Part shown: positions 1 through 64,000 of the stretch, piece by piece | How the letters are laid out: every line of letters begins with the position of its first letter | How positions within the stretch are numbered: position 1 is the first letter of the stretch | Source of the DNA: Escherichia phage muut | Length of the DNA stretch: 64,000 nucleotides | Sequence record: NC_052657.1 | Strand: one strand, 5' to 3' | Notes under the pieces: model-generated | Told to the model about the DNA's origin: nothing | Database searches by the model: none | Seen by the model: only the letters and a program-made list of their open reading frames with translations | Program-made: the position numbers and the translations under genes

Positions 1-2
1 GC

Positions 3-884
3 TTCCTGTCTTCTATTGTAGCTGGTCGTGTTACACCAGAAGAATATGAAGATGTTGCATATTATACCGTTCTAACTATTGATAATGTTATTGAAACAAT
101 GCAGTATCCGTTTAAACATAACGAAATCACTGCTAAAGCACGTAGGTCTATCGGTGTAGGTATTACAAACCTGGCACATTATCTGGCAAGTAATTTTGTT
201 ACTTATTCAGATCCTTACGGCAAAAAACTAATTCACGAATTAGCAGAAAGACATTATTACTGGTTAGCAAGAGCTTCTCTTCGTTTGGCAAAAGAGAAAG
301 GTAATGCAGAATGGATGCATAAAACCAAATGGCCTGAAGGATGGTTGCCTATTGATACCTACGCTAAAGCTGTAGACGATATTGGCAATTTTAAACTTAA
401 AATGGATTGGGAAGGTTTACGACAAGATATCATTGCACAAGGTGGTATCCGAAATAGCGTATTAGCAGCTATTGCTCCAAATGAGTCCAGTAGTCTTGTA
501 AGTAATACGACTAACTCTGTGTATCCTGTACGTGATACTATAGTTTATAAACAAAGCCAAAAGGGTAATGTTCTGTTTATTGTGCCAGACTACGATAAAC
601 TAAAAGATATTTACCAATCGGCTTGGGATACACCAGATAAAGATATGGCTGAAGCATATGGACTGTTGACTAAATTCTTAGATCAAGGTGCATCATGTGA
701 TAAGTGGATTGACTATTCTAAGATGGAAGGTGGTCGTTTATCCATTAAATCAGAAATGCAATATATTCTTCAGTTTGCAAAACTTGGTGGTAAATCTTTG
801 TACTATCTAAATAGCAGAACAAAATCGGCAACCTCACTCGCTCAAGAGGATGAAGAATCCGGTTGTGAGGCTTGTAAGATGTAA
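3..884 (+). CDS. nrdA: Ribonucleotide reductase class Ia large subunit, C-terminal part (5' end outside window)
   Basis: Frame open from window start; C-terminal CxxC tail (ESGCEACKM) typical of NrdA; followed by nrdB. Confidence 0.8.
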   Translation, partial: FLSSIVAGRVTPEEYEDVAYYTVLTIDNVIETMQYPFKHNEITAKARRSIGVGITNLAHYLASNFVTYSDPYGKKLIHELAERHYYWLARASLRLAKEKGNAEWMHKTKWPEGWLPIDTYAKAVDDIGNFKLKMDWEGLRQDIIAQGGIRNSVLAAIAPNESSSLVSNTTNSVYPVRDTIVYKQSQKGNVLFIVPDYDKLKDIYQSAWDTPDKDMAEAYGLLTKFLDQGASCDKWIDYSKMEGGRLSIKSEMQYILQFAKLGGKSLYYLNSRTKSATSLAQEDEESGCEACKM

Positions 885-924
885 TGAAACTAGGGGGCTT
901 TGTCCCCCTTTCTTAAGGAGGAAT

Positions 925-1260
925 ATGCCTACATTAGTTGTATTACCTGGGGCAACACCACAAAGACGCTGGGGAAATTATACACTGGTAGATAGTAAAG
1001 ATTTTACATTCGATTGGTGTTGTCATTATATTGCAGGTTTTCAATTTTCCAGTGTTGAAATATGGGCTTCCAATGATCCCATAGCTACCTGGTATGCTTT
1101 AACCAGAGCAAGGTATGAGGGAGAGGTTACTATACTACTCACAAAGAGTGTATGGGACGCATTAGAGAAGGCTTACCTAGAGGATGGTATGGAGAGAGAA
1201 CACATTGATACAATAAAAGCAATGTGTGATATTGTGGAGGATTTAAATGGCAGCAATTAA
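925..1260 (+). CDS. hypothetical protein (111 aa)
   Basis: ATG at 925 preceded by AAGGAGG; ORF-track start 850 lies inside nrdA. Confidence 0.5.
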   Translation: MPTLVVLPGATPQRRWGNYTLVDSKDFTFDWCCHYIAGFQFSSVEIWASNDPIATWYALTRARYEGEVTILLTKSVWDALEKAYLEDGMEREHIDTIKAMCDIVEDLNGSN

Positions 1261-2332
1261 CTTATACAACGACACTTACAAAGAAGGTTTCTACCCTGTA
1301 TTTTTGGGAGAACAGTTAGGTATTTTTGATTCTATTAATGTAACATACCCAGAAATGCATCGTCTGTACAAACTACAAAAACAGCAAGATTGGGATGAAA
1401 ACGAAGTAAACTTAGATCAGACACGAAAAGATTTCGTAGCTTGTTCTAAAAGCAACTATGATGTTATGATCAAAAACCTATCCTTCCAATGGGAAAATGA
1501 TTCACTTGCTAAATCAATCATCACTTTGTTTGCACCATTTTTAAGCAACAACGAAGCATGTGCAATGATGATGAAGCAATCAGAAATGGAAGTTTTACAC
1601 GCTTTGACATATTCTGAAATTATTCGTCAGTGTATCCCTAATCCAAATGAAGTTATCGATCAGATTATGGAGAATGAAAGAATCTTCCAGAGGATGGGTA
1701 TAGTTGAAGAGATAATGAGTGATCTGGCAGAGGCAGGACATAAATATGCTCTAGGTCTGATTGAGAAGGATGATAACCTTCGTCTACTGATTCTGAAAGG
1801 AATGATTGCACTTATCGGTCTGGAAGGCATTCAATTCATATCATCTTTTGCTGCAACATTTGCCTTAGCAGAGCAGCAACTGTTTGTAGGTGCAGCTAAA
1901 CTCATTCAAAAAATTATGTTGGATGAACTATTGCACGTTAAAATGGATTATGCTATTATTGATGCACTGCTGAAAGATCCTGTCTGGAGAAAAGTATACG
2001 AAGATAATATCGACGTTCTGACAGAAATTCTTGACACAGTAGTTGGACAAGAGGAAGATTGGTGTGACTATCTGTTTAGTGAAGGAAGGATTATCGTTGG
2101 TGGTAACGCAGAGTTGTTCAAACTTTGGGTTTACTTCAATGCTGCGCCTATCTATCGCAGACTGAAAATGAAACACAAATTCCGTGCACCGAAGAAAAGT
2201 CCACTACCTTGGATGGATGTTTGGTTAAATCCAGATCAAATTCAAGCAGCAGCACAGGAGATCCAAATTACAGCTTACAAACTGAATTCAGCAAATAAAG
2301 ACGTAAGTGATGACGAGGAGTTAGACTTTTAA
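1247..2332 (+). CDS. nrdB: Ribonucleotide reductase class Ia small subunit
   Basis: 361 aa; di-iron/tyrosyl-radical region (EGIQFISSFA), position after nrdA. Confidence 0.9.
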   Translation: MAAINLYNDTYKEGFYPVFLGEQLGIFDSINVTYPEMHRLYKLQKQQDWDENEVNLDQTRKDFVACSKSNYDVMIKNLSFQWENDSLAKSIITLFAPFLSNNEACAMMMKQSEMEVLHALTYSEIIRQCIPNPNEVIDQIMENERIFQRMGIVEEIMSDLAEAGHKYALGLIEKDDNLRLLILKGMIALIGLEGIQFISSFAATFALAEQQLFVGAAKLIQKIMLDELLHVKMDYAIIDALLKDPVWRKVYEDNIDVLTEILDTVVGQEEDWCDYLFSEGRIIVGGNAELFKLWVYFNAAPIYRRLKMKHKFRAPKKSPLPWMDVWLNPDQIQAAAQEIQITAYKLNSANKDVSDDEELDF

Positions 2333-2550
2333 TGAAACTACTTTGTGTTGGATTAATTTCTGACTTCAAAGACGTTTTCGAAAAGGGAGCCTCTTATGAG
2401 GCTTCCGAATTACAGAATGGTTTCTGTGATGTTTACGGTAAACGTTTAAAAAAGAATGGTGATCATTGGCTAGGAGTTATGTCTTGCGGTCACATTATAG
2501 TTAATGGTGTAGCCAAGTTTGAAATTATCAAAGGAGAAAAAGATGATTGA
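2332..2550 (+). CDS. hypothetical protein (72 aa)
   Basis: ORF start overlaps nrdB stop; no motif recognised. Confidence 0.4.
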   Translation: MKLLCVGLISDFKDVFEKGASYEASELQNGFCDVYGKRLKKNGDHWLGVMSCGHIIVNGVAKFEIIKGEKDD

Positions 2551-2725
2551 TTTTGTTGATGTAGATATTAATTCTGACTTAACAGAAGATGAAGGTGGCG
2601 CTTTTGTGTGTTCAGATGGGGAAAAATGTTTTACTCTGATGGTAGAAACTTATGATGGTATCACAGAAATTCTGTTAACAGAGAATGAGTTAAAACAGAT
2701 GTTAGAAAAGATTGAGGAGCTTTAA
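2543..2725 (+). CDS. hypothetical acidic protein (60 aa)
   Basis: ATG with AAAGGAG RBS 24 nt inside ORF-track ORF 2519..2725. Confidence 0.45.
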   Translation: MIDFVDVDINSDLTEDEGGAFVCSDGEKCFTLMVETYDGITEILLTENELKQMLEKIEEL

Positions 2726-2727
2726 TA

Positions 2728-2874
2728 ATGGATGATGTAAGTATTTGTCCTATCTGCGGCGGCACTGGGAATTTTATTGTTAGTATGGAACAATTTATTC
2801 CTTGTTGGAATTGTAACGGCTTAGGTTTCGTTCATACAGAAGAAAAAGAAGAAGAGGAAGATAGTGGGAGTTGA
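2728..2874 (+). CDS. small zinc-ribbon protein (48 aa)
   Basis: CPICGG...CWNCNG two CxxC pairs; below the ORF-track size cut-off. Confidence 0.4.
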   Translation: MDDVSICPICGGTGNFIVSMEQFIPCWNCNGLGFVHTEEKEEEEDSGS

Positions 2875-3190
2875 TATTGCATGGCGTATGTTACAGGGTG
2901 CACCTTTTAATAAATGGGAAGAGGCTGTAGGAGAAGATCCTAGAATTGAAGAAGAATTTGATGGAGATTTTAATTGGTTCTTACAAGAAGGTCTTGATTT
3001 AAGCCGTATCTCACCTTTCTATGACGCTGATGCATCTTATTGCATATATGGGATTTATTTAGAAGGTGGCGAAGGAAGTATAGCTGTAGATCTTGAGCAA
3101 CTAAATAAGAATGCAAAAGAAGCCTACGCACAACTTCTTGAAAAATATAACATTGAAACGGAAACTATTATTTCTCAACACGTTTGGTAA
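2864..3190 (+). CDS. hypothetical protein (108 aa)
   Basis: GTG start with GAGGAA RBS; alternative ATG at 2888. Confidence 0.4.
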   Translation: MGVDIAWRMLQGAPFNKWEEAVGEDPRIEEEFDGDFNWFLQEGLDLSRISPFYDADASYCIYGIYLEGGEGSIAVDLEQLNKNAKEAYAQLLEKYNIETETIISQHVW

Positions 3191-3203
3191 GGAGGATAGT
3201 AGA

Positions 3204-3401
3204 ATGATGCTAGATCAACTGATCAATGCTCCTCGCGTAACAGTAAGTCCAAAAACATTTGCATCACTTTTAGAAGATGCTAGAGAGGTTTATAACTTTA
3301 CTGAAGAAGAGCTTCCTGTTCCTGTTAAAAAAGGTTCCAGATGGTTGTTTTATGAAGGTATTATTTTTACTGAAGGGAATAATTGGAAGGAGACTAAATG
3401 A
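3204..3401 (+). CDS. hypothetical protein (65 aa)
   Basis: ATG preceded by AAGGAGG; ORF-track 3111 start overlaps previous gene. Confidence 0.5.
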   Translation: MMLDQLINAPRVTVSPKTFASLLEDAREVYNFTEEELPVPVKKGSRWLFYEGIIFTEGNNWKETK

Positions 3402-4387
3402 AATACTTAGTAACAGGTGGTTTAGGCTTTATTGGAAGTGCGGTAGTTCGTTTCCTGGCTAAAAACACTAAGAATGATATTTACGTTATAGATAAATGGG
3501 GTTACGCTTCAGACCCTAGAAATTTATCAGAAACACCTAATGTAAAGTTTTGTCGTGTTGACTTGACAAATGCTCAGTTAACTGCTAAGATTGTGGCAGA
3601 TGTTAATCCAGATTATATAATGCATCTTGCAGCAGAAAGTCACGTAGATAATTCAATAGCATCACCGAGTGTTTTTATAAATTCAAATATTGTTGGAACA
3701 TTTAATCTTCTAGAAGCTGTTCGTTTAATGGGAGATAAATCAAATCTTAAAATGTTTCATCATATTTCAACAGATGAAGTGTATGGTGATCTGGAAGAAG
3801 GGGATTATCCGTTTACAGAACAGAATCCTTATAAGCCAAGTAGTCCATATGCTGCATCTAAGGCAGCAAGCGATCATTTGGTAAGAGCGTGGCATCGTAC
3901 TTATGGTATTCCGACAGTTATAACAAATTGTTCAAATAATTTTGGAGCGTATCATCATCCAGAAAAACTAATACCTAAAACGATAACAAATATTTTGATG
4001 CATAAACCAATCCCTGTTTATGGCAATGGTCTTCAAGTAAGAGATTGGTTATACGTTGACGATCACGCAGAAGCATTACACCTAGTAGTAACTAAAGGCA
4101 AATCTGGAGAAACATATAATATTGGGAGCAGAAACCCTAGAACTAATATTGATGTAATCTATATGATTTGTGATTATATGGATGCGGTGTATCCATCTGA
4201 AACAGATGCTTGTAGCCTCATTGAGATGGTTACAGATAGGCCTGGGCATGATTTAAGATATGAAGTGAATCCTTATAAGATTGAAAAGGAATTAGGGTGG
4301 AAAGCTAAAGGCACATTTGAAGAAAAACTTTATTCAACCATTGATTGGTATGTAGATAACAAAGAGTGGTGGGAAAATAAAGTTTAA
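3398..4387 (+). CDS. rmlB: dTDP-glucose 4,6-dehydratase
   Basis: 329 aa; N-terminal GGLGFIGS Rossmann motif, YAASK catalytic YxxxK. Confidence 0.9.
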
Positions 4388-4395
4388 GGAGGAGT

Positions 4396-5265
4396 ATGAA
4401 AGGTATTATCTTAGCAGGTGGTAGTGGAACAAGACTTTACCCAGTTACTAAAGGGGTTAGTAAACAACTATTACCAATTTACGATAAACCTATGATTTAT
4501 TATCCACTCTCTGTCCTAATGCTTTCTGGAATTAGGGAAATACTAATAATTACGACACCAGAAGATCAAATTAATTTTGTAAATCTTCTAGGTGATGGTT
4601 CTTCTTTTGGTATTTCCCTACAGTATGCAATACAGGACAACCCAAAAGGTTTAGCAGAAGCGTTTATTATTGGTGAGAGCTTTATTGGTGAAGATTCTGT
4701 AGCACTTGTTCTAGGTGATAATTTGTTCTTTGGTCAGAGTTTTGGTAGCATTTTAGATTCTGCTAAAGAACATATTGAAAAGAATGGTGGAGCTAATATT
4801 TTTGGGTATCACGTAAATGATCCTGAAAGATTTGGTGTTGTTGAGTTTGATTCTGAAGGTACAGTGGTAAGTATTGAAGAAAAACCAAAAGCACCAAAAA
4901 GCAATTATGCAATTACAGGCTTGTACTTTTACGATAATTCTGTTATACAGAAAGCTAAAAGCGTTAAACCTTCTGCTAGAGGGGAATTAGAGATCACAGA
5001 TATAAATGAGATGTACTGGAAAGAAAAGACTTTACGTGTCTGTAAACTAGGAAGAGGTTTCACTTGGCTGGATACAGGAACACATGAAAGTCTTATGGAA
5101 GCATCTCAATTTGTTCATGCAATAGAAAAGCAACAAGGTATGAAGGTTGCATGCCTGGAAGAGATTGCTTTTAAAAATGAATGGATTACTTTAGACTCTG
5201 TAAAAAGTTCTGGAGAGGTTTTAAGTAAAACAGACTACGGTAAGTATTTACTTAAATTAAAATAA
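4396..5265 (+). CDS. rmlA: glucose-1-phosphate thymidylyltransferase
   Basis: 289 aa; N-terminal [14 protein letters not shown] nucleotidyltransferase signature. Confidence 0.9.
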
Positions 5266-5277
5266 AGGGGGAATTAA

Positions 5278-5832
5278 ATGATTCAAGCAACAAAAATCGA
5301 AGATTTGTTGATCATTCAACCTGACGTTTACGGAGATGAACGTGGTTTTTTCTTAGAAAGTTTTAATCAGGCTTTATATGATCAATACATAGGTAAACAA
5401 AACTTTGTCCAAGATAACCATTCACGTTCTATTCGAGGAGTTCTACGTGGGCTTCATTTTCAAAAGAAAAACCCACAAGGGAAGTTAGTACGTTGTGTTC
5501 GTGGTGAAGTTTATGATGTTGCTGTAGATATTAGGGTTGATAGTCCAACATTTGGAGAATGGGTAGGTGTTCTCTTATCTGAAAAGAATAAAACACAATT
5601 TTGGATTCCTCCTGGTTTCGCTCATGGCTTTGTTGTGATTAGTGACATTGCTGATTTTGAATATAAATGTACAGAATATTACGATCCGACTTCAGAGTGT
5701 AGTCTTGCGTGGAATGATCCAGATATCAATATTGATTGGGGTTTTGATTTAATCTTTAATGATATTAATTTTAAACCTATCTTGTCACAAAAAGATCAGG
5801 AAGCCAAAACACTAAAGGAGATCATATTTTGA
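5278..5832 (+). CDS. rmlC: dTDP-4-dehydrorhamnose 3,5-epimerase
   Basis: 184 aa cupin-type; RGLHFQ and DERGFFLE segments typical of RmlC. Confidence 0.85.
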   Translation: MIQATKIEDLLIIQPDVYGDERGFFLESFNQALYDQYIGKQNFVQDNHSRSIRGVLRGLHFQKKNPQGKLVRCVRGEVYDVAVDIRVDSPTFGEWVGVLLSEKNKTQFWIPPGFAHGFVVISDIADFEYKCTEYYDPTSECSLAWNDPDINIDWGFDLIFNDINFKPILSQKDQEAKTLKEIIF

Positions 5833-6659
5833 CAAAATTTTTAATCTTTGGTTCAAAAGGTCAATTAGGACAATCTTTGGCAAAAGTTGCACCAGAAGAT
5901 GTTATTTTGATTGAAGCAAGTGATATAGACATTACCAACTTTAAAGATGTTATGAATAGTCTTGTACAGCACGTGCCTGATGTTGTTGTGAATTGTGCGG
6001 CTTACACGGCAGTAGATAAAGCTGAAGAAGATGTTAACACCTGTATAAATGTTAATGCATACGGTGCAACAAACATTGCCAAAGCATGTAATGATTTACT
6101 GATACAGTTTGTACATATTTCAACAGACTATGTTTTTGATGGGCATGTTGCTGGCACAGAAGATAGTAAAACAAACCCCTTGAACACCTACGGTTACAGT
6201 AAACAATTAGGTGAAACTTTAGTACAAACAGTTTGTCCTACAGCACTTATTATCAGAACAGCTTCTGTTTATAGTGAATTTGGACATAACTTTTTGAAAA
6301 CTATGTTGGAACGCTACAACGGTGGTCAAAAAGAATTTAATGTAGTATGTGATCATTTATCATGTCCTACTTATGCACCTGATCTTGCAGAAACAATTTT
6401 TAAACTTGTAAAAGATGGTGTAAATAGTAAAATTGTACACTATGCAGGTGCAGATTATATTTCTTGGTATGATTTTGCACGAAAGATATTTCTTGTTATA
6501 GATTTATCTGTTACAGTTAATCCTGTATCTGCTTCAACCTATAATTCCAAAGCAGTCAGACCAGCAACATCTTATTTAAAAACAGATCCTACTTTAAATC
6601 CGCGAAGTGTTGATAGCGGTATTGTAAGAACTTTAACTATACTTTTAAACAAGGAGTGA
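5829..6659 (+). CDS. rmlD: dTDP-4-dehydrorhamnose reductase
   Basis: 276 aa; N-terminal FGSKGQLGQ Rossmann motif; last gene of rml operon order. Confidence 0.8.
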   Translation: MTKFLIFGSKGQLGQSLAKVAPEDVILIEASDIDITNFKDVMNSLVQHVPDVVVNCAAYTAVDKAEEDVNTCINVNAYGATNIAKACNDLLIQFVHISTDYVFDGHVAGTEDSKTNPLNTYGYSKQLGETLVQTVCPTALIIRTASVYSEFGHNFLKTMLERYNGGQKEFNVVCDHLSCPTYAPDLAETIFKLVKDGVNSKIVHYAGADYISWYDFARKIFLVIDLSVTVNPVSASTYNSKAVRPATSYLKTDPTLNPRSVDSGIVRTLTILLNKE

Positions 6660-6922
6660 AAATGAATTTTATTATCTACGGTAAACCAAATTGTCCTTTC
6701 TGCACTAACGCTAAGATTCTACTAGAACAGCGTGAACAGGATTTTAAATACCTTACCTTAGATGAAGACTATTCTTTAGATCAGATTCAGACTCTGGTCT
6801 TAGAGAAAACAGGTGTTCTACCACGTACATTTCCTCAGATTTTTGTGGAAGATGGTGAACAGCTAACCCACGTAGGAGGTTTTTCTGAACTACGTGAATT
6901 CATGGCTCAGATTGCGGAGTAA
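6656..6922 (+). CDS. nrdC: glutaredoxin/thioredoxin-like redoxin (RNR hydrogen donor)
   Basis: 88 aa; CPFC active site; GGF near C-terminus. Confidence 0.8.
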   Translation: MKMNFIIYGKPNCPFCTNAKILLEQREQDFKYLTLDEDYSLDQIQTLVLEKTGVLPRTFPQIFVEDGEQLTHVGGFSELREFMAQIAE

Positions 6923-6926
6923 CAAT

Positions 6927-7070
6927 ATGAAAGGTAAACAGAAACGTAAGATCTTTTCTCGTGCTTTGGCAACAGAGCTTAAGTCCCAAACTAAAAAGAC
7001 GAAGCCTAAACGTGAAATGTCTCCTGAACACCTACTGTTTCAAGAGCTAGATCATGGGGAGGGCGACTAA
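6927..7070 (+). CDS. small basic protein (47 aa)
   Basis: ATG 4 nt after nrdC stop; lysine/arginine rich; below ORF-track cut-off. Confidence 0.3.
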   Translation: MKGKQKRKIFSRALATELKSQTKKTKPKREMSPEHLLFQELDHGEGD

Positions 7071-7082
7071 TATAAGGAAAAC

Positions 7083-7583
7083 ATGGCTAAAGTAGTTGAT
7101 GTGTTTGATATGTTACGTTTTGATGAAGGACTAAAGCTAACTGTATATCCTGATACCGAAGGGTATTGGACAGTTGGTATTGGACACCTTCTGACAAAAC
7201 TCAAAGATAAAGCAGAAGCTATACGTATTCTTGATAACTTAGTAGGTAGAAAAACCAATGGGGTTATTACTGAAGCGGAAGCTAGAAGAATCTTTGAGAG
7301 TGACGTAAAGAAAGCGATACAACAAATCCATTCAAGTGCCATATTATCTCCTATTTACGATAAAGTAAGTCCTAATCGTAAAATGGCTATTATTAATATG
7401 GTATTTCAAATGGGATTGAAAGGTGCAGAATCTTTCAAAAATAGCTTGACTTTAGTGAGTAATTCATATTATACTCAAGCCTCTATAAATTTACGTAAAA
7501 GTAAATGGTATCGCCAAACGCCTAATCGCGCAGAGCGTGTAATTCAGGTACTTAAAACTGGAACATTAGACGCTTATAACTAA
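7083..7583 (+). CDS. e: T4-type lysozyme (endolysin)
   Basis: 166 aa; FDMLRFDEGLKL...DTEGYWTVGIGHLLTK matches T4 gpe N-terminus with catalytic Glu/Asp/Thr. Confidence 0.9.
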   Translation: MAKVVDVFDMLRFDEGLKLTVYPDTEGYWTVGIGHLLTKLKDKAEAIRILDNLVGRKTNGVITEAEARRIFESDVKKAIQQIHSSAILSPIYDKVSPNRKMAIINMVFQMGLKGAESFKNSLTLVSNSYYTQASINLRKSKWYRQTPNRAERVIQVLKTGTLDAYN

Positions 7584-7585
7584 AC

Positions 7586-7607
7586 AAAGGGGCGAAAGCC
7601 CCTTTTA
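7586..7607 (+). terminator. rho-independent terminator
   Basis: GGGGC-GAAA-GCCCC hairpin followed by TTTT. Confidence 0.6.
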
Positions 7608-7621
7608 TAAGGAGTGCAAAC

Positions 7622-8374
7622 ATGGGAAATAAAACCGCAAAGGCTCGTCGTCAATCAGCAGCCAATGATGACAAACGTGCCAGTCGTTATGCGGCTAAAG
7701 CAGTAGGAAATGATGATTACCGTCTTGATGAATTTACCCCTGTTGGGAATCAAGAAGCTATTGTAAGAAGCATGGTTTGGAATGATTTAACCATTGTTAA
7801 TGCCCCAGCAGGAACAGGAAAAACGACAACAGCACTATGGAAAGCATTGCAAATGCTTAAAGCTGGTGATTTCAGAAAGTTGATTTTCCTTAAAAACCCG
7901 ACAGAAGTAGGTGATGATCAAATTGGTTTCTTATCTGGAGATAAGACTGATAAACTAGCAGCACATTACGAATCAACTAAAAGAATTTTCCAACAGTTTA
8001 TGACTGCAAATAAATTGGAAAACGATATTGCAAGTGGCAAAATTGAACTTAATATTCCAAACTATGCACTAGGTGCTACGTGGGATAACAGCATTATTCT
8101 TATTGATGAAGTTCAACTTATGTCACCAAATACAGTAAAACTTCTCCTTGAGCGAGCAGGTCTTAATACACGTATTGTCATTATGGGTGATGTTAATCAA
8201 ACATATGCAATTAAACGAAGAGCTAATGGGTTAGGTGATTTGTTAGATCGTGTTGTTCCTATTAACGAAGAAGGAGAAAGGGAAGCTATTGTAGATTTTA
8301 TTGGTTATGTTGAAATGACAACTGCTGATAACCAACGTTCCCGTTTGTCTCAGTTCATCACGGAAGTATATTAA
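7622..8374 (+). CDS. phoH: PhoH-like ATPase
   Basis: 250 aa; Walker A GTGKTTTA; size and context as in T4-like phages. Confidence 0.85.
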   Translation: MGNKTAKARRQSAANDDKRASRYAAKAVGNDDYRLDEFTPVGNQEAIVRSMVWNDLTIVNAPAGTGKTTTALWKALQMLKAGDFRKLIFLKNPTEVGDDQIGFLSGDKTDKLAAHYESTKRIFQQFMTANKLENDIASGKIELNIPNYALGATWDNSIILIDEVQLMSPNTVKLLLERAGLNTRIVIMGDVNQTYAIKRRANGLGDLLDRVVPINEEGEREAIVDFIGYVEMTTADNQRSRLSQFITEVY

Positions 8375-8410
8375 TAATTACAAGGCAAGGATGCCTGTTA
8401 TGGAGGTTAA

Positions 8411-8902
8411 ATGACGCTAATTGAGATTGATCGCAATGGTATTGATGAATGCTATCAAGCTGGCTTAGTTAAGCCGAATGAGTTTAGACAGATTTATATT
8501 GACAAGATTGAAAAAGAAATATCTCTTCGTTTAGAGAACATGGCAACTTTGCAAAAAGTTCAGATGTTTTTTAGTTGGTTGAAAGGAGAGGATTGGCTAA
8601 CTAAATATTACCAGGAATTATCTGATAGTCAAGAAGGCTTGTTTGAGTGTATAATAAATGTAGCTGGGTCTAATTCAGAGTTACTCCTGATTGATGAAGA
8701 AGATTCTAAACTTCTTTTTCTTAGCAGTATTTTTCACAAGAAATCTATGTTAGTAAGAAATTGCAGTGATTTACTAAATCATCCACTAACAAGAACTAAT
8801 AAAATTCTTGTGGATAAAGAAACACTAAGAGCTATTGATTACCTCCGTAAATATGTAAGCGGTGGTAAAGCAGTCCTTAAAACACTACAGGAGGAAGTAT
8901 AA
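8411..8902 (+). CDS. hypothetical protein (163 aa)
   Basis: GGAGG RBS; no motif recognised. Confidence 0.5.
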   Translation: MTLIEIDRNGIDECYQAGLVKPNEFRQIYIDKIEKEISLRLENMATLQKVQMFFSWLKGEDWLTKYYQELSDSQEGLFECIINVAGSNSELLLIDEEDSKLLFLSSIFHKKSMLVRNCSDLLNHPLTRTNKILVDKETLRAIDYLRKYVSGGKAVLKTLQEEV

Positions 8903-9555
8903 TGACAACAATTATTGCAACACGTAACAAAATTTTGTCTGACGGTAAGGTAACAGTAGGTAGTCGTGTAGACACTTTAAACTTCAAGAAAGTGCGTAAA
9001 ATTGGGGACTACCTTGTTGGTGGTGCAGGACGTCTGTCTTCTATCCTGACTTTCTTTTCTTGGTTTGAACAAAACTTACAATGCCAGGCAGCACAAGAGA
9101 CAATCCCAGGTTTGGTGATCCAGTCAGATCCCGATAAAGAAGATGAAGAGTTTGTGGCATTGGTTGTTCATCCAGACGGTAAAATTTATATGCACGAGGG
9201 TAATAATCCAACGCGAGCATATCCTTTAACTGAAGATTATTATGCTGTTGGTAGTGGGGCAGATTTTGCTTTAGCAGCTTTAGATGCAGGGGCAACTCCA
9301 GAAGAAGCGATGGAAGTTGCAAAACTGCGAGATGCTTTTTCCGGCGGTGAAACTTTTATCGAAGAGATCGAAGAACAACTGGAGTTAACAGCGGAAGATA
9401 TTCTGAACTTCAGCAAGGAGCAACTAATTAGTATGCTGTTGACTGGTGATCCTGATAGCGATGAAGCTGAAAGTATTTTAGCAGAAATGAAAGAATCACA
9501 AGAAAAAGTATTGACAGTCTCTGAAAAACTTGATAAAGTGTCCTCTGATAATTAA
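8902..9555 (+). CDS. HslV/proteasome-beta-like peptidase
   Basis: N-terminal MTTII (Thr nucleophile after Met), GG.G and AVGSGADFALAAL segments. Confidence 0.5.
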   Translation: MTTIIATRNKILSDGKVTVGSRVDTLNFKKVRKIGDYLVGGAGRLSSILTFFSWFEQNLQCQAAQETIPGLVIQSDPDKEDEEFVALVVHPDGKIYMHEGNNPTRAYPLTEDYYAVGSGADFALAALDAGATPEEAMEVAKLRDAFSGGETFIEEIEEQLELTAEDILNFSKEQLISMLLTGDPDSDEAESILAEMKESQEKVLTVSEKLDKVSSDN

Positions 9556-9565
9556 TCTAGTATAA

Positions 9566-9585
9566 ACCCCCTCAAGGGGGTTATT
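9566..9585 (+). terminator. terminator-like hairpin
   Basis: CCCCCT-CAA-GGGGG hairpin then TTATT; directly before next RBS. Confidence 0.35.
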
Positions 9586-9595
9586 AGGAGGAGAT

Positions 9596-10024
9596 ATGTT
9601 ACCAGTACCTGTAACCTTTGTAGAAAAAGCCTACTACTCTTTAGAACAAAACTGTAAAAGAGCTAAAAATTTTATTGAAAGTTTAGCAGAACAGCGTTAC
9701 ACTGTATCTAAAAAGGGATGGTTCAGAACTTCACAATATTCAGTCAACCCTTTCGGAGAAGTTCGTGTGTTGTACGGCAACACAGAAAATATCTTAGAAA
9801 GAATGTTAGAACTAGATAGGATCTCCTCCTGTGATTATCAACTGTTGAAATTTTACGATGTGTCAGAAAACATTAAAAACTTTCTTGACGATTTATGTAA
9901 ACGAAAAACAGAAGAAGATACAATACCAGTATCTATGGAAGAATTAACGTTCTTAAGAGATATTATGGTTTTTGAAGAAAACCCTGAAATCACAAAAGAG
10001 GAGATTTTAAGTAGTGGCAAATAA
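9596..10024 (+). CDS. hypothetical protein (142 aa)
   Basis: GGAGG RBS; no motif recognised. Confidence 0.5.
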   Translation: MLPVPVTFVEKAYYSLEQNCKRAKNFIESLAEQRYTVSKKGWFRTSQYSVNPFGEVRVLYGNTENILERMLELDRISSCDYQLLKFYDVSENIKNFLDDLCKRKTEEDTIPVSMEELTFLRDIMVFEENPEITKEEILSSGK

Positions 10025-10523
10025 GTATGATCGTCCACCAACTGATTACTATCCTACTCCACAAAAATGTATAAATGCATTATTTAGTGTAATAGATTTT
10101 AATAACCTTAAAGAAGAAGGTTTTATTTTTGCAGAACCGTGTAAAGGCGCTGCTGCTGCAATTTATCAACATTTTCCAGAAGGATCAGAATATTGTGAGT
10201 TAGAAGAAGGGAAGGATTATTTTAACCACGAATGGCATACTAAGCCGGATATTATAATCACAAATCCACCATTCAGACTTGCACTTGAGTTCTTGCAAAA
10301 GAGCTTAAAAGAAGCAGACGTTTGCATATACTTGTTGCGTCTTGGGTTCCTAGAGTCTATTAAACGAAGGGAATTCCATAAACAGAACCCACCAACAAAT
10401 TTGATTGTTCTTTCTGAACGACCATCTTTTGTTGCAGGTGGTACTGATAAGACAGCATATGCTTGGTACGTCTACGACCCAAAAAACAGGCTGGGTTTAA
10501 CTCAACCTTTCTATTTTGTTTAA
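10014..10523 (+). CDS. dam: DNA N6-adenine methyltransferase (small phage Dam type)
   Basis: 169 aa; IITNPPF motif IV; YYPTP N-terminal segment. Confidence 0.6.
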   Translation: MANKYDRPPTDYYPTPQKCINALFSVIDFNNLKEEGFIFAEPCKGAAAAIYQHFPEGSEYCELEEGKDYFNHEWHTKPDIIITNPPFRLALEFLQKSLKEADVCIYLLRLGFLESIKRREFHKQNPPTNLIVLSERPSFVAGGTDKTAYAWYVYDPKNRLGLTQPFYFV

Positions 10524-10536
10524 GAGGAGCATTTTT

Positions 10537-10767
10537 ATGACCGAGAAATTTATTGTTACTATGGAACTCACCTTTGATGAAGAAGATTTTGATCTTCACG
10601 TATCAACTAAAGCAGATAACATTCACACGACACAGAGTGTTGCAATCGCTATGTTCTTTAAGCAAGCAATTGCAAAACAAGCTGAAGTGTGTGCTGGTTT
10701 AGCTGTAGAGTACGCAGAAGTTGTCAAGGTTCTTGAAAGTGCTCGCAACAACGATTGGGATGAATAA
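10537..10767 (+). CDS. hypothetical protein (76 aa)
   Basis: ATG with AAGAGGAG RBS 21 nt inside ORF-track ORF. Confidence 0.45.
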   Translation: MTEKFIVTMELTFDEEDFDLHVSTKADNIHTTQSVAIAMFFKQAIAKQAEVCAGLAVEYAEVVKVLESARNNDWDE

Positions 10768-10970
10768 TGGCATACAATTACTATCTGGTATATTTTAACG
10801 AAACTAAGAAAAAAGACACAGGAACTAATGTTTATGCGGAATCGGAAGAACACGCAAAAGCTATTGGTTCAGTGCTTCTTTCTAGAATAGCAGGTGAAGA
10901 AATTCCTGTAGAGGCTATCTTTGCAGAAGTTGACCCTGGTATTCAAGAAGATGATATTACCACTACTTAA
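10767..10970 (+). CDS. hypothetical protein (67 aa)
   Basis: ATGA overlap with previous gene. Confidence 0.45.
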   Translation: MAYNYYLVYFNETKKKDTGTNVYAESEEHAKAIGSVLLSRIAGEEIPVEAIFAEVDPGIQEDDITTT

Positions 10971-10973
10971 CTG

Positions 10974-11020
10974 TTGACTTTAACATTGAGGTAGTGCATA
11001 CTTCCTGTAACAGAACAGGA
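10974..11020 (+). promoter_or_regulatory. sigma70-like promoter plus 5' stem-loop
   Basis: TTGACT-17-CATACT, then TCCTGT-AACAGAA-ACAGGA hairpin, then GGAGGG RBS. Confidence 0.45.
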
Positions 11021-11027
11021 GGGTATT

Positions 11028-11690
11028 ATGAAGTTTGTACTGTATCATCGACTTTCTAAGAAGAAACAACAAGGCAACCAGTATGGTATAGAATCACAGG
11101 AAGCAGATATCCAACGCTTCCTGGATTCACAAGAAAATTATACTATTGTAGGTAGCTTTGCAGAGTTTTATTCTGGTAAAGGCGATTGGAAGCAACGTAG
11201 AGAGCTTGTAAAAGCTGTTAATCTTTGCAAAGAAACAGGTGCTACACTTGTTGTTGCTAAGGTTGACCGTCTTGGACGTAACACAGCTTCTGTTGCAACC
11301 TTGTTAGAGATGATTAATGTACGGATAGCCACTATGCCCTCCGCTGAAAATATGATAATAAATATTTTAGCAGTTCTGGCAGAAGAAGAGGCTCGTGCAA
11401 TATCTGATCGTGTTAAGAAGAGCCTTAAGGTAGCAAAAGCGAAGGGAACGCTTCTTGGTGCAGCAAACCCTAAATACAAAAGAACAGATTATACGAAAAC
11501 GGAAGAAGCAAAACGCTCAAAAGAGTTTGCACTTTCTTTAAAAGATTCTTTAGTTGCATACAGAGCTTGTAAAACGCCATATATGACGATTGCAAAGCAT
11601 CTGAATGAATCAGGAAAGAGAACTATTCGTGGGAGTTTGTTCGATGCCAAAGCGGTACAACGTCTTTGTGCAAAATTGAATATTAAATAA
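11028..11690 (+). CDS. serine recombinase (resolvase/invertase family)
   Basis: 220 aa; YHRLSKKKQ (catalytic Ser), SGKG...R, VVAKVDRLGRN motifs. Confidence 0.7.
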   Translation: MKFVLYHRLSKKKQQGNQYGIESQEADIQRFLDSQENYTIVGSFAEFYSGKGDWKQRRELVKAVNLCKETGATLVVAKVDRLGRNTASVATLLEMINVRIATMPSAENMIINILAVLAEEEARAISDRVKKSLKVAKAKGTLLGAANPKYKRTDYTKTEEAKRSKEFALSLKDSLVAYRACKTPYMTIAKHLNESGKRTIRGSLFDAKAVQRLCAKLNIK

Positions 11691-11699
11691 GGAGGAAAC

Positions 11700-11903
11700 A
11701 TGGCAGTTCAATCTTTTGAGGAGACTGTTAAAAAACAATTCCTATCGAAGCGAGCGATGGTTGAATTTTTGCATTTTCTCGAAGTAGATAGGGTACTTAT
11801 TGAGACTACACCAGATGGTAACTGGCAAGTCTCGTATATTGCCACCAGGCATATCGTAGACAGTACGAAAGAAGAAAATTCGGAAGTTACGGTTGCTAGT
11901 TAA
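11700..11903 (+). CDS. hypothetical protein (67 aa)
   Basis: GGAGG RBS. Confidence 0.45.
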   Translation: MAVQSFEETVKKQFLSKRAMVEFLHFLEVDRVLIETTPDGNWQVSYIATRHIVDSTKEENSEVTVAS

Positions 11904-11914
11904 AGGAGTTAAAT

Positions 11915-12487
11915 ATGCGTTTAGCTTTTAACGGGAAGATAAGCACAGCAAACATATTGTCAGCAGTAGGATTATTAGGTAAAAAATTCACACCTTTCAG
12001 TTTACCAGTTTGTGTAGATTTTGATCATGTGTTTGATATTAATAATCCTTCACGTTGTATCGCCAGAAGTAATATTGATAACCCAAGTGAAAATCTGTTT
12101 TATATTACTAAACCATCCCAAGCAATTTTGAATCAATGGGAAGCAGGTCTGATTAAACCAGGTAAATATTTTGCATTACTACCTTGTAAATCATTGGCTA
12201 TAGAGGACAGTCTAAACTATGCAAACAATCTTGTTGTTACAGCATTCATTGTCTCAGAAAAAGAAGAAACTGCGGCACTTGCAAATACTGTTAAATCTTT
12301 GTATGATGCTTTGGGTGTTACTTACACTACCTTCGTTTGTGAAGATATTCCACATTGCGTTGAATTTGTGGTGAATGGTGTAACTGTATGTCGTGTAGAA
12401 ACAACTCAAGACGAAGACGTTTTTATTACTGTAGCCGATGTAATATCTGAACCTGTGTTTAGCTACGCAGTTTCATTAACACATTAA
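11915..12487 (+). CDS. hypothetical protein (190 aa)
   Basis: AAGGAG RBS. Confidence 0.5.
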   Translation: MRLAFNGKISTANILSAVGLLGKKFTPFSLPVCVDFDHVFDINNPSRCIARSNIDNPSENLFYITKPSQAILNQWEAGLIKPGKYFALLPCKSLAIEDSLNYANNLVVTAFIVSEKEETAALANTVKSLYDALGVTYTTFVCEDIPHCVEFVVNGVTVCRVETTQDEDVFITVADVISEPVFSYAVSLTH

Positions 12488-12497
12488 GGAGAAGGGG

Positions 12498-12824
12498 ATG
12501 AAAATAACGACAGAACAGGCTTTAATAGACAAAGGAAGGGAAATCTTAGAAAGTCATTTGGAGGATATTCAAAGGACTCCAGGGTATCTCGGCTGGCGTA
12601 TACAAGAAGCCGTCGATTTTCTACCCCGTAAAAATAAAGAGATTGAAGTAAGATCTCTATTCCTCCTTGTTAAAGTAGATGGTGACGCTATATACAAAGA
12701 TGTAGCGTCTCACATTGAACAAATAGAAGAAAAAGCCTACAAAGAATTTGCAGATCTTGTTGTAGAACATAATATAGAAGGTAAAGTTAATATCTTTATA
12801 CTTATGGATTTTGAGGAGAGTTGA
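12498..12824 (+). CDS. hypothetical protein (108 aa)
   Basis: AAGGAG RBS. Confidence 0.5.
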   Translation: MKITTEQALIDKGREILESHLEDIQRTPGYLGWRIQEAVDFLPRKNKEIEVRSLFLLVKVDGDAIYKDVASHIEQIEEKAYKEFADLVVEHNIEGKVNIFILMDFEES

Positions 12825-13567
12825 TGCTAGTATATCAAGAAATTAGTGTAAAAGATGATCAAGACCTGTTTATTATTGGTGATTTACATGGTTGCTTTGA
12901 TTTGTACCAGAAAGGTGTTAATACTTTAGGTATCCGAGATCAAGATGTTGTTGTATCTTTAGGAGATCTTACAGATCGCGGCAAGCAGAATTTTCGTTGT
13001 GTTGTTGAATTCACCAGAAAGCTAAATCGTTATGGTATTCGTGGAAACCATGAAGATATGATGATTAAAGGGTTGCTAGAAGGTGATAGACGATATTACG
13101 AATGTTGGTTTCAGAACGGAGGCCATACAGTTCTAGACGAGTGTGGAGAAGAGGGTGCAACTGCTCTTGCTTTGATGCTAGAAGATTTACCTGTTGTACT
13201 TGTTGTCAATTATCGTAATATGAAACTAGGCTTTATTCACGGTGGTTATCCTTCAGTTTTGGAACATTTACCAGTGACAGAAGTTTTGCCATTTTGTTTG
13301 AATATGAATAAAGAGCAAGTTTCTCGATTCACAGAATCTTTAATGTGGGATCGTGATATGATAGATTGCGCCCTTGAAGGGATTCTTCTTCCTAGAGTTT
13401 CAGGAGTAGATTATGTATTTCACGGGCATTCTTATGTTCCTAAACCTGTAATTAGCAGTAATAGGGTATATATGGATACAGGATCTTGCTTCAATGGTAA
13501 TTTAACCTTTGCATATTTTGATGATACAAATACGTTACAATTTTATTCTACTTTAGAGGAGGACTAA
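12821..13567 (+). CDS. Ser/Thr protein phosphatase (PPP-family metallophosphatase)
   Basis: GDLHGCFD, GDLTDRG, GNHE signature motifs. Confidence 0.8.
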   Translation: MMLVYQEISVKDDQDLFIIGDLHGCFDLYQKGVNTLGIRDQDVVVSLGDLTDRGKQNFRCVVEFTRKLNRYGIRGNHEDMMIKGLLEGDRRYYECWFQNGGHTVLDECGEEGATALALMLEDLPVVLVVNYRNMKLGFIHGGYPSVLEHLPVTEVLPFCLNMNKEQVSRFTESLMWDRDMIDCALEGILLPRVSGVDYVFHGHSYVPKPVISSNRVYMDTGSCFNGNLTFAYFDDTNTLQFYSTLEED

Positions 13568-13887
13568 TGTATAAAGTCACAATTAAAGAGACGGTAGGGA
13601 ATATTACGAAAGAAACTACTATTGAAACGGAAGACGTTGAGTTAGTCAAAGAGCTTTTATTTCCAAAATCAGAAATAAAAGATAATGACGAACAGTTGGA
13701 TGAAGATAACGATACAGCAAGGGATAAATGGAAGAAACAACTAGCGGAGATTTGGAAAAAGCCTCAAGTAACGCCTCCATTTGATCCTCGTACACCTTAT
13801 AGTCCTTGGGAAATTGGAAGCCCTTGGTTTACGTACCCTATTACTCCAATTGTTACTCCCAGTATTATTCCCAATATTACTTGTTAA
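13567..13887 (+). CDS. hypothetical protein (106 aa)
   Basis: ATGA overlap with phosphatase gene. Confidence 0.45.
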   Translation: MYKVTIKETVGNITKETTIETEDVELVKELLFPKSEIKDNDEQLDEDNDTARDKWKKQLAEIWKKPQVTPPFDPRTPYSPWEIGSPWFTYPITPIVTPSIIPNITC

Positions 13888-13897
13888 GGAGAAAACC

Positions 13898-14476
13898 ATG
13901 AGCGATTTATTCTACACAGGTGTTGGTAGTAGAGATATTACAGACGAAGAATGGGACACTATGGTAGCTGTTGCAAAATGGTTATCTACATGGTTCATTT
14001 TGCGATCTGGTAAAGCAGAAGGTGCAGATTCCGCATTTGAATGCGGGGTATATGATAGTGGAAACAATACAAAGAAAGAAATATACATTCCTTGGCCTTC
14101 GTTTAAAGGTAATGAGATAGATGGAGAGGTTATTGTTCTTGACAGACCAGATAGTGTAAACTATGCTCTAACCTTGCAATATGCAAAAGAATTGCATCCA
14201 GCTTGGGACAGATTATCTCAAGGTGCTAAAAAATTACATCAAAGAAATATCCACCAAGTTCTTGGAAGAGATCTTGAGAATCCAAAACCATCTTGTTTTC
14301 TTTTAGCTTGTGCAAATACAGATAAAAATGGAGATCCTTTAGGTGGTACAAGAACAGCTTGGATGTTGGCTAAAAAGTTTAATGTTCCTTGTTTTAATAT
14401 TCGAGGTAAAAGTAAAAAACAAATTTTCGAATTTATTAAGCCTATTTTAGAGGAGAATGGTCTTGTCCAGAAATAA
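13898..14476 (+). CDS. DprA/Smf-like (SLOG-fold) protein
   Basis: ATG with AAGGAGA RBS at 13898; GVGSRD...SGKAEGADSAFE and RNIHQVLG segments resemble DprA Rossmann domain. Confidence 0.45.
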   Translation: MSDLFYTGVGSRDITDEEWDTMVAVAKWLSTWFILRSGKAEGADSAFECGVYDSGNNTKKEIYIPWPSFKGNEIDGEVIVLDRPDSVNYALTLQYAKELHPAWDRLSQGAKKLHQRNIHQVLGRDLENPKPSCFLLACANTDKNGDPLGGTRTAWMLAKKFNVPCFNIRGKSKKQIFEFIKPILEENGLVQK

Positions 14477-14981
14477 TATAAGCATCATTAAAGATAGCTT
14501 TATTGATGTAACAAACGATATTGTACCTACAATACAATATATAGTTGAGGCACAAGGTTTAAACTTTATACGTGATAAAGTTAAGATTGTTTTTCATAAC
14601 ACTCCAGGTTTTGTAACAGTAGGTTCAACAAAAACGCCGTGCTCTACAGATCTGATTACTTTAGACAAAAACTTAACACAAGAAGAAGTAGAAATTCTTA
14701 ACCTCTATTGGCTAGGTTTTAAAAGATATGAGGATACAGCTTTATCCCGAATGTCAACTATTTTAGCTAACATTCTAGTTCGGAAAATTTCTAAACTATG
14801 GGATGAAGAAAACCCAGATGAAATAGTTTTACACTTTGCTAAACCGGAAGACGGGGCATATGATATAGACACATCTGAAATGGCTTATGGGTTTATTATT
14901 TCTGGTAATGTATTACAGATGGAATCTTTATTGTATGTTGAGACAGTAAAACACAATAACAACTACGAGGAGGTTGTATGA
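14457..14981 (+). CDS. hypothetical protein (174 aa)
   Basis: ORF overlapping previous stop. Confidence 0.5.
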   Translation: MVLSRNNISIIKDSFIDVTNDIVPTIQYIVEAQGLNFIRDKVKIVFHNTPGFVTVGSTKTPCSTDLITLDKNLTQEEVEILNLYWLGFKRYEDTALSRMSTILANILVRKISKLWDEENPDEIVLHFAKPEDGAYDIDTSEMAYGFIISGNVLQMESLLYVETVKHNNNYEEVV

Positions 14982-15235
14982 AAGGTTTAGAGTTTAACTT
15001 TGTAGATGCGTGGGAAGGATGGGATGAACTAGGAGTAGGGGATTTATGTTTTTATGATGTTACCTTGAAGGAAGAATACAAACATCTAGCCCCTAGTGAA
15101 GATTGCGATGTGATTCTATCTATTCTATTAAGTCAGTCTATAGTGCAATTTGATTTTCTAAAAGGTAGTGAGTGTATTGAAAGTAAAGCATTCCGTTTAG
15201 AAGTTTCTCTTGGTGAAGAAGTTCCTGTAGAATAA
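14978..15235 (+). CDS. hypothetical protein (85 aa)
   Basis: ATGA overlap. Confidence 0.5.
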   Translation: MKGLEFNFVDAWEGWDELGVGDLCFYDVTLKEEYKHLAPSEDCDVILSILLSQSIVQFDFLKGSECIESKAFRLEVSLGEEVPVE

Positions 15236-15238
15236 TAT

Positions 15239-15261
15239 AAACCCGCTTCAGCGGGTTTTTT
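15239..15261 (+). terminator. rho-independent terminator
   Basis: AAACCCGC-TTCA-GCGGGTTT followed by TTTT. Confidence 0.65.
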
Positions 15262-15262
15262 G

Positions 15263-15291
15263 TTGACAACACCAGTTTTTTCGAATAAACT
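15263..15291 (+). promoter_or_regulatory. sigma70-like promoter
   Basis: TTGACA-17-TAAACT immediately after terminator. Confidence 0.45.
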
Positions 15292-15320
15292 ACAGAAAAA
15301 CAGAAGAGGAGAAGATTAGC

Positions 15321-15731
15321 ATGTACTATAGTGACTATTTTGTAAACCCAACAAAAGAACAACTTCAATCAGCAGCGGATAAGATGCAGATTGTAGTTAA
15401 AGAATGTGAGAAAATAAGAAAACAACTACAAGAAGAGATTGTTGTTGTTAATAAATGGTTTGGTCTTAAGAAGAAAATTGTTAGTAAACACAATATCATC
15501 CTTGAAAAAGCAAAAACGACAGGAACTAGTTACGCCTTACAAGCCTTGTTACTAAATTACATTGATATAGAACAACATTCTCTTCTGCACTGTTGGCTTA
15601 ACAGCCCTAGTATTGAGAATCTCTTGTTCTGGTTATCGTGTGAATCTGTACTTTTAAATGAGAATGAGGCTTACCGTTTAAACTTCTGCCTCAAGGCAGA
15701 ATTACCAGCTAGTGTTAAGGAGAAGAAGTAA
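15321..15731 (+). CDS. hypothetical protein (136 aa)
   Basis: GAGGAG RBS. Confidence 0.5.
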   Translation: MYYSDYFVNPTKEQLQSAADKMQIVVKECEKIRKQLQEEIVVVNKWFGLKKKIVSKHNIILEKAKTTGTSYALQALLLNYIDIEQHSLLHCWLNSPSIENLLFWLSCESVLLNENEAYRLNFCLKAELPASVKEKK

Positions 15732-15733
15732 TA

Positions 15734-16723
15734 ATGAAAGTTTTAAGTCTTTTTGATGGTATGTCAGGAGGAATGCTTGCGCTAAAAAGTGCAGGTATTG
15801 AAGTAGATACATATTACGCTTCAGAATTAGACAAATTTGCCGTAGCTGAAAGCCAAGCAAATTTTCCAGATATTATTCAGTTAGGTGATGTTACAAAATG
15901 GAGAGAATGGGATATCCCGTGGGGAGAAATTGATCTTTTGTTAGGTGGTAGTCCGTGTCAAGGCTTCTCTTCTTCTGGTAAGGGTTTGAACTTTCAAGAT
16001 CCGCGATCTAAGTTATTCTTCGAATATGTTGAAATTCTTGAACATATTAAAAAGTTTAATCCTAATGTTAAGTTCATGCTTGAAAACGTTAAGATGAAAG
16101 TGGAGTGGGAAAACGTGATCACAAGTTACTTAGGTGTTGATCCCGTATTCATTAACTCCGCAGATTTCACGGCACAGAATAGACAACGTTTATACTGGTG
16201 CAACTGGGAAATAAAACCCTGGGAGATTACCAATGAAGTGTTGCAAGATATCATTGAAGATGATAGTATTGTAGACAGAGATAAGGCTTATTGCATAGAT
16301 GCAAATTATGCCAAAGGTGGTAATATAGAACAGTATTTTGAAAAGAGTCGCAGACAACTGGTTTTTTATCCGGCAGCAATATATGGGCGTAGAATTAATG
16401 AAAATGGCAAACGTAGTACATCTAAAACTGATCGTTTGGTACATTGTTTGGAAGTTCAGGACAGTGAAAAAACTCGTTGCCTCACGACTGTGCCTAAAGA
16501 CGTACTATTAGCCTACATTCCACCTGGAAGATATCTAGATGCTTTTGAAAAATTGAGTGAAGGCGTACATTATAGAAAGTTAACGGTTAAAGAGTGTTGC
16601 CGCTTGCAAGGTGTGCCAGATGATTACTTTAAAGTGAGTAGTAACACACAAGCATATAAGATGTTAGGTAACGGTTGGACTATACCTGTCATTGCACATA
16701 TTCTTAAATGTATGGAGGAATAG
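15734..16723 (+). CDS. dcm: DNA cytosine-5 methyltransferase
   Basis: LFDGMSGG (motif I), GSPCQGFS (motif IV PCQ), ENV (motif VI), GNGWTIPV (motif X). Confidence 0.85.
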   Translation: MKVLSLFDGMSGGMLALKSAGIEVDTYYASELDKFAVAESQANFPDIIQLGDVTKWREWDIPWGEIDLLLGGSPCQGFSSSGKGLNFQDPRSKLFFEYVEILEHIKKFNPNVKFMLENVKMKVEWENVITSYLGVDPVFINSADFTAQNRQRLYWCNWEIKPWEITNEVLQDIIEDDSIVDRDKAYCIDANYAKGGNIEQYFEKSRRQLVFYPAAIYGRRINENGKRSTSKTDRLVHCLEVQDSEKTRCLTTVPKDVLLAYIPPGRYLDAFEKLSEGVHYRKLTVKECCRLQGVPDDYFKVSSNTQAYKMLGNGWTIPVIAHILKCMEE

Positions 16724-16845
16724 TGGAAACATTGTGGAAAGGCTGGAAGACTGCTCTGATAGCCTTTATAATTCCATTAACTTTTCTTGGTTGGTGTTTT
16801 TGGGAATTTATCTTTTGGTTAATTTCCCATATACATTGGGGGTAA
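16723..16845 (+). CDS. small hydrophobic peptide (40 aa)
   Basis: GTG overlapping dcm stop with GGAGG RBS; single TM-like segment. Confidence 0.3.
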   Translation: METLWKGWKTALIAFIIPLTFLGWCFWEFIFWLISHIHWG

Positions 16846-16846
16846 T

Positions 16847-17458
16847 ATGACTCAAAAAGTTGCATATCAAGTAGATCGTGAAGACGGTGAAGGTAGTGTT
16901 GTAGTTTTTGATACACATGGTCTTGCAGCAAGACGCAAAGGTGCTTGTCTACTGGACATTGGTGGTGAAGATGAATACTGCACTGTACGTAGAGTAAAAG
17001 AATTTGATCAATATGCTGAAAAAGGTTTTGTACCTGCAAAAGCACTATTAGAAGCTGGATGGTGGATACCTAGTGCACATGATTATGATATTTTGGAATC
17101 AGATACAGACGATTTTAACAGTGAAGATTTTGTTTTTTCTCTGGATGAAAAATGCGTTTGGAAAGATTGGGATGAAATGGAACGCCATGCTTATTTTATA
17201 AACGAAGCATTAGATCGTAAAACTTGGTTTGAGAATACAGTTAAAGCAGCGTATCCTCAATTTACTTTTACAGAATTTTGGGGTGGCCCACACCATATTA
17301 CTCATGTGGCATACTTCGAGTTCCCAGGCTCACGCTATAAAGGTACTGTCTATTGGGATTGGGACGAGGACAAAGAACCTTCTGCTCAAGACTTCCGTTG
17401 CTATGTTTGTCAAGGTGATCAAGAAGCCCTTGACAAGTACCTTAAAAGTCTGGTATAA
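16847..17458 (+). CDS. hypothetical protein (203 aa)
   Basis: ORF only. Confidence 0.5.
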   Translation: MTQKVAYQVDREDGEGSVVVFDTHGLAARRKGACLLDIGGEDEYCTVRRVKEFDQYAEKGFVPAKALLEAGWWIPSAHDYDILESDTDDFNSEDFVFSLDEKCVWKDWDEMERHAYFINEALDRKTWFENTVKAAYPQFTFTEFWGGPHHITHVAYFEFPGSRYKGTVYWDWDEDKEPSAQDFRCYVCQGDQEALDKYLKSLV

Positions 17459-17475
17459 TCCGTAAAACTTAACCA

Positions 17476-17499
17476 AAGCCCCAAGCAGGGGCTTTATTT
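17476..17499 (+). terminator. rho-independent terminator
   Basis: AAGCCCC-AAGCA-GGGGCTT then TATTTG. Confidence 0.6.
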
Positions 17500-17512
17500 G
17501 TCTGGAGGATAT

Positions 17513-18046
17513 ATGGGTTTTGATGACATGTTATTATATGAGGAGGCTTGTGTGAAAGAAGCTATGGCTTTACCAGTTTTATCTATTGATATTACAACAG
17601 TAGACACTTTTTCAGATTGTGAAACGTGTGGATCGTATTCGTCTATTGTACATGAAGTTAGTGGGGATTTAGGCACTTACGAAGATGGAGATTATGCAAG
17701 TTGTTTAGGTGATAATCGAGATGGTGAAGTGGCGAATGTTGCAAACTGGATTGCTTCTAAGTTAAAAGAAAGAAATCGTCCGTTCCCTAATCTTCTTACA
17801 CCAGAAGCTATGCTTAAAGCTGAACAAGAGATGTATGATTATGGTTATAAAGTAGATTATGACTATAATGATCCTAAATATAAAAAATTGAGTGACAAGT
17901 ATTGGGAACTAGCTAATGCTTATGATAAATACTACTCTACAGAAAACATTGTTAAATTGTTTTTAGATTTTGGAGTAGAAATTAATTGGGATTTCGAAGA
18001 GGAAGAGCGTTACGACGCATCTTCTTGGGAGGACGAGGGTGAATGA
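17513..18046 (+). CDS. hypothetical acidic protein (177 aa)
   Basis: ATG with GGAGGA RBS 15 nt inside ORF-track ORF. Confidence 0.5.
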   Translation: MGFDDMLLYEEACVKEAMALPVLSIDITTVDTFSDCETCGSYSSIVHEVSGDLGTYEDGDYASCLGDNRDGEVANVANWIASKLKERNRPFPNLLTPEAMLKAEQEMYDYGYKVDYDYNDPKYKKLSDKYWELANAYDKYYSTENIVKLFLDFGVEINWDFEEEERYDASSWEDEGE

Positions 18047-18783
18047 TAGAACGAAAACCCTTACCAGATAGAGATTACTTGTTATCAAGGTTTAGTGTGG
18101 AGAATGGTCGTCTTGTTTGGAAACCTAAACCTTCTACAACAAAAGAGAACAAAAGGTGGAATAGCAGATACGCAGGGAAGATTGCAGGGACTATTGATAA
18201 AGCTGGTTACTCTCATGTCAAAATAGATGGTATTGTATACTTGGAGCACAGAGTTTGTTTTAAAATGTATCATAATTACTGTCCAGATGTTATAGACCAT
18301 GATGACGGCAATAAACTTAATAATGCGGAAAGTAATTTATTGGATAGTAACTATTTATTAAATAATAACAATAGACACGTGGATGGGTTAGAAGGTATTT
18401 ATGAAAAGGATGGTGTTTTTCTTTGGGTTATAAACTACAACCAAGAAACTTTCTCTGTTTCAGGTTTCAAAACTAAAGAGGAAGCTATTGTAGCTAGAGC
18501 TTTAGCAAAACAAGAAATTTTGAAAGGATCTTATATCAAAAAAGAAAAGAAGCGTATAGATAACACTTCAGGATTAAGCTGTGTGTTTGTGGCAACAAGA
18601 GAGAGAACATTCTTTTTCAAGTTTGTGTTTGACAAGATCACGTATTGCAAATATGGTTTCAACGATCCAGAGAGATGTGCTATAGCTCTGGAGAAACTAA
18701 GATTGAAGGTGATGAAAGAAAAATATAAACCTGCAAATAAAAGCATTTGCGAAAAATATAAGGAGGAGATTTATGCCGCGTAG
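18043..18783 (+). CDS. HNH homing endonuclease with AP2-type DNA-binding domains
   Basis: GY..V.IDG..YLEHRV...IDHDDGNKLNN HNH_3 pattern; two AP2-like repeats. Confidence 0.55.
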   Translation: MIERKPLPDRDYLLSRFSVENGRLVWKPKPSTTKENKRWNSRYAGKIAGTIDKAGYSHVKIDGIVYLEHRVCFKMYHNYCPDVIDHDDGNKLNNAESNLLDSNYLLNNNNRHVDGLEGIYEKDGVFLWVINYNQETFSVSGFKTKEEAIVARALAKQEILKGSYIKKEKKRIDNTSGLSCVFVATRERTFFFKFVFDKITYCKYGFNDPERCAIALEKLRLKVMKEKYKPANKSICEKYKEEIYAA

Positions 18784-19588
18784 AGTCATATTCATAACTG
18801 GTGCAGGACTATCTGTGGATAGCGGTATCCCAGCTTTTAGAACAGATACTTCTTCAGGGAAGGCGTTATGGTCTTCTTATGATCTTTTTGAGGTCTGTGA
18901 CATTTTCAACTTCCGTGACGGTTATCAGCAAGAACAAGGTGTTCTTGATGCTATGGGTGGTTTAGATGCAGAAGGATATAACCTCTACCGTAAAACTCAC
19001 GACTTTTACAATAAACGTCGCGTGGAATTAGAGAAAGTTGACCCGAATCCAGCACATCTTCAGATTGGAGAATGGTTCAAAAAATATGGCCCAGAACGAA
19101 TTATTAACATTACTACTAACGTGGATGACCTCCTTGAACGAGCAGGAGTAGATAGGGAAGAAGTGCTACATGTGCACGGTTTTCTTCCTGAAATTACTTT
19201 TCAAAGAAAAGCTGGACAACCTACAATTGTAAAAGATGTTGGTTATCAAGCCATAGATGTAGATGACTACCATTATGTAAAACCTAATGTAATTTTCTTT
19301 GGGGAAGCTGCTCCACTTTACACGGATATGTATCATATTTTTGATACTTTGACCATGCAAGATTTGGTTGTTGTAGTAGGATGTTCAAACCAAGTTATCA
19401 ATTTTAATTGGGAATTATTCCCTGCACTTAATATGGGTACAAAAATGATCGTTGTTAACCCAGGAATTAATTACGAAGAAACTCTTCTTTACGAAGACAG
19501 AGGAGTTTTTGTTTATCGAGAAAAGGCCGCAGATGCTTTTAGCAATCCTGCTTTCATAAAAATGATAGAAGATCATTTGACTAAGTAA
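18773..19588 (+). CDS. Sir2-family NAD-dependent deacylase/ADP-ribosyltransferase-like protein
   Basis: ITGAGLSVDSGIPAFR, ITTNVDDLLERAG, VVVGCS motifs. Confidence 0.75.
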   Translation: MPRRVIFITGAGLSVDSGIPAFRTDTSSGKALWSSYDLFEVCDIFNFRDGYQQEQGVLDAMGGLDAEGYNLYRKTHDFYNKRRVELEKVDPNPAHLQIGEWFKKYGPERIINITTNVDDLLERAGVDREEVLHVHGFLPEITFQRKAGQPTIVKDVGYQAIDVDDYHYVKPNVIFFGEAAPLYTDMYHIFDTLTMQDLVVVVGCSNQVINFNWELFPALNMGTKMIVVNPGINYEETLLYEDRGVFVYREKAADAFSNPAFIKMIEDHLTK

Positions 19589-19595
19589 CTTGACC

Positions 19596-19616
19596 AAGGG
19601 GCGAAAGCCCCTTTTC
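19596..19616 (+). terminator. rho-independent terminator
   Basis: GGGGC-GAAA-GCCCC then TTTT (same hairpin as after lysozyme). Confidence 0.6.
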
Positions 19617-19631
19617 TTATAGGAGAATATT

Positions 19632-19889
19632 ATGACCACAGAACAAATCGTTAAAGACCATTTTATGATGCACTACGTTTATTACTTCAATAATAATCAA
19701 CAGAAAGGTGAGGGATTTTGTTATCTATCCGCACAACAAGGTTTTGGTATCCGTCAAGCAGATATTAACGGAGCAGTGGCTGGAATTACAAAAGGCTTGG
19801 TTGCAAACCTTAAAGATAATGTTGTTGTTGTCCCAACGTGCATCTCTTATCTCTCAACCTGCCCTGAAGAAGATTTTATGCATTCCTAA
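19632..19889 (+). CDS. hypothetical protein (85 aa)
   Basis: GGAG RBS. Confidence 0.5.
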   Translation: MTTEQIVKDHFMMHYVYYFNNNQQKGEGFCYLSAQQGFGIRQADINGAVAGITKGLVANLKDNVVVVPTCISYLSTCPEEDFMHS

Positions 19890-19956
19890 AACCTCCTGTA
19901 ACGCATTCTAACGCACTTTTTATTTTAGTAATACGTTTCCCTATCTAATGCAAACA

Positions 19957-19991
19957 AAAGCCCCTAGAATCACTTCTAGGGGTTTTATTTT
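19957..19991. terminator. bidirectional terminator at convergence of rightward and leftward blocks
   Basis: CCCCTAGAA-TCAC-TTCTAGGGG hairpin flanked by A-run and T-run. Confidence 0.45.
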
Positions 19992-20064
19992 AGTCTTCTG
20001 TAAAATATCCTATGACAACAATGATAAAGATGATTAACACTACGATACTCTCTAGTAAAGTCAT

Positions 20065-20286
20065 CTATAGATCTCGTTCATATAATTCAATTATCAATTC
20101 ATCCTCTGCTGTTATCGTACCAATTTGCCAAGTATGAAGATAAACCTCTGTATAAGAGTGTATCTTACTATCTAACAAGCACAACCACGTATTGTTGCTT
20201 ACCTTTTCTTGAATATGAACCTTAACCACGAAAGGGTGAGGGTTATCTACTAAGAAACCAATACTACCTTCTACAACTACAGACAT
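20065..20286 (-). CDS. hypothetical protein (73 aa)
   Basis: AGGAGG RBS. Confidence 0.5.
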   Translation of the reverse strand: MSVVVEGSIGFLVDNPHPFVVKVHIQEKVSNNTWLCLLDSKIHSYTEVYLHTWQIGTITAEDELIIELYERDL

Positions 20287-20332
20287 AATACCTCCTATTG
20301 TTTATGCTAAGACAAATAAAAACACACATACA

Positions 20333-20358
20333 AGAAAACCCGCCGAAGCGGGTTTATG
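20333..20358 (-). terminator. rho-independent terminator
   Basis: AAACCCGC-TTCG-GCGGGTTT then TTCTTG on minus strand. Confidence 0.5.
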
Positions 20359-20360
20359 TG

Positions 20361-20684
20361 TTATACAATGTGTTTTGTTTTAACGTGCGAAGATTTAAAA
20401 ATCTTATTATGTAATGAAATACAACTATCACGGAACACATAGTAGTTAACAACATCTGGTTTATCAACACAGAGTGTAGCCACAACTTTCATAGGTATAG
20501 ATACATTCTCACGAAGAGTAACACTACCTTTCAAACGTTCAGATGAAATGTGAATCAAACCTTCTTTTTCATCAATGATAACTTCTTTAACATTTTTGAA
20601 ATTATAACAAGAGTTGTCAACATAAGATACCCTTGCTTTTGTTTGCTTCTGTTTAGGACGAGAACCAGTGTTTATTTTTTGCAT
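20361..20684 (-). CDS. hypothetical protein (107 aa)
   Basis: AAGGA RBS. Confidence 0.5.
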   Translation of the reverse strand: MQKINTGSRPKQKQTKARVSYVDNSCYNFKNVKEVIIDEKEGLIHISSERLKGSVTLRENVSIPMKVVATLCVDKPDVVNYYVFRDSCISLHNKIFKSSHVKTKHIV

Positions 20685-20692
20685 AGTTTTCC

Positions 20693-20980
20693 TTATTTGC
20701 TTTCACGAGCAAAATAATAATTTTCATATTCATTACGTGTAACGATTTCTGGATGATCAGGTTCACCGTAACTAAGTTTAATTTCAGGATACACTTTGGT
20801 GTTGAATAGACACGTAACACCTCTCATATAATATCCTGTAGGACTTAAAACAACATCATCTTCACTTACACTTGAGAATTTTATTTCACCATTAGTATCT
20901 TTGACGACAATAAGAGCATGTTCAGGCCAATCAAGATTCTCTTCTTTCAGTTTTTCATAAACTTCTTGCACTAGTTCCAT
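20693..20980 (-). CDS. hypothetical protein (95 aa)
   Basis: GAGGAGG RBS. Confidence 0.55.
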   Translation of the reverse strand: MELVQEVYEKLKEENLDWPEHALIVVKDTNGEIKFSSVSEDDVVLSPTGYYMRGVTCLFNTKVYPEIKLSYGEPDHPEIVTRNEYENYYFARESK

Positions 20981-20989
20981 ATTGCCTCC

Positions 20990-21163
20990 TCAGATTACAA
21001 ATTTTTCTTCTTCTGGTTTCTCGTAGTTGGGAGAATAAACGTGGGATGGATTAAAACCTTTAAAGCTACCTCGCCCTTTTCGTGGACAATTGAATGTTTT
21101 AGCTTTGTGATCACCAAAAGATTTACCACAATGTACACATTTATAATTGGTATCTTTGAACAT
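20990..21163 (-). CDS. small zinc-finger protein (57 aa)
   Basis: GGAG RBS; CVHCGK...CPRKG; replaces ORF-track 20995..21192 in another frame. Confidence 0.45.
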   Translation of the reverse strand: MFKDTNYKCVHCGKSFGDHKAKTFNCPRKGRGSFKGFNPSHVYSPNYEKPEEEKFVI

Positions 21164-21214
21164 TTTACTCTCCTTTGAAAGATAGGCTGCACAGCAGTAC
21201 AGCCTTTTAAAAAA

Positions 21215-21319
21215 TTAGTGTTTAAATTTTTCGATTACTTCGTCAACTTTAGCGATGATAACATCTTGGTACTTGTGACCAAAATAACCAACAACAACAC
21301 CAACAATAAACGTCATCAT
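21215..21319 (-). CDS. small hydrophobic peptide (34 aa)
   Basis: ATG directly after upstream stop, AAGGAGAAG RBS. Confidence 0.3.
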   Translation of the reverse strand: MMTFIVGVVVGYFGHKYQDVIIAKVDEVIEKFKH

Positions 21320-21919
21320 TTACTTCTCCTTTTTAACTATAATGGCTTCTTCATTCAGAGTAAACAGCAAGGAAGATGTATCACCAACACACCTTGCACC
21401 TGGAATGAGTTCTAAAATTTTAGAGGATATAGCAATAGTATCTTCATCCAGTACATATTCTCCAGGTAACAATCTTAATGTTATTGGAAAATCTACGGAT
21501 GCCAAACCAGAGAACATCCCATCATTAAGAAGAACAACTTCTAAACCGTTACCTTCTTGTTGAGCATTATGCACTTTTTCCGGTAAGAAGTCAATACATT
21601 GATTTAAAATTTCCACATTTAATTCTACACCAGTACGAGCTTTATAAACTCTAGCCAAATCTATGATCCGAGGATCAATACTGGCGTAAGGGGATTCTAG
21701 GTGTTTTGGATCAATAGGAGCAACGCGCAATTTACCATCGAGAGATATCCACGTTACAATCCACATTTCACCAATCCCAGGTTGATCTCGCGCAGTAAGG
21801 AATTCTACTAATGCTCCAGGATTAGGCATTATGTAATCTTGTGTGATCAACATGTTCTTTACTCGCAAAAGCATTCCTGGCTTTAGTAAGCCCTTCTCAC
21901 CACTCCAATATTCTTTCAT
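21320..21919 (-). CDS. hypothetical protein (199 aa)
   Basis: ATG with GCAGGAG RBS 45 nt inside ORF-track ORF. Confidence 0.5.
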   Translation of the reverse strand: MKEYWSGEKGLLKPGMLLRVKNMLITQDYIMPNPGALVEFLTARDQPGIGEMWIVTWISLDGKLRVAPIDPKHLESPYASIDPRIIDLARVYKARTGVELNVEILNQCIDFLPEKVHNAQQEGNGLEVVLLNDGMFSGLASVDFPITLRLLPGEYVLDEDTIAISSKILELIPGARCVGDTSSLLFTLNEEAIIVKKEK

Positions 21920-21932
21920 TTTTACTCCTGCT

Positions 21933-22205
21933 TTAATGTCGTAGTTCACTAAACTTACAAACAAAGTGAACGTTAAGAAAAGTTAGTTTTCGATCTGGTG
22001 TAAACTCTGTTACTGTTTTATACACCTGTGCAATACCGAACCTGTTGACAGCAGGTACTGACAATTGGCTTATACATTTCATAGCTGACAGTTTTGCCTC
22101 TTCTTCAGATGCAAAATAAGTAAACATACCTTCTTCGTCAACTATAATTTCTTGTGTAACACAATCTACAAAACAAAAGAAAACATTAGGTAATTTTTCC
22201 GACAT
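21933..22205 (-). CDS. hypothetical protein (90 aa)
   Basis: ORF, weak RBS. Confidence 0.45.
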   Translation of the reverse strand: MSEKLPNVFFCFVDCVTQEIIVDEEGMFTYFASEEEAKLSAMKCISQLSVPAVNRFGIAQVYKTVTEFTPDRKLTFLNVHFVCKFSELRH

Positions 22206-22206
22206 A

Positions 22207-22419
22207 TTAGTTGTTCCTGTACTTAGAGAACAAAGTATTGACTAACCAGTCAGCAAACAGTAATCCGAGTGTACCAATACCGTAACCGATAAGCATAATG
22301 TAAGGCACTGCCTTATTTTCATTACCTGTCATTACTTCAGGAAAAATCAAAAACACAATACCGTTACCAACGATAATCCAGAACATAAGAAACACAAACA
22401 TACGAAGCAACATTGTCAT
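22207..22419 (-). CDS. small membrane protein (70 aa)
   Basis: AAGGAGG RBS; two hydrophobic segments. Confidence 0.5.
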   Translation of the reverse strand: MTMLLRMFVFLMFWIIVGNGIVFLIFPEVMTGNENKAVPYIMLIGYGIGTLGLLFADWLVNTLFSKYRNN

Positions 22420-22420
22420 A

Positions 22421-22603
22421 TTATTCTTCCTCCTTCACTTCTTCAACTTTACGAAGCATACGTTTATCAAATGTAGCTTTCTGTAGTTGTTCATTAACAT
22501 CAAACCACACCACTTCGCAAGTATCGTAGGTAGATACCATTACAGTCATTAACATTTCTTCACTAGCAAGACGTACAATATCACCTGTTTTAATATTTAC
22601 CAT
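22421..22603 (-). CDS. hypothetical protein (60 aa)
   Basis: GGAGGAG RBS. Confidence 0.45.
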   Translation of the reverse strand: MVNIKTGDIVRLASEEMLMTVMVSTYDTCEVVWFDVNEQLQKATFDKRMLRKVEEVKEEE

Positions 22604-23007
22604 AACTCCTCCAGAAGTTTACCAAGTTTAGTTTTAAATTCATTATCCCACGCTATACGAACTATGTCAAGATCACCTTGTGCATTACGTTTTGTATCTA
22701 AGTAGTAACCACCATGCTCATAGCGGTGTTTTATATGCTCGATCAGACGTTCTTTACCACTCTTGGATAAATAGTCATCAAATTCCCCATTGAAAAGGTC
22801 TAAGATTGTTTGTCTATTATCTCCTAATTGAGTGATTCTAAAACTAATCAAAGATCCCTGTAAACCTATATCTGTTTGTTTAAGAGAAAACCCATGACCA
22901 AAGCCGCCTGTAACTATAACAAGCGGTTTTCCTGTGATAGAGCTTTTAATAACATCTTGCTTAGGTTCTGCCAAAGATGTTAGAAACTCTTTTAACCATT
23001 TGAACAT
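22597..23007 (-). CDS. hypothetical protein (136 aa)
   Basis: GGAGAG RBS. Confidence 0.5.
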   Translation of the reverse strand: MFKWLKEFLTSLAEPKQDVIKSSITGKPLVIVTGGFGHGFSLKQTDIGLQGSLISFRITQLGDNRQTILDLFNGEFDDYLSKSGKERLIEHIKHRYEHGGYYLDTKRNAQGDLDIVRIAWDNEFKTKLGKLLEELW

Positions 23008-23112
23008 AAACTCTCCTGTGTGGCGTGGCTTTGCCTAAGCGCCGAAGGCGCGGATCAAATATAAGCTGAATTTATTACGCCCAGGTAGCCAGGGCGCATA
23101 AATATCAGAAAT

Positions 23113-23361
23113 TTACCATCGAATAACTATTCGAGTAAAGTTTTCATCGTAATGAGATGTTTCTGTATCAATAAAAGTTGAAAAACCTTCAGCATCCAAG
23201 CTAACTTTTACGAAAGTTGGATAGAGCGTGTATATAGCAGCTTCTCTGTCTCCATCTTTAGCTGCTCTTTCAATATACGCGTAGACGTTTTGTAAACTCT
23301 CTTTTGCTTTGTTAAGTTCTGCGTTTTCTGCCAGTTCTCTCATTTTATCTGCTACAGTCAT
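23113..23361 (-). CDS. hypothetical protein (82 aa)
   Basis: ATGA overlap with upstream gene. Confidence 0.5.
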   Translation of the reverse strand: MTVADKMRELAENAELNKAKESLQNVYAYIERAAKDGDREAAIYTLYPTFVKVSLDAEGFSTFIDTETSHYDENFTRIVIRW

Positions 23362-23621
23362 TTGTCAGTATCCTTTTCAATAAATCCTGTGGTTTTACAA
23401 GGCACACATTCATACATTTGTCCAACATCTGCAACTACCCAACCCATTCCACTGCAATAAGGGCAGATTGTTTTGTTCTCTTTAGCATACACAGCCAGAA
23501 GTCTTTCTTCTAGCTTATTGTAATCAGCAAGAAGAACATAATCCCCTTCTGGATCTGGTACAATATCACATTGACCAGCAGCACCTTGGCTGTACACCTC
23601 TAAGTCATATCGTGTAACCAT
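23358..23621 (-). CDS. hypothetical protein with CxxC pairs (87 aa)
   Basis: ATG overlapping upstream stop (TAATG), GGAG RBS; paralog of 28765..28989. Confidence 0.45.
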   Translation of the reverse strand: MVTRYDLEVYSQGAAGQCDIVPDPEGDYVLLADYNKLEERLLAVYAKENKTICPYCSGMGWVVADVGQMYECVPCKTTGFIEKDTDK

Positions 23622-23839
23622 TATTCCCACTCCGCAATCAGTTTTGGATTTTCTGCACGAGAATAGAATGTTGTAATGTCACCGTAAGTGTACTCTTGTT
23701 CCGACAGTTTTACAAGAGAGATCATTTCACGATCTGGAGTACCGGAGATCCAATCGAACACAGCAACACCCCGAGGTGTTACATAGAAACCAGATGTATT
23801 ACCCGTAAACTTATCTTTTGCTTTATATAATTTGTACAC
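23621..23839 (-). CDS. hypothetical protein (72 aa)
   Basis: GTG start with GAGGAG RBS. Confidence 0.45.
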   Translation of the reverse strand: MYKLYKAKDKFTGNTSGFYVTPRGVAVFDWISGTPDREMISLVKLSEQEYTYGDITTFYSRAENPKLIAEWE

Positions 23840-23884
23840 TTTCTACTCCTCATAGATAAAATCTATTAAAAACCTGCTATCAAT

Positions 23885-23945
23885 CGGTACAAACAGTTTT
23901 ACTTTTCGTAAAAAACATGCTACCCTAATCTTATATACCGAGCGA
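23885..23945 (+). promoter_or_regulatory. conserved element copy A (18-mer AAAAACATGCTACCCTAA plus GAGCGAnAGCGAG)
   Basis: Near-identical to element at 52327-52433; plus orientation inside a minus-strand gene block. Confidence 0.3.
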
Positions 23946-24046
23946 TAGCGAGGTAGAGAATATTCCATGTTATACATGGAAAGAGTATATGTAATGTTAC
24001 TAACTCTATAACTAACTATATACTCTTTATACCTTACTTACTACTC

Positions 24047-24289
24047 TTATTGAAGTTCAAAGATATCCCCATCTCCATCATATCCATACTCTAACTCTCC
24101 TGTATCATATAATACAATAAAGTCTGTATCATCTTCAATAAAAGATTTAGCATAATCTACTAACTCTTCATTATCTTCATACCCTTCCAGGTACTCAATA
24201 CGACCATTGATACATTTAGCTGCAACAACTCCTGGGCCATTGCTTGGAGTCCACTCACTGTATACTCGCATACCTAATTCTTTAATCAT
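24047..24289 (-). CDS. hypothetical acidic protein (80 aa)
   Basis: ATG with GAGGAG RBS 21 nt inside ORF-track ORF. Confidence 0.45.
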   Translation of the reverse strand: MIKELGMRVYSEWTPSNGPGVVAAKCINGRIEYLEGYEDNEELVDYAKSFIEDDTDFIVLYDTGELEYGYDGDGDIFELQ

Positions 24290-24506
24290 TGTTTGTCTCC
24301 TCATAATCAATGTAGTTGTAACACTTATTCTTTAAGAAATCTTCTGCTTGTTTCTTGTGTTTTAGAATGATGCACTTCTCTTTATTCTGTTCTACATCAT
24401 TATGTAGATTGTATAAGTTAGATGCACCATACAGAATACCAATTAACAAAAGCAAAAAGATTGCTGTTGATAACAAAAATTGTTGCAACTTGTTTACAGA
24501 CTTCAT
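24282..24506 (-). CDS. small membrane-anchored protein (74 aa)
   Basis: AGGAGGG RBS; N-terminal TM; paralog of 29294..29503. Confidence 0.5.
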   Translation of the reverse strand: MKSVNKLQQFLLSTAIFLLLLIGILYGASNLYNLHNDVEQNKEKCIILKHKKQAEDFLKNKCYNYIDYEETNND

Positions 24507-24559
24507 AAACCCTCCTTATCGTTAGTACACATTGATACTAACAAGAAGTTAAGATCGTG

Positions 24560-24733
24560 TCAACATCTTTGTGTTAATTTTATCCACTGTTCACATTCTT
24601 CTTTTGTGTCGTACTCTACAGGCTTCCCTGTATCATTTCCACAACCATCTCCGAACGTAGCCCACCAGGAGAATAGAAAACAAGTTTCTCTTACTCTCCA
24701 CTTATTGGCATAGGGTACAACATAATAACTCAT
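24560..24733 (-). CDS. small protein (57 aa)
   Basis: ATGA overlap with upstream stop; below ORF-track cut-off. Confidence 0.35.
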   Translation of the reverse strand: MSYYVVPYANKWRVRETCFLFSWWATFGDGCGNDTGKPVEYDTKEECEQWIKLTQRC

Positions 24734-24981
24734 AAGATTGTGATCCTTAGCTCATTTTCTAAGGTATGTCTCACACACTCTTTGAAATTGTTATCAATAT
24801 ACACCACACGTACTCCATGAGGTGTGTCTTTACATTCAAACACATTATATACAGTATCAGATAAGACATGTTGTACGTTTACTTGTCCAATGCCATTTTT
24901 AACCACAACCATTACTTTCAGTAAACTTGTATGGTTTTTAACTTCATCTTCTACATATGCTACAACATCTTTGATATTCAT
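24730..24981 (-). CDS. hypothetical protein (83 aa)
   Basis: GGAG RBS. Confidence 0.5.
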   Translation of the reverse strand: MNIKDVVAYVEDEVKNHTSLLKVMVVVKNGIGQVNVQHVLSDTVYNVFECKDTPHGVRVVYIDNNFKECVRHTLENELRITIL

Positions 24982-25277
24982 GGTTTCTCCTGTTTAAGTA
25001 CGATATAAGATTGACGAGATTTCCATCGCCCTATCTTAACAAGGCAAATAATGCCTCTCTTTAACAGATATTTCATATCTTCGTCATAAGCTGTTTGCAA
25101 TTGCCACTTACTGTTAACAGGAAGAGAACCATGTACCCTTAAATGAGCTAACAGATACTTTCTTCGCTCCTTCCCATAAGGCAGATATTGCCATTCTTTC
25201 TTTGATACAGGTTCATGTACTTTACGATGCCAGTAAGTAAGGTGTCTTCTTTTATGTAAACCCCTATTCCTTACCAT
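24978..25277 (-). CDS. hypothetical basic protein (99 aa)
   Basis: GGAGG RBS. Confidence 0.5.
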   Translation of the reverse strand: MVRNRGLHKRRHLTYWHRKVHEPVSKKEWQYLPYGKERRKYLLAHLRVHGSLPVNSKWQLQTAYDEDMKYLLKRGIICLVKIGRWKSRQSYIVLKQEKP

Positions 25278-25516
25278 TATACCTCTACCTCCGTTACCCC
25301 AGGATCTCTAGTCCAGGTATAGTAGAGCATACCATCTTCTTTCAGTGCAATGCGATCACTTTCGTCTCGAAGATATAGGTCACATACTACGCGCAGTTGC
25401 GGATCTGATCCGAGTAGTTCTGAAACAATAAGGTCATCACCGCTCATACGAGCAACAATCACTGCATATTGACCAGTATCTGCATCAAAAATTGGTTGTC
25501 CGATGTTTAATTGCAT
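25277..25516 (-). CDS. hypothetical protein (79 aa)
   Basis: AAGGAG RBS. Confidence 0.5.
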   Translation of the reverse strand: MQLNIGQPIFDADTGQYAVIVARMSGDDLIVSELLGSDPQLRVVCDLYLRDESDRIALKEDGMLYYTWTRDPGVTEVEV

Positions 25517-25701
25517 TGTGTTGTCTCCTTATTCAGTACGTTGTTTTGTGCTGCGCACCAGCACTCATAAAAACCTTGGGTTAATGGCATAGTGTAGTTT
25601 CCAGAAGGATCTCTTTCGAGATCCCCATCTGCATAACAACCACTACCTAAGAACCATTTTTCAAAATCGGATAAATCATCCCAATCTACACTATTTTTCA
25701 T
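25507..25701 (-). CDS. hypothetical protein (64 aa)
   Basis: ATG 1 nt after upstream stop; the 5' part of the ORF-track ORF overlaps the upstream gene. Confidence 0.4.
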   Translation of the reverse strand: MKNSVDWDDLSDFEKWFLGSGCYADGDLERDPSGNYTMPLTQGFYECWCAAQNNVLNKETTQCN

Positions 25702-25702
25702 A

Positions 25703-26161
25703 TTATACTGTCTTATACCCGACAATAGCAACCTGATTCGTAGGCTTCCAACGACCAATAATCTCACCAGAAATCTCTGTGCTACCATTTATGTATTGGT
25801 AATGGGTATCATCATGATTAACCCACGCCATAACGTCAAGAGTAGGGGTTTTGACGTGTACCAGTAGTGTAGCCCATTCTGGGGCTTCTTTAATATCCAC
25901 AGAATCTTGCCAATCTTCTTCGATGTGCCAAGTAGGTTCACCATCAACATCTGTAACGAAGAAACGAGCTTTCATACGTTTAAAGAACATTGGTGTATAC
26001 CCATGATCGCACTCTGGGATAAAATCATCCATCGTCTCGTCATAGGTGAAATATTGTCCATCTTTGTAATGAAAAGATGCACAAAATAGTTCATTACGAG
26101 CAGGAACATGCCATACAGCTACAAAACTACGACCATGTGGATAATGTTTAACCTCTTTCAT
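25703..26161 (-). CDS. hypothetical protein (152 aa)
   Basis: ORF. Confidence 0.5.
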   Translation of the reverse strand: MKEVKHYPHGRSFVAVWHVPARNELFCASFHYKDGQYFTYDETMDDFIPECDHGYTPMFFKRMKARFFVTDVDGEPTWHIEEDWQDSVDIKEAPEWATLLVHVKTPTLDVMAWVNHDDTHYQYINGSTEISGEIIGRWKPTNQVAIVGYKTV

Positions 26162-26176
26162 AGTTTTCTCCTTATT

Positions 26177-26521
26177 TTATTCAAAAGAATCAATTCGATT
26201 TTGTTCTATGTCAATTGCAGCATCTAAGATAAGTTTTAATGCTTCGAATTGCAAGTCTTCCTCTAAAGAGAAGACATATAAAACAACAGATTCCAAGTAA
26301 GACAGCACCCCAAGACTAAGAGTTGCAATTTCTACTCCTGCATCGGAGAAGCCTGTTTGCAAAATTTCTTTGAAGAAACGTTGTTTATCAACAATAGCAG
26401 ATAAAATAAGCGTTTTACGCTCGTCTGCTGATCGTACTGTGCAGTATATGTTGCTAAAAGAATCTAACCACATTTTGATCATACCTTGTCGGTACATAAG
26501 GATTTCAATATCAGCCAACAT
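26177..26521 (-). CDS. hypothetical protein (114 aa)
   Basis: ATG with GGAGAA RBS 1 nt after upstream stop. Confidence 0.45.
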   Translation of the reverse strand: MLADIEILMYRQGMIKMWLDSFSNIYCTVRSADERKTLILSAIVDKQRFFKEILQTGFSDAGVEIATLSLGVLSYLESVVLYVFSLEEDLQFEALKLILDAAIDIEQNRIDSFE

Positions 26522-26522
26522 A

Positions 26523-26690
26523 TTATTTCTCCTCTGGAGAAAGGTTTGCATTAACTTGATAGTAAAAATCAAAATCCTTGTGTTGATCGCACCATTCTTG
26601 AGCTTCTTTAAATGACGCAAATTGCATAGTGAATGTTGCCATCCACGTGTTCATACTTTTATTGAACTTGTCGATAAAAAATGTTTGCAT
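26523..26690 (-). CDS. hypothetical protein (55 aa)
   Basis: ATG with GGGAGGA RBS overlapping upstream stop. Confidence 0.45.
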   Translation of the reverse strand: MQTFFIDKFNKSMNTWMATFTMQFASFKEAQEWCDQHKDFDFYYQVNANLSPEEK

Positions 26691-26908
26691 TATTCCTCCC
26701 ATTTTATCCAAAGGCAGTATTCTGGAACATAAACCTCCTTCCCTTTGTTATTTACAAAGGTGTACTCCACAAATTCTGCTTTATATGTTTTGTTATATTC
26801 CTGTGCTGCTGGCACAGGACATTTTGTAATGCGCGTTTCAGTCCAACGGCGGTGTATAACCGCCTTGTTCTTTGGATCAAACGGATGTATAAAGTGTGTT
26901 TTACTCAT
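26690..26908 (-). CDS. hypothetical protein (72 aa)
   Basis: ATG overlapping end of upstream gene. Confidence 0.4.
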   Translation of the reverse strand: MSKTHFIHPFDPKNKAVIHRRWTETRITKCPVPAAQEYNKTYKAEFVEYTFVNNKGKEVYVPEYCLWIKWEE

Positions 26909-27305
26909 GCGCCATTTCCACAAGATTTTTAATCATAGTTTCTCGACAGAGATTCCACATATCTGAAGCAACCATAGAAGCATATTCATCGGGGTTGGAT
27001 TCTGGTAAAACCTCTTTAACTGCTTCTGGCGTTGGGCTGCACATAGCAGGTAGTGCTTTAAGTGCATCTTCAATAGAGAGCTTCTTACCTTCACTGTAAA
27101 TAACTTCGTAAGCATAGTCATTTACATCTTCTGGAATATCTTGATCCAGGTAACGCACAGTCGAGTTATGCATTTTGTTCATAGCTTCACTAACACCAGC
27201 GCCACAAAGCTGTGCAACTTCTTTAGAGATACAGTCACAAATAACAACTTCGTAAGGCTTTCCACCATAATACTGCGCATTATATTTGATTTTAACAGAC
27301 CACAT
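26901..27305 (-). CDS. hypothetical protein (134 aa)
   Basis: AAGGAGAG RBS. Confidence 0.5.
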   Translation of the reverse strand: MWSVKIKYNAQYYGGKPYEVVICDCISKEVAQLCGAGVSEAMNKMHNSTVRYLDQDIPEDVNDYAYEVIYSEGKKLSIEDALKALPAMCSPTPEAVKEVLPESNPDEYASMVASDMWNLCRETMIKNLVEMAHE

Positions 27306-27315
27306 ATTACTCTCC

Positions 27316-28002
27316 TTATTTAACGTGTTTTAGCAATTCAATGTTAGCAGAATAATTTTCACCACAATTGGTAACGCTCAACAGTGACCATTTACAAGAG
27401 AATACACCTTTTAGATGATCTGGAACACACATTAGCGGAACATAAACTGTTTCTGAATCTTGTGTTTGCTCTGTTTTGTTAACATTGCAACAAAATGGCA
27501 ATACATCATCATGAATCATTTTACATTCACTCAAATTATCTAACATATGTGAAACTTGTTCTGAAGTTTCAAACATTTGTGCTTCACAAGCCAGCGCACC
27601 AACCACTTGATAAGCCTCTCCACACAAATCTTCTAGCTCTAAGATACGTTCAGACATAGCTTCAATGATGGCTGATCGTGCTTTCACCTTAGTTTCTGCT
27701 TCTTTAATTTTCTTCTCAAGTTCTGCAATGTACTTCAGTAGTGCACTAACAACATCTGGAGTATTTTCTTGATCATCTTGGGAAATTTTTACCAAAGAAG
27801 AAGCTGCTTTGCAGCGCACTTTAGGCTCTACGTAGCCAAAAGTCATATTTTCCGAAGAAGATTGTTGTGAAAACCAGTGTTTGTTCGAAGAAAACACAGG
27901 TTCATCTTCAAACCAGAACACATCTCCAGTGATATCACGAGCCATGAAATTTGCATTGTCTGGAACTTCGTAACGATGCCCTTCAAACATAATCTCTTTC
28001 AT
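27316..28002 (-). CDS. hypothetical protein (228 aa)
   Basis: GGAGGA RBS. Confidence 0.5.
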   Translation of the reverse strand: MKEIMFEGHRYEVPDNANFMARDITGDVFWFEDEPVFSSNKHWFSQQSSSENMTFGYVEPKVRCKAASSLVKISQDDQENTPDVVSALLKYIAELEKKIKEAETKVKARSAIIEAMSERILELEDLCGEAYQVVGALACEAQMFETSEQVSHMLDNLSECKMIHDDVLPFCCNVNKTEQTQDSETVYVPLMCVPDHLKGVFSCKWSLLSVTNCGENYSANIELLKHVK

Positions 28003-28586
28003 TACACATCCTCCATTTGGAACATCTCTTTGTGGTTAGAATAGATCTGTTTGAAAATCTTGTCAAGGCGTTCATATGATTCTTTATGCTCTTGTTTCCA
28101 TCCGTGATTTCGGATTTTATCTGCCAGATCATAAACCTCGCATAAAACTTTGGCAAAGTTGGTATTACCTATAGCACAAGCCTCAAAACCTTGAACTAAA
28201 CCCTCTACATCATACCACGTATAGTCAGAGTCACTAGGAGGATTCCCTGCATCGGCTAAACGTTGCCTCACCCATTCGATACGTTTTTCATTTAAATGGC
28301 ACTTACCTTCTCTACACTCTTGTTCTAATTCTTCTTTAGATTCGTTGAATGGGTGAAGGACAGGAAGTTCTGCTTTTTGCAATTGCTCCAGGTATTCACC
28401 TACAATGCGCATAGCTTCACTGTGTGTACACTTTCTGCCTGTGTGCCAATAACGGAAGATACTTTCTGTTAAACAGATGTTTTTACTAAACATCGCATTG
28501 TCTTTAACATTCGATCTATTAACCCAGTCTAAGTAATATACATAAAACTGCAATAATTCATAACTGCTTGGTATAATTTTACTCAT
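28002..28586 (-). CDS. hypothetical protein, paralog family A (194 aa)
   Basis: AAGGAGAGG RBS; shares LLQFY..W, LHPFN, ERV.WV.DRI with 29496..29864 and 31647..32021. Confidence 0.5.
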   Translation of the reverse strand: MSKIIPSSYELLQFYVYYLDWVNRSNVKDNAMFSKNICLTESIFRYWHTGRKCTHSEAMRIVGEYLEQLQKAELPVLHPFNESKEELEQECREGKCHLNEKRIEWVRQRLADAGNPPSDSDYTWYDVEGLVQGFEACAIGNTNFAKVLCEVYDLADKIRNHGWKQEHKESYERLDKIFKQIYSNHKEMFQMEDV

Positions 28587-28595
28587 AACCTCTCC

Positions 28596-28763
28596 TTAAT
28601 TGTGAAAAATGTTATCAATCAATATGACTAATAATACAAGGATAGAAGGGAGTAGGAACAGAAATCTTAACATTATGTGATGCGTGTGAGAAGCGGCTTT
28701 AGCGCCAGCCGCCAATAAGCCTACTAATCCTACAATAAAGAGCAGTTGTTCAGGGACACCCAT
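28596..28763 (-). CDS. small membrane protein (55 aa)
   Basis: ATG 1 nt after upstream stop; two hydrophobic stretches. Confidence 0.35.
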   Translation of the reverse strand: MGVPEQLLFIVGLVGLLAAGAKAASHTHHIMLRFLFLLPSILVLLVILIDNIFHN

Positions 28764-28764
28764 A

Positions 28765-28989
28765 TTATGGAACACTTGGATACTCCGTAAGTTCGGCTAA
28801 TAGTTGGATATGTGGACACGTGAATTGTTGTCCTGGATAGCGTGAGCTAATATCATCCAGTAAAGCAATCACAGCATTGTGCAATGCTTCGTAATCCTCA
28901 TAATACACCATCTCTCCATTAGGATCTTCAACAATATCACAGTGACAAGCGTGAGCAGTACACGCATCCCATTCCAGACGTTTTACCAT
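28765..28989 (-). CDS. hypothetical protein with CxxC pairs (74 aa)
   Basis: AGGAGGG RBS; paralog of 23358..23621. Confidence 0.5.
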   Translation of the reverse strand: MVKRLEWDACTAHACHCDIVEDPNGEMVYYEDYEALHNAVIALLDDISSRYPGQQFTCPHIQLLAELTEYPSVP

Positions 28990-29035
28990 AAACCCTCCTA
29001 TTTATATATCAAGAAACACAAAAGAATAACATCTA

Positions 29036-29284
29036 TCACCAAACCGTTACTACTCCGGTACGTAGCGTCTCTTCATGTCCCCAAATATCCGCTTCAATTG
29101 TAATTACAACCCACTCCGTGTTCCACTGAATACCAGTGATCTCTGTGAGATGTGCAGCTTCACGTTGTAGTGAGGCTGTGTCTGTAAGAGACGCACGTAA
29201 AGCATCCAATTCTTGTTCAATTTTGGTACGTTCTTCTTCGGTAATCGGTGTACCAACACGATCAAAGGTAAAAATATCTAACAT
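29036..29284 (-). CDS. hypothetical protein (82 aa)
   Basis: AGGAGGG RBS. Confidence 0.5.
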   Translation of the reverse strand: MLDIFTFDRVGTPITEEERTKIEQELDALRASLTDTASLQREAAHLTEITGIQWNTEWVVITIEADIWGHEETLRTGVVTVW

Positions 29285-29293
29285 ACTTCCCTC

Positions 29294-29503
29294 CTAATTA
29301 TAATTCACATAGCGCCCACAATCCTGTTCAAGAAATTTTTCAGCATCCCTTTGGTGCTTTAACACGATGCACTGTTCTTTTTTAGCTTCACTTTCACGAG
29401 CTTCTCTTGCCATATACTCACCTAAACGAATGATACTAGAGAATAACACGTATGCAAGAATAAGACAAACAGTGATTGCACAGAAAGTTTTAAACTTAAC
29501 CAT
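29294..29503 (-). CDS. small membrane-anchored protein (69 aa)
   Basis: ATG with GGAGGA RBS; paralog of 24282..24506. Confidence 0.45.
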   Translation of the reverse strand: MVKFKTFCAITVCLILAYVLFSSIIRLGEYMAREARESEAKKEQCIVLKHQRDAEKFLEQDCGRYVNYN

Positions 29504-29864
29504 TGTATTCCTCCATATCACGAATACGATCAATCACCCATTGTACACGTTCTTTATTAAGGTGTGCAATGCCTAGTTCTGTTTCCGTAAAGTAGTGCGA
29601 GAAATCCGTATTAAACGGATGTAAATGGTTCAAACCCGCTTTCTTAAATTGTTCCTTCATTTCCTCTCGTACAGAGGATTGGAGCTTTGATACATTCTCA
29701 ACATCTTTTATCCAAGCAATATTGTACAAGAAGTCTACAAGACACGTGCAAAGACCATAATGCTTTTTGCTAAAGTTTGTATCTTCTTGTTCTAACCACC
29801 ACTCATAAAATTGTAGCAAATAGGGGCTGCTTTTCATGCTACACACTTTACTATTCTCTTGCAT
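29496..29864 (-). CDS. hypothetical protein, paralog family A (122 aa)
   Basis: AAGGAGAAG RBS. Confidence 0.5.
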   Translation of the reverse strand: MQENSKVCSMKSSPYLLQFYEWWLEQEDTNFSKKHYGLCTCLVDFLYNIAWIKDVENVSKLQSSVREEMKEQFKKAGLNHLHPFNTDFSHYFTETELGIAHLNKERVQWVIDRIRDMEEYNG

Positions 29865-29873
29865 GACTTCTCC

Positions 29874-30173
29874 TTAATACCAGTCTACGATCACTGAATC
29901 TACAAAGCCCTCTTTGGTGTTTAAAGCATACACCTTACTAAGCCCATGCTCTCGTAGTGCTTCCATAGCAAGATCAATCAAATCAACTTGTCGTTTCTTT
30001 GCTTGTTCATTTTTTGGATAGTCATCCAAACCGAAAACAGATGGTTTAAATGCTTTGGAGTATTTGCCAGTCTTAGCCTGATCATAACAGTCCTGAATAA
30101 TTTCCTCAATAGGAAACCATAAACCTTCTCCACTTTGCTTTGCAATACAGCGCAGTTTTTCTGTAATAGTCAT
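29874..30173 (-). CDS. hypothetical protein (99 aa)
   Basis: AAAGGAGAGG RBS. Confidence 0.5.
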   Translation of the reverse strand: MTITEKLRCIAKQSGEGLWFPIEEIIQDCYDQAKTGKYSKAFKPSVFGLDDYPKNEQAKKRQVDLIDLAMEALREHGLSKVYALNTKEGFVDSVIVDWY

Positions 30174-30382
30174 TCTTCCTCTCCTTTCAATTTACACTCA
30201 AAGATACCATTCTTAATGTTATCTGTCAAATAAAGGCTATCTTCTATCTCTTCTTTTGTATACACATAAGCCTCCTTTTCCACGTCTGTCAGACCTTGCA
30301 TCGGAGCTAGTAGCCACCAACCCCGCCAGTCAAACATAGGAGACTTATCAGATACACGAAGAATGTATCTGTCATTACACAT
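30170..30382 (-). CDS. hypothetical protein (70 aa)
   Basis: ORF, weak RBS. Confidence 0.4.
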   Translation of the reverse strand: MCNDRYILRVSDKSPMFDWRGWWLLAPMQGLTDVEKEAYVYTKEEIEDSLYLTDNIKNGIFECKLKGEEE

Positions 30383-30385
30383 ATA

Positions 30386-30838
30386 TTATACGATGTTCAC
30401 ACTAATATCTGCAACACCAACAAGAGAATAGACTTCAACTACACTCTGTGTACGATCCAGCTTGTAACGTTTCGCCTCTTTTTCAACTTCCTCACGGGAG
30501 ATGGTTTCCATGATCGGAACTCCATCAACTACAAGCAGGTATTTTTCTTCGTGTTTACTTTTTGGTGCTTCCTCTAAGACTTCTACAAAATACTCAAACT
30601 CACTTTTTACGAGCAACGTGTAACACTGAAGAAAGTCTCCTTCATTTTGAGCGATAATTTCTTGTTCTCCTGCTAAGGATTGCAAAGCAGTGACACCATA
30701 CCAATCATCCACATCTAATACACGAAAATAGGAATCACCTAAAAAAGAAGCAATCCTGCTATTGCACTCAGACATATTAGCAAACTTACGGATATAAGAT
30801 GGGTTTTTAAAACGATACACTTTACCAATTTCAAACAT
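30386..30838 (-). CDS. hypothetical protein (150 aa)
   Basis: AAGGAG RBS. Confidence 0.5.
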   Translation of the reverse strand: MFEIGKVYRFKNPSYIRKFANMSECNSRIASFLGDSYFRVLDVDDWYGVTALQSLAGEQEIIAQNEGDFLQCYTLLVKSEFEYFVEVLEEAPKSKHEEKYLLVVDGVPIMETISREEVEKEAKRYKLDRTQSVVEVYSLVGVADISVNIV

Positions 30839-31041
30839 TACACAACTCCTTATTGTTCAAGAGTAAAAGGAATGATTTCACCATAGCTGTATTGCATGGC
30901 ATTCACTTCTGCTTCTGCACGTTGTGCTAGTTCTAATGTTGCACAGATTTTATAAGGTACAGTGCTGCATTGGCTCCAGCCTGGGGGTATTCTTTGTTAC
31001 TAAGTACACAGTAGTTTGTTTATCCATCTTCTTTTCCTCTT

Positions 31042-31257
31042 TTAAACAGTATATTCGTGTGGAAGGAAAACATAGTCTTCTCCTTCAACAACATCAACTA
31101 CTTCCCACTTCCAGCCAGGTACTTGGCTCATTGTCTTGAATGACACATAAGCAACTCCGCTGTAAGCGATATCGGCATCTAACATAAGAGGGAAAGCAAC
31201 GTGTGTCAACCCCAGATAACCACAATTATTTTCAATACACACCTGAATGCTTTTCAT
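31042..31257 (-). CDS. hypothetical protein (71 aa)
   Basis: ATG with GGAG RBS 1 nt after upstream stop. Confidence 0.45.
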   Translation of the reverse strand: MKSIQVCIENNCGYLGLTHVAFPLMLDADIAYSGVAYVSFKTMSQVPGWKWEVVDVVEGEDYVFLPHEYTV

Positions 31258-31258
31258 G

Positions 31259-31576
31259 TTATGCTCCATTAAAGACGGGGCGCGTAGCGTTACGTTCATC
31301 ATCAACTGTAATAAGGTTTTTCATAACCATAACACCCTGAATATAGCCTAGCCAACGATGGCGTTTGGTTTCAGACATACCATTACACCCATCCTGAATT
31401 TCATTCAACATCCACAGTAAGTGGGAAACACCTGTTTCACTAGTATCTGGATCTTCTACAGAACTAAGCATAGTTTCATAGCGTTCACAAATTTCTGGGT
31501 AGAATTCATAGTCCTGTTGTACATCTCGCATTTCTCGAATGGAGTGAGGATCAATATACAAAGCTAAGGTTCTCAT
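31259..31576 (-). CDS. hypothetical protein (105 aa)
   Basis: GAGAGG RBS. Confidence 0.5.
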   Translation of the reverse strand: MRTLALYIDPHSIREMRDVQQDYEFYPEICERYETMLSSVEDPDTSETGVSHLLWMLNEIQDGCNGMSETKRHRWLGYIQGVMVMKNLITVDDERNATRPVFNGA

Positions 31577-31646
31577 TTACACCTCTCATTAGTAGTTTGT
31601 TATGCGCGATATTGCATATCTTATGGAACACAGTGTACAGACATTT

Positions 31647-32021
31647 CTATTCAATGCAAGCATTATTTGCATCTTCGATTCTGTCTTTCACCCATTGAAG
31701 ACGTAACGTGTTGGTATGACACGCCAAGTCTATACACTCTGAAAGGTAATCCATGCAATCTACATTGAACGGAAGATTGTAGTCCAGTCCTGCACATGTA
31801 AATTGTTTCCTCATTTCGTATTTCAAACTATCCAACAAACGATCACGCCATCTTTTATCTTCTTCTCTAGTTGTCTCACCAACAAAATCATCTACATAAT
31901 CTACCAGACAACCACATAAGCCACTCGTTGTGCGATTCATTGCAGGATAGTTGGCAATCCATGCTTTATAGAAGCGAAGCAATGTTGCACTACTCAACGG
32001 AACATTTTTACTCTCTTGCAT
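31647..32021 (-). CDS. hypothetical protein, paralog family A (124 aa)
   Basis: GAGAGGAG RBS. Confidence 0.5.
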   Translation of the reverse strand: MQESKNVPLSSATLLRFYKAWIANYPAMNRTTSGLCGCLVDYVDDFVGETTREEDKRWRDRLLDSLKYEMRKQFTCAGLDYNLPFNVDCMDYLSECIDLACHTNTLRLQWVKDRIEDANNACIE

Positions 32022-32369
32022 GATAATCTCCTCTCATCGTTAGTCATCTTTCATGGCAATCATCAATCACCAACATCATACGATCAATCTTAGGGAATTA
32101 CAATCGAATTATCATAGGGGATTCCTATCAATTATTCTATATATACCTATTATTTTTAACACACCCCTTTGTACATAATATAGACAAATAAATATCTATG
32201 CCACAAAAATTTTCTGGTATACCCGATTTATTTCGACACACCCCCTTTTCATAAGCGTAAAGTCAATAATATCAATAACTTGCCGCAAAATACTGCTCGC
32301 TTGCGAGAGGTGCTTAACGCGATTTTCAGCGCCCCGCGATTTTTCCCGACCGTCCCCCTCAAATATCAA

Positions 32370-32400
32370 TGAGAATAATTATCATTTGCATTATCATTCA
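32370..32400. repeat. Fur-box-like palindrome
   Basis: GAGAATAATTATCATTTGC, 14/19 to GATAATGATAATCATTATC. Confidence 0.35.
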
Positions 32401-32554
32401 ATGACTTATAAGACTTTTGATTATTTTCTGAGCAAGAAAGGTACTACTCACAACAAAACAGATAAATTCTAAGTAAATCAATGGCTTGGCAAGTCTAAAC
32501 ATCTATATACACCTTGCCAAATGAAATGATCTGGCGTGAAATAGTGCTACCCGT

Positions 32555-32580
32555 GGAAGATAGCTGATAATGATTATCAT
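32555..32580. repeat. Fur-box-like palindrome
   Basis: GATAATGATTATCATTTGC, 16/19 to Fur consensus. Confidence 0.45.
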
Positions 32581-33107
32581 TTGCATATTTTCTATACTAT
32601 AAAACGCACTAAAAATCAAGATAATTCTGATTTATTGCGCTTTTAAGAAAGTAGGCTCAACAAATAGGCTATAACTATGCTCAACAAATAACAATAATAG
32701 TATGAAAAATCATTTATTCAGATATAAATAATTTTGCGCAATAGTAGTAATATTTTTCTTGACAAGAAAGATTTCTTTGTGTTCACATAGCGCCCCCTGG
32801 AAGGTGGCGCATTATGATCATCAATGTCATTATTCACCATGTTTATTATTGCATAGCTTATTATTTAGCTTATATTATAGCCAATGTTCTAAACACTAGC
32901 TAATAATAACGCACCGCAACAATGTAAGGGATACAATATACCATGTATATTGTTGCGCTTGCAATTGTTGCAAGCTACATAAGCACAAATAATAACTATC
33001 GGTGATGGTTATTATGTGGGGTGTGTAGTTGCGTTATTATTAGCCGCCTATGTGTCCGGCATAGGCTGCTAATGATACGCTTGCGAATTATATTTCTTGT
33101 TATAGTT

Positions 33108-33175
33108 ATTGTATGAAATGATTACCACATGAAATGGTTACTGTATGCAATGATTACTGTATGAAATGATTAGTT
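33108..33175. repeat. four tandem ~16-bp direct repeats (iteron-like)
   Basis: GTATGAAATGATTAC / CATGAAATGGTTAC / GTATGCAATGATTAC / GTATGAAATGATTAG. Confidence 0.55.
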
Positions 33176-33189
33176 AGGTAATAAATAGG

Positions 33190-33470
33190 AAGGTAAAGGT
33201 TAGATCATAAATAGATAGGATATGAATTATTTAGTAATGTTACTAACGATTTAATAGTTACTTTGTGCAATAATTCGATAGATTATAGTTATAGTTTTAA
33301 AGGTTAGATAGATTATATTTAGCTTAGTAATGATTTATATTAGTTATTGTTGTTTAATATAAGGTTATCAATGAGATAGTAACAGTAAGTTATAAATAAA
33401 GGTTAGATAATTAGTTTTAATTTAGTTAGATAACTTATTATTTTATAGGTTAGATGGTCATAAGTTAAGA
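33190..33470. repeat. dispersed AAAGGTTAGAT repeats (4-5 copies)
   Basis: Copies near 33196, 33297, 33408, 33434, 33446 in AT-rich context. Confidence 0.45.
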
Positions 33471-33545
33471 ATGATTATCATTATTGCATTATGCAGCTTA
33501 TTGCATAAATAATCAGCTATAAATAAGAATGATTATCATTTAAGA
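33465..33545. repeat. two Fur-box-like palindromes
   Basis: AGAATGATTATCATTATTG and AAATAAGAATGATTATCAT; second is near-identical to 43383-43405. Confidence 0.45.
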
Positions 33546-33733
33546 GGAAAGACAAGAAAAAGGCTGTTTTTGCCAGATAGTTGCATGAAGAAATTAAAAA
33601 TAAGCGGTCTAAAACACGTTGTAAGCGCCTTATGATCTTCATGGTATGGTTGTTCATCTGCTCCTTGATTAGCTCGATACCGCGATCTATTCACTTTTTT
33701 CGGTGAACGTTTTTGATAGGTAAAAGCTATCAT
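33536..33733 (-). CDS. hypothetical basic protein (65 aa), doubtful
   Basis: ORF at edge of non-coding region, poor RBS. Confidence 0.25.
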   Translation of the reverse strand: MIAFTYQKRSPKKVNRSRYRANQGADEQPYHEDHKALTTCFRPLIFNFFMQLSGKNSLFLVFPLK

Positions 33734-33744
33734 CTTTATTTAGG

Positions 33745-33771
33745 TAAAAAGAAAGGGCGCAATAAGCGCCC
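33745..33771 (-). terminator. rho-independent terminator
   Basis: GGGCGC-TTATT-GCGCCC then TTTCTTTTT on minus strand. Confidence 0.55.
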
Positions 33772-33787
33772 TTGTTTGAAATGTTAT

Positions 33788-34171
33788 TTACTGATAAGCA
33801 GGATCGTTTGTTATATCAATCCAATGAGCTAAATTAATTTTATTTTTTGCTTTCATTTTCTCGATCAAACGTTCGGCTAATGTCTCGGAACGAATATAAA
33901 CATAATCGCTAAAATCTTGCCCCGTTTCTTCGTCGATCATTTCCCTATATTCAACCTTGCCGATAAACGCATGATTCAGCGCATAAGTTTTACCCGTGTA
34001 CCAGTTGTGTAAATGAATCTCGCATTTATAATCGTCGCTATAACCTTCGGTTGTTCTAACTTCAACCAAGTCACCTTTAAACACTGATAAGCACCACATA
34101 GGATCATGATCTACAGCGCCGTTAAAATCTTTACCGTTTACAGTCGCTGCCAGGTTGATGATATTGCTCAT
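33788..34171 (-). CDS. hypothetical protein (127 aa)
   Basis: AGGAatcacc RBS. Confidence 0.5.
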   Translation of the reverse strand: MSNIINLAATVNGKDFNGAVDHDPMWCLSVFKGDLVEVRTTEGYSDDYKCEIHLHNWYTGKTYALNHAFIGKVEYREMIDEETGQDFSDYVYIRSETLAERLIEKMKAKNKINLAHWIDITNDPAYQ

Positions 34172-34246
34172 GGTGATTCCTCGTTTACCGTTTAAAATTG
34201 TTTGCCCTACACGATAACTATAAATTAACAGAGGCTATAAAGCAAG

Positions 34247-34477
34247 TTATTTTTCATAGAATTTTTCTACTGTGATATTCTTCCCAGTGGGATTAGCTAC
34301 TTTCAAAATTTTATCATGTACTGGACGCCCAAAAGAATAAGATCCGTATACAGTAAACCAATAATCGCCGTCAGGCTGTACTATTACCGCCGCATATGGT
34401 ACGCCTTTTTCGTTATTGCTGACAGAATAGATCACATTGCCGTTCAGAGCCACAGCGCGTTTAATTTGTTCGATCAT
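34247..34477 (-). CDS. hypothetical protein (76 aa)
   Basis: ATG with AGGA RBS downstream of hairpin; ORF-track N-terminus translates the hairpin (GGKWFPA). Confidence 0.5.
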   Translation of the reverse strand: MIEQIKRAVALNGNVIYSVSNNEKGVPYAAVIVQPDGDYWFTVYGSYSFGRPVHDKILKVANPTGKNITVEKFYEK

Positions 34478-34496
34478 GATATGATTCCTATATTGA

Positions 34497-34555
34497 GCGG
34501 GAAACCACTTCCCGCCTACGTGATACATCTTAGTATAAGGGCGATCCGGTGTCAA
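34497..34555 (-). promoter_or_regulatory. promoter plus stem-loop cassette
   Basis: TTGACA-17-TAAGAT then GCGGGAAACCACTTCCCGC hairpin. Confidence 0.55.
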
Positions 34556-34904
34556 TAGGTGAGATTGTAAAGATTTGATAGTTTATTTCTTTAATGTTTT
34601 GTTGTTTGATAGGTGGAAGCTATCAATATATAATAAGATCGTCCGGTGATTATCTTCCCCTGCTCCCAGGTGCCGCCCGTTCCATAATAATAATCAAAAG
34701 CAGGATAAAAGGCAAGATAAAAAGCAAATTATTTCCTATGTGCTTTAAACGCTCTAAATAGTTTTATAACAGCTTTTTCATCCTGGCAAGGTGATTAGTC
34801 ATTGTTACCTTGTTTAAGCGGTTATAATCGGTTTTAGGCTGTTTTACGCCACCTTTTACGTTTATTCTTTACGTGTTACTTCCATCGTGAAAAAAGAATA
34901 CAAA

Positions 34905-34934
34905 AAAGGGCGCTTAGTGCGCCCCTTTCTTTTA
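34905..34934. terminator. rho-independent terminator (bidirectional)
   Basis: GGGCGC-TTAGT-GCGCCC flanked by A-run and T-run. Confidence 0.5.
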
Positions 34935-34941
34935 CCGTGTA

Positions 34942-35331
34942 TTAATATTCGTTATAATACATTGCTAACTTTTCATCAAAAGCCGATTGACGATCTGCAT
35001 ACTCCCAAAACATTTCCTGATCCTGTTGTTCGTCATCGTCCATCATATTAAATTGCGCAACCTCCTGGTAAGTGATCGCCATATTATAACGATAGGTGAT
35101 CTCTTCTGCGATGTTTTCCGGTAAAGATGATTCTACACTGTCTAACAGCATATTTAACATCATTTCAGCCGCTTTTTCATCATTATCAAAGCAGTAAGCA
35201 GACCATGCCGCATGATGTTTATTTTTCATCTTTGCAATCAAGCCGTTGACTAAAAAAGGCGCTACGTTGTTAACGATACCCTGTAAAGATTGAAATTTTT
35301 CAACGTTAGAAACAGAAACCAGGTTGCGCAT
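34942..35331 (-). CDS. hypothetical acidic protein (129 aa)
   Basis: ATG downstream of hairpin; ORF-track start lies in hairpin loop. Confidence 0.5.
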   Translation of the reverse strand: MRNLVSVSNVEKFQSLQGIVNNVAPFLVNGLIAKMKNKHHAAWSAYCFDNDEKAAEMMLNMLLDSVESSLPENIAEEITYRYNMAITYQEVAQFNMMDDDEQQDQEMFWEYADRQSAFDEKLAMYYNEY

Positions 35332-35354
35332 AGTATTTACCTTTTTGATTACCT

Positions 35355-35413
35355 GGCGGGAAACCATTTCCCGCCTACGTGGTAAATAGTACCATATTGG
35401 GGATCGGTGTCAA
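35355..35413 (-). promoter_or_regulatory. promoter plus stem-loop cassette
   Basis: TTGACA-16-TACTAT then GGCGGGAAATGGTTTCCCGCC. Confidence 0.55.
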
Positions 35414-35419
35414 TACTTT

Positions 35420-35806
35420 TTATTCAATATAAATCAAATTATCTTCACCAATGTAAGCATGCACCGATGGCATTAATTTAGCTGCATTTGTTAGGCGGTT
35501 GGCGGTGTTAGTAGTGTATATTTCAGGGCGATCCCAAAAGCCTACGCCGTGACCGTTACGGGTGAAATGTAAGTCATTCCCGATCTGGTTTGCTGTTGCG
35601 CCGTCGCTCATTGCCTCAGAGATAGCAGCATCATTGGCATCACAATAAGCCGCTACGTCATGAATGATCCGCTGATGGGCTTGATCTGAAAAATCATAAT
35701 CGTCTAAGTTATCAATAAAATTACCTTCATGATCCCTAGCTGATTCAGCAAAAATAAAGGCTTCTTTATAACCGTTGATGATTTCAATAATGATTTCTGT
35801 TTTCAT
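35420..35806 (-). CDS. hypothetical protein (128 aa)
   Basis: ATGA overlap with upstream gene. Confidence 0.5.
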   Translation of the reverse strand: MKTEIIIEIINGYKEAFIFAESARDHEGNFIDNLDDYDFSDQAHQRIIHDVAAYCDANDAAISEAMSDGATANQIGNDLHFTRNGHGVGFWDRPEIYTTNTANRLTNAAKLMPSVHAYIGEDNLIYIE

Positions 35807-36018
35807 GCTGTACGCTCGACAATAATAATGGTTTGCGGTATCTCGTTTTCTACTACTAACAAGGCTTTTTTCTGTGTGATAGATATTTTAACACGTTGTA
35901 AAGTAGCGGTAAAATCTTTCATTTCATTATGCGCGGATTTAGTGCAATGCCAGATCTCAGGCTTACCTATTTGCAAGCCGCGTAAAAATTCTGTTTTACC
36001 TGTCTTATTCGTGATCAT
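35803..36018 (-). CDS. hypothetical protein (71 aa)
   Basis: ATG with AAGGTG RBS. Confidence 0.45.
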   Translation of the reverse strand: MITNKTGKTEFLRGLQIGKPEIWHCTKSAHNEMKDFTATLQRVKISITQKKALLVVENEIPQTIIIVERTA

Positions 36019-36028
36019 TTGATTCACC

Positions 36029-36133
36029 TTATCCAATACCGTGGGAAGATAGGATCATGTTAGCCATAGTTGCAACCAATCCAACCGACAACGCCAGGCC
36101 AACTATTACAACCGTGAAAATTTTCTCTAACAT
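36029..36133 (-). CDS. small hydrophobic peptide (34 aa)
   Basis: GAGGG RBS; own promoter/hairpin upstream; single TM-like segment. Confidence 0.4.
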   Translation of the reverse strand: MLEKIFTVVIVGLALSVGLVATMANMILSSHGIG

Positions 36134-36151
36134 GATTCTACCCTCATTAAT

Positions 36152-36213
36152 GGGCGTTGCCTTATTGCCCCGCCCTATGTCGTACACTTTACCAGATAAC
36201 CGCGTATTGTCAA
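36152..36213 (-). promoter_or_regulatory. promoter plus stem-loop cassette
   Basis: TTGACA-16-TAAAGT then GGGCG...CGCCC hairpin. Confidence 0.5.
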
Positions 36214-36214
36214 A

Positions 36215-36409
36215 CTATTTTTTATAAGGGATCAGTAAACTTCTTGCTACCGCTTCACGTAAACCTTCCCTTTTTATCAGGTCTATTGTTGCAGGGTGGC
36301 AAGTAAAAGCCTTTGACCATTTTTGATCACCTGGTTTACGGGCGAAAATGTAAACTTCTCCGTCGATTTCATCCCAACGAGTATTGCTTGTTAGTTTTTT
36401 AAGCGCCAT
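36215..36409 (-). CDS. hypothetical protein (64 aa)
   Basis: ATG downstream of hairpin. Confidence 0.5.
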   Translation of the reverse strand: MALKKLTSNTRWDEIDGEVYIFARKPGDQKWSKAFTCHPATIDLIKREGLREAVARSLLIPYKK

Positions 36410-36432
36410 GCTGATTTCTCTTTTAGTTGTGA

Positions 36433-36488
36433 GCGGCACTATTGCCGCCCTACGAAATACATTCTACCCGATTTATAATTGTTGTCAA
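36433..36488 (-). promoter_or_regulatory. promoter plus stem-loop cassette
   Basis: TTGACA-16-TAGAAT then GCGGCA-ATAG-TGCCGC hairpin. Confidence 0.55.
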
Positions 36489-36489
36489 A

Positions 36490-36759
36490 CTATTTTTTCA
36501 AGCTCGACCAGTCAAAACACGGGGCGATCTCGTTAAAACTTGTACCCTGTAAAGCACATAATTTTTTAGCAATAGCCGCCGTAACCTGGCGTTGTACGCG
36601 CGGATCTGCTACTGATTGGAGAAAATAGGCGGTTTTATATGTGATCATGCTTTCGCCTGTTTCCTTGTTAACGTGGTGCACGGTTTTAGCCTTATCATCT
36701 TTTACCAGGGTGTAACCGGATTCGATGGCCTTGATTGCAACGTCCAAAGATATTTTCAT
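36490..36759 (-). CDS. hypothetical protein (89 aa)
   Basis: AAGAGG RBS. Confidence 0.5.
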   Translation of the reverse strand: MKISLDVAIKAIESGYTLVKDDKAKTVHHVNKETGESMITYKTAYFLQSVADPRVQRQVTAAIAKKLCALQGTSFNEIAPCFDWSSLKK

Positions 36760-36778
36760 GATTTACCTCTTTATTGAC

Positions 36779-36799
36779 GGCGGGGAATACTCCCCCGCC
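36779..36799 (-). promoter_or_regulatory. intercistronic stem-loop (no promoter)
   Basis: GGCGGGGGAGTATTCCCCGCC between upstream stop and RBS. Confidence 0.45.
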
Positions 36800-36806
36800 T
36801 TATTAA

Positions 36807-36977
36807 TTACTCTTCATCGTCGCCGTTATAGTATTCAATGCCGTTTTCATCGGTTACGGTGATGTTAACGCCACCAATAGCAACACGATCACGGGCAAAC
36901 GTCATGGCTTCATTTAAATCTTCAGACCAAAAAATATTGTGACCTTTGCGCGATACATAAAACATAGTTGGGATCAT
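36807..36977 (-). CDS. hypothetical protein (56 aa)
   Basis: ATG downstream of hairpin. Confidence 0.45.
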   Translation of the reverse strand: MIPTMFYVSRKGHNIFWSEDLNEAMTFARDRVAIGGVNITVTDENGIEYYNGDDEE

Positions 36978-37000
36978 GATTTGTTTCTCTTCTGTTATGA

Positions 37001-37057
37001 GCGGCACTATTGCCGCCCTATGTGATAAACTTTACTACGTTGTTTGCCTAGTGTCAA
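37001..37057 (-). promoter_or_regulatory. promoter plus stem-loop cassette
   Basis: TTGACA-17-TAAAGT then GCGGCA-ATAG-TGCCGC. Confidence 0.55.
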
Positions 37058-37058
37058 A

Positions 37059-37343
37059 TTATTTTTTAATGTTTTGCCCTACAAAATTAATCACTTCCTT
37101 AAGCTGTTTCTCAGTCATGATCGTGCCTGGCAATTCTTCTTTGATTTCTTCCGGTAGATAGATATTACCGCGCCAGGTTAATAAACAACCGTTTTGATCT
37201 TCGCAGATAGAATAAGAGAAGATCCACTCATTATCATTCTCAAGCTCCCAAAAGCACAAAAAATCTTCTTTCCCCAGGTTTTCAACGGTTAAACATAAGC
37301 CGCGACGTGCTGCATAGTTGGAAAGTGCTTTTGTGATCTTCAT
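37059..37343 (-). CDS. hypothetical protein (94 aa)
   Basis: AAGAGA RBS. Confidence 0.5.
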   Translation of the reverse strand: MKITKALSNYAARRGLCLTVENLGKEDFLCFWELENDNEWIFSYSICEDQNGCLLTWRGNIYLPEEIKEELPGTIMTEKQLKEVINFVGQNIKK

Positions 37344-37363
37344 AGCTTATCTCTTCTTTTAAG

Positions 37364-37425
37364 GCGGGGAAACCATTTCCCCGCTCTATGAGATACAATA
37401 TACTACCCGTTCGGTGTGCTGTCAA
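37364..37425 (-). promoter_or_regulatory. promoter plus stem-loop cassette
   Basis: TTGACA-17-TATATT then GCGGGGAAATGGTTTCCCCGC. Confidence 0.55.
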
Positions 37426-37749
37426 TCAATAATCTTCAATATTTTCTACATTGACAAAAGCATGTTTATTTTCTAAGTTTTCGCCGTACCATTGCCCCAT
37501 GTTGATTTCTGCGGTGCGCAACCAGGACATGCCGCGCTCTATCTTTTTACTTGCAATCTCGATCCGGCTTTTGCATAGTGCTTTCGCTTGCAATGTAAAA
37601 ACACTATTGCCCTGTAATGCTTCCAGGTCATCATGTGCAAGGCGATACTCTTTAAAGCCTGATTCTATCATTTCAATCGCATCAAGGAAACGAGCGCGAT
37701 GATAGAAAAAATCAGAGTTATCCAAATAAACACCGATCACAGATTTCAT
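37426..37749 (-). CDS. hypothetical protein (107 aa)
   Basis: ATG with AAGGG RBS 60 nt inside ORF-track ORF. Confidence 0.5.
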   Translation of the reverse strand: MKSVIGVYLDNSDFFYHRARFLDAIEMIESGFKEYRLAHDDLEALQGNSVFTLQAKALCKSRIEIASKKIERGMSWLRTAEINMGQWYGENLENKHAFVNVENIEDY

Positions 37750-37759
37750 AATTTTACCC

Positions 37760-37820
37760 TTTTGTTTGCGGCCTTTGCCGTTTTCAAGATATAGTTTAAA
37801 GCATAACAAAAAATTGTCAA
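37760..37820 (-). promoter_or_regulatory. promoter with short stem-loop
   Basis: TTGACA-16-TAAACT; CGGC-AAAG-GCCG hairpin. Confidence 0.4.
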
Positions 37821-37849
37821 GCCTTTAAAGCGTACAACTATAAAACCTA

Positions 37850-37969
37850 TTAAAACACAATGCATAACAACATGGCTATAGTAGCAATACAACATAAAGC
37901 CATGCTTGTTTTCCTTCCTTCCTCGTATGCTGGATTTATTACGCTATATTGTACGGGAATAATTTTCAT
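37850..37969 (-). CDS. small hydrophobic peptide (39 aa)
   Basis: AAGGA RBS; Cys-rich hydrophobic C-terminus. Confidence 0.3.
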   Translation of the reverse strand: MKIIPVQYSVINPAYEEGRKTSMALCCIATIAMLLCIVF

Positions 37970-38078
37970 GCTGTTTCCTTAATGTCTTAAAACGTGGTTT
38001 ACAATAGAAACAAGTATACAGAAGAAAAAAGATCCTGACAATAAGATCCCGAAAAATAAATGTAAATAGGGCATGGTT

Positions 38079-38381
38079 TTACTCCTTAAAAAAATCATTG
38101 ACAATTAAACTGATAACGCCCAGCACCAGATCACCAGGTAGCGCCGCGCTTTCGTTGTTGCTTGTTTGCACTTCCTCACTAGTACCAGCATGATAGATTG
38201 CATGGTAAGCAATAGTACAATAACCTTTCGTTATTTCTTTAAGATTAATGATTAGCACGTTATTTGTTTCATCTTGAAACAATTTAGCGGTGATAGTATT
38301 GTTTTCTTTTACACTATCGACTTTTATTGATGGATCATTTACACCAGAAAAAAGAAAAAACGTTTTAGCTATGCCGTTCAT
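38079..38381 (-). CDS. hypothetical protein (100 aa)
   Basis: GGAG RBS. Confidence 0.5.
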   Translation of the reverse strand: MNGIAKTFFLFSGVNDPSIKVDSVKENNTITAKLFQDETNNVLIINLKEITKGYCTIAYHAIYHAGTSEEVQTSNNESAALPGDLVLGVISLIVNDFFKE

Positions 38382-38428
38382 GTAGTTCTCCTTTGTTGTG
38401 TGTATCTTATAACGTGCTTTCTATGTTG

Positions 38429-38830
38429 TCAATCTTTTATCTCGGTGCATTTTGCTAGGGTATACGTTGCAAGTGCTGACACTAGTTTTTCATTGCTACG
38501 ATCTGCGGCTGTACTGTGTACTTTTTGAATACTTTTTAACCACGGCGTAAAATTTTGAGTAGTCAGCACACTGGTAATAATTTCACATGGCACATCTTCA
38601 TTTAAGCCGTTAACAATAGACTTATCTATTTTTGCCGTTAGTTGTGTAACAGCACCATAAGCGATCATGTGTGAATCCTCCATGATTTCATCGGGGATCG
38701 CATTATTAATAAGCATGACGTTTTCCATTGCATCAACGGCGCTTAATTCTGCTACTGTGGAGGATATCGCCGCGCTAGATGTTCCAACCATGCCAAAATA
38801 GATTAAACCAGCGATCAATAAGTTTTTCAT
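38429..38830 (-). CDS. secreted/periplasmic protein with signal peptide (133 aa)
   Basis: ATG with GAGG RBS; N-terminal MKNLLIAGLIYFGMVGTSSA signal-like segment. Confidence 0.5.
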   Translation of the reverse strand: MKNLLIAGLIYFGMVGTSSAAISSTVAELSAVDAMENVMLINNAIPDEIMEDSHMIAYGAVTQLTAKIDKSIVNGLNEDVPCEIITSVLTTQNFTPWLKSIQKVHSTAADRSNEKLVSALATYTLAKCTEIKD

Positions 38831-38838
38831 TTCTTGCC

Positions 38839-39021
38839 TCATATATGTTTTATTGAGATTATATTGTCACTATATACAACGTTTTTCAACGTGTCAATAA
38901 AAATCTTATTGCCTTCAATCCCCAGGATCACGCCGCTAGTTATGAAGCCATATTGATCACGATATCGGGCGCATAACCTTTGCCCCTGGGCTAGTGCCTT
39001 GCTTATTTCGTCTAATTTCAT
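38839..39021 (-). CDS. hypothetical protein (60 aa)
   Basis: GGAG RBS. Confidence 0.45.
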   Translation of the reverse strand: MKLDEISKALAQGQRLCARYRDQYGFITSGVILGIEGNKIFIDTLKNVVYSDNIISIKHI

Positions 39022-39115
39022 TTTTAAAGCTCCTGTAAAGCTGTCTAACGTGGTTTATAGGCTTATCCTGGCGTTACCATTGCCTATGGGTAACAAGCCT
39101 CTATATAAGCTAAAA

Positions 39116-39139
39116 GGGCGCTTATTGCGCCCTTTTTTG
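39116..39139. terminator. rho-independent terminator (bidirectional)
   Basis: GGGCG-CTTATTG-CGCCC with T-run. Confidence 0.5.
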
Positions 39140-39277
39140 TTATTCGTTCCAGTATCTTTTTGTGCTGCGATCTCTTTTTGTTTTGTTCCGCTTATCGCCT
39201 TTTTTGGTGATCTCTTCGTTCCAATTTTTACGCGCCTTGCTGCGGTTGAATTTTTCGATCTGCTGTGATGCGTTCAT
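39140..39277 (-). CDS. small basic protein (45 aa)
   Basis: AAGGA RBS; Lys/Arg rich; plus-strand ORFs here look spurious. Confidence 0.4.
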   Translation of the reverse strand: MNASQQIEKFNRSKARKNWNEEITKKGDKRNKTKRDRSTKRYWNE

Positions 39278-39292
39278 GTTTTTTCCTTTTAA

Positions 39293-39652
39293 TCACGCCA
39301 CGTTATGCTGTTTTGCCAGGGTTACGATCATGCTTGCAATATATAACCAATAATTTTCCCGCTCACGGGTAACGGTTGTTTCTCTGCTTGTTTCTTTTAT
39401 GTACTTCCATTCAATTAACAAGTGATCGATCTCGTTATAATCAAAAGCAATATTGATTTCTGACGGTAAACCTTGTAACCAGGAGGCTATCGCCTTGATC
39501 ATGTTATGATTGTAACGTTTTTGATTATCGGGATACCAGTATTCAGAATTAAAACGGCGCATCAGTTCGGTGATTTTTTCTTTTTCGGTTGTAGTACCAT
39601 CAAAAGAAATAGCCGACAAAATGTAAGTTTTAATTGCTTTTGCTGATTTCAT
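39293..39652 (-). CDS. hypothetical protein (119 aa)
   Basis: AAAGAG RBS after hairpin. Confidence 0.5.
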   Translation of the reverse strand: MKSAKAIKTYILSAISFDGTTTEKEKITELMRRFNSEYWYPDNQKRYNHNMIKAIASWLQGLPSEINIAFDYNEIDHLLIEWKYIKETSRETTVTRERENYWLYIASMIVTLAKQHNVA

Positions 39653-39673
39653 AATCTTATCTCTTTATTGATG

Positions 39674-39732
39674 GCGGGAAACCATTTCCCGCCGTTGTTG
39701 TTACTTTACTTATAAATGATGCTACTGTCAAG
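39674..39732 (-). promoter_or_regulatory. promoter plus stem-loop cassette
   Basis: TTGACA-18-TAAAGT then GGCGGGAAATGGTTTCCCGCC. Confidence 0.55.
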
Positions 39733-39738
39733 CGAATA

Positions 39739-39909
39739 TTATTTATTTTTTAACGTTAATGTTCCCAGCTTATCAGCGTGACGCAGACCAGGAAAGATCC
39801 ATTTTCCTGATTCATCTTTCACCGGGGCTTTAAGCGTAGCGCCCAGGTTGGCGGCGTTAACTTTACGTGCAACGTTGCGAGCGGCTTCACGGGTGGCGAA
39901 AGTGATCAT
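39739..39909 (-). CDS. small protein (56 aa)
   Basis: GAGGA RBS after hairpin; below ORF-track cut-off. Confidence 0.45.
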   Translation of the reverse strand: MITFATREAARNVARKVNAANLGATLKAPVKDESGKWIFPGLRHADKLGTLTLKNK

Positions 39910-39932
39910 GATGTTTCCTCTTCTCTTTGTTA

Positions 39933-39993
39933 GGCGGTGGGCTATTCCACCGCCTTAATGAATATAGTTTACTGATTTTAGTTATCTTGTCAA
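39933..39993 (-). promoter_or_regulatory. promoter plus stem-loop cassette
   Basis: TTGACA-16-TAAACT then GGCGGTGG-AATAGC-CCACCGCC. Confidence 0.55.
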
Positions 39994-40001
39994 GATTATT
40001 T

Positions 40002-40229
40002 TTAGTTTAATCCATCCAGGCACAACAAGCGATCAACGTTTAGATCGGTTAGGCTAATCGTTGGCACCTGGTAGGATTCGATGTACTCAACGCTCGACCA
40101 TTGCCCAAAGTTAGCGACCGCCCAGCTATTCAAGGAGGAGTGAAGATCATCCCCTTTCTTCTCTGTGATAACTGCTACTACCTGAGAGATTCCAACCGTA
40201 CCGGATACGCGAACAATAACGATAGCCAT
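40002..40229 (-). CDS. hypothetical protein (75 aa)
   Basis: AAAGG RBS after hairpin. Confidence 0.5.
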   Translation of the reverse strand: MAIVIVRVSGTVGISQVVAVITEKKGDDLHSSLNSWAVANFGQWSSVEYIESYQVPTISLTDLNVDRLLCLDGLN

Positions 40230-40251
40230 AATGATAACCTTTCTTTGATTT

Positions 40252-40312
40252 GGCGGGAAACCATTTCCCCGCCTTATGTGATAAACTATACCAGATTAAA
40301 AAACGTTGTCAA
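40252..40312 (-). promoter_or_regulatory. promoter plus stem-loop cassette
   Basis: TTGACA-16-TATAGT then GGCGGGGAAATGGTTTCCCGCC. Confidence 0.55.
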
Positions 40313-40321
40313 CTGCTTTTA

Positions 40322-40561
40322 TTACATTCCTACCATAGCGGCGCGGATACTGGTTTTACTGAATTTATAGCCATCTGGCGTAGTATTTTCGCCCATTTCG
40401 TTAAGTAGTGACATCATTTCACGCGCGGCGTTATCTTTATTGTTGTTCACGGCTATAAATTCTTTTGCCATATTATAAAAACCTGGATCGTTATTAATCC
40501 AAAGGCTTACATTCCAATGAGTTTTATTTTTGTGACCGTTGTACATTTTAGATTTAGCCAT
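40322..40561 (-). CDS. hypothetical protein (79 aa)
   Basis: AAGAG RBS after hairpin. Confidence 0.5.
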   Translation of the reverse strand: MAKSKMYNGHKNKTHWNVSLWINNDPGFYNMAKEFIAVNNNKDNAAREMMSLLNEMGENTTPDGYKFSKTSIRAAMVGM

Positions 40562-40585
40562 GATGTTAATCTCTTTTTCAGTGAG

Positions 40586-40644
40586 GCGGGAACTATTCCC
40601 GCTCTCGATGTAAACTATTATACAGTACTAAGATACTTTGTCAA
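40586..40644 (-). promoter_or_regulatory. promoter plus stem-loop cassette
   Basis: TTGACA-16-TATAAT then GCGGGAATAGTTCCCGC. Confidence 0.6.
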
Positions 40645-40647
40645 TAC

Positions 40648-40923
40648 TTAAGTATTGTAAATGTCGTGAATAGTGATAAAGTTTTTACGACCGTAAACAT
40701 GTAAATCAGTATCAATGTAGTGCTTATCAAGTACATCCTCGACGCTTAACGCGGTGTCGTGAATATCTTCGTAGAATTGAGGATCTACAATCTTACTTAA
40801 ATCATCCGGCGTTAACTTATCATTAAGCCATTGAACCGCCTGGATATCTGCTTCACGTTTCCAGTCTTCCAGGTTAGTAGTCAGTACTTGTTCGATTTCG
40901 TTAGCTGTCAGTAGAATCCGCAT
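40648..40923 (-). CDS. hypothetical protein (91 aa)
   Basis: GGAA RBS. Confidence 0.5.
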   Translation of the reverse strand: MRILLTANEIEQVLTTNLEDWKREADIQAVQWLNDKLTPDDLSKIVDPQFYEDIHDTALSVEDVLDKHYIDTDLHVYGRKNFITIHDIYNT

Positions 40924-40956
40924 TTTAATGTTTCCTTATCAGTGGTTGATGTAAGT

Positions 40957-40984
40957 ATTATACTCGTTTACTTTCTATTGTCAA
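40957..40984 (-). promoter_or_regulatory. sigma70-like promoter
   Basis: TTGACA-16-TATAAT. Confidence 0.55.
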
Positions 40985-40994
40985 ACTATTTTAT

Positions 40995-41100
40995 CAGGGG
41001 GAGTTTTTCGTGTGCCTTACTCCTGGGCTACTTAACGGGGTGTTACTTCGTTCCCCCGTCCTGATATGAAACATTTTACGCTTTTTATTCGTGCTGTCAA
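40995..41100 (-). promoter_or_regulatory. second promoter followed by double stem-loop
   Basis: TTGACA-16-TAAAAT, then ACGGGG...CCCCGT and GGAGT...ACTCC hairpins. Confidence 0.45.
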
Positions 41101-41106
41101 TGCTTT

Positions 41107-41472
41107 TTATAAATCTTTTTTACGTTTAACATCGCTTGCATGGCTGTATACAGCGATCCCATTGTCACGGCAAAAACGGGAAAGATACGCGCCGCGTGAA
41201 AACTCTTTACCTTCCAGGTTGATAACCTTGCTAAACTCTTCTAGGGCAACGGTATCAAAATGATCCCCGTATCCATATTGGAACGGCACGTTTACCACTT
41301 CGATCAGTTTACCGCCGATCTCAACGTCAACCATCAAAGAGAAATAAGTATTACCATAAGACTTTTGAAACCAGCGACGGGCGCTAATATGCACCGCTTC
41401 AATGCTGGATAGTTCAATTTTAGCCGTGTTAGCCAGGGTAGCATAAGCGGAAACATTAATATTTTTAGCCAT
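41107..41472 (-). CDS. hypothetical protein (121 aa)
   Basis: AGGA RBS. Confidence 0.5.
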   Translation of the reverse strand: MAKNINVSAYATLANTAKIELSSIEAVHISARRWFQKSYGNTYFSLMVDVEIGGKLIEVVNVPFQYGYGDHFDTVALEEFSKVINLEGKEFSRGAYLSRFCRDNGIAVYSHASDVKRKKDL

Positions 41473-41509
41473 GATTTTATTCCTTAGTAACGCTTCAATT
41501 TATATAAGC

Positions 41510-41537
41510 ATTATAGCTTACTGATTTCAGTTGTCAA
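41510..41537 (-). promoter_or_regulatory. sigma70-like promoter
   Basis: TTGACA-16-TATAAT. Confidence 0.55.
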
Positions 41538-41558
41538 GTGATTTTTTATTTCACCTTT

Positions 41559-41615
41559 GAGGGGGTTGCCCCGCTCTATGTGGTACATATTACGGGGCTT
41601 GTTTGCATATGTCAA
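41559..41615 (-). promoter_or_regulatory. promoter plus stem-loop cassette (tandem with 41510-41537)
   Basis: TTGACA-17-TAATAT then GAGCGGGGCAACCCCCTC. Confidence 0.45.
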
Positions 41616-41618
41616 GCC

Positions 41619-42173
41619 TTACACAATGCAATTTTCATAATTTTTTAAGGCTTGTATTTTTTCCTCTTCTGTCGGCCTATATGGCTGGATCTCTTCCTCT
41701 TCCAGGGTGGGCATGATTTCTTCCTCTTCCTCCTGGTCGTCCTGGTCTTCCTCTTGCGCTATGGTAACAAGTTTATTGATCTTCTCCTGGGCTTTAATCA
41801 ATTTTGCATCTAGCACCATTTTAGCGGTGTTGTATACAGTCCATGCCATGCGCTTTTCTTCGTATGCCTTATCTAGTGCGGCTAATTTAGCGGGATACTC
41901 TTCTAACACCTTAAAAGCCGGATCAATGCTATATAAGGGATTATTTTTAGCATCATCGCTTGGATCTGCGGCGCTTGCAATGTCAGCGTTACCATTTGCC
42001 AGCCAACCAGGGCGAACGGATCGCGCCTTTGTGTTGCCGTTGCTCTTTGCCGCTCGATTTCCTATCTGCTCCCCGCTATACCCTACCATGTGATCGATCA
42101 TTTCATCTGGTATTATGCGCGGATCATTAGCGTCATGCTTTACCCATGACTGGATCACATATTCACGCCCCAT
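41619..42173 (-). CDS. hypothetical protein with acidic C-terminus (184 aa)
   Basis: ORF overlapping upstream gene end. Confidence 0.5.
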   Translation of the reverse strand: MGREYVIQSWVKHDANDPRIIPDEMIDHMVGYSGEQIGNRAAKSNGNTKARSVRPGWLANGNADIASAADPSDDAKNNPLYSIDPAFKVLEEYPAKLAALDKAYEEKRMAWTVYNTAKMVLDAKLIKAQEKINKLVTIAQEEDQDDQEEEEEIMPTLEEEEIQPYRPTEEEKIQALKNYENCIV

Positions 42174-42435
42174 GTTCGTTCGCCTCTTCTGTTAGTAGTT
42201 TACATACCTTAAACATGCTTGCCGCATCTTTTGACGGTAGCCAGCCTATCCGATACACTCCAGGATCTGGATTAGTTATATCAGTTAGTTGCGCGTTGCG
42301 ATGATTAAAAATAGTGTAACCGCCGCCAGCACGGGGATAAACATTATCTTTAAACCTGATAGCGTATCTCGCCAGGTCGAACGTTGTAGCATGTTCAAAA
42401 GCGATCACATTATCAAAAACTTTTAGAAAAAACAA
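42163..42435 (-). CDS. hypothetical protein (90 aa)
   Basis: TTG start with GGGGAGG RBS. Confidence 0.45.
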   Translation of the reverse strand: MFFLKVFDNVIAFEHATTFDLARYAIRFKDNVYPRAGGGYTIFNHRNAQLTDITNPDPGVYRIGWLPSKDAASMFKVCKLLTEEANEHGA

Positions 42436-42437
42436 GA

Positions 42438-42584
42438 TTATCCTCCCCAGCGTTTAAAGCCCGTTGCACGGTTGTTTTTTAGCTCTCGTTTTAGTCTCTT
42501 GCAACGGTTTACAAGTGCAAACCGTGCCGGAGTCGTAACAGTAGCGCCGTTTTTGGTGTGAATACTCATTACATATTGTTTCAT
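42438..42584 (-). CDS. small basic protein (48 aa)
   Basis: ATG after hairpin; stop overlaps RBS of next gene. Confidence 0.4.
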   Translation of the reverse strand: MKQYVMSIHTKNGATVTTPARFALVNRCKRLKRELKNNRATGFKRWGG

Positions 42585-42604
42585 AAAGTTTTATCCTATG
42601 TAAG

Positions 42605-42656
42605 CGGGAACTATTCCCGCTTTAAGATAGCTTATCAGGTTTTAGTGCAACGTCAA
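42605..42656 (-). promoter_or_regulatory. promoter plus stem-loop cassette
   Basis: TTGACG-16-TAAGCT then GCGGGAATAGTTCCCGC. Confidence 0.5.
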
Positions 42657-42690
42657 CCGTTTTTTTAATCTTTTTTCATTTCTTTTTTGC

Positions 42691-42744
42691 TTGCTATCTA
42701 TAAAGGAAACGGCTATTATCTTTCTACCGCGCCAACCAGGGCGC
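42691..42744 (+). promoter_or_regulatory. divergent promoter plus stem-loop (plus strand)
   Basis: TTGCTA-17-TATTAT then GCGCC-AACCAG-GGCGC hairpin. Confidence 0.45.
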
Positions 42745-42766
42745 ACATCAAAGAAAGGGCGATACC

Positions 42767-43033
42767 ATGACAAATACCCCTTTACATCTCATGCACTCAT
42801 TGGGCTGGCAAGGCGGCACGGTGCACCAGGTAGCAAGCGCAACGGGCTTAAAGGTTGAAACCGTTCTCAACCTGGGCGATCATAAGGTGGAAGAAATAGA
42901 TCATTTTGATACGTTCGCAAATGGTTATCTATGGGCTTGCAGTGGCGGCGGGGAAAGCAAGATCCCGCCAGGGGCGCGGGGCGACATGTATTTTTGGTTA
43001 GGTGTCCTATCCTGGCAAGAAAACAAAAAATAA
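42767..43033 (+). CDS. hypothetical protein (88 aa)
   Basis: AAGGG RBS; lone plus-strand gene between minus blocks. Confidence 0.5.
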   Translation: MTNTPLHLMHSLGWQGGTVHQVASATGLKVETVLNLGDHKVEEIDHFDTFANGYLWACSGGGESKIPPGARGDMYFWLGVLSWQENKK

Positions 43034-43035
43034 TC

Positions 43036-43064
43036 TTGACAAGCCCAGGGATCGGGCTTATACT
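43036..43064 (+). promoter_or_regulatory. sigma70-like promoter
   Basis: TTGACA-17-TATACT. Confidence 0.5.
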
Positions 43065-43070
43065 GTTTTA

Positions 43071-43170
43071 CATACAGAAGAGGAAGCGCCACCCCCACGG
43101 CGTAAAGGCGGGGCTAACATACCAGGGCACTACTGGTTGGAAGGTTGATCGCCGGTAGCTCGTCTAAAAT
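43071..43170 (+). ncRNA. candidate small structured RNA
   Basis: GC-rich hairpin-rich ~100 nt after the promoter, with no ORF and no RBS. Confidence 0.25.
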
Positions 43171-43314
43171 AAATTTGTAAAGAAATGTAAAGATAAAAAT
43201 AATCGCTTGCTTTTGTTGTTGGTTATGCTATTCTTATTGTATGGCGAGGGGATACGGGAGCGCGAGACAAACACCACCCCTGCGCGTTATTCTCTAAATG
43301 AGAAAATTCTTATT

Positions 43315-43405
43315 TGGTAATGATTCTCATTCTCTTACTGAGAATGATTATCACTTACATAATTAAATGATAATGATTCTCATTTACAAATGAGAATGAT
43401 TATCA
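43315..43405. repeat. cluster of four Fur-box-like palindromes
   Basis: TAATGATTCTCATT, GAGAATGATTATCAC, GATAATGATTCTCAT, GAGAATGATTATCAT. Confidence 0.45.
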
Positions 43406-43430
43406 TCCGCACACCCATAAAAACACGAAA

Positions 43431-43631
43431 TTGAACTTTTCATTTTTGATTTTTCTACGGAAAAAGGCAAAAAAACTTTAAATAAACTGGGGAATTTTTA
43501 AAAAATTGAAGTTTTCATTTTCAAAATCTGGACAGAAATACATACAAAAACTTTAAATAATTTTGACCAAACTTGAACTTTTCATTTTCAAAATTTGTAG
43601 CCAAAAATCTGTAAAAACTTTAAATAATTTT
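43431..43631. repeat. three tandem ~62-67 bp direct repeats
   Basis: Each unit: TTGAA(C/G)TTTTCATTTT(C/T)(A/G)A(A/T)(A/T)T ... AAAAACTTTAAATAA. Confidence 0.55.
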
Positions 43632-43845
43632 ATCCTTTTTATAAAAATGATTTTACTGTTCTGTTATAAATAGTAGTTAAGAGATAATGTGTCTTTTAAA
43701 AGCCAGATAGCATAGTCCAACAAACAAATTAAATAATTTATTAACAGAGTACAGAATAATATTTACTCTGGATATATTATTCAGAGGGTGGATTTCCGTA
43801 CATGAAACCCACACCCCTTTTATAAAAATAAAAATTTTCAAAATA

Positions 43846-44397
43846 TCAGGAAATATCAGATTGTGTTTTTAGATAAACAGCAAGGTCTGTATGCCATTTT
43901 CCTAAAAGATTTTGTCCTTTCCAACAATCCTTGTTTTCAACATTACGATCCCACATCCCCATTTTGATACCATAAATAGAATCATAAGGGCTTGCCTCTA
44001 CGAACTCCTTATCTGCGTAAGCAATAAGTTTATTTTTGAGATCTTCATTTTGTGTGTATTTAAGATACAAACCACGTTCGACAATCTTCTCCCGTAAAGA
44101 AGTCCAGGTATCTTCATCATAATCCTTAACTAATCTACCTAGTCGCTTATAATATGCTTGTTCTTTTTCTCCTGTATATCTTAGATCTCCGGTTAAAATA
44201 GAAGATGCAATATTGTAATCATAAAACAAACATGCTTTTCTCCACATCATATATTGTTCCACACAAGTAAATTCAACATAACTTGTAATAGAATTATTAT
44301 ACTTGGGAGCTAAAGGTTCAATAAAAGATGATAGATACCAGTTGCTAAATTCATCTTTTGCCGAAAAGAAGAACACATACTTATCAGTAATCCGCAT
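43846..44397 (-). CDS. NADAR (YbiA-like) domain protein
   Basis: FSNW, EQYMMWRKACLF, KYTQNEDLKNKL...EASPYDSIYGIKMG, GQNLLGK segments align with the YbiA/NADAR fold. Confidence 0.7.
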   Translation of the reverse strand: MRITDKYVFFFSAKDEFSNWYLSSFIEPLAPKYNNSITSYVEFTCVEQYMMWRKACLFYDYNIASSILTGDLRYTGEKEQAYYKRLGRLVKDYDEDTWTSLREKIVERGLYLKYTQNEDLKNKLIAYADKEFVEASPYDSIYGIKMGMWDRNVENKDCWKGQNLLGKWHTDLAVYLKTQSDIS

Positions 44398-45588
44398 TTA
44401 CACCTCCTTACTGTATACTAATTTGCCACCATATTGTGTAATAATTTTTTGAAGATTTTCCAAATCAGAAACACTTACTGTTTCTGTATAACCATCTTTC
44501 AACTCTCTTTTCGTTAAAATACCAGTTTTTAATTTTTTCTTTATAGCTCTTTCAGCAGCCTTACATTGTTTCACTGTGCTAAAATCATATAAACAAATAC
44601 GCTCCATAAAAAACAGATTACGGCTATTTTGAATGTTTAATCGCCTATCACTATCTTTAGCTATACCAAACTTAAGAGCAACTATAATATTATCATCCTT
44701 AACAATATTAATATATAACTGCTGCTGACTATGACCAGCACACATAGGACAACCTCGACAGCGGCTTAATAAATTATGAGCACTCCCTATCTGCTCACCA
44801 TGCACAAGACAAAGATATTTAAACTTACCTATAGAAGAGGGTTTGGTAATCCAATCTACCCAGACATACCCTTTCCCTTCTACTTCCTTTTTTACCCTAT
44901 AGGTGATCTGGTCTTCTGTATACTGATAGTTCCCACAACGACACGGAATGTACCCTCGTTTAAGGTTATTTCCTTCAGAGTAAAATTTACCATCACAAAC
45001 ACCTGCTTGAACATATTCATCATGAGAGCAAACAGGACATTCAACCATCCAGATACTATGCCTGCGTCCTTTACTCCGTGTTCCTGTGTTAGTGAAGATA
45101 GTGCCTTCCTTAAATTTCCCTGTAGAAAAGAAATCTGCAATATGTTGATCGTCGGGCATTGTTAGTGCCTTCCTTGTATTCTCCCCCCTACATTGTGGAC
45201 AACCTCGACCGCCTTTAAATTGATGAATTGCTGTACTTTGCCATCTATTCCCACAATGGCACAACAAATCAAGTTTTGTTTTATTCCCTTTCCATTCTCC
45301 AACGTACCCTAACACCTGATACCCCTTCTTCTGTGCTATCTCTTCCAAGATCGGCAATTCTGTTTCCCATGTTAACGGCTTCTTACCAGAACAGATAGGA
45401 CAACTGTTGCCGCGCTTGAAATTACTAATACTACAAGTCTTCCATTCATGTTCCTGCCTACAGCGTAGAATCATTTTCGTATCACAACCTATAAACGGTT
45501 CAACATATCCTAGGATCTCAATCCCTTTATTATTCGCAATAGGTTGACACTCTTCTTTATATTGTTCCCATGATTTTGGTGCTGCCAT
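44398..45588 (-). CDS. zinc-ribbon repeat protein with C-terminal T5orf172/GIY-YIG-like domain
   Basis: Repeated C..C...CP.C modules; C-terminal KFGIAKDSDRR...DGYTE segment similar to 49258..50256. Confidence 0.4.
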   Translation of the reverse strand: MAAPKSWEQYKEECQPIANNKGIEILGYVEPFIGCDTKMILRCRQEHEWKTCSISNFKRGNSCPICSGKKPLTWETELPILEEIAQKKGYQVLGYVGEWKGNKTKLDLLCHCGNRWQSTAIHQFKGGRGCPQCRGENTRKALTMPDDQHIADFFSTGKFKEGTIFTNTGTRSKGRRHSIWMVECPVCSHDEYVQAGVCDGKFYSEGNNLKRGYIPCRCGNYQYTEDQITYRVKKEVEGKGYVWVDWITKPSSIGKFKYLCLVHGEQIGSAHNLLSRCRGCPMCAGHSQQQLYINIVKDDNIIVALKFGIAKDSDRRLNIQNSRNLFFMERICLYDFSTVKQCKAAERAIKKKLKTGILTKRELKDGYTETVSVSDLENLQKIITQYGGKLVYSKEV

Positions 45589-45626
45589 CTACTACTCCTC
45601 TTATTAAATCTGGCATTAATGCAAGA

Positions 45627-45652
45627 AAACCCGCCGAAGCGGGTTTTTATTT
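45627..45652. terminator. rho-independent terminator (bidirectional)
   Basis: AAACCCGC-CGAA-GCGGGTTT flanked by T-runs. Confidence 0.55.
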
Positions 45653-45662
45653 GCTGGCTTAC

Positions 45663-46790
45663 TTAAAACACACTTGCCAAAGTTGCACCATTGGTGATAG
45701 TTGGTTCCAGAACAATACGGAAAGAATCTTCTGGATCATCACTAAACACAACGATTTTACCGCCTGTAATAAGATCTGCTTTCATTTTTGTCGCATTCAA
45801 TGGAATTCGAGCATCGCCTTCATCATCAAAAACCACGTAAGAGCTATTAGCAAGGGCTTCTTTAGAATCTGCATCACTTGGAGATGACAAGTACACGTCC
45901 AGTGTGCACGAACCACCTAAAAAGATTGCAGGTGTGAAGTTATGCCAACTAGATACCCAGCTAACTTTCTGAAGTTTCCCATTAATAACAACACTGCTGA
46001 TATCCCATTTATTACCACCACCTAAAGAAACACCCATCATAGAGATGCATTCTTTAAAGGATAAATCAGGGTAGAAATTAAGTTCTTCTACTATACCTTG
46101 GATCACATCAAAGGACAACTCTAAACTTACATCCCAAAGTCTTTGGAAATTATCAAAGTGTGCTTTGTTATCCAGGTTTTTATCTAAATAGTCCATCATA
46201 GTTTCTAGTGAGATTTTATCATAATTAAAATTATAAAACACACGACTAGGACGATTTAAAAAGAATTCAGAGATAAAGCCACTGTTTTTAGTCAGAATAA
46301 ACAGTTTATTACCACTGCCAGTACCATCTAACAAAGTGAGAAGTGCTTCTTGATCTTGTTTCTTCTCATATACTTTATCAAATTCATCAAAAATAATCAC
46401 TGCTTTGTCTGTGATCTTGCTAATAAGTTCAATGAAATTAGCATCACTGTAGGCTTGAGTAACCATAATAGTTGGAATACCTTCTTCTACAAGGTCACGA
46501 CTAATGAGTTTGGCTAACATAGTTTTACCACTGCCCTTAGTGCCTGTCAGGAGCAAACCTGTATTTTTACCTTGTGCACTCCGGCGATGGAATGTACGAA
46601 TAACGTGATTTGCTCGTTTTTCTGTTTCACCATACAGAACATCCGGTACACCTGTTAGATTACCACGGCTTAAAAAGTAATTGCCAAGGGGATCACGACT
46701 AACAGTATAGAATCCAGGTGGAAGATAGTTAGATTCCACGCCCATATCTTTATTTACACTTACAATATCACCATAAATCGTGTATTTCAT
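45663..46790 (-). CDS. P-loop ATPase, paralog 1
   Basis: Walker A GTKGSGKT, Walker B IIFDEFDK; ~50% identical to 62498..63658. Confidence 0.6.
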   Translation of the reverse strand: MKYTIYGDIVSVNKDMGVESNYLPPGFYTVSRDPLGNYFLSRGNLTGVPDVLYGETEKRANHVIRTFHRRSAQGKNTGLLLTGTKGSGKTMLAKLISRDLVEEGIPTIMVTQAYSDANFIELISKITDKAVIIFDEFDKVYEKKQDQEALLTLLDGTGSGNKLFILTKNSGFISEFFLNRPSRVFYNFNYDKISLETMMDYLDKNLDNKAHFDNFQRLWDVSLELSFDVIQGIVEELNFYPDLSFKECISMMGVSLGGGNKWDISSVVINGKLQKVSWVSSWHNFTPAIFLGGSCTLDVYLSSPSDADSKEALANSSYVVFDDEGDARIPLNATKMKADLITGGKIVVFSDDPEDSFRIVLEPTITNGATLASVF

Positions 46791-46801
46791 TTTAACCCCT
46801 T

Positions 46802-47239
46802 TTATTTTTGTTGAGATGAACGAATTAAATCAGCAGCAAATTCAATCAGATACACTTTTGGTGCAATAATGATTTTTAGCCAATCAAAATTCGAAAAGAA
46901 AATAACAAATCCTAAAAAGAAAAAGAAAGCACAGACAACAAGACCAACAATAGGTAAAGCAGATACTTCACCATAGCGATCTCGTGACCACAGGCATTCT
47001 TTATCTTTAATTGCTTTTACGAGGTTCCGTACAGCAATAAAAGTAATAAACATAAAGCAAATACTAAAAAGTTGCCATAAACCTGCGGATACTGCTTTCC
47101 ACACTAATAATTGATGAATTACTTCTGGAATTTGTTGTTTTCCAAACTCTACAACATCACTCATTGTTTGAATAGTGACGTTAACCATGTTCAGAAGTAC
47201 ATCAGTTGCTTTATCTGCGATTGCGTTTGTTTTACTCAT
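46802..47239 (-). CDS. membrane protein (145 aa)
   Basis: GAGGA RBS; several hydrophobic segments. Confidence 0.5.
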   Translation of the reverse strand: MSKTNAIADKATDVLLNMVNVTIQTMSDVVEFGKQQIPEVIHQLLVWKAVSAGLWQLFSICFMFITFIAVRNLVKAIKDKECLWSRDRYGEVSALPIVGLVVCAFFFFLGFVIFFSNFDWLKIIIAPKVYLIEFAADLIRSSQQK

Positions 47240-47253
47240 TCTTTATTCCTCAC

Positions 47254-47427
47254 TTACCTTTTAAGGAAACCAATCATAATGAAGAACCACATCCAGGCAG
47301 GAGAGATAATAAAGCCAAAGAAACCGCAAATAACCGCTTTCTTAATCTCTTCCAGACAACCCACCAGGAAAAGAACGAGTGAGACTACAATCCAGATAGC
47401 CATAAATACTGTAACAAAGAAACTCAT
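47254..47427 (-). CDS. small membrane protein (57 aa)
   Basis: GGAGAAAGG RBS; two hydrophobic segments; plus-strand ORF here looks spurious. Confidence 0.45.
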   Translation of the reverse strand: MSFFVTVFMAIWIVVSLVLFLVGCLEEIKKAVICGFFGFIISPAWMWFFIMIGFLKR

Positions 47428-47447
47428 ACCTTTCTCCCATCTGTATT

Positions 47448-47699
47448 TTAAAATTCAACCACTACTTTATCGAGATGCTCTGCTTCAACTTGATCTAAGG
47501 TTAACACCTCAACTAAACCTTTGTCAATACCTAATTTAATAACATCAACATATTGTCCAAACAGATCCTGAATAGATATCTTGTGTTCGACAACAACCAC
47601 CACTTCATTTCCTTTTGTGAATTCTCTCCATACACGTCCACATTTGAAAATAAAGTCTGCTTCGTCTTCTGTTATCATTTTAGGTTTGATACTTAACAT
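47448..47699 (-). CDS. hypothetical protein (83 aa)
   Basis: ORF. Confidence 0.45.
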   Translation of the reverse strand: MLSIKPKMITEDEADFIFKCGRVWREFTKGNEVVVVVEHKISIQDLFGQYVDVIKLGIDKGLVEVLTLDQVEAEHLDKVVVEF

Positions 47700-48250
47700 T
47701 ATAAAACTCCGTACTCCGGCTCAAAATCATATTTTTCACAAATCATATCCCAGCGTTCGTTGCCGAAGCTGCGACCACAAATTGCATCGTAAGCGTAATG
47801 CTCTGCTAACCATTTTACAACAGTGTCTACATCGTTATCAAGTGGTAATCTGAATTCTTTGCCATATCGCATACGAAGAACAAATTCATCCCCTTCTTCA
47901 AACAAGTGCATATGGCTTTTTGCATAAGAAGCCAGGTTGAAAAAAGATACCTCTTCCCAGCATTCTTTTTCCACTGCAATCCCGTGATCAACAACTAAAG
48001 CACCGATAACGCGATACATAATAGGGCTAAACAGTGCGCTTGGGCTAGGCTGCTCTTCAACTATAGACCAACCTGTTCCCTGCCAAATTTCATTTTTGAA
48101 CCATTGTTGCATGTCATTCCCTTTTTCATCTACAATGGATCGGTTACGCATTTCAAACCATTCTCCTTCGCAAAAGTATTTATGTTTAACGCGCTTGCCT
48201 TTTAACATTGCTTCTTTGGCTTCTATCCAAGTCAGATCGGTGTTTTGCAT
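47699..48250 (-). CDS. hypothetical protein (183 aa)
   Basis: ATG with GAGAGGAG RBS 60 nt inside ORF-track ORF. Confidence 0.5.
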   Translation of the reverse strand: MQNTDLTWIEAKEAMLKGKRVKHKYFCEGEWFEMRNRSIVDEKGNDMQQWFKNEIWQGTGWSIVEEQPSPSALFSPIMYRVIGALVVDHGIAVEKECWEEVSFFNLASYAKSHMHLFEEGDEFVLRMRYGKEFRLPLDNDVDTVVKWLAEHYAYDAICGRSFGNERWDMICEKYDFEPEYGVL

Positions 48251-48369
48251 TCGTTTATCTCCTCTCATTTGTGTATGCATTAAGATTAGCACAATAAAAC
48301 AGTATGTCAATACTTGATCTGAAATTAATTTCTGGTACTCTGTGTGTATCGTAACAAAAGAGGTTAGAT

Positions 48370-48660
48370 ATGAACATCACACTAGCAACTAAGAATATTA
48401 CAGAAACTTTTGATGGTTTTGGCATTATTATTGCTGTTCATGGGCATAACGAAAAATGGTTAGCCTCTTTTGAAGAGGACAAAGAACGCAATGTACGTTT
48501 GAATGCACCAATCAAAGTTTTACACCAGGTAGGTGAGAATAAGAAACAATGGAGATCATACAAAGAGTGGAACATTACGAACGAGTTAATACACAAACTT
48601 GACAAAGTGATAAACATGTTCGACAATGCACCAAGCAGTGCAAAACGTGTTTTACTATAA
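48370..48660 (+). CDS. hypothetical protein (96 aa)
   Basis: AAGAGG RBS. Confidence 0.5.
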   Translation: MNITLATKNITETFDGFGIIIAVHGHNEKWLASFEEDKERNVRLNAPIKVLHQVGENKKQWRSYKEWNITNELIHKLDKVINMFDNAPSSAKRVLL

Positions 48661-48671
48661 AGGAGAGTGAT

Positions 48672-49025
48672 ATGAAAATTGTACACGATGAAATTCAATT
48701 TGAAGAGAGTGATCTTCTTGATCTAGATGTGACACTAAGTAAACTGATCTACAATGCACTTTCTGCATATCGTGCAAAAGTGATAGCCACAAACAATGTT
48801 AAAATTCCTAGTGGGTTACTTCGTCGGATGTACCCACACACTAAAGGTGACTATCTACCTTATATGGAAGAACGAGCAGCAGAACACTGGTTAGAAATTC
48901 TTGAAAAAATGGAGTCTTCTTTTAAGGACTCAACTCCACCAGAAGAAGTTAATGAAAAACAGCGGCAAGATCGTTTAGAAGGTCGTATTTTGTTTGCTAA
49001 GTATTTCCATAATCTGTGGATGTAA
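48672..49025 (+). CDS. hypothetical protein (117 aa)
   Basis: AAGGAGAG RBS. Confidence 0.5.
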   Translation: MKIVHDEIQFEESDLLDLDVTLSKLIYNALSAYRAKVIATNNVKIPSGLLRRMYPHTKGDYLPYMEERAAEHWLEILEKMESSFKDSTPPEEVNEKQRQDRLEGRILFAKYFHNLWM

Positions 49026-49038
49026 TAAGGAGAAAACT

Positions 49039-49206
49039 ATGAGCGAAACCAAGAAACCAATTCCGCGCACTTACCTACACGTTGACCCTGAAATCTTCAA
49101 GGTTTTATTTGCTGAAGCCAAGAAAAGGCAAATTATGGTCAGTGATTTGATGTTAGAAATCATTACTGAAGCAGCAGAGAACATCAAACAAAAAAAGGGT
49201 AAGTGA
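49039..49206 (+). CDS. ribbon-helix-helix-like small DNA-binding protein (55 aa)
   Basis: ATG with AAGGAG RBS; beta-strand then two helices pattern (TYLHVDPEIFKVLFAEAKKRQIMVSDLMLEIITEA). Confidence 0.4.
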   Translation: MSETKKPIPRTYLHVDPEIFKVLFAEAKKRQIMVSDLMLEIITEAAENIKQKKGK

Positions 49207-49257
49207 TCCTCATTCACTTTAGTAGCGCATTAAGCGTGATTTATAAGGAGATTTTTA

Positions 49258-50256
49258 ATGATTAAACATACAAAACCTTTTTTAGGAATAGATTATGACT
49301 TACTAGCAATCACTTCCCTGGTGATTAACGGCAAAACAAAAGAAGTAAAACTACACCATAAGATCATTTATTCTTATTTGTTAAGTTTATCTGGCACATA
49401 CCAAAAGGTAACACCATCTTTGAAAGGTATTGGTGAGCGGTTAGGAGTAGGTACAGATCAGACGGTACGCCGTCATATCAAAGATCTTGTTTCTTTTGGA
49501 TGGTTGAAGATTGAGGAAAGGGCAGGTAGCACAAATGCTTATATTGTCCTTCCTTATGAACAAGAAGCCCAGACACAACAAGAAGCTACTGTTAAAGCTG
49601 TTCCTGATCAGCTTCCCCCTACAGAATGGAAAATGTTTAAAAAATGGTATTCACCATCTGGTAATGAATACACCGCTACACTGCCAGCCGTTGAAATCTA
49701 TAGCTATATAGCTGGATTCAATGAACAAGGGCAAGAATGTTACGCTACTCAAAAAACATTAGCTAATATTGGAATGGTTAGTGATCGTCAGGTACGCAAT
49801 ATTATAAATATGTTTGTTGATATGGGAGTTCTTTCTGTAGAGACACGCCACGGTCAAACATCACTCTATAAAGCATTACCCTTTACAGAGATGAATGTTA
49901 AAAAGCAAAAAAGAGTAAAAGAAATTCCGTACACCGAAAACCAACAATCAAATTGGTGTTTTTATATACAAAAATTGGTTTCTCCGTTTTATACCTGCTT
50001 GAAAGCAGGGATTACGGTAGATATTGATCGTAGAATCAAAGAGCAAAGTAAAAACAGCATGTTTAAGCATTATCTACTTGACAGTTTCAGTGGAGATTAT
50101 GCTACTATTTTCGCTTTGGAGAAAGAAGTTAAAAAATGTTTTAACCGCTCTTTATGCTTAAAAGAGTGGCTACCGGATGGATATACAGAAACATATAATC
50201 TAGAAGATTATGAAAATATAAAAAATTTTGTTAGTGAAAAATTGATTAAGGAGTAA
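49258..50256 (+). CDS. winged-HTH protein with C-terminal T5orf172/GIY-YIG-like domain
   Basis: Two wHTH-like segments; C-terminal LKAGITVDIDRR...DGYTE. Confidence 0.4.
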   Translation: MIKHTKPFLGIDYDLLAITSLVINGKTKEVKLHHKIIYSYLLSLSGTYQKVTPSLKGIGERLGVGTDQTVRRHIKDLVSFGWLKIEERAGSTNAYIVLPYEQEAQTQQEATVKAVPDQLPPTEWKMFKKWYSPSGNEYTATLPAVEIYSYIAGFNEQGQECYATQKTLANIGMVSDRQVRNIINMFVDMGVLSVETRHGQTSLYKALPFTEMNVKKQKRVKEIPYTENQQSNWCFYIQKLVSPFYTCLKAGITVDIDRRIKEQSKNSMFKHYLLDSFSGDYATIFALEKEVKKCFNRSLCLKEWLPDGYTETYNLEDYENIKNFVSEKLIKE

Positions 50257-50258
50257 AC

Positions 50259-50408
50259 ATGGTTATCTACAAAAATAAGTTCACTGGCTGTCTGCGTAAA
50301 TTTATTGACAAAAAAGGGTATGTTTCTGTTGACAATGGTGTTACGTGGGTACAAAATGGCACTTCAGAACAACTGATCAAGGCTTTACCTTACTATGAGG
50401 AGGTTTAA
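50259..50408 (+). CDS. small protein (49 aa)
   Basis: ATG 2 nt after upstream stop; fills gap to next gene exactly. Confidence 0.4.
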   Translation: MVIYKNKFTGCLRKFIDKKGYVSVDNGVTWVQNGTSEQLIKALPYYEEV

Positions 50409-50732
50409 ATGTCCAACAATCTGTTTAGCGTGTCAATTGCACCGCGTGTTAATATTCGCTGTCAGTTTGTTAACTTACCAGGTGTGACACATATCACTTT
50501 AGAGTATGATCCTCGTTCACAAGAGAACCCAATTACAGGCAAGATTGATTCAGCCTACGGCGACTTTCTGATGGATCACCAAGCAATCTTATGTTGTGTG
50601 CAACGCTTACAAGCAGGGTCTTTATACATCTTCAAGAAATCTGTGTTCCAGGAGATTGCTCAAGCGGTTGAGAGTGGTATGGAAACACTTAACAACATGA
50701 TCGAAGCCGCTAACAAAAAGGAGGTTTTATGA
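50409..50732 (+). CDS. hypothetical protein (107 aa)
   Basis: GAGGAGG RBS. Confidence 0.5.
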   Translation: MSNNLFSVSIAPRVNIRCQFVNLPGVTHITLEYDPRSQENPITGKIDSAYGDFLMDHQAILCCVQRLQAGSLYIFKKSVFQEIAQAVESGMETLNNMIEAANKKEVL

Positions 50733-50986
50733 CACTTTATCATGTAACTACCGAAGGTGATTGCGAAGGTCGTACCACAAAAGATTTAGGGTATGTCGAA
50801 GCAGATTCGCCTGAACATGCAATTAAGTATCTGCACTCTATTGGTAAGTATGCTTATTATGAATATTATATCCATGAAATTGAGGAAAATCCTATACAAG
50901 TAGCAACACCTATGGTAGAGTTGGAACATCTTAAAGCAAAAGTTAAAACTGGCAGCACATCTGGATTTAAGGGGGTAGTACAATGA
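50729..50986 (+). CDS. hypothetical protein (85 aa)
   Basis: AAGGAGG RBS. Confidence 0.5.
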   Translation: MTLYHVTTEGDCEGRTTKDLGYVEADSPEHAIKYLHSIGKYAYYEYYIHEIEENPIQVATPMVELEHLKAKVKTGSTSGFKGVVQ

Positions 50987-51252
50987 AAATTCGTGATAAT
51001 ATTGCAGACTACATTGTAACTTGTGAAGATGGTACAGACGTTTTGCTTCCGCAACCAATTGTTTGGGAGGATGGTGAAATGTACCGTATAGCTACGGAAC
51101 ATTATAAAGGTATTGACATTAAAGCTCTTTGTGCTATGCTTGTCGAAGATCAAGAATCTGATCTCTCAGTTGTAACATATCAAGATGTGTATGAAATCTG
51201 TGAAACTTTACTACAAATGCATGAAGATGGACAAGAGGTGTTTCCAAAATGA
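50983..51252 (+). CDS. hypothetical protein (89 aa)
   Basis: ATGA overlap. Confidence 0.5.
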   Translation: MKIRDNIADYIVTCEDGTDVLLPQPIVWEDGEMYRIATEHYKGIDIKALCAMLVEDQESDLSVVTYQDVYEICETLLQMHEDGQEVFPK

Positions 51253-51449
51253 CAGAATGGGTAAAAGTAGAAGACCCATACGATATCCCACTAGGTGAGT
51301 ATGTGGTGGTAATGGAAGATGGTGGAAAAGGGTATTGTGAAGTGCATAAAAGTATGTCTGGTAAGATTATTGTGGTGAACCATCATTTTCACTTTGATTA
51401 CCCTCCTATTGTGGCATATATGCCTTTACCTAAATATGAAGGGGATTAA
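51249..51449 (+). CDS. hypothetical protein (66 aa)
   Basis: ATGA overlap. Confidence 0.5.
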   Translation: MTEWVKVEDPYDIPLGEYVVVMEDGGKGYCEVHKSMSGKIIVVNHHFHFDYPPIVAYMPLPKYEGD

Positions 51450-51596
51450 ATGTTATTCTTTAGACTTAATATTGCTTTTTGTTTGTTTGCAAACATTGCA
51501 TTCTGGGTATTGGGTAGTGTAAAATTAGGCTACTTCTTTATTGTACTACAAGCTATTTGTTTAGCTGGTCAAATAATCACTAAGGGGCGAGTATGA
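51450..51596 (+). CDS. small membrane protein (48 aa)
   Basis: ATG directly after upstream stop; hydrophobic; stop overlaps next ATG. Confidence 0.4.
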   Translation: MLFFRLNIAFCLFANIAFWVLGSVKLGYFFIVLQAICLAGQIITKGRV

Positions 51597-52021
51597 CACA
51601 ACAAATCCAAGATAAATTTAATGAACTCTATCCAGCAAGCGAAAGCGGCACTCATAACGTGCGTAAATCGCTCTATAACGTCTTTAAAGCAGGATGGGAG
51701 GCTTGCCTTCAGGCTCAAGAAAAACCAGTGTCAGGGACGCGTAACGGCTTTTATATCCCGATTGTTGAAAGTGAGGAAGGATGGGGTAGCAAACATGATG
51801 GTTATATGGTAGGATTCACCATAGAAGATCTTGAAGAACGCCGTAAAGTCTTTGAGGCAGCTAATACAGAAAAGTATGGCTACTATTATGAACGACCTGT
51901 TCGTTACATTCCTGTTGTGCTTAGTCCTAAAGCTGTTGAAACAATGTCTGCAACAGAAAAAGAAAGGACTCGCCATTGTGTATGGTTTGATGATATTGAC
52001 GATTTTCGATTTGGAGAATAA
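51593..52021 (+). CDS. hypothetical protein (142 aa)
   Basis: AAGGGG RBS. Confidence 0.5.
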   Translation: MTQQIQDKFNELYPASESGTHNVRKSLYNVFKAGWEACLQAQEKPVSGTRNGFYIPIVESEEGWGSKHDGYMVGFTIEDLEERRKVFEAANTEKYGYYYERPVRYIPVVLSPKAVETMSATEKERTRHCVWFDDIDDFRFGE

Positions 52022-52024
52022 TTT

Positions 52025-52297
52025 ATGAAAAATAAACACCCTTACTATCAACTATTGCATGTACTGCGCCGATTGCGCAATAAGCAGATTGAAGATTTCC
52101 GTCACTTCAAGCGTGATCGTGTGAATCGTCAATGGATGGATCATCGTTTCTTCTCTTTAACTGTACGTAAGTTCCGTGAAGAGATTAAGAAGACAGACCA
52201 GGTAATTGCAGGTGCTAAACGTGCAATCTCTATGTCAAAAATCACAGGTGTAAATCATATGTACGACTTCAAAACAGATTCTGTTGTACCTATGTAA
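52025..52297 (+). CDS. hypothetical basic protein (90 aa)
   Basis: GGAG RBS. Confidence 0.5.
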   Translation: MKNKHPYYQLLHVLRRLRNKQIEDFRHFKRDRVNRQWMDHRFFSLTVRKFREEIKKTDQVIAGAKRAISMSKITGVNHMYDFKTDSVVPM

Positions 52298-52326
52298 AAG
52301 TATTTTGTAAAGTTTTGTGGAGAGTA

Positions 52327-52433
52327 TTGACTTTTTCAGAAAAACATGCTACCCTAAACCTGAAAGGTGACGAGCGAAGCGAGTTAGTATTCTCTATAGA
52401 TATTGTTCCTGTCACTCATGGAGGGGCAGGAAC
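52327..52433 (+). promoter_or_regulatory. conserved element copy B: promoter-like box plus stem-loop
   Basis: TTGACT-17-TACCCT inside the shared 18-mer AAAAACATGCTACCCTAA, GAGCGAAGCGAG box, GTTCCTG...CAGGAAC hairpin. Confidence 0.4.
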
Positions 52434-52461
52434 AGAGTATATTACTGTATAGGAGAATACT

Positions 52462-52728
52462 ATGGATGTTACTACACTAAGGTTTATACTTCTCTTCTTA
52501 CTTATAGTTATAGGTTTAATTGTTATACCATATCTATATGTCTACATGTTATCTCGTAAGTATGGTTATGATCGTATACCATTTTACTATTTAATACCTG
52601 TCTTAGTTATCTATCTATTTCTCTTTTGTAGATATTGTCCTGAACTAGTTCCTGAACACTGGAAGTTAGAACCTGTTGAAGTTTACCATTGTGAATGGAA
52701 GACAGAATACAGATCTAACAGTAATTAG
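52462..52728 (+). CDS. membrane protein (88 aa)
   Basis: GGAG RBS; two TM-like segments. Confidence 0.5.
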   Translation: MDVTTLRFILLFLLIVIGLIVIPYLYVYMLSRKYGYDRIPFYYLIPVLVIYLFLFCRYCPELVPEHWKLEPVEVYHCEWKTEYRSNSN

Positions 52729-52731
52729 TTA

Positions 52732-52760
52732 TTGACTCTATCTACTAAATAATCTAGACT
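52732..52760 (+). promoter_or_regulatory. sigma70-like promoter
   Basis: TTGACT-17-TAGACT. Confidence 0.45.
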
Positions 52761-52788
52761 CTATGTAAAATTTACTAAGGAGACTACT

Positions 52789-52953
52789 ATGCAAAACATT
52801 TCTATCACTAAAACAAAAAGATCTGTACCTAAACTTACTCACTCTACATATCCTGTTATCATCCGTAAAGGAAAAGAATGGATTAAAGATGATCATGGTG
52901 GTTATGTAGAAGTGTCAAAGCTGAAAGAAGCAGAAGTTAACTTTGTACGCTAA
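52789..52953 (+). CDS. small protein (54 aa)
   Basis: AAGGAG RBS; below ORF-track cut-off. Confidence 0.45.
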   Translation: MQNISITKTKRSVPKLTHSTYPVIIRKGKEWIKDDHGGYVEVSKLKEAEVNFVR

Positions 52954-52963
52954 GGAGTAGATT

Positions 52964-53245
52964 ATGACCGAAGAATTTAAGCAATGGTTTGATAAAACCT
53001 TCCCACCACATATGTGGCCTAACGAAGAAGAACGTCAAGAAGTGATGATCTACACTTGGCTTGCTTGGCGGGATGGTATCCGTAGCAAAGAAGCCCAGGA
53101 AGAGGAACCTATTGCTTACATCTTTAAACATCCAGCAGGTAAGTTGTTTTGGGCTTTAACAGATGAAAGTAATAAAGATCACAATGATGTTATTCCTGTG
53201 TATGCCAAGAACAATGTAAAGGATCAATCAGATGATAATGTATAG
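52964..53245 (+). CDS. hypothetical protein (93 aa)
   Basis: AAGGAG RBS. Confidence 0.5.
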   Translation: MTEEFKQWFDKTFPPHMWPNEEERQEVMIYTWLAWRDGIRSKEAQEEEPIAYIFKHPAGKLFWALTDESNKDHNDVIPVYAKNNVKDQSDDNV

Positions 53246-53564
53246 CATATGGGGTAGAATGGGCGAAGACCATGATTACTATTGTTTGAAAAGTAATGTT
53301 GAACAGACAGATGTTGATAAAATCATAAAGCACTACCTGAAAACATGGCGTGAAGTGGAGTTTAGAGAGTTTGCTATCCTCCATAGTCAAGAAGGAGAAA
53401 AGGAGATAGACATGAGTACACTAACTAAAGCAGTACAAACGCATAAAGAATATGAGGAAGCAGTTAAAGATGAAGTAAACCACGAGGATCAACTATACAA
53501 AGATATAAAGAGTGGTTGTGGGAACAAATTCGTTGTGGTAAAATCACTCTTGAGGGTTTGTTAG
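53232..53564 (+). CDS. hypothetical protein (110 aa)
   Basis: AAGGA RBS. Confidence 0.5.
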   Translation: MIMYSIWGRMGEDHDYYCLKSNVEQTDVDKIIKHYLKTWREVEFREFAILHSQEGEKEIDMSTLTKAVQTHKEYEEAVKDEVNHEDQLYKDIKSGCGNKFVVVKSLLRVC

Positions 53565-53734
53565 AATTAGAAGGGAAAGACTTAGTTTGCTTCTGCGCAC
53601 CTCAACCTTGTCATGGTGATGTGTTGGTAGCAGCGGTTGCTTGGGCTAGAACAGAGTGGGATAAAAGGCATCCTACTTACACAGATGATTATTGGATTTG
53701 GGAGGATATTTATGAAGACTACACAAGAAATTAA
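53516..53734 (+). CDS. hypothetical protein (72 aa), doubtful
   Basis: Overlaps both neighbours; non-ATG start. Confidence 0.3.
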   Translation: MWEQIRCGKITLEGLLELEGKDLVCFCAPQPCHGDVLVAAVAWARTEWDKRHPTYTDDYWIWEDIYEDYTRN

Positions 53735-54077
53735 CGTATTTGATCTGTCAGGTTTAGATATGGAAAAAGCAACCCTGTATCATCACGATAAAGATAACAT
53801 TACGTACATCTACATCGGAGCAGATAAATATAACATTCCTGAAAACTCCTTGGCAGTAGCGAAGAAAGGGAATATGCCTTTGCAAGAGAAGATGATTGGT
53901 TTTTCCTTTCGTCAAGATGTTAAGCTGGATGGCGTTATTGCTATCTTCCAGGTGGACGAGTTTTATATGGTTACTTTTGTCACACCAAATTTCACCAATA
54001 TCAATGGGGAAGAGGCAGCAAACGATGTTATTGTTCTAAATTTGGGTAATGCCTTAAAAGATTTAGAAAACGTTTAA
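53712..54077 (+). CDS. hypothetical protein (121 aa)
   Basis: ATG with GGGAGGA RBS 75 nt inside ORF-track ORF. Confidence 0.5.
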   Translation: MKTTQEINVFDLSGLDMEKATLYHHDKDNITYIYIGADKYNIPENSLAVAKKGNMPLQEKMIGFSFRQDVKLDGVIAIFQVDEFYMVTFVTPNFTNINGEEAANDVIVLNLGNALKDLENV

Positions 54078-54098
54078 TAAACCAATAAGGAAAATATA

Positions 54099-54614
54099 AT
54101 GTTTTTTGATGCTCAATCTCCACTTGTTGACTCTGTAAGCAGAGCGGTAATATACCCAGACTTTGATGAAAGAGAAATATGGCTTAAGGAACACCACTAT
54201 GATCCAGAAAATGTCAACTGGTGTAATCTGGATGTTGGTAAGTATCCGCGAGATAAGGGCATCTTGAAATATTATGCTTGCTACACGGTGGATAACATCT
54301 ATGAATACTACGTGTTTCGTAGTTTGATTATCCATCTAAATAAATTGGGTGCTCTAACAGGGGATTCTCAATTCACTCTAGGCCACTATAAACCATTTAA
54401 AAAAGGTGGAGAGCACTTTCCAAGCAATTGGATTATACAAACATTAAAAGATAATTCTCGTGCTAGTGATGTTATACCGGACAAAAAAGAAAAGTGGACA
54501 TGGCATGAGCAAATGGAGTATATTATACAACATATGCCACAACGTGTATTGTACGAGGAAAAGTTGGTCAACCGTTGTGCCGAGTTAATACAAATTGTTA
54601 AGGGGTTTTACTAG
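54099..54614 (+). CDS. hypothetical protein (171 aa)
   Basis: AAGGAA RBS. Confidence 0.5.
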   Translation: MFFDAQSPLVDSVSRAVIYPDFDEREIWLKEHHYDPENVNWCNLDVGKYPRDKGILKYYACYTVDNIYEYYVFRSLIIHLNKLGALTGDSQFTLGHYKPFKKGGEHFPSNWIIQTLKDNSRASDVIPDKKEKWTWHEQMEYIIQHMPQRVLYEEKLVNRCAELIQIVKGFY

Positions 54615-54622
54615 GGGGAAAT

Positions 54623-55099
54623 ATGTCTAAACGTTTTGGTCGTAATCAAAAAAGAAAGTTAAGTGCTCAACTAGCAGCTTTGCAAAAAGAGGTTAACACT
54701 TTACAAAAAAGTGTTTGTGAACTTAAGGAACAAAACCAACTTGAAAAAGAGTGTATCCAGCTTACACAGGAAGTTATTGGTGAGTATTTTCCTTCACTAG
54801 TTCCTAAGAAGGTGGCTCTTAGGGAAAATCTACCTTTTACCTTGTCCTTGATGCAAGCAAATAATAGATTCCAAACTGAAACTGATGATTTGATGTTTGC
54901 AATGCATCAATTACATGGTTTAGAATATACAGCACAAGTGGATAAACTTCGTAACATGTTATATGTGCGGGTAGAAACACCTAAAGGTGAGACAGTAGCT
55001 TTTAATTATAATTTCCAACAGCTACCTGATCATATTATTGAACAAATTTTAAAACGAGATTTTGTTCCTATGCTTGTTAAACAAATTAAGAGAGGTTGA
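54623..55099 (+). CDS. hypothetical protein with coiled-coil N-terminus (158 aa)
   Basis: GGGGGA RBS. Confidence 0.5.
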   Translation: MSKRFGRNQKRKLSAQLAALQKEVNTLQKSVCELKEQNQLEKECIQLTQEVIGEYFPSLVPKKVALRENLPFTLSLMQANNRFQTETDDLMFAMHQLHGLEYTAQVDKLRNMLYVRVETPKGETVAFNYNFQQLPDHIIEQILKRDFVPMLVKQIKRG

Positions 55100-55100
55100 A

Positions 55101-57875
55101 ATGGCTAAGAAAGAGTTGAGCTTCACTCCAACAGAAGAGCAAACAGCTATTAAGGAGGCTTTTCCAGACCATCGCTTTTTAACTATCCAAGCTAAATCTG
55201 GATCAGGCAAAACGTCAACACTTTATTTGCTGGCTAACAGTACAGAAGATCGCATTCTTTACTTAGCTTTCAATAAAAGCATGGCAGAAGAAGCACGACG
55301 TAAGATGCCACCAAATGTAGAATGCCGTACATTGCATTCTATTTGCTATCAATTCCTGGATCATCGTTTACGTGCAAAACTGTCACGACCAGAAGGACAG
55401 TATGTTAACGTTGCAGGTACAGGTAGTGAGATAGCAAAGAAATTTAAGATTAATAATCTTATTGATAAACGAGGGAAAACACTTTTAACTCGTGCCATGA
55501 TTGGTTTAATGATCAAGCAAACAGTAGGTAAGTTTGAATTTTCGGATGATCCTTTTATCAGCCGTAAACATTTTCCTAGTGTACATCTTGCAGATATTAA
55601 AAGAAAAGGTATTAACGAACACAAACTAATTACAGAAGTAGTTAAGTATGCAAAACAATTGTGGCGAGAGCGCATTGATCCTAATACAGATACTTTGATG
55701 ACGCATGACACCTATGTAAAATTGTTTGAATTGTCTGGTGCTGATCTTGGTTATGATATTATTTTTGGTGATGAATTCCAGGATGTTAACCCTGCATTCT
55801 TGTCTATTTTGCGAAATGCTAAATCTGCAAAACAAATTGTGGTAGTTGGCGATGAATTCCAATGTGTGTCAGAAAACACGGTACTTAATACCGAGAATGG
55901 TCAGGTTACAATGAAAGACCTGCAAATCGGTGATAAGGTAGAGTCTTATTCTAATGGTAAAGTTACATTTAGAAAAGTAACAAATAAAACTTTATCTACA
56001 CGTACAAAAGGTAGGAATATTATTACTACTAAAGGTAAAACTTTAGATATGACACATAATCATCGTATTTGGGCTTCACCTTATGTTCTGAAAGATGATC
56101 AAATGGTGGTATATCTAATGTGGAGGAAAGATTTAGGTTTCCGAGTAGGAATTACTAACAAATTCGATGATAAAGAAGGTTTTTCTAAACTGGGGCAACG
56201 TACACGTTCTGAAAAAGCACAGAAATTATGGGTGTTGGATATTGTTGAAAATCGCGAAGCTGCTATGGAAAAAGAAATGGCATACAGTTTACAATATGGC
56301 ATTCCTACTTGTGTATTTGAAGCAAGTTCACGCGGCATTAATCAAGAAAGGATCAATAACATCTTTGAACAATTCGGACAAAATGGTTTTAAACTTTTAG
56401 AGGATAAAGATTATCATTTTGCTTATCCACACTGGCACAGCATCAATTGTGCAGTAGATGAAAGAAAAATGCTAACAGTGACTTTGCGAGCACAAGGTTG
56501 TAAAGGAACACAAGTTAGTTTTGAGTGGACAGAAAGTGAAATGCCGATCTATTCTTCACTGATTAAAGCAGGTGTAAGCGTAAGTGCTGCTAAATTGGAA
56601 GGTCGTTACCGTGTACGTAAATATTTCAATTCTTATCGTGAAGCATTGAGTTTTGCACAAAAGATCCTTGAAATAGTTCCGTTTGCATCTTTAAAAGAAT
56701 GCATGTCCTCTGTGAACAGTGCCAAATATAACTTAATTCCGGCAGCGGGTTTGTTTAAAGGCATGTCTGTGTTGGTAAAAGATGGTGATACTGTAACGGC
56801 AGAAGAGATTGTGGACATTGTAGATAGTGAGGGTATCTATTATGATATTGAAGTAGAGGATACTGCTAACTTCTTTGGCAATGAAATTCTTAGCCACAAC
56901 TGCATTTATCAATTTAGAGGTAGCTCTAATATGATGATTGAAACAGCTAAGTATGGGGCAGAACTTCCATTAACTGCTTGCTTCCGTTTTGGCCCCAAAG
57001 TGGCAAACATTGCCAATATGATTTTAAGCGATAAAGAACCTTTGCGTCATCCTTTGGTTGGTAAAGGCTTTGATACTGTAGTAGGTAGCTACAAATCAGA
57101 TGTTGTAGACTATACAAAACCTTACACTATCATCTTTCGCAAGAATTTAACCTTGCTTATGGAGGCAATGGATCGTATTGCAGATGGGGAAGAAATTATT
57201 ATTAACGTAGATACCAGGGATTTTATCTCTATGGTAGATAGTGTTAATGCTCTTCGGAGAGGAGATATTGAGAAAGTAAAACATGAAACTGTATTACCTT
57301 ACGCAGACTGGGATGAATTTGTTGAGTGTGCAGAGGCTGATCCAGATGCTAAACGCTTGTTAAACATCGTAGTTTCTGGTAAGGCGAACACTATAGCACA
57401 TACACTTAGAACGCATAGAAATTCTCCTACAGCAAAAGTCACACTTACTACAGCACACAAGTCTAAAGGTTTGGAGTGGGATCAGGTTATTGTTGCTAAT
57501 GATTTTCCTTCCAACTATGATAAAAAGACTGGTGAATGGGTAGGACTGGAAGAGGCAGAGCGAAACCTACTGTATGTAGCGCATACCCGTTGTGTTAAAT
57601 GCTTACAATGGAACACAACCGTACAGGAGATTATAGATATCAATCGTGTTGCAACAGAGAAAGTACCAACAAGCACCACTTTACCGATCAATGGTATTAA
57701 ACTTGGTGTATTTGGCGCTGGCACATCTCGAAAAACTGTAGAAAAATTTGTTGCAGATTCTTTTGATGGTAACTATAATCATGCACAAGCATATGAGAGT
57801 TGGCTAGAGGAAGGTGAAGGTGATTTCTTAGGTGAAATAAATCTTTTACCAGACATAAATAAACTGGTAAACTAA
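55101..57875 (+). CDS. UvrD/Rep-like SF1 DNA helicase interrupted by an intein (precursor 924 aa)
   Basis: Walker A SGSGKT; motif II FGDEFQD; motif III VVVGDEFQ / CIYQFRG split by the intein; motif V/VI TTAHKSKGLEWD, YVAHTRC. Confidence 0.75.
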   Translation: MAKKELSFTPTEEQTAIKEAFPDHRFLTIQAKSGSGKTSTLYLLANSTEDRILYLAFNKSMAEEARRKMPPNVECRTLHSICYQFLDHRLRAKLSRPEGQYVNVAGTGSEIAKKFKINNLIDKRGKTLLTRAMIGLMIKQTVGKFEFSDDPFISRKHFPSVHLADIKRKGINEHKLITEVVKYAKQLWRERIDPNTDTLMTHDTYVKLFELSGADLGYDIIFGDEFQDVNPAFLSILRNAKSAKQIVVVGDEFQCVSENTVLNTENGQVTMKDLQIGDKVESYSNGKVTFRKVTNKTLSTRTKGRNIITTKGKTLDMTHNHRIWASPYVLKDDQMVVYLMWRKDLGFRVGITNKFDDKEGFSKLGQRTRSEKAQKLWVLDIVENREAAMEKEMAYSLQYGIPTCVFEASSRGINQERINNIFEQFGQNGFKLLEDKDYHFAYPHWHSINCAVDERKMLTVTLRAQGCKGTQVSFEWTESEMPIYSSLIKAGVSVSAAKLEGRYRVRKYFNSYREALSFAQKILEIVPFASLKECMSSVNSAKYNLIPAAGLFKGMSVLVKDGDTVTAEEIVDIVDSEGIYYDIEVEDTANFFGNEILSHNCIYQFRGSSNMMIETAKYGAELPLTACFRFGPKVANIANMILSDKEPLRHPLVGKGFDTVVGSYKSDVVDYTKPYTIIFRKNLTLLMEAMDRIADGEEIIINVDTRDFISMVDSVNALRRGDIEKVKHETVLPYADWDEFVECAEADPDAKRLLNIVVSGKANTIAHTLRTHRNSPTAKVTLTTAHKSKGLEWDQVIVANDFPSNYDKKTGEWVGLEEAERNLLYVAHTRCVKCLQWNTTVQEIIDINRVATEKVPTSTTLPINGIKLGVFGAGTSRKTVEKFVADSFDGNYNHAQAYESWLEEGEGDFLGEINLLPDINKLVN
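55863..56900 (+). mobile_element. intein (346 aa) with central endonuclease-size insert
   Basis: Begins Cys (CVSENTVL), block B TLDMTHNH, ends ...FFGNEILSHN followed by Cys+1; in frame. Confidence 0.7.
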
Positions 57876-57885
57876 GGGGGTTAAA

Positions 57886-58137
57886 GTGGCAGGGTATCAT
57901 CTGAAGGAGATTAGCAAAGAGGAATATGGTTCTGTTGCTAAGATTCAAGAAGAGCTTTATGAACTTCAGGATGCTATTGATCAAGATTGCAAGCTGATGC
58001 AACTTATTGAGTTATCAGATATTGTAGGCGCTGTTGAAGGTGTTCTTGAACAGCATTTTCCTGATATGACGCTTCAAGATTTGATCACTATGTCGAACAT
58101 TACTAAACGTGCATTCCGCAATGGAGGTCGCTCATGA
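57886..58137 (+). CDS. MazG-like all-alpha NTP pyrophosphohydrolase (83 aa)
   Basis: GTG start with AAGGGGG RBS; EE..S...IQEELYELQDAI...LSDIVGAVEGVLEQ pattern. Confidence 0.4.
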   Translation: MAGYHLKEISKEEYGSVAKIQEELYELQDAIDQDCKLMQLIELSDIVGAVEGVLEQHFPDMTLQDLITMSNITKRAFRNGGRS

Positions 58138-58706
58138 ATGTTGAAGTAATAGCTCAAGCTATTGATTACTATGGTCGGTTTGCACAAATGTTGGAAGTTC
58201 CATATCTCGTGGATGCTGATATACTGGCGTACACACTACCAGAAAATAAAGAGGATCGCCCATTAGGGCATCCTAACGGTAAATATTATGTAGCCAGTGC
58301 AGAACAATCTTTCCTGCAAATGGAGAAGGATGGTTTTGAATTTGCAGCAGGTAATCCTTATATGGCACTAACACCATGTTACCGTACAGAAGAAAATTTA
58401 GATGATACTCATTTTAATATTTTCTTGAAATTGGAGTTGATTGAGTTCTATCCTGATGCTACAATTGAAGAGTATGCTAACTCTATGCGCTGTTTCTTCT
58501 CTACTTACTATGGAGTTAAAACATATTTAGTACCCACTAATATTGGGGTTGACGTAGAAGATGAATATGGTTTAGAATTAGGTTCATTCGGTATAAGGGA
58601 GTCTCCAAAAGGTCATCCTTATATCTATGCAACAGGTATTGCGGAGCCTAGGGCTTCACTGGCAATAAACCGTGTTGTAAATAAGATTCAAAGCATTAGC
58701 AAATAA
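58134..58706 (+). CDS. hypothetical protein with weak class II ligase-like motifs (190 aa)
   Basis: GGAGG RBS; CYRTEE and GIAEPR segments only. Confidence 0.4.
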   Translation: MNVEVIAQAIDYYGRFAQMLEVPYLVDADILAYTLPENKEDRPLGHPNGKYYVASAEQSFLQMEKDGFEFAAGNPYMALTPCYRTEENLDDTHFNIFLKLELIEFYPDATIEEYANSMRCFFSTYYGVKTYLVPTNIGVDVEDEYGLELGSFGIRESPKGHPYIYATGIAEPRASLAINRVVNKIQSISK

Positions 58707-58718
58707 GAGGAGAATAGA

Positions 58719-59153
58719 ATGTCTATTGTGACACAAATGAAAGCAGATCGTATCTTAGCACGTACAACCGATAAGGGTGCTTTTGCTTTGTTAACTAATA
58801 TTATTGGTGAGTTTGACCTTGCTCGTACTCAAAAGGCAAATCTAAATAAATCAGAAGATGATATTATGATTAACATTGTTAAGATTGGTATTGCACACGC
58901 TAAAGAGGAACTAGACTCGCTTAAGAAAGTTAATGCCTCCATTAGCAAATGTGAGCGAGCTATGCGTGATATCACCATTCTGGAAAAATATTTGCCAGAA
59001 ATGCTATCTGAAGATGATCTTCGAGCTATTGCTGAAGAATTTGCCTTGACAGGCAAGAAAATGCCAGATATGATGAAACACCTTAAAGCAGAGTATCCGA
59101 ATCAATATGATGGAAAACTTGCTTCTACCATTGCAAAAGAAATTTTAAACTAA
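58719..59153 (+). CDS. GatB/YqeY-domain protein
   Basis: LEKYLPEMLSEDDLRAIAEE and DGKLASTIAKEIL match the YqeY family pattern. Confidence 0.65.
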   Translation: MSIVTQMKADRILARTTDKGAFALLTNIIGEFDLARTQKANLNKSEDDIMINIVKIGIAHAKEELDSLKKVNASISKCERAMRDITILEKYLPEMLSEDDLRAIAEEFALTGKKMPDMMKHLKAEYPNQYDGKLASTIAKEILN

Positions 59154-59170
59154 TTTAGAAGGAGAACATA

Positions 59171-60121
59171 ATGATTGCATTTTACGCTAATAAACTGGAA
59201 GTTAAAAAAGCAGCAGAAGAGATGGGTATCCTGCATATTCTTAACGAAGCAATTCACAAGAGTTTTGGTTACACAACTGAAGCAGAAATCAATGATCTGA
59301 TTCACAGTGTTAATGATTTGTTCTTCTACCCTAACTTTCTACAGCAGTTAGATGGTTGTGGATTTGAATATATGGAGCTTCATCCTGAATATACATTTAT
59401 GGAAGTAACACCTGAAGGTTTTCTGGAGATTATTCGTACTGAATATCTTGCTAAAGAGGATAAAGAAAAAGATATGGCTGAAAAAGTACAACTGACTGTG
59501 CATAATACGTGTTTCCTGGATACTGAGGCCACGGAAGAAAATATTAATTATCTGCTTTCCGTTTGTAATCCTCGTTGTCCACAACCACATTGGAAAAATG
59601 CAGATCATTATCTAATGTATTCAACTGAAGAAAACATTACTTTCTTCGATGAAAACAGTGGTATTAATGGTGCACATAAGAATTCTCCATATAGGAAAGA
59701 TCGGTTTGTAGTTGATGTAAAAACATTTACTAAACTGTTTGAGGAGTATTATTCAAAAAATGAAAGTAAGACTGAATCTTCACCAAAACCACGTTTTCGC
59801 CGACCGCGTAAACCTGTGCCTACTCGTTCTGTAAGTTATGTTCGTATCATTTACACTACGCAGCAGGTATATACTCTTAAGAACGTAAGCACTCTTACTG
59901 TACAAGAAGATGTAATTAATATTGTGCGTAATAATGTTATTACAGAGGGTATTGAGGAAAAGATTATGTCTGTTATCGATCCTAAACTTGTTATGGCAAT
60001 CATTATTAATGAACCAAAAGGTGTAACAACATTGTTCCGAAATATTCATGGTACTTGGGAAACTCAAGTTGACGGTTTGACTTCTGACGGTTGTACACGT
60101 ATTACCAAAAACCTTGACTAA
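59171..60121 (+). CDS. hypothetical protein (316 aa)
   Basis: AAGGAG RBS. Confidence 0.5.
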   Translation: MIAFYANKLEVKKAAEEMGILHILNEAIHKSFGYTTEAEINDLIHSVNDLFFYPNFLQQLDGCGFEYMELHPEYTFMEVTPEGFLEIIRTEYLAKEDKEKDMAEKVQLTVHNTCFLDTEATEENINYLLSVCNPRCPQPHWKNADHYLMYSTEENITFFDENSGINGAHKNSPYRKDRFVVDVKTFTKLFEEYYSKNESKTESSPKPRFRRPRKPVPTRSVSYVRIIYTTQQVYTLKNVSTLTVQEDVINIVRNNVITEGIEEKIMSVIDPKLVMAIIINEPKGVTTLFRNIHGTWETQVDGLTSDGCTRITKNLD

Positions 60122-60169
60122 GATCAAGGACAATCTTACGAAAAAGATTTAAAATAAAGATCCACCCTA

Positions 60170-60198
60170 AAGCCAGCTTAATGCTGGCTTTTATTTTC
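60170..60198 (+). terminator. rho-independent terminator
   Basis: AAGCCAGC-TTAAT-GCTGGCTT then TTATTTTC. Confidence 0.55.
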
Positions 60199-60210
60199 CA
60201 CGGAGGATTA

Positions 60211-62010
60211 ATGACCCAAAAACTATATGAGGATGTAATCGGATTCCTCGAACAAACATCCGAAGAATTTACTCGTGAAAATGCAAACAAACCTGCAATG
60301 ATTGTTAATACTCACCGAGACTTACTAGCAGGTATCCTAAGCAAGCACATGGCAATGACCCATATTTTACCGGAAGATCTAGCAGAATGGCATAAAAGTG
60401 GGTATGGTCACATTCACGATTTAGATTATTTACTCTCACCTCTAACTAATTGTTGCCTGGTAAATTACCAAGATATGCTTGAGAACGGTTTCCGTATTGG
60501 TAATGCACATATTGAAAAACCAAAATCTATTGGCGTAGCAACTACTGTCCTAACTCAAATTATTCAAGCAGTAGCTTCTAGCCAATATGGTGGACAAACT
60601 TGTGCACATATTGATACTGGGCTTAGTCAATACGTTAAAGCAAGTTTTAACAAAATATATGCCGATGTTGGCGATTATGATATTGCTATGCGTATGGTAG
60701 ATAAACAGGTTTACGATGCAATGCAAACTTTAATCTACCAGGTGAACACCCTAATGAGTGTAAATGGTCAGTCACCTTTTATAACAATTAGTTTAGGTTT
60801 GGATACCTCTGCTTTTGGTAGAATGATCACTAAAAACTACCTAATGGTGCACAAACAAGGATTAGGAAAAGATAGGGTAACTCCTGTGTTTCCTAAAGTT
60901 ATCTTCTTCTTGGAAGATGGTGTTAACATGAAAGCTGGCGATCCAAACTATGATTTGAAGCAACTGGCAATGGAGTGTTGTGCTGAACGCATTTATCCTG
61001 ATTTTATCTCTGTACCTTTAAACAAAGAAGTTACAGGATCTTCAGATGGTCGCGTCACAAGCATGGGTTGCCGTAGTTTCTTGTCATACTATGCAACAGA
61101 GCAAGGTGAAAAATATGATGGTCGTTTCAATTTAGGCGTAGTTTCTTTAAACTTACCTATCATTGCAGCAGAGTCCCGTGAAAAGGGCATCTTATTTACT
61201 GAACTGTTGGAACAACATATGGAGATGGCGTATAAGGCACATATGCTACGTGTTAACCGTATTAGACATACCAAAGCATCTCAAAACCCTACATTGTTTA
61301 TGGAAGGGGCTTTAGCTCGACTAGAAGCTAATGAAGAGATTGGTAAACTATTCGAAGGTGGTTATGCCTCTATTAGTATCGGTTATGTAGGTTTAGCAGA
61401 AGCTATGGAGATTTTATACCCAGGTAACACCAATCCAAAAGCAATGGGTAAAAACATCCTTCAATATATGAAGGATATCTGTGGCACATTTAAAGAACGT
61501 TCTGGTTTAGCTTTTAGTTTGTATGGAACACCAGCAGAATCCTTGTGCTATAAATTTGCCAAAGCATTAAATGATCGCTATCCTGGTTCTATTGATCGTG
61601 ACTACTTGACAAACTCTTTCCATCAACCTGTGTGGATGCACACTACCCCGTTCCAAAAGTGGGATTATGAGGAAGGTTTTGCACAAATCAGTAATGGTGG
61701 GAACATAGGTTATGTAGAAACACCAAACCTTAAAAATAACTTGCAAGCACTGGAAACTCTTGTAGATTATGCCTACAACAAAATTCCTTATTTTGGCGTG
61801 AACCAACCTGTAGATCAGTGTTTCAAATGTGGTTTTCATGGTGAATTTAAGGCAACAGCTAAAGGCTTCGAGTGTCCAAGTTGTGGCAATCATGAGGAAG
61901 AATCTATATCTGTAATCAGAAGAGTGTCAGGATATCTTTCTGCCCCTAACTCTCGCCCTTATAATAAAGGTAAAATGCAAGAGGTATTAGAAAGGGAGAA
62001 ACATTTTTGA
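60211..62010 (+). CDS. nrdD: anaerobic ribonucleoside-triphosphate reductase (class III)
   Basis: ATG with GGAGG RBS; C-terminal glycyl-radical motif RVSGYL and CxxC...CxxC zinc site. Confidence 0.9.
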   Translation: MTQKLYEDVIGFLEQTSEEFTRENANKPAMIVNTHRDLLAGILSKHMAMTHILPEDLAEWHKSGYGHIHDLDYLLSPLTNCCLVNYQDMLENGFRIGNAHIEKPKSIGVATTVLTQIIQAVASSQYGGQTCAHIDTGLSQYVKASFNKIYADVGDYDIAMRMVDKQVYDAMQTLIYQVNTLMSVNGQSPFITISLGLDTSAFGRMITKNYLMVHKQGLGKDRVTPVFPKVIFFLEDGVNMKAGDPNYDLKQLAMECCAERIYPDFISVPLNKEVTGSSDGRVTSMGCRSFLSYYATEQGEKYDGRFNLGVVSLNLPIIAAESREKGILFTELLEQHMEMAYKAHMLRVNRIRHTKASQNPTLFMEGALARLEANEEIGKLFEGGYASISIGYVGLAEAMEILYPGNTNPKAMGKNILQYMKDICGTFKERSGLAFSLYGTPAESLCYKFAKALNDRYPGSIDRDYLTNSFHQPVWMHTTPFQKWDYEEGFAQISNGGNIGYVETPNLKNNLQALETLVDYAYNKIPYFGVNQPVDQCFKCGFHGEFKATAKGFECPSCGNHEEESISVIRRVSGYLSAPNSRPYNKGKMQEVLEREKHF

Positions 62011-62477
62011 ATTACGCCGGATATGAACCTGTTGACATGCTCAACGGTGACGGTGTAAGATGCTCTTTGTGGGTGAGCGGTTGTAGCCACGGTTGCCGTG
62101 GCTGCTTTAACCAGAAAGCCTGGTCGTATAACTACGGACAAGAGTTCACTACTGAAACATTAGATCTTATCTTGAAAGATTTATCTCGACCTTTCATTAA
62201 AGGATTAACAGTTTTAGGTGGTGAACCTCTTGACAAAGAGAACATTGACACTGTAGCGTATGTTCTTGAGAAGGTAAGAGATTGTTTTGGAAACAAAAAA
62301 GATATTGTCTTATACACAGGATATCTTTTTGAAGAAATTCCAGAGAAAATTAAAAAACTGGTTGACATAGTGATAGATGGTAAGTATGATATGAATCAAC
62401 CAACAACGAAACGTTATAGAGGCTCAGATAATCAACGAATGTGGGTTAAGAAAGACAACATTTGGGAATCTGACTAA
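62007..62477 (+). CDS. nrdG: anaerobic RNR activating enzyme (radical SAM)
   Basis: TTG start overlapping nrdD stop; MNYAGYEPVD N-terminus; cysteine cluster CSHGCRGC. Confidence 0.85.
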   Translation: MNYAGYEPVDMLNGDGVRCSLWVSGCSHGCRGCFNQKAWSYNYGQEFTTETLDLILKDLSRPFIKGLTVLGGEPLDKENIDTVAYVLEKVRDCFGNKKDIVLYTGYLFEEIPEKIKKLVDIVIDGKYDMNQPTTKRYRGSDNQRMWVKKDNIWESD

Positions 62478-62497
62478 ATTAAATAGAGGAGAAAACT

Positions 62498-63658
62498 ATG
62501 TTTACAGTATTCGGCAATCAAATCTTCCTGCGTCAGAAATCTGGTACAGATATTGAAGAAATTCCAGCAGGAACTTTTGGTGTAGGTGTTACTCAAAGTG
62601 GTGAGTTCTTCCTGTATCCTAAAAACGATATGGAAGTGCCTTCAGTAACATACGGTGATACTGATGATAAATCAGAACGTATTATCAAAACGTTCCTTAG
62701 CCGCAAAGGTAAAAACACAGGTGTTCTCCTTGAGGGTACGAAAGGTAGCGGTAAAACTTTGCAAGCTAAAATGCTGTCTTCTGCTCTTCGTGAAATGGGT
62801 ATTCCTACTATTTCTATCGGCAGTGCTTTTAATGGCGAAGGTTTTATCAATTTTATGTCTAAAATCACACAACCTGTGATGATTATGATCGATGAATTTG
62901 ATAAACTGTATGCTGAAAAAGATGCACAAGATGGTTTGCTTACCCTGTTGGATGGTGTTGGTGGCTACGACAAACTGTTTGTATTGACTAAAAATGATGG
63001 TTATGTATCAGAATTTTTGCGTAATCGTCCTAGCCGTATTTTCTACAGTTTTAGCTATAAGAAACTACCTAAAGCTACTATGGATGATTATCTGGCTAAA
63101 AATCTGGAGAACAAAGCCTTCTTACCAGATTTTGAAACGCTTTATAATCTCTCCGTGGATTTGAACTTTGATATTGTTCAGTCATTAGTAGAAGAACTTA
63201 ACCGTTACCCTAATGACAAATTCTCTGATGCACTTGCATTGATGGGTATCAGTATTACTGAACACCGCTATGCTGCAAAAGAGGTTAAACTTCTGAAAGT
63301 TAACGGTGTAGATCGTACAGGAGATGTTTCGTCAGATACCGATATTGACGGTATGACAGCACAAGGTTTGTTTAGCGGTAATCGTTATGTTGTAGCTGTA
63401 GACCATAAACTAGGTGAAGAGCATCTTCCTGAAATGGAAGGGATTGTTACCGTAGAAGATAAAGATGAAGAAGGTGACTACTACTGGGGTGTAGACCGTA
63501 TCTTGCTAACGTATGATGAAAAACACATTCGTACAATGGGTGGTGACGGTTATCACTTTATGTTCACCGATGATAAAGGTAACAACATTGAAGTTGTTAT
63601 TAAAAACAAAGAACGTAAAAACTACACAGAGTATGTGTTTGGTGGTCGTTCTTACTAA
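62498..63658 (+). CDS. P-loop ATPase, paralog 2
   Basis: Walker A GTKGSGKT, Walker B IMIDEFDK; paralog of 45663..46790. Confidence 0.6.
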   Translation: MFTVFGNQIFLRQKSGTDIEEIPAGTFGVGVTQSGEFFLYPKNDMEVPSVTYGDTDDKSERIIKTFLSRKGKNTGVLLEGTKGSGKTLQAKMLSSALREMGIPTISIGSAFNGEGFINFMSKITQPVMIMIDEFDKLYAEKDAQDGLLTLLDGVGGYDKLFVLTKNDGYVSEFLRNRPSRIFYSFSYKKLPKATMDDYLAKNLENKAFLPDFETLYNLSVDLNFDIVQSLVEELNRYPNDKFSDALALMGISITEHRYAAKEVKLLKVNGVDRTGDVSSDTDIDGMTAQGLFSGNRYVVAVDHKLGEEHLPEMEGIVTVEDKDEEGDYYWGVDRILLTYDEKHIRTMGGDGYHFMFTDDKGNNIEVVIKNKERKNYTEYVFGGRSY

Positions 63659-63663
63659 GTGAT

Positions 63664-63692
63664 AAAAGGAGGCGAAAGCCTCCTTTATTTAT
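63664..63692 (+). terminator. rho-independent terminator
   Basis: AGGAGGC-GAAA-GCCTCCT then TTATTTAT. Confidence 0.55.
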
Positions 63693-63704
63693 ATGGAGGG
63701 TATT

Positions 63705-63896
63705 ATGGATCATTATTTTGTTTTTAAAGATAAAGTTGATACCGCAGGTGGTCACGTTGCTAAAAATGATCGTGACATTAAAGAAGTATTAGGAGATCTG
63801 ATTAACATTTTAGAACAAAAAGAGTTGCTTTTAGATAAGGATATTGCTAGACTTCTGGGTGTGGGGATAAGTGACATACAAAGATTACCATTCTAA
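63705..63896 (+). CDS. hypothetical protein (63 aa)
   Basis: ATG with GGAGGG RBS. Confidence 0.45.
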   Translation: MDHYFVFKDKVDTAGGHVAKNDRDIKEVLGDLINILEQKELLLDKDIARLLGVGISDIQRLPF

Positions 63897-63907
63897 AGGG
63901 GAAGAAA

Positions 63908-64000
63908 ATGCTTACAGATGATGAATATAAAGCTATCCAGGAAAAACTAACGGAGCTTGAAATTCTTGCTGTCAATATTAAAGATCAATCACATGCTGGA
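63908..64000 (+). CDS. hypothetical protein, 5' part (3' end outside window)
   Basis: ATG with AAGGGGAAG RBS; open to window end. Confidence 0.4.
   Translation, partial: MLTDDEYKAIQEKLTELEILAVNIKDQSHAG

Follow-up and report, generated by a model that had tools for sequence, protein, structure and literature searches.

The rmlB-rmlA-rmlC-rmlD cluster of this phage is an intact copy of the bacterial dTDP-L-rhamnose pathway and is predicted to be active in vivo. With moderate confidence, we favor a role in which the pathway feeds rhamnose to a phage-encoded glycosyltransferase module, with an acceptor other than DNA, either a virion protein or a host envelope glycan. The cluster occupies positions 3398-6659 of the window, the 64,000-nucleotide stretch of DNA that was analyzed, and is tightly packed between nrdB and the glutaredoxin gene. 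Both the cluster and a proposal of DNA modification have already been published: an account of the rml pathway in these phages, with the same suggestion of DNA rhamnosylation, was given by Olsen et al. 2020 (PMC7552041), and more than 50 GenBank records annotate the cluster. What extends beyond the first reading of the sequence is the rmlCD core, the failure to find hydroxyl-making enzymes, the four co-distributed glycosyltransferase genes and the recurring GT-A/GT-B pair.

The rml genes and their setting

The source of the window is a Justusliebigvirus (phi92-like, Stephanstirmvirinae), in agreement with the original prediction of a virulent phage, as the rml region is near-identical (3261 of 3262 nucleotides) to that of vB_EcoM_ESCO9, a member of this genus. 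Outside the rml region the window is a mosaic relative of ESCO9 at 97-98% identity, and over a 24-kb test stretch the best other record gave 92% coverage at 97.6% identity. The window belongs to the same genus as its phi92-like relatives, of which it represents a new, mosaic isolate. The features of the region, each with its basis, are given below.

99-884: NrdA C-terminus (translation and the homologous ESCO9 and phAPEC8 annotations)
1247..2332, plus strand: nrdB, upstream end of the conserved block (translation and the ESCO9 and phAPEC8 annotations)
2332..3401, plus strand: small ORFs of unknown function in the nrdB-rmlB interval (ORF list)
3398..4387, plus strand: rmlB, dTDP-D-glucose 4,6-dehydratase, 329 aa (TIGR01181, motifs, 1g1a)
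4396..5265, plus strand: rmlA, glucose-1-phosphate thymidylyltransferase, 289 aa (TIGR01207, motifs, 1iim)
5278..5832, plus strand: rmlC, dTDP-4-dehydrorhamnose 3,5-epimerase, 184 aa (TIGR01221, motifs, 1dzr)
5829..6659, plus strand: rmlD, dTDP-4-dehydrorhamnose reductase, 276 aa, TTG start (TIGR01214, motifs, 3sc6)
6662..6922, plus strand: glutaredoxin gene, directly 3' of rmlD (Pfam Glutaredoxin, 44.6 bits)
7083..7583, plus strand: T4-type lysozyme gene, the last before the stem-loop at 7586-7605 (Pfam Phage_lysozyme, 46.3 bits)
7622-8374: PhoH (name from the ESCO9 annotation)

The last small ORF before rmlB (3111-3401) overlaps the rmlB start, and homologous small ORFs are found at the same position between nrdB and rmlB in ESCO9, phAPEC8, Eryne and ESCO37. 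All four rml start codons have a Shine-Dalgarno-like sequence upstream, including AAGGAG before the TTG of rmlD, which overlaps the rmlC stop. The glutaredoxin gene adjoins rmlD in all relatives examined and has an alternative GTG start at 6656 that overlaps the rmlD stop. The nrdB gene is on the same strand as rmlB, and a terminator scan found no terminator-like site in the interval that separates them; the next terminator-like structure after 893-907 is the G+C-rich hairpin at 7586-7605, which the scan called on the minus strand only. In phAPEC8 the gene order nrdA-nrdB-small ORFs-rmlBACD-grx-lysozyme-phoH is kept.

The identities, order and neighbors first read from the sequence for the four genes were borne out by NCBIfam equivalog scores, Pfam and ORF coordinates. 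In the profile search suggested at that time, all four proteins exceeded their NCBIfam equivalog cut-offs and Pfam agreed. RmlB scored 442.5 bits against TIGR01181 (cut-off 365.1), RmlA 471.0 bits against TIGR01207 (cut-off 360.65, with residues 2-288 of 289 covered), RmlC 260.1 bits against TIGR01221 (cut-off 155.75), the sole NCBIfam family it matched, and RmlD 253.6 bits against TIGR01214 (cut-off 224.05), in a match that ends at residue 253 of 276 and leaves the C-terminal 23 residues unaligned. Estimated by eye from printed alignments, identity to solved structures is about 66% for RmlA (S. enterica RmlA, 1iim), 64% for RmlC (S. enterica RmlC, 1dzr), 58% for RmlB (S. enterica RmlB, 1g1a) and 38% for RmlD, for which the closest solved structure is that of B. 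anthracis RmlD (3sc6).

The motifs expected of each enzyme are also in place. RmlB, aligned to 1g1a, carries GGLGFIG at residues 7-13 (the GxxGxxG of extended SDRs), STDE at 124-127 (T-D-E triad) and YAASK at 151-155 (YxxxK). RmlA carries the nucleotide-binding GGSGTRL at 8-14, LGDN at 106-109, EEKP at 161-164 and WLDTGT at 224-229; its sugar-phosphate and metal-binding residues (the LGDN Asp, EEKP Lys and WLDTGT Asp) are aligned with those of 1iim. The catalytic His, Lys and Tyr of the RmlC cupin active site, in RGLHFQ (57-62), GKLVRC (68-73) and YKCTEYY (129-135), are conserved against 1dzr, while RmlD has STDYVF at 98-103 (SDR Thr) and YGYSK at 121-125 (YxxxK). No report of dTDP-L-rhamnose production from glucose-1-phosphate and dTTP by these enzymes was found in the searchable literature. 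Judging from their assignments, RmlA would join glucose-1-phosphate and dTTP, RmlB would form dTDP-4-keto-6-deoxy-D-glucose, RmlC would epimerize C3 and C5, and RmlD would reduce C4 to yield dTDP-L-rhamnose.

Conservation and the rmlC-rmlD core

The rml clusters of phi92, phAPEC8 and other Stephanstirmvirinae have the same genes, order and locus, with no essential difference (PMC7552041, PMC8594841). At 95-100% nucleotide identity, 54 phage records match the cluster, and synteny of the locus with phAPEC8 holds though the proteins are only 54-72% identical. Within the genus, pN/pS of the rml genes is 0.03-0.16 (rmlB 0.03, rmlA 0.11), indicating purifying selection. RmlABCD from the rfb clusters of S. 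enterica and E. coli belong to the same four enzyme families, with catalytic motifs conserved. However, rfb clusters run B-D-A-C whereas the phage cluster runs B-A-C-D, nucleotide identity to E. coli genomes is at most about 65%, and the phage RmlD resembles Firmicute enzymes more than enterobacterial RmlD. Unlike rfb, the phage cluster is not beside O-unit transferases, a flippase or a polymerase and is placed among phage nucleotide-metabolism genes (tk, thyX, nrdAB, grx). This bears on whether the genes are a neutral passenger, captured from a host and without a role in the phage life cycle. Such an origin could account for viable isolates in which rmlB and rmlA are deleted, but is strongly disfavored, to the point of being barely credible, by the low pN/pS, the retention of the locus across genera at such divergence, the gene order, the low identity to any E. 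coli genome, and GC and GC3 values that match the phage.

In the comparison of relatives, rmlC-rmlD is the conserved core of the phage cluster. At the same locus, rmlC-rmlD alone is found in Klebsiella phage KP13-26 and Phapecoctavirus ESCO37. In Eryne, a 545-nt in-frame deletion leaves a fusion protein in which RmlB residues 1-310 are followed by the last 131 residues of RmlA (starting near residue 159); the RmlA nucleotide-binding motif is lost with the deletion. With tblastn, RmlC was found in 104 Escherichia-phage records and RmlA in 86, the latter at a stricter E-value limit. Phages without rmlBA are viable, so half of the pathway or more can be done without under laboratory conditions. 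The loss or wreckage of rmlB-rmlA in ESCO37, KP13-26 and Eryne fits with dTDP-4-keto-6-deoxyglucose being supplied by the host; rml/rff-like DNA is present in 5426 of 5426 complete E. coli genomes. Under this scenario, every enterobacterial host would already make the 4-keto intermediate via RffH/RffG or RmlA/RmlB, the phage RmlA and RmlB would only increase flux, and RmlC with RmlD would be the part indispensable to the phage lineage.

The 4-keto intermediate is common to the Rml and ECA pathways, and RmlA is inhibited by dTDP-rhamnose. Both facts lend some appeal to a role in which no phage glycoconjugate is made and thymidine-nucleotide or envelope-precursor pools are reshaped instead, either by RmlC and RmlD draining dTDP-4-keto-6-deoxyglucose from ECA (dTDP-Fuc4NAc) or by dTDP-rhamnose inhibiting RmlA/RffH. 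A diversion device would need exactly RmlC-RmlD, the conserved unit, and genes for dNTP supply surround the cluster. However, most members retain RmlA and RmlB under strong purifying selection, and these enzymes would raise the intermediate rather than drain it and would consume dTTP needed by an AT-rich replicating phage. Diversion also leaves the co-conserved four-gene glycosyltransferase module unexplained, and we consider it very unlikely.

The glycosyltransferase module and DNA as a possible acceptor

The glycosyltransferase module is located outside the window. A profile search of all window ORFs with phage glycosyltransferase families gave no match, as first noted from the sequence; for the genome as a whole, that statement is misleading. 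When the proposed search of the rest of the genome was made in related complete genomes, four adjacent glycosyltransferase genes were found, two GT-A and two GT4-like GT-B paralogues, at 78351-81527 in ESCO9 and as CDS0044-0047 in Eryne, adjoining primase/helicase and DNA polymerase genes. By ESCO9 coordinates they are about 11 kb beyond the window end, and the rml and glycosyltransferase gene sets, about 67 kb apart in that genome, do not share an operon. Their distribution matches that of rmlC (105 Escherichia-phage records each for GT-A and GT-B, 104 for RmlC), a co-distribution that largely reflects the shared ancestry of one lineage, not independent events. The GT-A and GT-B genes also lie side by side in unrelated phage contigs, one with an RmlB-like dehydratase 0.8 kb upstream and another with a dehydratase, aminotransferase and radical-SAM sugar cluster beside the pair.

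In the GT-A family the FDDD and YGxED motifs are invariant, and the predicted model (pLDDT 89.6) has a GT-A fold, while the GT-B model (pLDDT 94.9) resembles GT4 enzymes. No specific rhamnosyltransferase signature was found in the GT-A enzymes; the only match was to TIGR01556, at 19.9 bits (cut-off 200), and was that of a homologue. As a rule, GT-B enzymes of the GT4 type are retaining enzymes that take alpha-linked donors, and are therefore poor candidates for using dTDP-beta-L-rhamnose. Taken with the co-distribution, these features suggest that dTDP-L-rhamnose may be the donor for the module, with the two small GT-A enzymes, which have DxD motifs, as likely inverting rhamnosyltransferases and the two GT-B paralogues probably using common host UDP-sugars. 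The product would be a short glycan that contains rhamnose, built on an acceptor accessible from the cytoplasm.

In the proposal of Olsen et al. 2020, the rhamnose would be put on a modified base of phage DNA to evade nucleases, much as T-even phages put glucose on 5-hydroxymethylcytosine. Consistent with that proposal, the rml genes sit among nucleotide-metabolism genes and the glycosyltransferase genes adjoin replication genes even in distant relatives. Sub-threshold matches to Pfam TAGT (TET-associated glycosyltransferase) were found in 11 of 18 GT-A family members (best E 1.5e-4), and ESCO9_00161 matches phrog_842 (T-even beta-glucosyl-HMC alpha-glucosyltransferase; E 4.5e-5 over 42 residues). 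However, the TAGT and PHROG matches are confined to some 40-55 residues around the DxD motif and are below the Pfam threshold (for TAGT, 22.1 bits over 54 residues with a gathering score of 27.5). The window also encodes a C5-cytosine methyltransferase (15734-16723), which, if paired with a TET enzyme, might in theory label particular sites. No TET/JBP or 2OG oxygenase was found among the 10 ORFs around this gene, or among the best 25 of 37 families in a Pfam scan of 87 unannotated ESCO9 proteins, a scan that very divergent hydroxyl-creating enzymes would escape. The ThyA family gives rise to hydroxymethylases, and the thymidylate synthase homologue here matches Pfam Thy1 (ThyX), not ThyA; within the scope of these searches, no enzyme able to generate a hydroxyl acceptor was found.

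Fold searches also matched generic GT-A and GT4 enzymes, with T4 AGT/BGT absent from the top 50 PDB matches of the GT-B model and none of the top 50 viral matches of the GT-A model named as a T-even DNA glucosyltransferase. In T2 and T6 two enzymes act in turn, an arrangement of which the phage GT-B and GT-A pair is reminiscent. The T-even phages (glucosyl-hmC) and RB69 (arabinosyl-hmC) are likewise virulent myoviruses encoding glycosyltransferases, and RB69, like this phage, encodes the means to provide itself with an unusual sugar donor (PMC6024577). In contrast to these phages, no hydroxymethylase or TET was found here in the scans above, the glycosyltransferases differ from T4 AGT/BGT by fold search, TAGT was reached only below threshold, and the phages are restriction-sensitive. 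In BASEL plating, three phi92-like phages showed exceptional sensitivity to restriction systems of types I, II and III (PMC8594841); accordingly, Maffei et al. 2021 called them "exceptionally susceptible" to restriction-modification despite a "putative dTDP glycosylation machinery" (PMC8594841), and the susceptibility was noted too in PMC10844046. No report of a glycosylated nucleoside in virion DNA was found. Given the above, the suggestion of DNA modification in the original prediction is unsupported and now looks improbable, and bulk phage DNA is probably not the acceptor.

Possible envelope and virion acceptors

The O-antigens and cores of the hosts commonly contain rhamnose. Phage or host transferases might use dTDP-rhamnose on LPS core, O-antigen or another surface glycan, which if true would exclude superinfecting phages or keep progeny off debris. 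These phages recognize surface glycans (LPS core, the NGR glycan first taken as ECA, and capsules), host rfbBDAC clusters are seen in E. coli genomes, four transferases would suit assembly of an oligosaccharide side chain, and the fold search places the GT4-like enzymes near transferases for LPS, teichoic acid and lipid-linked glycans, PglA and TarM among them. However, no envelope machinery (flippase, polymerase, ligase, GtrA/B/C-type or polyprenyl-phosphate transferase) was found in the 87 unannotated proteins among the best 25 of 37 Pfam families, a scan that strongly diverged members would escape. Similarly, the ESCO9 and Eryne annotations examined and the listed Pfam matches include no GtrA flippase, GtrB bactoprenol transferase, GtrC or Wzx/Wzy/WaaL-type protein, TerC being the sole integral membrane protein identified. 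When inspected by eye, the four transferase sequences apparently have no hydrophobic segments. Seroconversion systems are typical of temperate, not virulent, phages, and a lytic cycle is likely too short to replace much existing outer-membrane LPS. Remodeling of the envelope is thus unlikely, though it retains some plausibility.

For glycosylation of a virion protein, mycobacteriophage Che8 offers a parallel: virion glycosylation was reportedly described in it by Freeman et al. 2023 (cited in PMC11256854), with gp108-110 reported to glycosylate its capsid and tail-tube proteins. There, cytoplasmic glycosyltransferases encoded by the phage modify the phage's own acceptor, as is proposed here. 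Homology to the Che8 enzymes was rejected, as no similarity to gp108-110 was detectable: pairwise BLASTP of ESCO9_00161 with gp109 and gp110, and of ESCO9_00163 with gp108, gave no significant alignment. GT-A homologues 26-30% identical are found in cluster-F and related mycobacteriophages, and those of MooMoo (gp94) and McProf (gp43) belong to a protein family other than the Che8 enzymes. To our knowledge, Che8 encodes no sugar-nucleotide pathway. In giant viruses, as in this phage, an activated-rhamnose pathway and glycosyltransferases are both virus-encoded: mimivirus makes UDP-L-rhamnose, and chloroviruses have capsid glycans and the rhamnosyltransferase A064R. One of the top structural matches to the GT-A model is a glycosyltransferase from a megavirus (TM 0.67). 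Giant viruses use a eukaryote-type UDP-rhamnose route of two enzymes, with capsid and fibrils as acceptors, in contrast to the bacterial four-enzyme dTDP route of the phage.

The searchable literature holds no report of a glycosylated virion protein in phi92-like phages. Among the possible acceptors of a rhamnose-containing glycan, a virion protein is the most likely, followed by a host envelope glycan and then by sparse, motif-limited DNA sites. The rml genes would be an auxiliary metabolic module of a phi92-like virulent phage.

The dTDP-L-rhamnose genes and their lineage

The original prediction that a complete four-gene dTDP-L-rhamnose pathway lies at 3398-6659, between nrdB and the glutaredoxin and lysozyme genes, holds in both respects. 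Four plus-strand ORFs encode the pathway and, in the profile check that had been proposed, each product scored above the curated cut-off of its NCBIfam equivalog model:

3398-4387, + strand, rmlB ORF (TIGR01181, 442.5 against a cut-off of 365.1)
4396-5265, + strand, rmlA ORF (TIGR01207, 471.0 against 360.7)
5278-5832, + strand, rmlC ORF (TIGR01221, 260.1 against 155.8)
5829-6659, + strand, rmlD ORF (TIGR01214, 253.6 against 224.1)

The Pfam assignments of the four products were consistent with NCBIfam, and cofactor and catalytic motifs were found in all four enzymes. As read by eye from alignments, the closest solved structures are S. enterica RmlA (~66% identity), RmlB (~58%) and RmlC (~64%), and B. 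anthracis RmlD (~38%). Each gene is preceded by a Shine-Dalgarno-like sequence, and the TTG start of rmlD is overlapped by the rmlC stop. NrdA and NrdB are encoded upstream, and glutaredoxin, a T4-type lysozyme and PhoH downstream; the base composition of the rml genes (GC 34-35%, GC3 18-23%) is like that of the neighbouring phage genes. Because promoter and terminator counts across window positions 1-9000 matched shuffled expectation, gene spacing and two hairpins are the only grounds on which we infer an rml transcription unit.

The finding, though real and correctly identified, is not new. The dTDP-rhamnose pathway itself is textbook chemistry, its enzymes are already annotated in dozens of GenBank records, and published accounts of them in these phages go back to 2020. 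Olsen et al. found it 'peculiar' that the rml genes lie in a DNA-metabolism region and suggested that hydroxymethylated nucleotides are rhamnosylated (PMC7552041). Maffei et al. 2021 described these phages as 'exceptionally susceptible' to restriction-modification despite a 'putative dTDP glycosylation machinery' (PMC8594841), and a later paper restates both points (PMC10844046). No experimental test of rml function in these phages was found in the literature. Our analysis adds a core formed by rmlC and rmlD, a co-conserved glycosyltransferase module outside the window, and the recurrence of that module in other phages.

The rml region matches that of Escherichia phage vB_EcoM_ESCO9 at 3261 of 3262 positions. 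It shares 95-100% identity with 54 phage records, including phi92, alia, EmilieFrey and PaulScherrer; the matching phages belong to the genus Justusliebigvirus, subfamily Stephanstirmvirinae. Four records labelled 'Campylobacter phage' (A150, A145, C3 and A110a; MG065639, MG065645, MG065656 and MG065689) have an rml cluster 98.6% identical to that of E. coli Justusliebigvirus phages, and the same glycosyltransferases are found in them. Probably the host is mislabelled, or these phages were contaminants. Outside the rml region the window is a 97-98% mosaic relative to ESCO9 with several insertions and indels, and no single record matches its whole length. Two window-specific insertions, at 18043-18783 and 49258-50256, help account for this mosaic; one encodes an HNH_3-like protein and the other a protein with HTH_36 and MUG113 (GIY-YIG-like) domains, and both are probably homing endonucleases.

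Several other features of these genomes deserve mention. The UvrD-type helicase ORF at 55062-57875 is 937 aa long against 578 aa in ESCO9. The additional 1.07 kb (~55857-56928) resembles an intein: it matches Pfam Intein_splicing at 34.0 bits and Hint at 28.4 bits, both slightly short of threshold, and the PaulScherrer annotation reads 'intein-containing UvrD/Rep helicase precursor'. A serine recombinase/resolvase is encoded at 11028-11690 (78.3 bits), which is surprising for a phage considered strictly virulent. The window also encodes a Sir2-family protein (18773-19588) and an HslV/proteasome-like peptidase (8902-9555), the latter with a weak Pfam match and relatives annotated as HslV. Across the whole ESCO9 genome, otherwise unannotated proteins with NADAR, Macro, DUF4326 and nSTAND-NTPase-like domains are candidates for counter-defence functions such as reversing ADP-ribosylation.

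Age of the cluster and its rmlC-rmlD core

Within the genus, synonymous changes in the rml genes far outnumber non-synonymous ones, with pooled pN/pS values of 0.03 for rmlB, 0.11 for rmlA, 0.06 for rmlC and 0.16 for rmlD. Since phAPEC8, a Phapecoctavirus, shares the block nrdA-nrdB-small ORFs-rmlBACD-grx-lysozyme-phoH with proteins only 54-72% identical, the cluster is old in the subfamily and has been maintained. Recent capture from the host was considered and rejected, as none of 5426 E. coli genomes exceeds ~65% nucleotide identity and the host gene order (B-D-A-C) differs from that of the phage (B-A-C-D). The rml regions of the ECGD1 and Serratia phage KKP_3264 records differ in length by 1-4 nt and have rmlA or rmlD annotated short, which reflects either errors in sequencing or genuine frameshifts.

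The conserved core of the cluster is rmlC-rmlD, judging from three relatives in which rmlB-rmlA has been lost or broken but rmlC-rmlD kept. Klebsiella phage KP13-26 and Phapecoctavirus ESCO37 carry only rmlC-rmlD at the rml locus, a state on which the ESCO37 authors remarked (PMC10269720). In Justusliebigvirus Eryne, a 545-nt in-frame deletion joins the first 310 residues of RmlB to the last 131 of RmlA (from ~159), which takes out the RmlA nucleotide-binding motif and leaves rmlC-rmlD intact. RmlC occurs in 104 Escherichia-phage records and RmlA, searched at a stricter E-value limit, in only 86.

DNA of rml/rff type is present in every one of the 5426 complete E. coli genomes, and RffH and RffG supply the synthesis of enterobacterial common antigen with dTDP-4-keto-6-deoxyglucose. 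On the simplest reading, the phage would require the product, dTDP-L-rhamnose, the 4-keto intermediate would always be obtainable from the host, and phage RmlA and RmlB may be kept to boost flux. Pure precursor diversion, with no phage glycoconjugate, is very improbable.

Glycosyltransferases beyond the window

Profile searches of every window ORF with phage glycosyltransferase families were negative, in agreement with the original prediction that the window holds no such enzyme. The search beyond the window that it had proposed was productive: complete genomes of the genus carry four adjacent glycosyltransferase genes, which in ESCO9 coordinates lie ~11 kb past the window's end.

ESCO9 record 78351-81527, ESCO9_00160-00163, adjoining primase/helicase and DNA polymerase genes
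Eryne CDS0044-0047, the equivalent four-gene set

All four ESCO9 proteins match PHROGs annotated as glycosyltransferases. A sequence search against solved structures gave no meaningful match, and structure prediction was therefore used. The ESCO9_00161 family has invariant FDDD and YGxED motifs, and a 77%-identical homologue modelled with AlphaFold (pLDDT 89.6) shows a GT-A fold. The closest structures to it are STIV A197 in the PDB and, in BFVD, GT2-like proteins of phage and megavirus origin. The second small protein, ESCO9_00160, is also a putative GT-A enzyme, judging from its PHROG matches and an RDIDT motif; it has no similarity to the two-domain glycosyltransferase MooMoo gp94, and the idea that it is the C-terminal half of a split protein of that type was dropped. 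ESCO9_00162 and 00163 are paralogues (41% identical). For the latter, modelling of a 99%-identical homologue (pLDDT 94.9) gave a GT4-like GT-B fold, with BshA, MshA, GlgM, PglA, GtfC and SdgB as closest structures; T4 AGT/BGT and EarP are absent from its top 50 structural matches. Fold was rejected as a clue to the acceptor, as the substrates of the nearest GT-A and GT4-like structures range from small molecules and lipids to proteins and teichoic acids. As a general rule, alpha-L-rhamnosides are made from dTDP-beta-L-rhamnose by inverting enzymes, and on that ground we infer that rhamnosyltransferase activity is more likely to reside in the DxD GT-A proteins than in the GT4-like ones.

The distribution of the glycosyltransferases matches that of rmlC (GT-A in 105, GT-B in 105 and RmlC in 104 Escherichia-phage records), and both ESCO37 and Eryne have kept them. 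In all other contexts examined, a GT-A gene is followed directly by a GT-B gene. A divergent phage has an RmlB-like dehydratase 0.8 kb upstream of the pair, an unrelated small phage carries the pair at the head of an operon with terminase, portal and capsid genes, and in another phage the neighbours of a GT-B homologue are a GT2 enzyme, a dehydratase, a DegT aminotransferase and a radical-SAM enzyme. The adjacent pair turned up in further phage contigs as well. Given these contexts, deoxysugar-nucleotide supply together with a GT-A/GT-B pair looks like a recurring phage module. The divergent relatives FKP3 and Tr1 each have one solitary, distant GT-A homologue in another genomic context.

A tellurite-resistance-type (Ter) cluster, encoding a ComF-like phosphoribosyltransferase, a HAD phosphatase, TerC, TerD, a vWA-TerF-like protein and TelA, is present in this virulent phage at window ~62000-64000 and continues in ESCO9 (segment L002, 17000-24000); in environmental relatives it lies upstream of the glycosyltransferase genes.

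Candidate acceptors of the sugar

Sugar modification of phage DNA, which the original prediction had also put forward, fares less well and is the least supported of the live options. Bulk DNA is unlikely because no hydroxymethylase or TET/JBP enzyme was found among the Pfam matches listed, phi92-like phages are restriction-sensitive (PMC8594841), and the similarity of the glycosyltransferases to DNA glycosyltransferase families is sub-threshold and limited to the DxD region. The C5-cytosine DNA methyltransferase encoded at 15734-16723 (Pfam, 149.8 bits) leaves room for a sparse, motif-limited modification; by Pfam, no TET/JBP or hydroxymethylase partner for it was found in neighbouring ORFs and 87 unannotated proteins, among the matches listed. 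Overall, DNA as the rhamnose acceptor is distinctly unlikely. The predicted ThyX-type identity of the thymidylate synthase, which also counts against it, bears on this question: the ESCO9 protein so named (segment L001, 1591-2562, outside the window) is long (323 aa) and divergent, and matches Pfam Thy1 at only 36.9 bits over profile positions 59-186. A small ORF with an NPPF motif (10014-10523) is without a Pfam match, and its phAPEC8 homologue is annotated as a DNA methyltransferase. The contrast between a phage predicted to methylate its own DNA and its reported restriction sensitivity is noteworthy.

Because the four transferases appear soluble when their sequences are read by eye, and no flippase, polymerase or Gtr-type component is among the Pfam matches listed, a cytoplasmic or inner-leaflet acceptor is implied. 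Remodelling of the host envelope, with the envelope itself as acceptor, is rather unlikely. That the acceptor is a virion or other protein is possible, and the sequence contexts and analogy lend some support to virion proteins: the GT-A/GT-B pair heads a structural operon in an unrelated phage, and mycobacteriophages and giant viruses offer precedents for virion protein glycosylation. GT-A has mycobacteriophage homologues, but gp108-110, the virion-glycosylating enzymes of mycobacteriophage Che8, are not homologous to the glycosyltransferases of these phages, and Che8-type glycosylation by homology was rejected. The literature searched reports no glycoprotein in these phages. On a Burkholderia dolosa contig, the gene for a bacterial homologue of GT-B (7205-8440, 35% identical) overlaps the end of a 571-aa ORF, and both this ORF and a gene for an invasin/intimin-like adhesin are immediately upstream of it; this setting hints that the GT-B family may glycosylate proteins. 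We tentatively propose, with considerable doubt, that the Stephanstirmvirinae glycosylate their own virion proteins using phage-made dTDP-L-rhamnose and the conserved GT-A/GT-B pair; the probability left over from these readings falls to something else.

If the proposal is true, these would be the first phages infecting Gram-negative bacteria with a glycosylated virion, and the same two-gene module, with different deoxy- or amino-sugar pathways, would glycosylate virions in many unrelated phages. Phages of this group have a broad host range and are candidates for therapy; selection maintains two to four genes for sugar-nucleotide synthesis and four for glycosyltransferases in their genomes. 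A virion acceptor would bear on immune recognition and stability of therapeutic phages, a host-envelope acceptor would mean that a virulent phage has a means of controlling superinfection or adsorption, and DNA, were it the acceptor after all, would carry a new base modification.

Follow-up and report, generated by a model that had tools for sequence, protein, structure and literature searches.

The gene at 8902..9555 (plus strand) of the window, a stretch of 64,000 nucleotides of Escherichia phage muut (NC_052657.1), probably encodes a non-structural and catalytically competent proteasome-like threonine peptidase, which belongs to the phage-borne HslV/BPH branch and is most like PPH and RPC. 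The DNA is that of a Justusliebigvirus (phi92-like E. coli phage). The coding sequence has an ATG start and a TAA stop (217 amino acids plus stop), is matched by PHROG 1040 and PF00227 and is the orthologue of phi92 gp058.

The fold was analyzed with an AlphaFold2 monomer model, which has a mean pLDDT of 83.5 and exceeds 90 for most of residues 1-150. The Foldseek search of the PDB with this model gave 1041 matches at E<=1e-3, and the best 50 of these 1041 were all HslV, 20S proteasome subunits (archaeal/eukaryotic 20S beta) or BPH, with probability 1.00. The peptidase is modelled with the proteasome beta/HslV fold, the alpha-beta-beta-alpha sandwich typical of proteasome subunits. The original prediction had named the gene as an HslV/proteasome-like Ntn-hydrolase peptidase and had made this depend on a predicted Ntn-hydrolase fold; the model gave HslV, 20S beta and BPH as its best PDB matches, and these matches together with the conserved Thr1/Asp17/Lys33/Gly-Ser-Gly residues support the naming.

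The residues of the active site were located by alignment to E. coli HslV and by their conservation in the relatives. The Thr2 codon (8905..8907) aligns to Thr1 of E. coli HslV and encodes the predicted N-terminal nucleophile, numbered Thr1 after Met removal. The MTT start is found in 200 of the 226 retrieved relatives and no propeptide is present; a T right after the initiator Met, which had been the first clue to an N-terminal nucleophile, occurs in 215 of 228 aligned relatives. The remainder of the catalytic triad lies between Asp14 and Lys30 (8941..8991): Asp14 (codon 8941-8943) corresponds to Asp17 of HslV and is D in 220/228 relatives, and Lys30 (codon 8989-8991) corresponds to Lys33 and is K in 219/228. 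The loop G40-G41-A42-G43 (9019..9030) aligns to the oxyanion-hole glycine (Gly45/47), with G43 kept in 225/228, and G117-S118-G119 (9250..9258) is the GSG motif which holds Ser124 in HslV; its columns are G in all 228 aligned relatives, S in 210 (T in 17) and G in 227. The strings on which the first reading was based were all found in the translation, MTTII at residues 1-5, VGGAGR (given as 'GG.G') at 39-44 and AVGSGADFALAAL at 115-127. From this conservation the active site appears to be intact, and the peptidase is probably competent for catalysis.

The family call is strong at the level of phage proteins, since PHROG 1040 ('peptidase HslV family') matches the peptidase at E=1.3e-61. The Pfam Proteasome family (PF00227) gives 25.1 bits, where the gathering cutoff is 22.4; this margin is narrow, but the PHROG match of 1e-61 backs the call. 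Homologues were found in 165 phage records with 34% to 100% identity among the matches listed, most of which cover at least 80% of the peptidase. It is 98.6-100% identical to proteins of more than 50 Justusliebigvirus records and about 72% identical to the phAPEC8-type versions, and its 90%-identity cluster contains phi92 gp058 (YP_009012389.1); gp058 and its orthologues in Justusliebigvirus/Phapecoctavirus are the same gene as the one in the window, with no difference. GenBank labels for the gp058 orthologues include 'peptidase HslV family', 'putative proteasome component' and '20S proteasome'. As phi92 gp058 itself is labelled 'peptidase HslV family', the proteasome-like call is correct yet already known, and identification as an HslV-family peptidase is an existing annotation. 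The literature search on gp058 and family members returned annotation-level mentions only and no experiment on any member. The family is found almost exclusively in phage-sized contigs, and the cluster members are on contigs of about 145-155 kb. Apart from a few doubtful labels, the hosts in the records are Escherichia, Klebsiella, Vibrio, Aeromonas and Shewanella, all of them Gammaproteobacteria. A scan of 185,579 species genomes for bacterial (RPC-like) relatives, done with narrow patterns which distant relatives would escape, gave one match, on a contig of 425 bp.

Among characterised enzymes the peptidase resembles bacterial HslV (ClpQ; E. coli 1E94, H. influenzae 1G3I, T. maritima 1M4Y) in its fold, in the Thr1/Asp17/Lys33 triad with Gly-Ser-Gly and in having no propeptide beyond Met. 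The HslV chains are its best sequence matches in the PDB, with about 22-30% identity and phmmer E-values of 5e-8 to 4e-5. It differs from HslV by a deletion of 4 residues in the N-terminal hairpin, by an acidic coil in place of helix H2, by an insertion of 11 residues before the GSG motif, by a helix H3 which is 9 residues shorter and by a C-terminal extension of 62 residues. Scores on the NCBIfam HslV equivalogs NF003964 and TIGR03692 were 34.0 bits (cutoff 137) and 31.6 bits (cutoff 157.75), while E. coli HslV, used as a control, obtained 303.3 and 287.5 bits. Of the name 'HslV/proteasome-like', the HslV-like part stands and true HslV does not, both cutoffs being missed by more than 100 bits; on these profile scores the phage protein is HslV-like and is not an HslV orthologue.

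One change in the core is at helix H2. In the model a single helix H1 at residues 45-67 is followed by a coil at 68-84 (moderate confidence, pLDDT 66-80) and a strand at 85-89, so that H2 is absent in the modelled structure and a conserved acidic D-[ED]-[ED]-F loop is present instead. This loop, D76-P-D-K-E-D-E-E-F84 (9127..9153), replaces HslV helix H2 and the pore-lining segment according to the model and the conservation. Across 58 members D81 is invariant, position 82 is E/D in all 58, position 83 is E/D in 55 and F84 is kept in 57. Residues 74-84 have a median charge of -5, versus +3 for the aligned E. coli HslV segment WRTDRMLRKL. Counted from H1 to the following strand, this part of the chain is 41 residues long in the peptidase, 54 in E. 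coli HslV and 29 in phage proteins of about 140 amino acids.

The C-terminal extension covers residues 156-217 (9367..9552), with three predicted helices and a net charge of -12, and across the family it varies in length (29-224 residues) and in content. Its start carries a predicted helix-turn-helix motif, E-L-T-x-E-x-L-x-x-F-S-K-E-Q-L-L-x-x-L-L-T-G (9382..9447), which was recognised from per-column conservation (T163 in 46/58, E165 in 49/58, E173 in 50/58 and L175 in 53/58) and for which the model gives helices at 164-169 and 172-181. The searches of Pfam and the PDB gave no match to the extension. A SAP/HeH-like motif was considered and rejected: the best PDB E-value of a 23-sequence profile was about 1, and Pfam gave no domain for the extension in the peptidase or in five longer relatives.

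These features were compared with the groups described by Fuchs, Alva and Lupas 2021 (PMC8665760), in which PPH and RPC are defined as being without H2, PPH being phage-borne proteins of about 140 amino acids, and RPC, described for Proteobacteria only, having a C-terminal domain with no match to known structures. The peptidase is like both in being of Group I (HslV/BPH-like) with Thr right after Met, no propeptide, H2 missing and a compact core. It is phage-borne as PPH is, and its 62-residue extension, without a PDB or Pfam match, would agree with the description of RPC; unlike PPH it has 217 amino acids with the extension against about 140 without, and unlike RPC its family is found almost only in phage-sized contigs. 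In BLAST clustering at E=1e-20 the family joins 62 MTT-starting proteins of less than 160 amino acids (about 140), and E. coli HslV joins only at 1e-10. These short proteins are presumably PPH, and the likeness to PPH/RPC is one of architecture and of clustering with these unnamed proteins rather than with the reference sequences WP_042125023 (PPH) and WP_140207863 (RPC). BPH (Betaproteobacteria proteasome homologue; Thiobacillus denitrificans 5OVS/5OVT), also of Group I and among the best fold matches of the peptidase, apparently lacks an unfoldase and has a pore loop which is long and highly acidic (PMC8665760). In the peptidase family, too, the loop aligned to this position is acidic and invariant, and a gene for a cognate unfoldase is missing, whereas BPH retains H2 and its structural similarity to the peptidase is lower than that of HslV (TM 0.48-0.57 against 0.53-0.69 among the matches listed).

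Bona fide HslV is a dodecamer built from two hexameric rings, and the hslU gene is normally in one operon with hslV. In the phage, unlike this arrangement, no HslU gene is located beside the peptidase gene or elsewhere in the genome, and the annotation of the complete reference genome has no gene for an HslU/ClpX-type unfoldase. Two paralogous PF00004 proteins, at 45663-46790 (minus strand) and 62498-63658 (plus strand), were examined as AAA+ partners and rejected as specific ones. They belong to phrog_2376, the only AAA family annotated in the phage. This family was seen in 378 phage records; the peptidase is missing from most of these, among them many of Gram-positive phages. The phrog_2376 proteins of the phage are closest to the Hda, DnaC, IstB and RuvB models and not to HslU/ClpX, and PDB matches of the phage AAA proteins are limited to the generic P-loop region of p97.

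The initiator Met would be removed by host methionine aminopeptidase, exposing Thr1 of the phage protein. The peptidase may then assemble into HslV/BPH-like rings with the acidic loop lining the pore, and would act in the cytoplasm of the infected cell, with no dedicated unfoldase from the phage. Its substrates could be peptides, or host or phage proteins which are unfolded or specifically recruited. The C-terminal extension, which by analogy would face away from the ring, may be a recruitment or regulatory element, and the ORF upstream of the gene may be another. A more specific form of this mechanism, which we regard as unlikely, is a self-contained and unfoldase-independent mini-proteasome, having the D-E-E-F loop at the ring pore and an outward C-terminal helix-turn-helix extension which, perhaps along with gp059, recruits specific host proteins early in infection; factors of defence or of the stress response are among the candidate targets. 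If true, a proteasome-family enzyme would here select its substrates in a new way, and the phage would have a new tool of counter-defence or takeover.

A role through the host enzyme was also considered, in which the phage rings dock host HslU, or mix or compete with host HslV, and by this way host HslUV proteolysis is redirected or blocked. The HslV chains are the closest characterised relatives and the phage is without its own unfoldase. Gammaproteobacteria are known to carry HslU, and dependence on host HslU is conceivable since all the named hosts belong to this group. At the docking site the indications are divided. The position aligned to HslV Lys28, which we take to have a role in HslU binding, is variable across the family and is Thr in the peptidase, while the equivalent of HslV Arg35 is R32, which at least 90% of the members keep. 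The pocket for the HslU C-terminal tail in E. coli and H. influenzae HslV is formed by Phe54, Phe57, Ala79, Lys80 and Gln114 (PMC6429459). By alignment its H1 positions stay hydrophobic (L49 for Phe54 and F52 for Phe57), but of the three walls of the pocket two are remodelled: the Ala79/Lys80 positions fall in the non-helical acidic segment, and the hairpin region of Gln114 has the 11-residue insertion. With the equivalog scores also far below their cutoffs, we consider a hybrid with the host enzyme improbable.

The peptidase may alternatively not be a general protease, acting instead as a highly specific ligase/transpeptidase of the connectase kind, as an amidohydrolase of a non-protein substrate, or as a binding/decoy protein in which the conserved active site is used for a single self- or target-processing event. 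The proteasome-like family does contain connectase, a monomeric protein ligase, and multi-layered rings may be absent in some of the new homologues (Fuchs et al., PMC8665760). The loss of H2 and the extension could alter oligomerisation, and the variable C-terminal modules in the relatives suggest target-specific recruitment. Against this, the model keeps H3 and H4, which are the ring-ring contact helices in HslV and 20S beta (PMC8665760), and has no insertion over the active site such as defines connectase; the closest structural matches, among the matches listed, are all ring-forming peptidases. We give such functions a rather low probability and retain the reading of a proteasome-like threonine peptidase.

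The original prediction had further suggested two functions, of which host protein turnover may apply; the other, virion maturation, is made less likely by where the gene lies and by its synteny. A conserved non-structural block which is kept in distant relatives contains RNR, glutaredoxin, lysozyme, PhoH, an ORF of 163 amino acids and the peptidase gene; it is a block of nucleotide-metabolism/host-takeover, early-type genes. A virion-maturation role is unlikely because the gene is in this block and not in the head module, which in the reference genome occupies about 21-30 kb on the opposite strand, about 36 kb away from the peptidase gene at 63.8 kb among metabolic genes. The specific proposal that the peptidase is the prohead maturation protease, trimming scaffold or capsid proteins, has in its favour that the protease is encoded by a large myovirus, that the reference genome has no prohead protease annotated among its head genes, and that its ORF of 370 amino acids located between the genes for the portal and the major head protein is without a Pfam match and matches only PHROG 2970 (unknown function). 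Phage prohead proteases are encoded in the head module, with the portal gene on one side and the scaffold or major capsid gene on the other. The distance and opposite strand of the head module count against it, as do the metabolic neighbours. We know of no prohead protease with a proteasome fold. Weak negative evidence is that gp58 is absent from the text of the 2026 cryo-EM paper on the intact phi92 virion. This proposal is accordingly very unlikely, and the peptidase is best taken as non-structural.

Within the block, the PhoH-like ATPase gene is at 7622..8374 (plus strand; PF02562, E=1e-35) and the 163-aa ORF (phrog_14834, phi92 gp059) at 8411..8902 (plus strand), directly upstream of the peptidase gene as its conserved neighbour. 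The model of the 163-aa protein is confident and all-alpha, without a match to known folds, and gp059 may possibly be a partner of the peptidase. The conserved pairing of the two genes may also be no more than a consequence of the synteny which related phages share overall.

Proteasome homologues encoded by phages, catalogued in 2021, are widespread: they occur in 49 structural clusters of BFVD and in thousands of sequence clusters, and a profile of 58 family members found 7596 cluster representatives at E<=1e-3. The gp058 protein is a convenient entry point to them because the E. coli phages which carry it (phi92 and members of the BASEL collection) are well studied and genetically tractable. 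To its existing annotation the present analysis adds the correction to 'not true HslV', the finding of no cognate unfoldase and the case against capsid maturation; the acidic loop and the C-terminal motif, both conserved, can serve as experimental handles, and so can the conserved neighbour gp059.

That the ORF exists by chance or is a decayed pseudogene without function is refuted by the conservation pattern and has negligible probability, given the strong Shine-Dalgarno sequence, the occurrence of homologues in 165 phage records and the near-invariant active-site columns in 228 sequences. The originally proposed ORF is real, with 217 amino acids and family matches far beyond chance. The Shine-Dalgarno sequence is GGAGGA (8890..8895, plus strand), 6 nt before the ATG, and the ATG overlaps the stop of the upstream ORF in TAATG (8900-8904), by which the two genes may be translationally coupled. 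The promoter and terminator scan of 5500-12000 gave numbers of sites at chance level and was uninformative. In the 40-nt gap 3' of the peptidase stop there is a palindromic GC-rich hairpin, CCCCCTCAAGGGGG (9567..9579), which the terminator scan assigned to the minus strand.

The peptidase gene was found at 8902-9555 on the plus strand, exactly as in the original prediction, as a 217-aa ORF that begins with ATG and ends in TAA, and the strings quoted for it were all recovered (MTTII at residues 1-5, VGGAGR at 39-44 and AVGSGADFALAAL at 115-127). Inspection of the sequence showed that the ATG is preceded, at a distance of 6 nt, by the ribosome-binding site GGAGGA, and that the start codon shares bases with the stop of the preceding ORF (TAATG). 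By megablast, the segment 7000-12000 of the window aligned end to end with Escherichia phage vB_EcoM_ESCO9 at 99.9% identity, and 54 phage records in total reached 95% identity or more, some of them Justusliebigvirus (phi92-like) myoviruses of ~146 kb. Proteins 98.6-100% identical to the peptidase are labelled "peptidase HslV family", "putative proteasome component", "putative 20S proteasome" or "HslV family peptidase", and phi92 gp058 (YP_009012389.1, "peptidase HslV family") falls within its 90%-identity cluster; the annotation was therefore already public, and the call is a re-discovery and not novel. Four 'Campylobacter phage' records with C. jejuni given as host (MG065639, MG065645, MG065656 and MG065689; phages A150, A145, C3 and A110a) matched this genus of E. 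coli phages at 98.7% identity across the 5 kb searched, and their host labels look doubtful. A 267-aa protein of Escherichia phage VEcB (vecB_055) matches 71% of the peptidase at 100% identity although Pfam assigns it a PhoH domain, and is probably a frameshift or annotation artefact fusing adjacent genes.

The proteasome-like fold and catalytic machinery were borne out by several searches. The protein matched PHROG 1040, "peptidase HslV family" (E=1.3e-61), passed the Pfam Proteasome cutoff (25.1 bits against 22.4) and directly matched 13 distinct PDB HslV chains by phmmer, best T. maritima 1M4Y (E=5e-8). An AlphaFold2 model built with 58 homologues had a mean pLDDT of 83.5, exceeding 90 across most of the first 150 residues, and the best 50 Foldseek matches in PDB were all HslV, 20S proteasome subunits or the proteasome homologue BPH, each with probability 1.00, so that the Ntn-hydrolase fold is indeed predicted. 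In the alignment with E. coli HslV, T2 corresponds to Thr1, D14 to Asp17, K30 to Lys33, G43 to the oxyanion-loop Gly and G117-S118-G119 to the Gly-Ser-Gly motif; among 228 aligned sequences these columns hold T in 215, D in 220, K in 219, the oxyanion-loop G in 225, and G, S and G of the motif in 228, 210 and 227. As 200 of 226 relatives start with MTT, the peptidase is made without a propeptide, and Met removal would expose the Thr nucleophile, as expected from methionine aminopeptidase, which prefers small second residues.

The more specific HslV identity did not stand. Against the two NCBI HslV equivalog models the peptidase scored 34.0 and 31.6 bits, far under the cutoffs of 137 and 157.75, while the E. 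coli HslV control scored 303 and 287 bits; the peptidase is not an HslV orthologue. When the query, E. coli HslV and 226 retrieved relatives were compared all against all by BLAST, the query's family formed one cluster at E=1e-40 (138 sequences, median length 221 aa), which was joined to 62 short proteins (<160 aa) by E=1e-20 and to E. coli HslV only at E=1e-10. From the oxyanion loop to the next core strand there are 41 residues in the peptidase, 54 in E. coli HslV and 29 in the short proteins. In the model a single long helix, H1, spans residues 45-67, and residues 68-84, at the site of HslV helix H2, are coil; compared with HslV, the N-terminal hairpin is 4 residues shorter, 11 residues are inserted ahead of the GSG motif, H3 has a 9-residue deletion and a 62-residue C-terminal extension is added.

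Fuchs, Alva and Lupas described 22 new proteasome-like groups, in which helix H2 of the first pair is missing in PPH and RPC, and otherwise only connectase lacks a helix of this pair (PMC8665760). The missing H2, the absent propeptide, the phage origin, the C-terminal extension of no known fold and the tight links to ~140-aa relatives all fit the PPH/RPC branch. By architecture RPC is the closest candidate subgroup, but RPC is tabulated in Proteobacteria only (PMC8665760).

The HslV pore loop is short and HslV is gated by HslU (Fuchs et al., PMC8665760). The pore-lining segment WRTDRMLRKL (net charge +3) aligns with QSDPDKEDEEF of the peptidase (net charge -5, also the family median); in 58 sequences D81 is invariant, position 82 is E/D in 58/58 and position 83 in 55/58, and F84 is kept in 57/58. 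The HslU-tail pocket of Ec/Hi HslV comprises Phe54, Phe57, Ala79, Lys80 and Gln114 (PMC6429459). Its H1 positions are still hydrophobic in the peptidase (L49, F52), but canonical HslU docking looks unlikely because, by alignment and model, positions 79 and 80 map to the lost H2 and the region of 114 holds the 11-residue insertion.

The phage itself encodes no unfoldase for the peptidase, as the annotation search of the complete reference genome (phage VivaForever) gave no HslU/ClpX-type gene. Two paralogous AAA (PF00004) ATPases of ~380 aa, both encoded in the window at 45663-46790 (minus strand) and 62498-63658 (plus strand), were rejected as partners since 378 phage records contain their family, phrog_2376, many of them from Gram-positive phages without the peptidase, and among curated models they come closest to Hda, DnaC, IstB and RuvB. 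This family reaches SPO1-like Gram-positive phages and jumbo phages, has one member per genome in phAPEC8-type phages, and is named 'FtsH-like protease' in one BASEL record.

The C-terminal extension (residues 156-217) has a net charge of -12 and three predicted helices with pLDDT 47-78, and matched no Pfam family or PDB sequence. It opens with the motif [DE]-[LI]-T-x-E-x-[LA]-x-x-[FLM]-[ST]-[KR]-E-[QE]-L-[LI], kept in all members having the extension, after which comes a stretch of differing length (29 to 224 residues). Some family members reach 280-380 aa (P0061, P0069 and relatives; locus L010, 6001-7140), and their extra modules, which matched no Pfam family, include a CxxC...CxxC-like stretch (e.g. 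KGVCKFCGK, KGVCGKCGH); the modules joined to the C-terminal side of the peptidase core thus differ between phages.

Phages seem to be the carriers of this family: its members lie on contigs of ~135-156 kb, and a scan with narrow patterns of one bacterial or archaeal genome per species (185,579 species) gave a single match, on a 425-bp contig. This contig (JAPMLR010000072.1) shares 75% identity with the peptidase and belongs to a Lysobacteraceae assembly; phage contamination of the assembly is its most likely origin.

The gene order RNR, glutaredoxin, lysozyme, PhoH, an ORF of ~155-170 aa and the peptidase is kept in metagenomic relatives with only 42-51% peptidase identity and in divergent Klebsiella phages; Vibrio and Aeromonas phages keep the order but with different intervening ORFs. 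The upstream ORF, whose fold is unmatched and for which no counterpart was detectable in Vibrio phages, could be a partner of the peptidase, or its conservation may be mere general synteny among related phages. In Vibrio phage VnaP, a ClpP-like proteolytic subunit (L005, 10869-11465) lies ~4 kb downstream of a distant peptidase homologue, in the same non-structural block.

A role in virion maturation, as also proposed originally, is unlikely, because some 36 kb and a change of strand separate the gene from the head module, its neighbours are nucleotide-metabolism, DNA-modification and phosphatase genes, and the 2026 cryo-EM paper on the complete phi92 virion makes no mention of gp58. The reading with the best support is a predicted cytoplasmic, non-structural Thr-peptidase made during infection, which would probably form a ring and probably act without a dedicated unfoldase. 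For phage HslV-like proteins the literature search brought up no functional work, only papers noting the gene's presence or the missing HslU. The known annotation is refined here by the lack of HslV orthology, the PPH/RPC-type architecture, the invariant acidic loop, the conserved C-terminal motif, the absence of a phage unfoldase, the conserved neighbour of unmatched fold and the non-structural gene block; its category is unchanged, and the peptidase becomes a reasonable experimental target.

Elsewhere in the window, GC-rich palindromic hairpins (e.g. AAAGGGGCTTTCGCCCCTTT and CCCCCTCAAGGGGG) lie in the short gaps downstream of lysozyme, PhoH and the peptidase (7586-7605, 8383-8396 and 9567-9579); they may be weak terminators or RNA-stability/processing elements, their scan counts being at chance level. 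A UvrD-like helicase of 937 aa (55062-57875, plus strand) is interrupted at about residues 267-613 by an intein-like insertion, bordered by C|VSENTVL... and ...LSHN|C, with sub-cutoff scores for Pfam Intein_splicing (34.0 bits, cutoff 35.8) and Hint (28.4 bits, cutoff 29.7). The VivaForever orthologue is only 578 aa, so the insertion varies between strains.

Follow-up and report, generated by a model that had tools for sequence, protein, structure and literature searches.

A conserved 220-residue serine recombinase of lytic phi92-like phages has its own promoter and a predicted ribosome-binding-site hairpin, and is probably mislabelled as a DNA invertase

The window analysed here is a stretch of 64,000 nucleotides from Escherichia phage muut (NC_052657.1), a phi92-like Justusliebigvirus, i.e., a lytic myovirus with a genome of ~147 kb and 343-bp direct terminal repeats. 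The locus of interest comprises a serine recombinase gene, the sequences that precede it and a small upstream open reading frame (ORF), with the following features.

10767..10970, + strand: 67-aa ORF, function not assigned (PHROG 15892), directly 5' of the recombinase gene and co-inherited with it
10974..11002, + strand: sigma70-type promoter, TTGACT (10974-10979), 17-nt spacer and CATACT (10997-11002), from a consensus scan and conservation
11001..11022, + strand: predicted hairpin sequestering the ribosome-binding site (RBS), with 5' arm CUUCCUGU (11001-11008), loop (11009-11014) and 3' arm ACAGGAGG (11015-11022)
11028..11690, + strand: serine recombinase gene, ATG start, 220 aa plus stop, product 100% identical to phi92 gp053
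11037..11450, + strand: catalytic domain and helix E (residues 4-141), PF00239
11499..11675, + strand: four-helix C-terminal DNA-binding domain (residues ~158-216) in the AlphaFold2 model, apparently of the large-serine-recombinase 'Recombinase' PF07508 type

The product of the gene matches the Pfam Resolvase family PF00239 over residues 4-141 (E=8.4e-22; 78.3 bits, with a curated cut-off of 23.3), and its PHROG matches are PHROG 125 'DNA invertase' (1e-31) and PHROG 95 'integrase' (1e-25). A reading made from the letters of the window, hereafter the sequence-only reading, had described a 220-aa resolvase/invertase-family protein with a catalytic serine and a DRLGRN motif in a lytic-type genome, and each of these points was borne out: Ser10 lies in YHRLSK (codon 11055-11057), and DRLGRN occupies residues 80-85 (11265-11282). 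The orphan enzyme is a serine recombinase of a known kind and had been annotated before, the phi92 gp053 entry reading 'putative recombinase, resolvase family protein / DNA invertase'; no functional study of this gene was found in our literature search, which covered papers other than the original phi92 description.

The catalytic domain carries Tyr6, Arg8, Ser10, Gln24, the Asp80-Arg81-Leu82-Gly83-Arg84 run (11265-11279), Glu121 and Arg128. When 36 homologues with 31-100% identity were aligned, Y6, R8, S10, Q24, D80, R81, R84, E121 and R128 were invariant or at least 90% conserved. In the AlphaFold2 model (mean pLDDT of 88), the fold of this domain resembles Sin, gamma-delta resolvase, Bxb1 and TP901-1, and a long helix E at residues 108-138 is followed by the DNA-binding domain. 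Selection on the gene is purifying, with an overall dN/dS of ~0.03-0.14 (dN of 0.04-0.31, with dS saturated) and values of 0.03-0.09 for the catalytic domain and 0.10-0.27 for the C-terminal domain, the latter evolving at ~3 times the rate of the former when phages of different hosts are compared. Judged from its residues, the recombinase appears catalytically competent. Klebsiella phage 05F01 encodes a chimera in which a different, intact catalytic domain (YKRVSTDQQ / SRLSRN) is joined to the C-terminal domain of this family; this argues that catalysis and this particular DNA specificity are both needed. In the record of phage Schickermooser, many small deletions break up the 5' half of the coding sequence, which, provided that they are genuine, would mean that growth in the laboratory does not require the gene.

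The C-terminal domain consists of four modelled helices at residues 158-170, 172-180, 185-194 and 207-216, and the protein stops at residue 220, right after this domain, with neither zinc-ribbon nor coiled-coil. Of 36 family members, 24 matched PF07508 with E-values of 0.1 or less, the best being 3e-7; the window protein itself did not, and it contains the first sub-domain of PF07508 alone. The helix-turn-helix family HTH_7 (PF02796) gave no match to the window protein at E≤1 and was absent from the 25 most often matched of the 26 families hit by the 36 homologues at E≤0.1. The best Foldseek match of the recombinase was Bxb1 integrase (9iu2_A), over 257 columns. The DNA-binding domain appears to be of the 'Recombinase' type of large serine integrases and not the helix-turn-helix of Hin and Gin.

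A tblastn search detected the recombinase in ~131 Stephanstirmvirinae records, the same number as match the surrounding 25 kb, and the exact protein was found in 829 blocks of public assemblies. The gene occurs in one copy per genome, is strongly constrained by purifying selection and is found in essentially all Stephanstirmvirinae; among 54 Justusliebigvirus genomes there was neither presence/absence polymorphism nor a second copy. Large lytic-type phages that infect Vibrio and Shewanella also carry homologues, and full-length homologues of ~35% identity are carried by 6-7 kb rep/parA plasmids. Gene order around the recombinase was collinear in 10 of 10 sampled contexts, the sole difference being an extra 246-aa ORF, an HNH endonuclease, in one context. 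This endonuclease gene is the real mobile element of the window, and it does show presence/absence polymorphism.

Between Justusliebigvirus, KP13-16 and Phapecoctavirus, the position and orientation of the recombinase gene differ. Homologues of the 67-aa ORF lie directly 5' of it in Justusliebigvirus, phi1_175008, 05F01 and KP13-16, and in KP13-16 the pair is found elsewhere relative to the phosphatase gene. In the window, the recombinase gene is surrounded by early phage genes, genes of nucleotide metabolism and ORFs without known function, the immediate neighbours being uncharacterised except for a DprA-like protein. In Shewanella phage 1/40, too, the DprA-like gene lies no more than a few kb from that of the recombinase, which could be mere synteny. 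The gap on the 3' side of the gene is 9 bp, and the 57-bp intergenic region on its 5' side is filled by the promoter, the hairpin and the Shine-Dalgarno sequence, with the stop codon of the 67-aa ORF placed 4 nt before the -35 hexamer.

The promoter and stem-loop named by the sequence-only reading are both present. TTGACT-17-CATACT occurs exactly as described, and transcription is predicted from it to start at ~11008-11010. A single consensus match of this kind is not above chance, as 27 promoter-like sites were counted in 8000-15500, with 24.1 ± 5.5 in shuffled sequence. An alignment of 8 lineages (protein identity of 71-100%) shows no variation in TTGAC, in the 17-bp spacing or at positions A2 and T6 of the -10 hexamer, and a TTGACA-17-nAnnnT promoter also lies 5' of the orthologues in phAPEC8, KP13-16, 05F01, Vibrio phage VPMCC14 and Shewanella phage 1/40, giving a total of 13 lineages in which the promoter is kept. 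The stem-loop proved larger than had been described: it has a minimum free energy of -11.5 kcal/mol, and its 3' arm holds the Shine-Dalgarno sequence AGGAGG (11017-11022). Its stability ranks 4th among the 76 gene starts in the window, and it is the strongest of the structures that pair the RBS. Hairpin conservation was judged from per-sequence folds and the background of these 76 gene starts, as MAFFT left the stems out of register. By this approach, 8 of 9 Justus-like lineages have a predicted RBS-pairing hairpin, the prediction being convincing for 7 of them and weak for phi1_175008; equivalent hairpins with differing stem extensions are seen in P0011, P0019, P0023, P0025, P0027 and 05F01. 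No RBS hairpin was found upstream of the orthologues in phAPEC8, KP13-16, VPMCC14 and Shewanella 1/40.

The 5' arm of the hairpin lies upstream of the predicted transcription start. Because it falls between the -10 hexamer and that start, read-through transcripts from upstream genes would be expected to be translationally silent, and translation would be limited to transcripts begun at the gene's own promoter. Gating of this kind could confine a potentially harmful recombinase to a low dose or a particular time.

The sequence-only reading had reported no inverted-repeat crossover sites nearby, and our repeat searches of the window likewise detected none, yielding only terminator palindromes and one 23-nt pair. 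This pair (39986-40008 / 43021-43043) corresponds to two outward-facing TTGACAAG promoters, and the intervening segment is never inverted in other genomes. A whole-genome search for inverted repeats bracketing a segment such as the tail-fibre genes, as that reading had proposed, was carried out on the related genome A150 (146 kb); apart from terminators, hairpins in 5'-UTRs and one old pair of paralogues, neither self-comparison nor an 8-mer dyad scan turned anything up, and the dyad scan of the whole genome gave no res- or lox-like candidate site. Alignment gaps between the window and A150 held no inverted pieces. Orientation was examined by six megablast scans (E≤1e-50) against all deposited phages: the scanned ~143 of 146 kb aligned to ~54 independent Justusliebigvirus records in the same order and on a single strand, with no orientation polymorphism and with extra matches attributable to record ends. 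The tail-fibre module was included at 100% coverage and showed no inversion. At this threshold, inverted segments shorter than ~120 bp outside the window would escape the scans. Metagenomic and isolate assemblies displayed no local rearrangement around the recombinase gene or the terminal-repeat junction.

We also considered the palindromes of the terminal repeat, the only ones that it contains, as a candidate recombinase site and rejected them: nothing ties them specifically to the recombinase, because they match the Fur-box consensus and recur elsewhere. The terminal repeat itself is only moderately conserved between genera. Conserved non-coding blocks common to Justusliebigvirus and Klebsiella phage phi1_175008 corresponded to promoters, terminators and the terminal-repeat region, together with one conserved element at 43.0-43.85 kb, and contained no dyad resembling a recombination site.

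These data bear on several explanations for the gene. The names of PHROG 125 and phi92 gp053 imply an enzyme that flips a phage segment, for example a promoter or the tail-fibre genes, flanked by inverted crossover sites; Gin and Cin offer precedents among phage invertases, and the protein has a weak full-length likeness to the Mpi master-invertase model. Against this, the window and one whole genome hold no inverted-repeat pairs save terminator hairpins and divergent promoters, ~54 genomes are collinear over the ~143 kb covered, tail-fibre module included, and the protein lacks an HTH_7 domain and reaches 33.5 bits with the Mpi model, the cut-off being 272. An invertase for large segments is already largely refuted, and we consider an invertase of any kind very unlikely. 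Rare integration into the bacterial chromosome, as lysogeny or pseudolysogeny, would fit the PHROG 95 'integrase' match, and also the C-terminal domain and the best structural match, these two apparently of the large-serine-integrase type; it is nonetheless barely credible, since the protein has 220 aa where such integrases have 450-600, and zinc-ribbon and coiled-coil are missing. Moreover, blastn gave no match to an integrated copy in 5,426 complete E. coli genomes, close relatives of the recombinase were not found in 185,579 species-representative genomes (GTDB), and metagenomic contigs that span the terminal-repeat junction have phage genes to either side of it. It is highly improbable, too, that the protein is a catalytically idle DNA-binding factor, a recombinase-derived repressor or architectural protein. 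Resolvases do autoregulate their own promoters, and inverted repeats lie over the -10 region in phi1_175008, VPMCC14 and Shewanella 1/40; these repeats, however, differ in spacing (5, 10 and 23 nt), those of the two marine phages look like upstream terminators because T-runs follow them, and Ser10, Arg8, Asp80, Arg81, Arg84, Glu121 and Arg128 are kept throughout, even the swapped catalytic domain of 05F01 being intact. The invertase, integrase and repressor readings are thus disfavoured by the lack of an invertible segment, the collinear genomes and the lack of integrated copies in the genomes searched.

Two further explanations fare somewhat better and are, in our estimate, each unlikely to a similar degree. 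The recombinase could act on host DNA, rearranging, excising or breaking a host or prophage locus in the course of takeover or counter-defence. A host-type promoter consistent with early expression, the lack of a target in the phage genome by the searches above, and the ~3-fold faster evolution of the DNA-binding domain, relative to the catalytic one, among phages with different hosts all point this way, and host serine invertases such as PinQ and PinR are now reported to be tied to phage defence. On the other hand, the family spans Escherichia, Klebsiella, Vibrio and Shewanella phages, so a conserved or co-evolving host site would be needed, and lytic phages are not known to use a recombinase against host DNA. 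PADLOC models, used as a check for a defence or anti-defence role, gave no match to the recombinase. Alternatively, the promoter and gene, possibly together with the 67-aa ORF, could form a selfish or accessory cassette, moron-like or formerly mobile, with no role in lytic growth. As a mobile-cassette recombinase had been suggested by the sequence-only reading, it is worth noting that this idea draws some encouragement from the autonomous transcription unit, the position and orientation that vary between Justusliebigvirus, KP13-16 and Phapecoctavirus, the 67-aa ORF that travels with the gene, the disrupted Schickermooser copy and the exchanged catalytic domain of 05F01. It is countered by the near-universal occurrence of a single copy of the gene across the subfamily, and its presence in related phages, by strong purifying selection on the catalytic residues, and by the lack of flanking direct or inverted repeats, of a second copy and of presence/absence polymorphism in the 54 Justusliebigvirus genomes.

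Among the three roles that the sequence-only reading had offered, i.e., invertase, resolvase and cassette recombinase, the identification behind them (a serine recombinase with promoter and hairpin in a lytic phage) is supported and the invertase role is not, given the missing crossover repeats, the ~54 genomes without orientation change and a DNA-binding domain that is not of the Hin/Gin kind. A resolvase for replication intermediates is the guess that we prefer, even though no res-like site was found. Our best guess, which is tentative and falls well short of an even chance, is that the enzyme does not invert DNA and instead acts like a resolvase in the early phase of infection. It would recombine direct repeats of a single specific site in the replicative DNA of the phage, with cyclisation or monomerisation of the terminally repeated genome as possible outcomes. 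The 343-bp direct terminal repeats place two directly repeated copies of any site lying within the repeat on every injected molecule. The full-length homologues on small rep/parA plasmids also lean towards a resolvase: by analogy, these ~35%-identical proteins most plausibly act as resolvases, a lone serine recombinase on a small plasmid usually being a multimer resolvase. Weighing against a resolvase role, the 57-bp intergenic region is too short for a classical res site. Other terminal-repeat phages, T7 among them, are not known to need a site-specific recombinase, and resolving concatemers would hinder packaging.

In a broader form, the proposal is that a virulent, terminally repeated subfamily and related marine myoviruses depend on a miniature recombinase, gated through its own promoter, for cyclisation or monomerisation at a site within or close to the 343-bp terminal repeat or for a programmed rearrangement of host DNA. 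We regard this wider proposal as doubtful. If true, it would assign to site-specific recombination a role in the replication of virulent phages that has been previously undescribed. What the comparisons bring out is a virulent phage lineage that universally retains an intact recombinase with no visible substrate and with predicted tight gating.

The 'DNA invertase' label is probably wrong, and this has practical bearing. Recombinase, invertase and integrase genes are often read as a sign of a temperate lifestyle in phage-therapy screens, and Justusliebigvirus and Phapecoctavirus are popular phage-therapy candidates; one paper on phages of these genera states that no recombinase is encoded. Recognising this gene as a conserved core gene of a lytic lineage, never found integrated and probably mislabelled, should help both annotation and safety assessment. 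For genome engineering, the family may also be a source of recombinases that are compact (220 aa) and carry a DNA-binding domain of the integrase type.

Compared to known systems, the recombinase has a catalytic domain in common with the large serine recombinases Bxb1, phiC31, TP901-1 and CcrB and, it appears, the beginning of their PF07508 domain; CcrB is its best NCBIfam match (positions 10-225 of 542), at 36 bits with a cut-off of 900. It differs from them in its length of 220 aa, in having neither zinc-ribbon nor coiled-coil, and in the lack of an attP/attB system; no attL/attR-flanked prophage copies were found in the bacterial genomes searched. The Mpi master invertase of Bacteroides fragilis (NF009949) is of similar size and aligns end to end over positions 5-197 of 203. 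It is likewise encoded by a stand-alone gene without an adjacent crossover site, an arrangement in which the enzyme may act in trans on distant sites. However, scores of 33.5 bits for Mpi (cut-off 272) and 29.8 bits for the YneB-type model NF049883 (cut-off 175) make the protein a non-member of either family, and no invertible promoter regions like those of Mpi were seen in the phage by the repeat searches of the window and whole genome.

With the Tn3, gamma-delta, Sin and beta resolvases, the recombinase has in common the catalytic core and helix E, with PDB sequence matches at E of ~1e-5 and a TM score of 0.7 for the Sin catalytic domain; unlike these resolvases, it has no HTH_7 domain, no three-subsite res beside the gene and no transposase or plasmid context. 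The Hin, Gin, Cin and Pin invertases resemble it in catalytic chemistry and in being small serine recombinases encoded by phages, whereas their DNA-binding domain is different, hix- or gix-like repeats (~26-34 bp) are lacking here, and the gene does not lie beside tail fibres. The Cre/lox system of P1 is a functional analogy only for the role proposed here: Cre, a tyrosine recombinase, cyclises the terminally redundant genome and resolves dimers in lytic development. The enzyme families are unrelated, P1 is temperate, and no lox-like site was found in our phage.

For the predicted gating, the closest parallel is T4, in which read-through transcripts of lysozyme (gene e), I-TevI and gene 49 form an RBS-blocking hairpin whose 5' arm is missing from transcripts of the gene's own promoter. 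The internal promoter is a T4 late promoter in T4 and of the sigma70 type here. The embedded promoter and RBS hairpin share the same geometry, relative to the predicted start, in 7-8 lineages of the phages studied here.

The source of the window is Justusliebigvirus, a phi92-like lytic myovirus of ~147 kb within the Stephanstirmvirinae, so the sequence-only reading was right to call the genome lytic-type. Its serine recombinase is 100% identical to phi92 gp053, which has carried the label 'putative recombinase, resolvase family protein / DNA invertase' since 2012, and 54 deposited genomes are 95-99.5% identical to the 3 kb surrounding the gene. The gene sits within the early/middle block of the phage genome; on one flank are PhoH-like, HslV-like and methyltransferase genes, and on the other are genes for a phosphatase and a DprA-like protein. 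The local features are as follows:

10767-10970: 67-aa ORF, directly upstream of the recombinase in four lineages
10974-11002: promoter TTGACT-17-CATACT, a consensus match conserved across lineages
11001-11008: hairpin 5' arm, CUUCCUGU
11015-11022: hairpin 3' arm, ACAGGAGG, including the Shine-Dalgarno sequence
11028-11690, plus strand: serine recombinase ORF, 220 aa

Residues 4-141 matched the Pfam Resolvase catalytic domain (E=8.4e-22), and the PHROG matches were 125 ('DNA invertase') and 95 ('integrase'). The recombinase motifs noticed from the sequence alone are indeed present, with Ser10 in YHRLS and DRLGRN at residues 80-85. The protein is a known kind of enzyme, already annotated, and a new, uncharacterised member of it.

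Alignment of 36 homologues (31-100% identity) revealed that Y6, R8, S10, Q24, D80, R81, R84, E121 and R128 vary little or not at all. Across eight Justus-like lineages, dN was 0.04-0.31 with synonymous sites saturated, giving a dN/dS of ~0.03-0.14 for the gene; by domain, the ratio was 0.03-0.09 in the catalytic part and 0.10-0.27 in the C-terminal part. In an AlphaFold2 model (pLDDT 88), the catalytic domain is canonical, helix E is long (108-138) and the C-terminal domain consists of four helices. At the orthologous position in Klebsiella phage 05F01 (L015:1108-1779, its sequence here), a domain swap has produced a chimeric recombinase, in which a different, intact resolvase-type catalytic domain (YKRVSTDQQ ... 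SRLSRN) precedes the C-terminal domain of the window recombinase family. Judged from its sequence, this natural experiment supports enzyme activity, and catalysis and this family's particular DNA-binding specificity both seem to be needed. The copy in Schickermooser (L014:~1095-1746, likewise) carries many 1-10-nt deletions, confined to its 5' half; unless these are a sequencing artefact, this copy is a pseudogene.

Both the promoter and the stem-loop proposed earlier hold up, and the latter proved to have more to it, as its 3' arm holds the Shine-Dalgarno sequence. With 27 promoter-like sites found versus 24 expected, TTGACT-17-CATACT is unremarkable as a consensus match in DNA this rich in AT; its TTGAC, the 17-bp spacing and A2/T6 of the -10 hexamer nevertheless do not vary among eight lineages, and a TTGACA-17-nAnnnT promoter lies directly upstream of the orthologue in five more distant ones. 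The hairpin (11001-11022; predicted folding energy, -11.5 kcal/mol) is the strongest ribosome-binding-site-pairing structure among 76 gene starts in the window. Such a hairpin is predicted in 8 of 9 Justus-like lineages, being weak in phi1_175008, with stem extensions that differ among lineages (e.g., CUCCUCA/UGAGGAG and CUCCUCUU/AAGAGGAG); no equivalent was found in Phapecoctavirus, KP13-16 or the marine phages. In every case, the 5' arm occupies the gap from the -10 hexamer to the expected transcription start. Because the 5' arm lies upstream of this inferred start, RNA initiated at the gene's own promoter should lack it and would be translatable, and read-through transcripts would keep it, blocking translation. 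In phage T4, lysozyme, I-TevI and gene 49 are gated by the same logic.

By tblastn, 160 phage records carry the gene, ~131 of them Stephanstirmvirinae; the neighbouring 25 kb is matched by ~131 Stephanstirmvirinae records too, so that virtually the whole group has the gene. In public assemblies, 829 blocks encode exactly this protein. Identities to the window protein were:

Justusliebigvirus: 99-100%
Klebsiella phages: 78%
Phapecoctavirus: 57%
Large lytic-type Vibrio and Shewanella phages: 35-49%

The location of the gene varies between lineages: it lies beyond the phosphatase gene in KP13-16 and, with reversed orientation, in the adjacent early block in Phapecoctavirus. Among the records, four 'UNVERIFIED Campylobacter phage' entries (MG065639.1, MG065645.1, MG065656.1 and MG065689.1) are ordinary Justusliebigvirus, ~98% identical to the window, and their stated host is probably wrong. 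A metagenomic scaffold with the gene (ERZ28586390 scaffold_9, L030; 232,351 bp, ~1.6 genome lengths; read +/-10 kb around the gene) probably owes its excess length to a concatemer-like assembly artefact.

No crossover-type repeats were detected by an inverted-repeat search of the window, a whole-genome search of the related phage A150 and a dyad scan, which yielded nothing beyond hairpins of terminators and 5'-UTRs, promoter repeats and one old paralogue pair; the sequence-only reading had likewise seen no crossover sites nearby. In six megablast scans (~143 of 146 kb), all Justusliebigvirus records were collinear on one strand with no orientation polymorphism, the tail-fibre module was collinear at 100% coverage, and extra matches were record ends. 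Alignment gaps between the window and A150 held no inverted pieces, and gene order around the recombinase was the same in ten independent assemblies, one with an extra HNH-endonuclease ORF. The gene region was unmatched in 5,426 complete E. coli genomes, species-representative bacterial genomes held no close relatives, and contigs spanning genome ends had phage genes on both sides. Altogether, these searches disfavour both integration and inversion of a sizeable segment. Without crossover-type inverted repeats in the window or A150, or orientation polymorphism over the ~143 kb scanned, the earlier suggestion of an invertase controlling a switchable segment is not supported, and neither is the product name 'DNA invertase'.

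Several other elements were observed in the window:

18,043-18,783: HNH homing-endonuclease ORF, 246 aa, IDHDDGNKLNN motif
32,355-32,395; 32,550-32,590; 33,467-33,545; 43,316-43,412: Fur-like palindromes, in two non-coding regions, one of them the terminal repeat
~43,033-43,061, plus strand: strong promoter TTGACA-17-TATACT

The HNH ORF lies in a 1.2-kb insertion carried by only few Justusliebigvirus genomes; most records span 95% of window 1-25,000 in two pieces. The physical genome end falls inside the window, the terminal repeat being single-copy at ~32,315-32,700 in the non-coding stretch 32,022-33,787. Each of its boundaries coincides with the direct motif (A)GGTGCT|YAAC, which is conserved across three genera; these are candidate terminase cut sites. 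The seven to eight palindromes, near the E. coli Fur-box consensus (e.g., GATAATGATTATCATTTGC), are conserved in Phapecoctavirus and a Klebsiella phage and may reflect iron/Fur control of early promoters or phage-protein binding. Downstream of the promoter at ~43,033-43,061, ~270 nt of GC-rich DNA hardly vary between three genera whose proteins are only 57-78% identical; beyond them lie Fur-like boxes and a set of three AT-rich tandem repeats of ~70 bp (43,427-43,631). For the ~43,020-43,850 region, Rfam gave no match and neither strand showed an excess of folding energy (z about +1); it may serve as a replication origin or in regulation. At ~34,100-42,000 (minus strand), early small genes bear repeated modules of a TTGACA-type promoter, -10 hexamer and 5'-UTR hairpin (e.g., the perfect palindrome GGCGGGAAACCATTTCCCGCC), with variants showing compensatory changes and 5-9 copies in direct order. 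A promoter-like element occurs twice (~23,895-23,955 and ~52,330-52,395; common to both, AAAAACATGCTACCCTAA ... GAGCGA-NN-GCGAG-TAG); the first copy, on the plus strand amid minus-strand genes, shows 87% conservation in the Klebsiella phage phi1_175008 and may act as a middle promoter or mark where a small RNA begins.

What, then, might the recombinase do? In phi92 and UAB_1, the terminal repeats are direct and 343 bp long, mapping to ~32,315-32,700 of the window, so each injected genome has two direct copies of any repeat content. In addition, 6-7 kb rep/parA plasmids carry full-length homologues (~35% identity), which we infer resolve multimers, as such enzymes usually do. Because of these two observations, we tentatively favour a resolvase-like reaction early in infection, in which the enzyme would cyclise or monomerise phage replicative DNA; this is possible rather than probable. 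Against it, no candidate target site was found, the terminal-repeat palindromes resemble Fur boxes and recur elsewhere, terminal-repeat phages, T7 among them, do without such an enzyme, and the damaged Schickermooser copy, if real, would mean that the gene is dispensable.

The damaged copy, if real, and the variable location of the gene bear also on a selfish or accessory cassette, which we consider doubtful, and action on host DNA appears equally so. Inversions of < ~120 bp outside the window could escape the scans, and an invertase of such a small segment is distinctly unlikely. A non-catalytic regulator, set beside the conserved active-site residues and the 05F01 chimera, is less likely still, and an integrase, given the genome and contig searches, is the least credible; part of the probability is assigned to none of these readings. 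An experimentally tractable question is why a lytic phage lineage retains what looks, from its sequence, like a gated, active site-specific recombinase.

By sequence and predicted fold, the protein is placed in the serine recombinase superfamily, the top structural matches of its model being Bxb1 integrase, Sin and gamma-delta resolvase. Its C-terminal domain differs in type from the HTH_7 found in Hin/Gin and in Tn3 resolvase; PF07508 ('Recombinase'), the DNA-binding domain that comes first in large serine integrases, was matched by 24 of the 36 family members, though not by the window protein itself. The best NCBIfam matches were CcrB, Mpi and YneB, every score far under cut-off. The description that suits the recombinase best is a miniature relative of large serine recombinases, from a subfamily that is widespread among large lytic phages and as yet uncharacterised. 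It differs from the Hin/Gin invertases in its DNA-binding domain and in that the searches showed neither crossover sites nor orientation polymorphism, from Tn3-type resolvases in lacking their res site and genetic context, from large serine integrases in lacking their zinc ribbon, coiled-coil and prophage copies, and from the Mpi equivalog in a score below its cut-off. The proposed resolvase-like role would be analogous to that of Cre/lox of P1.
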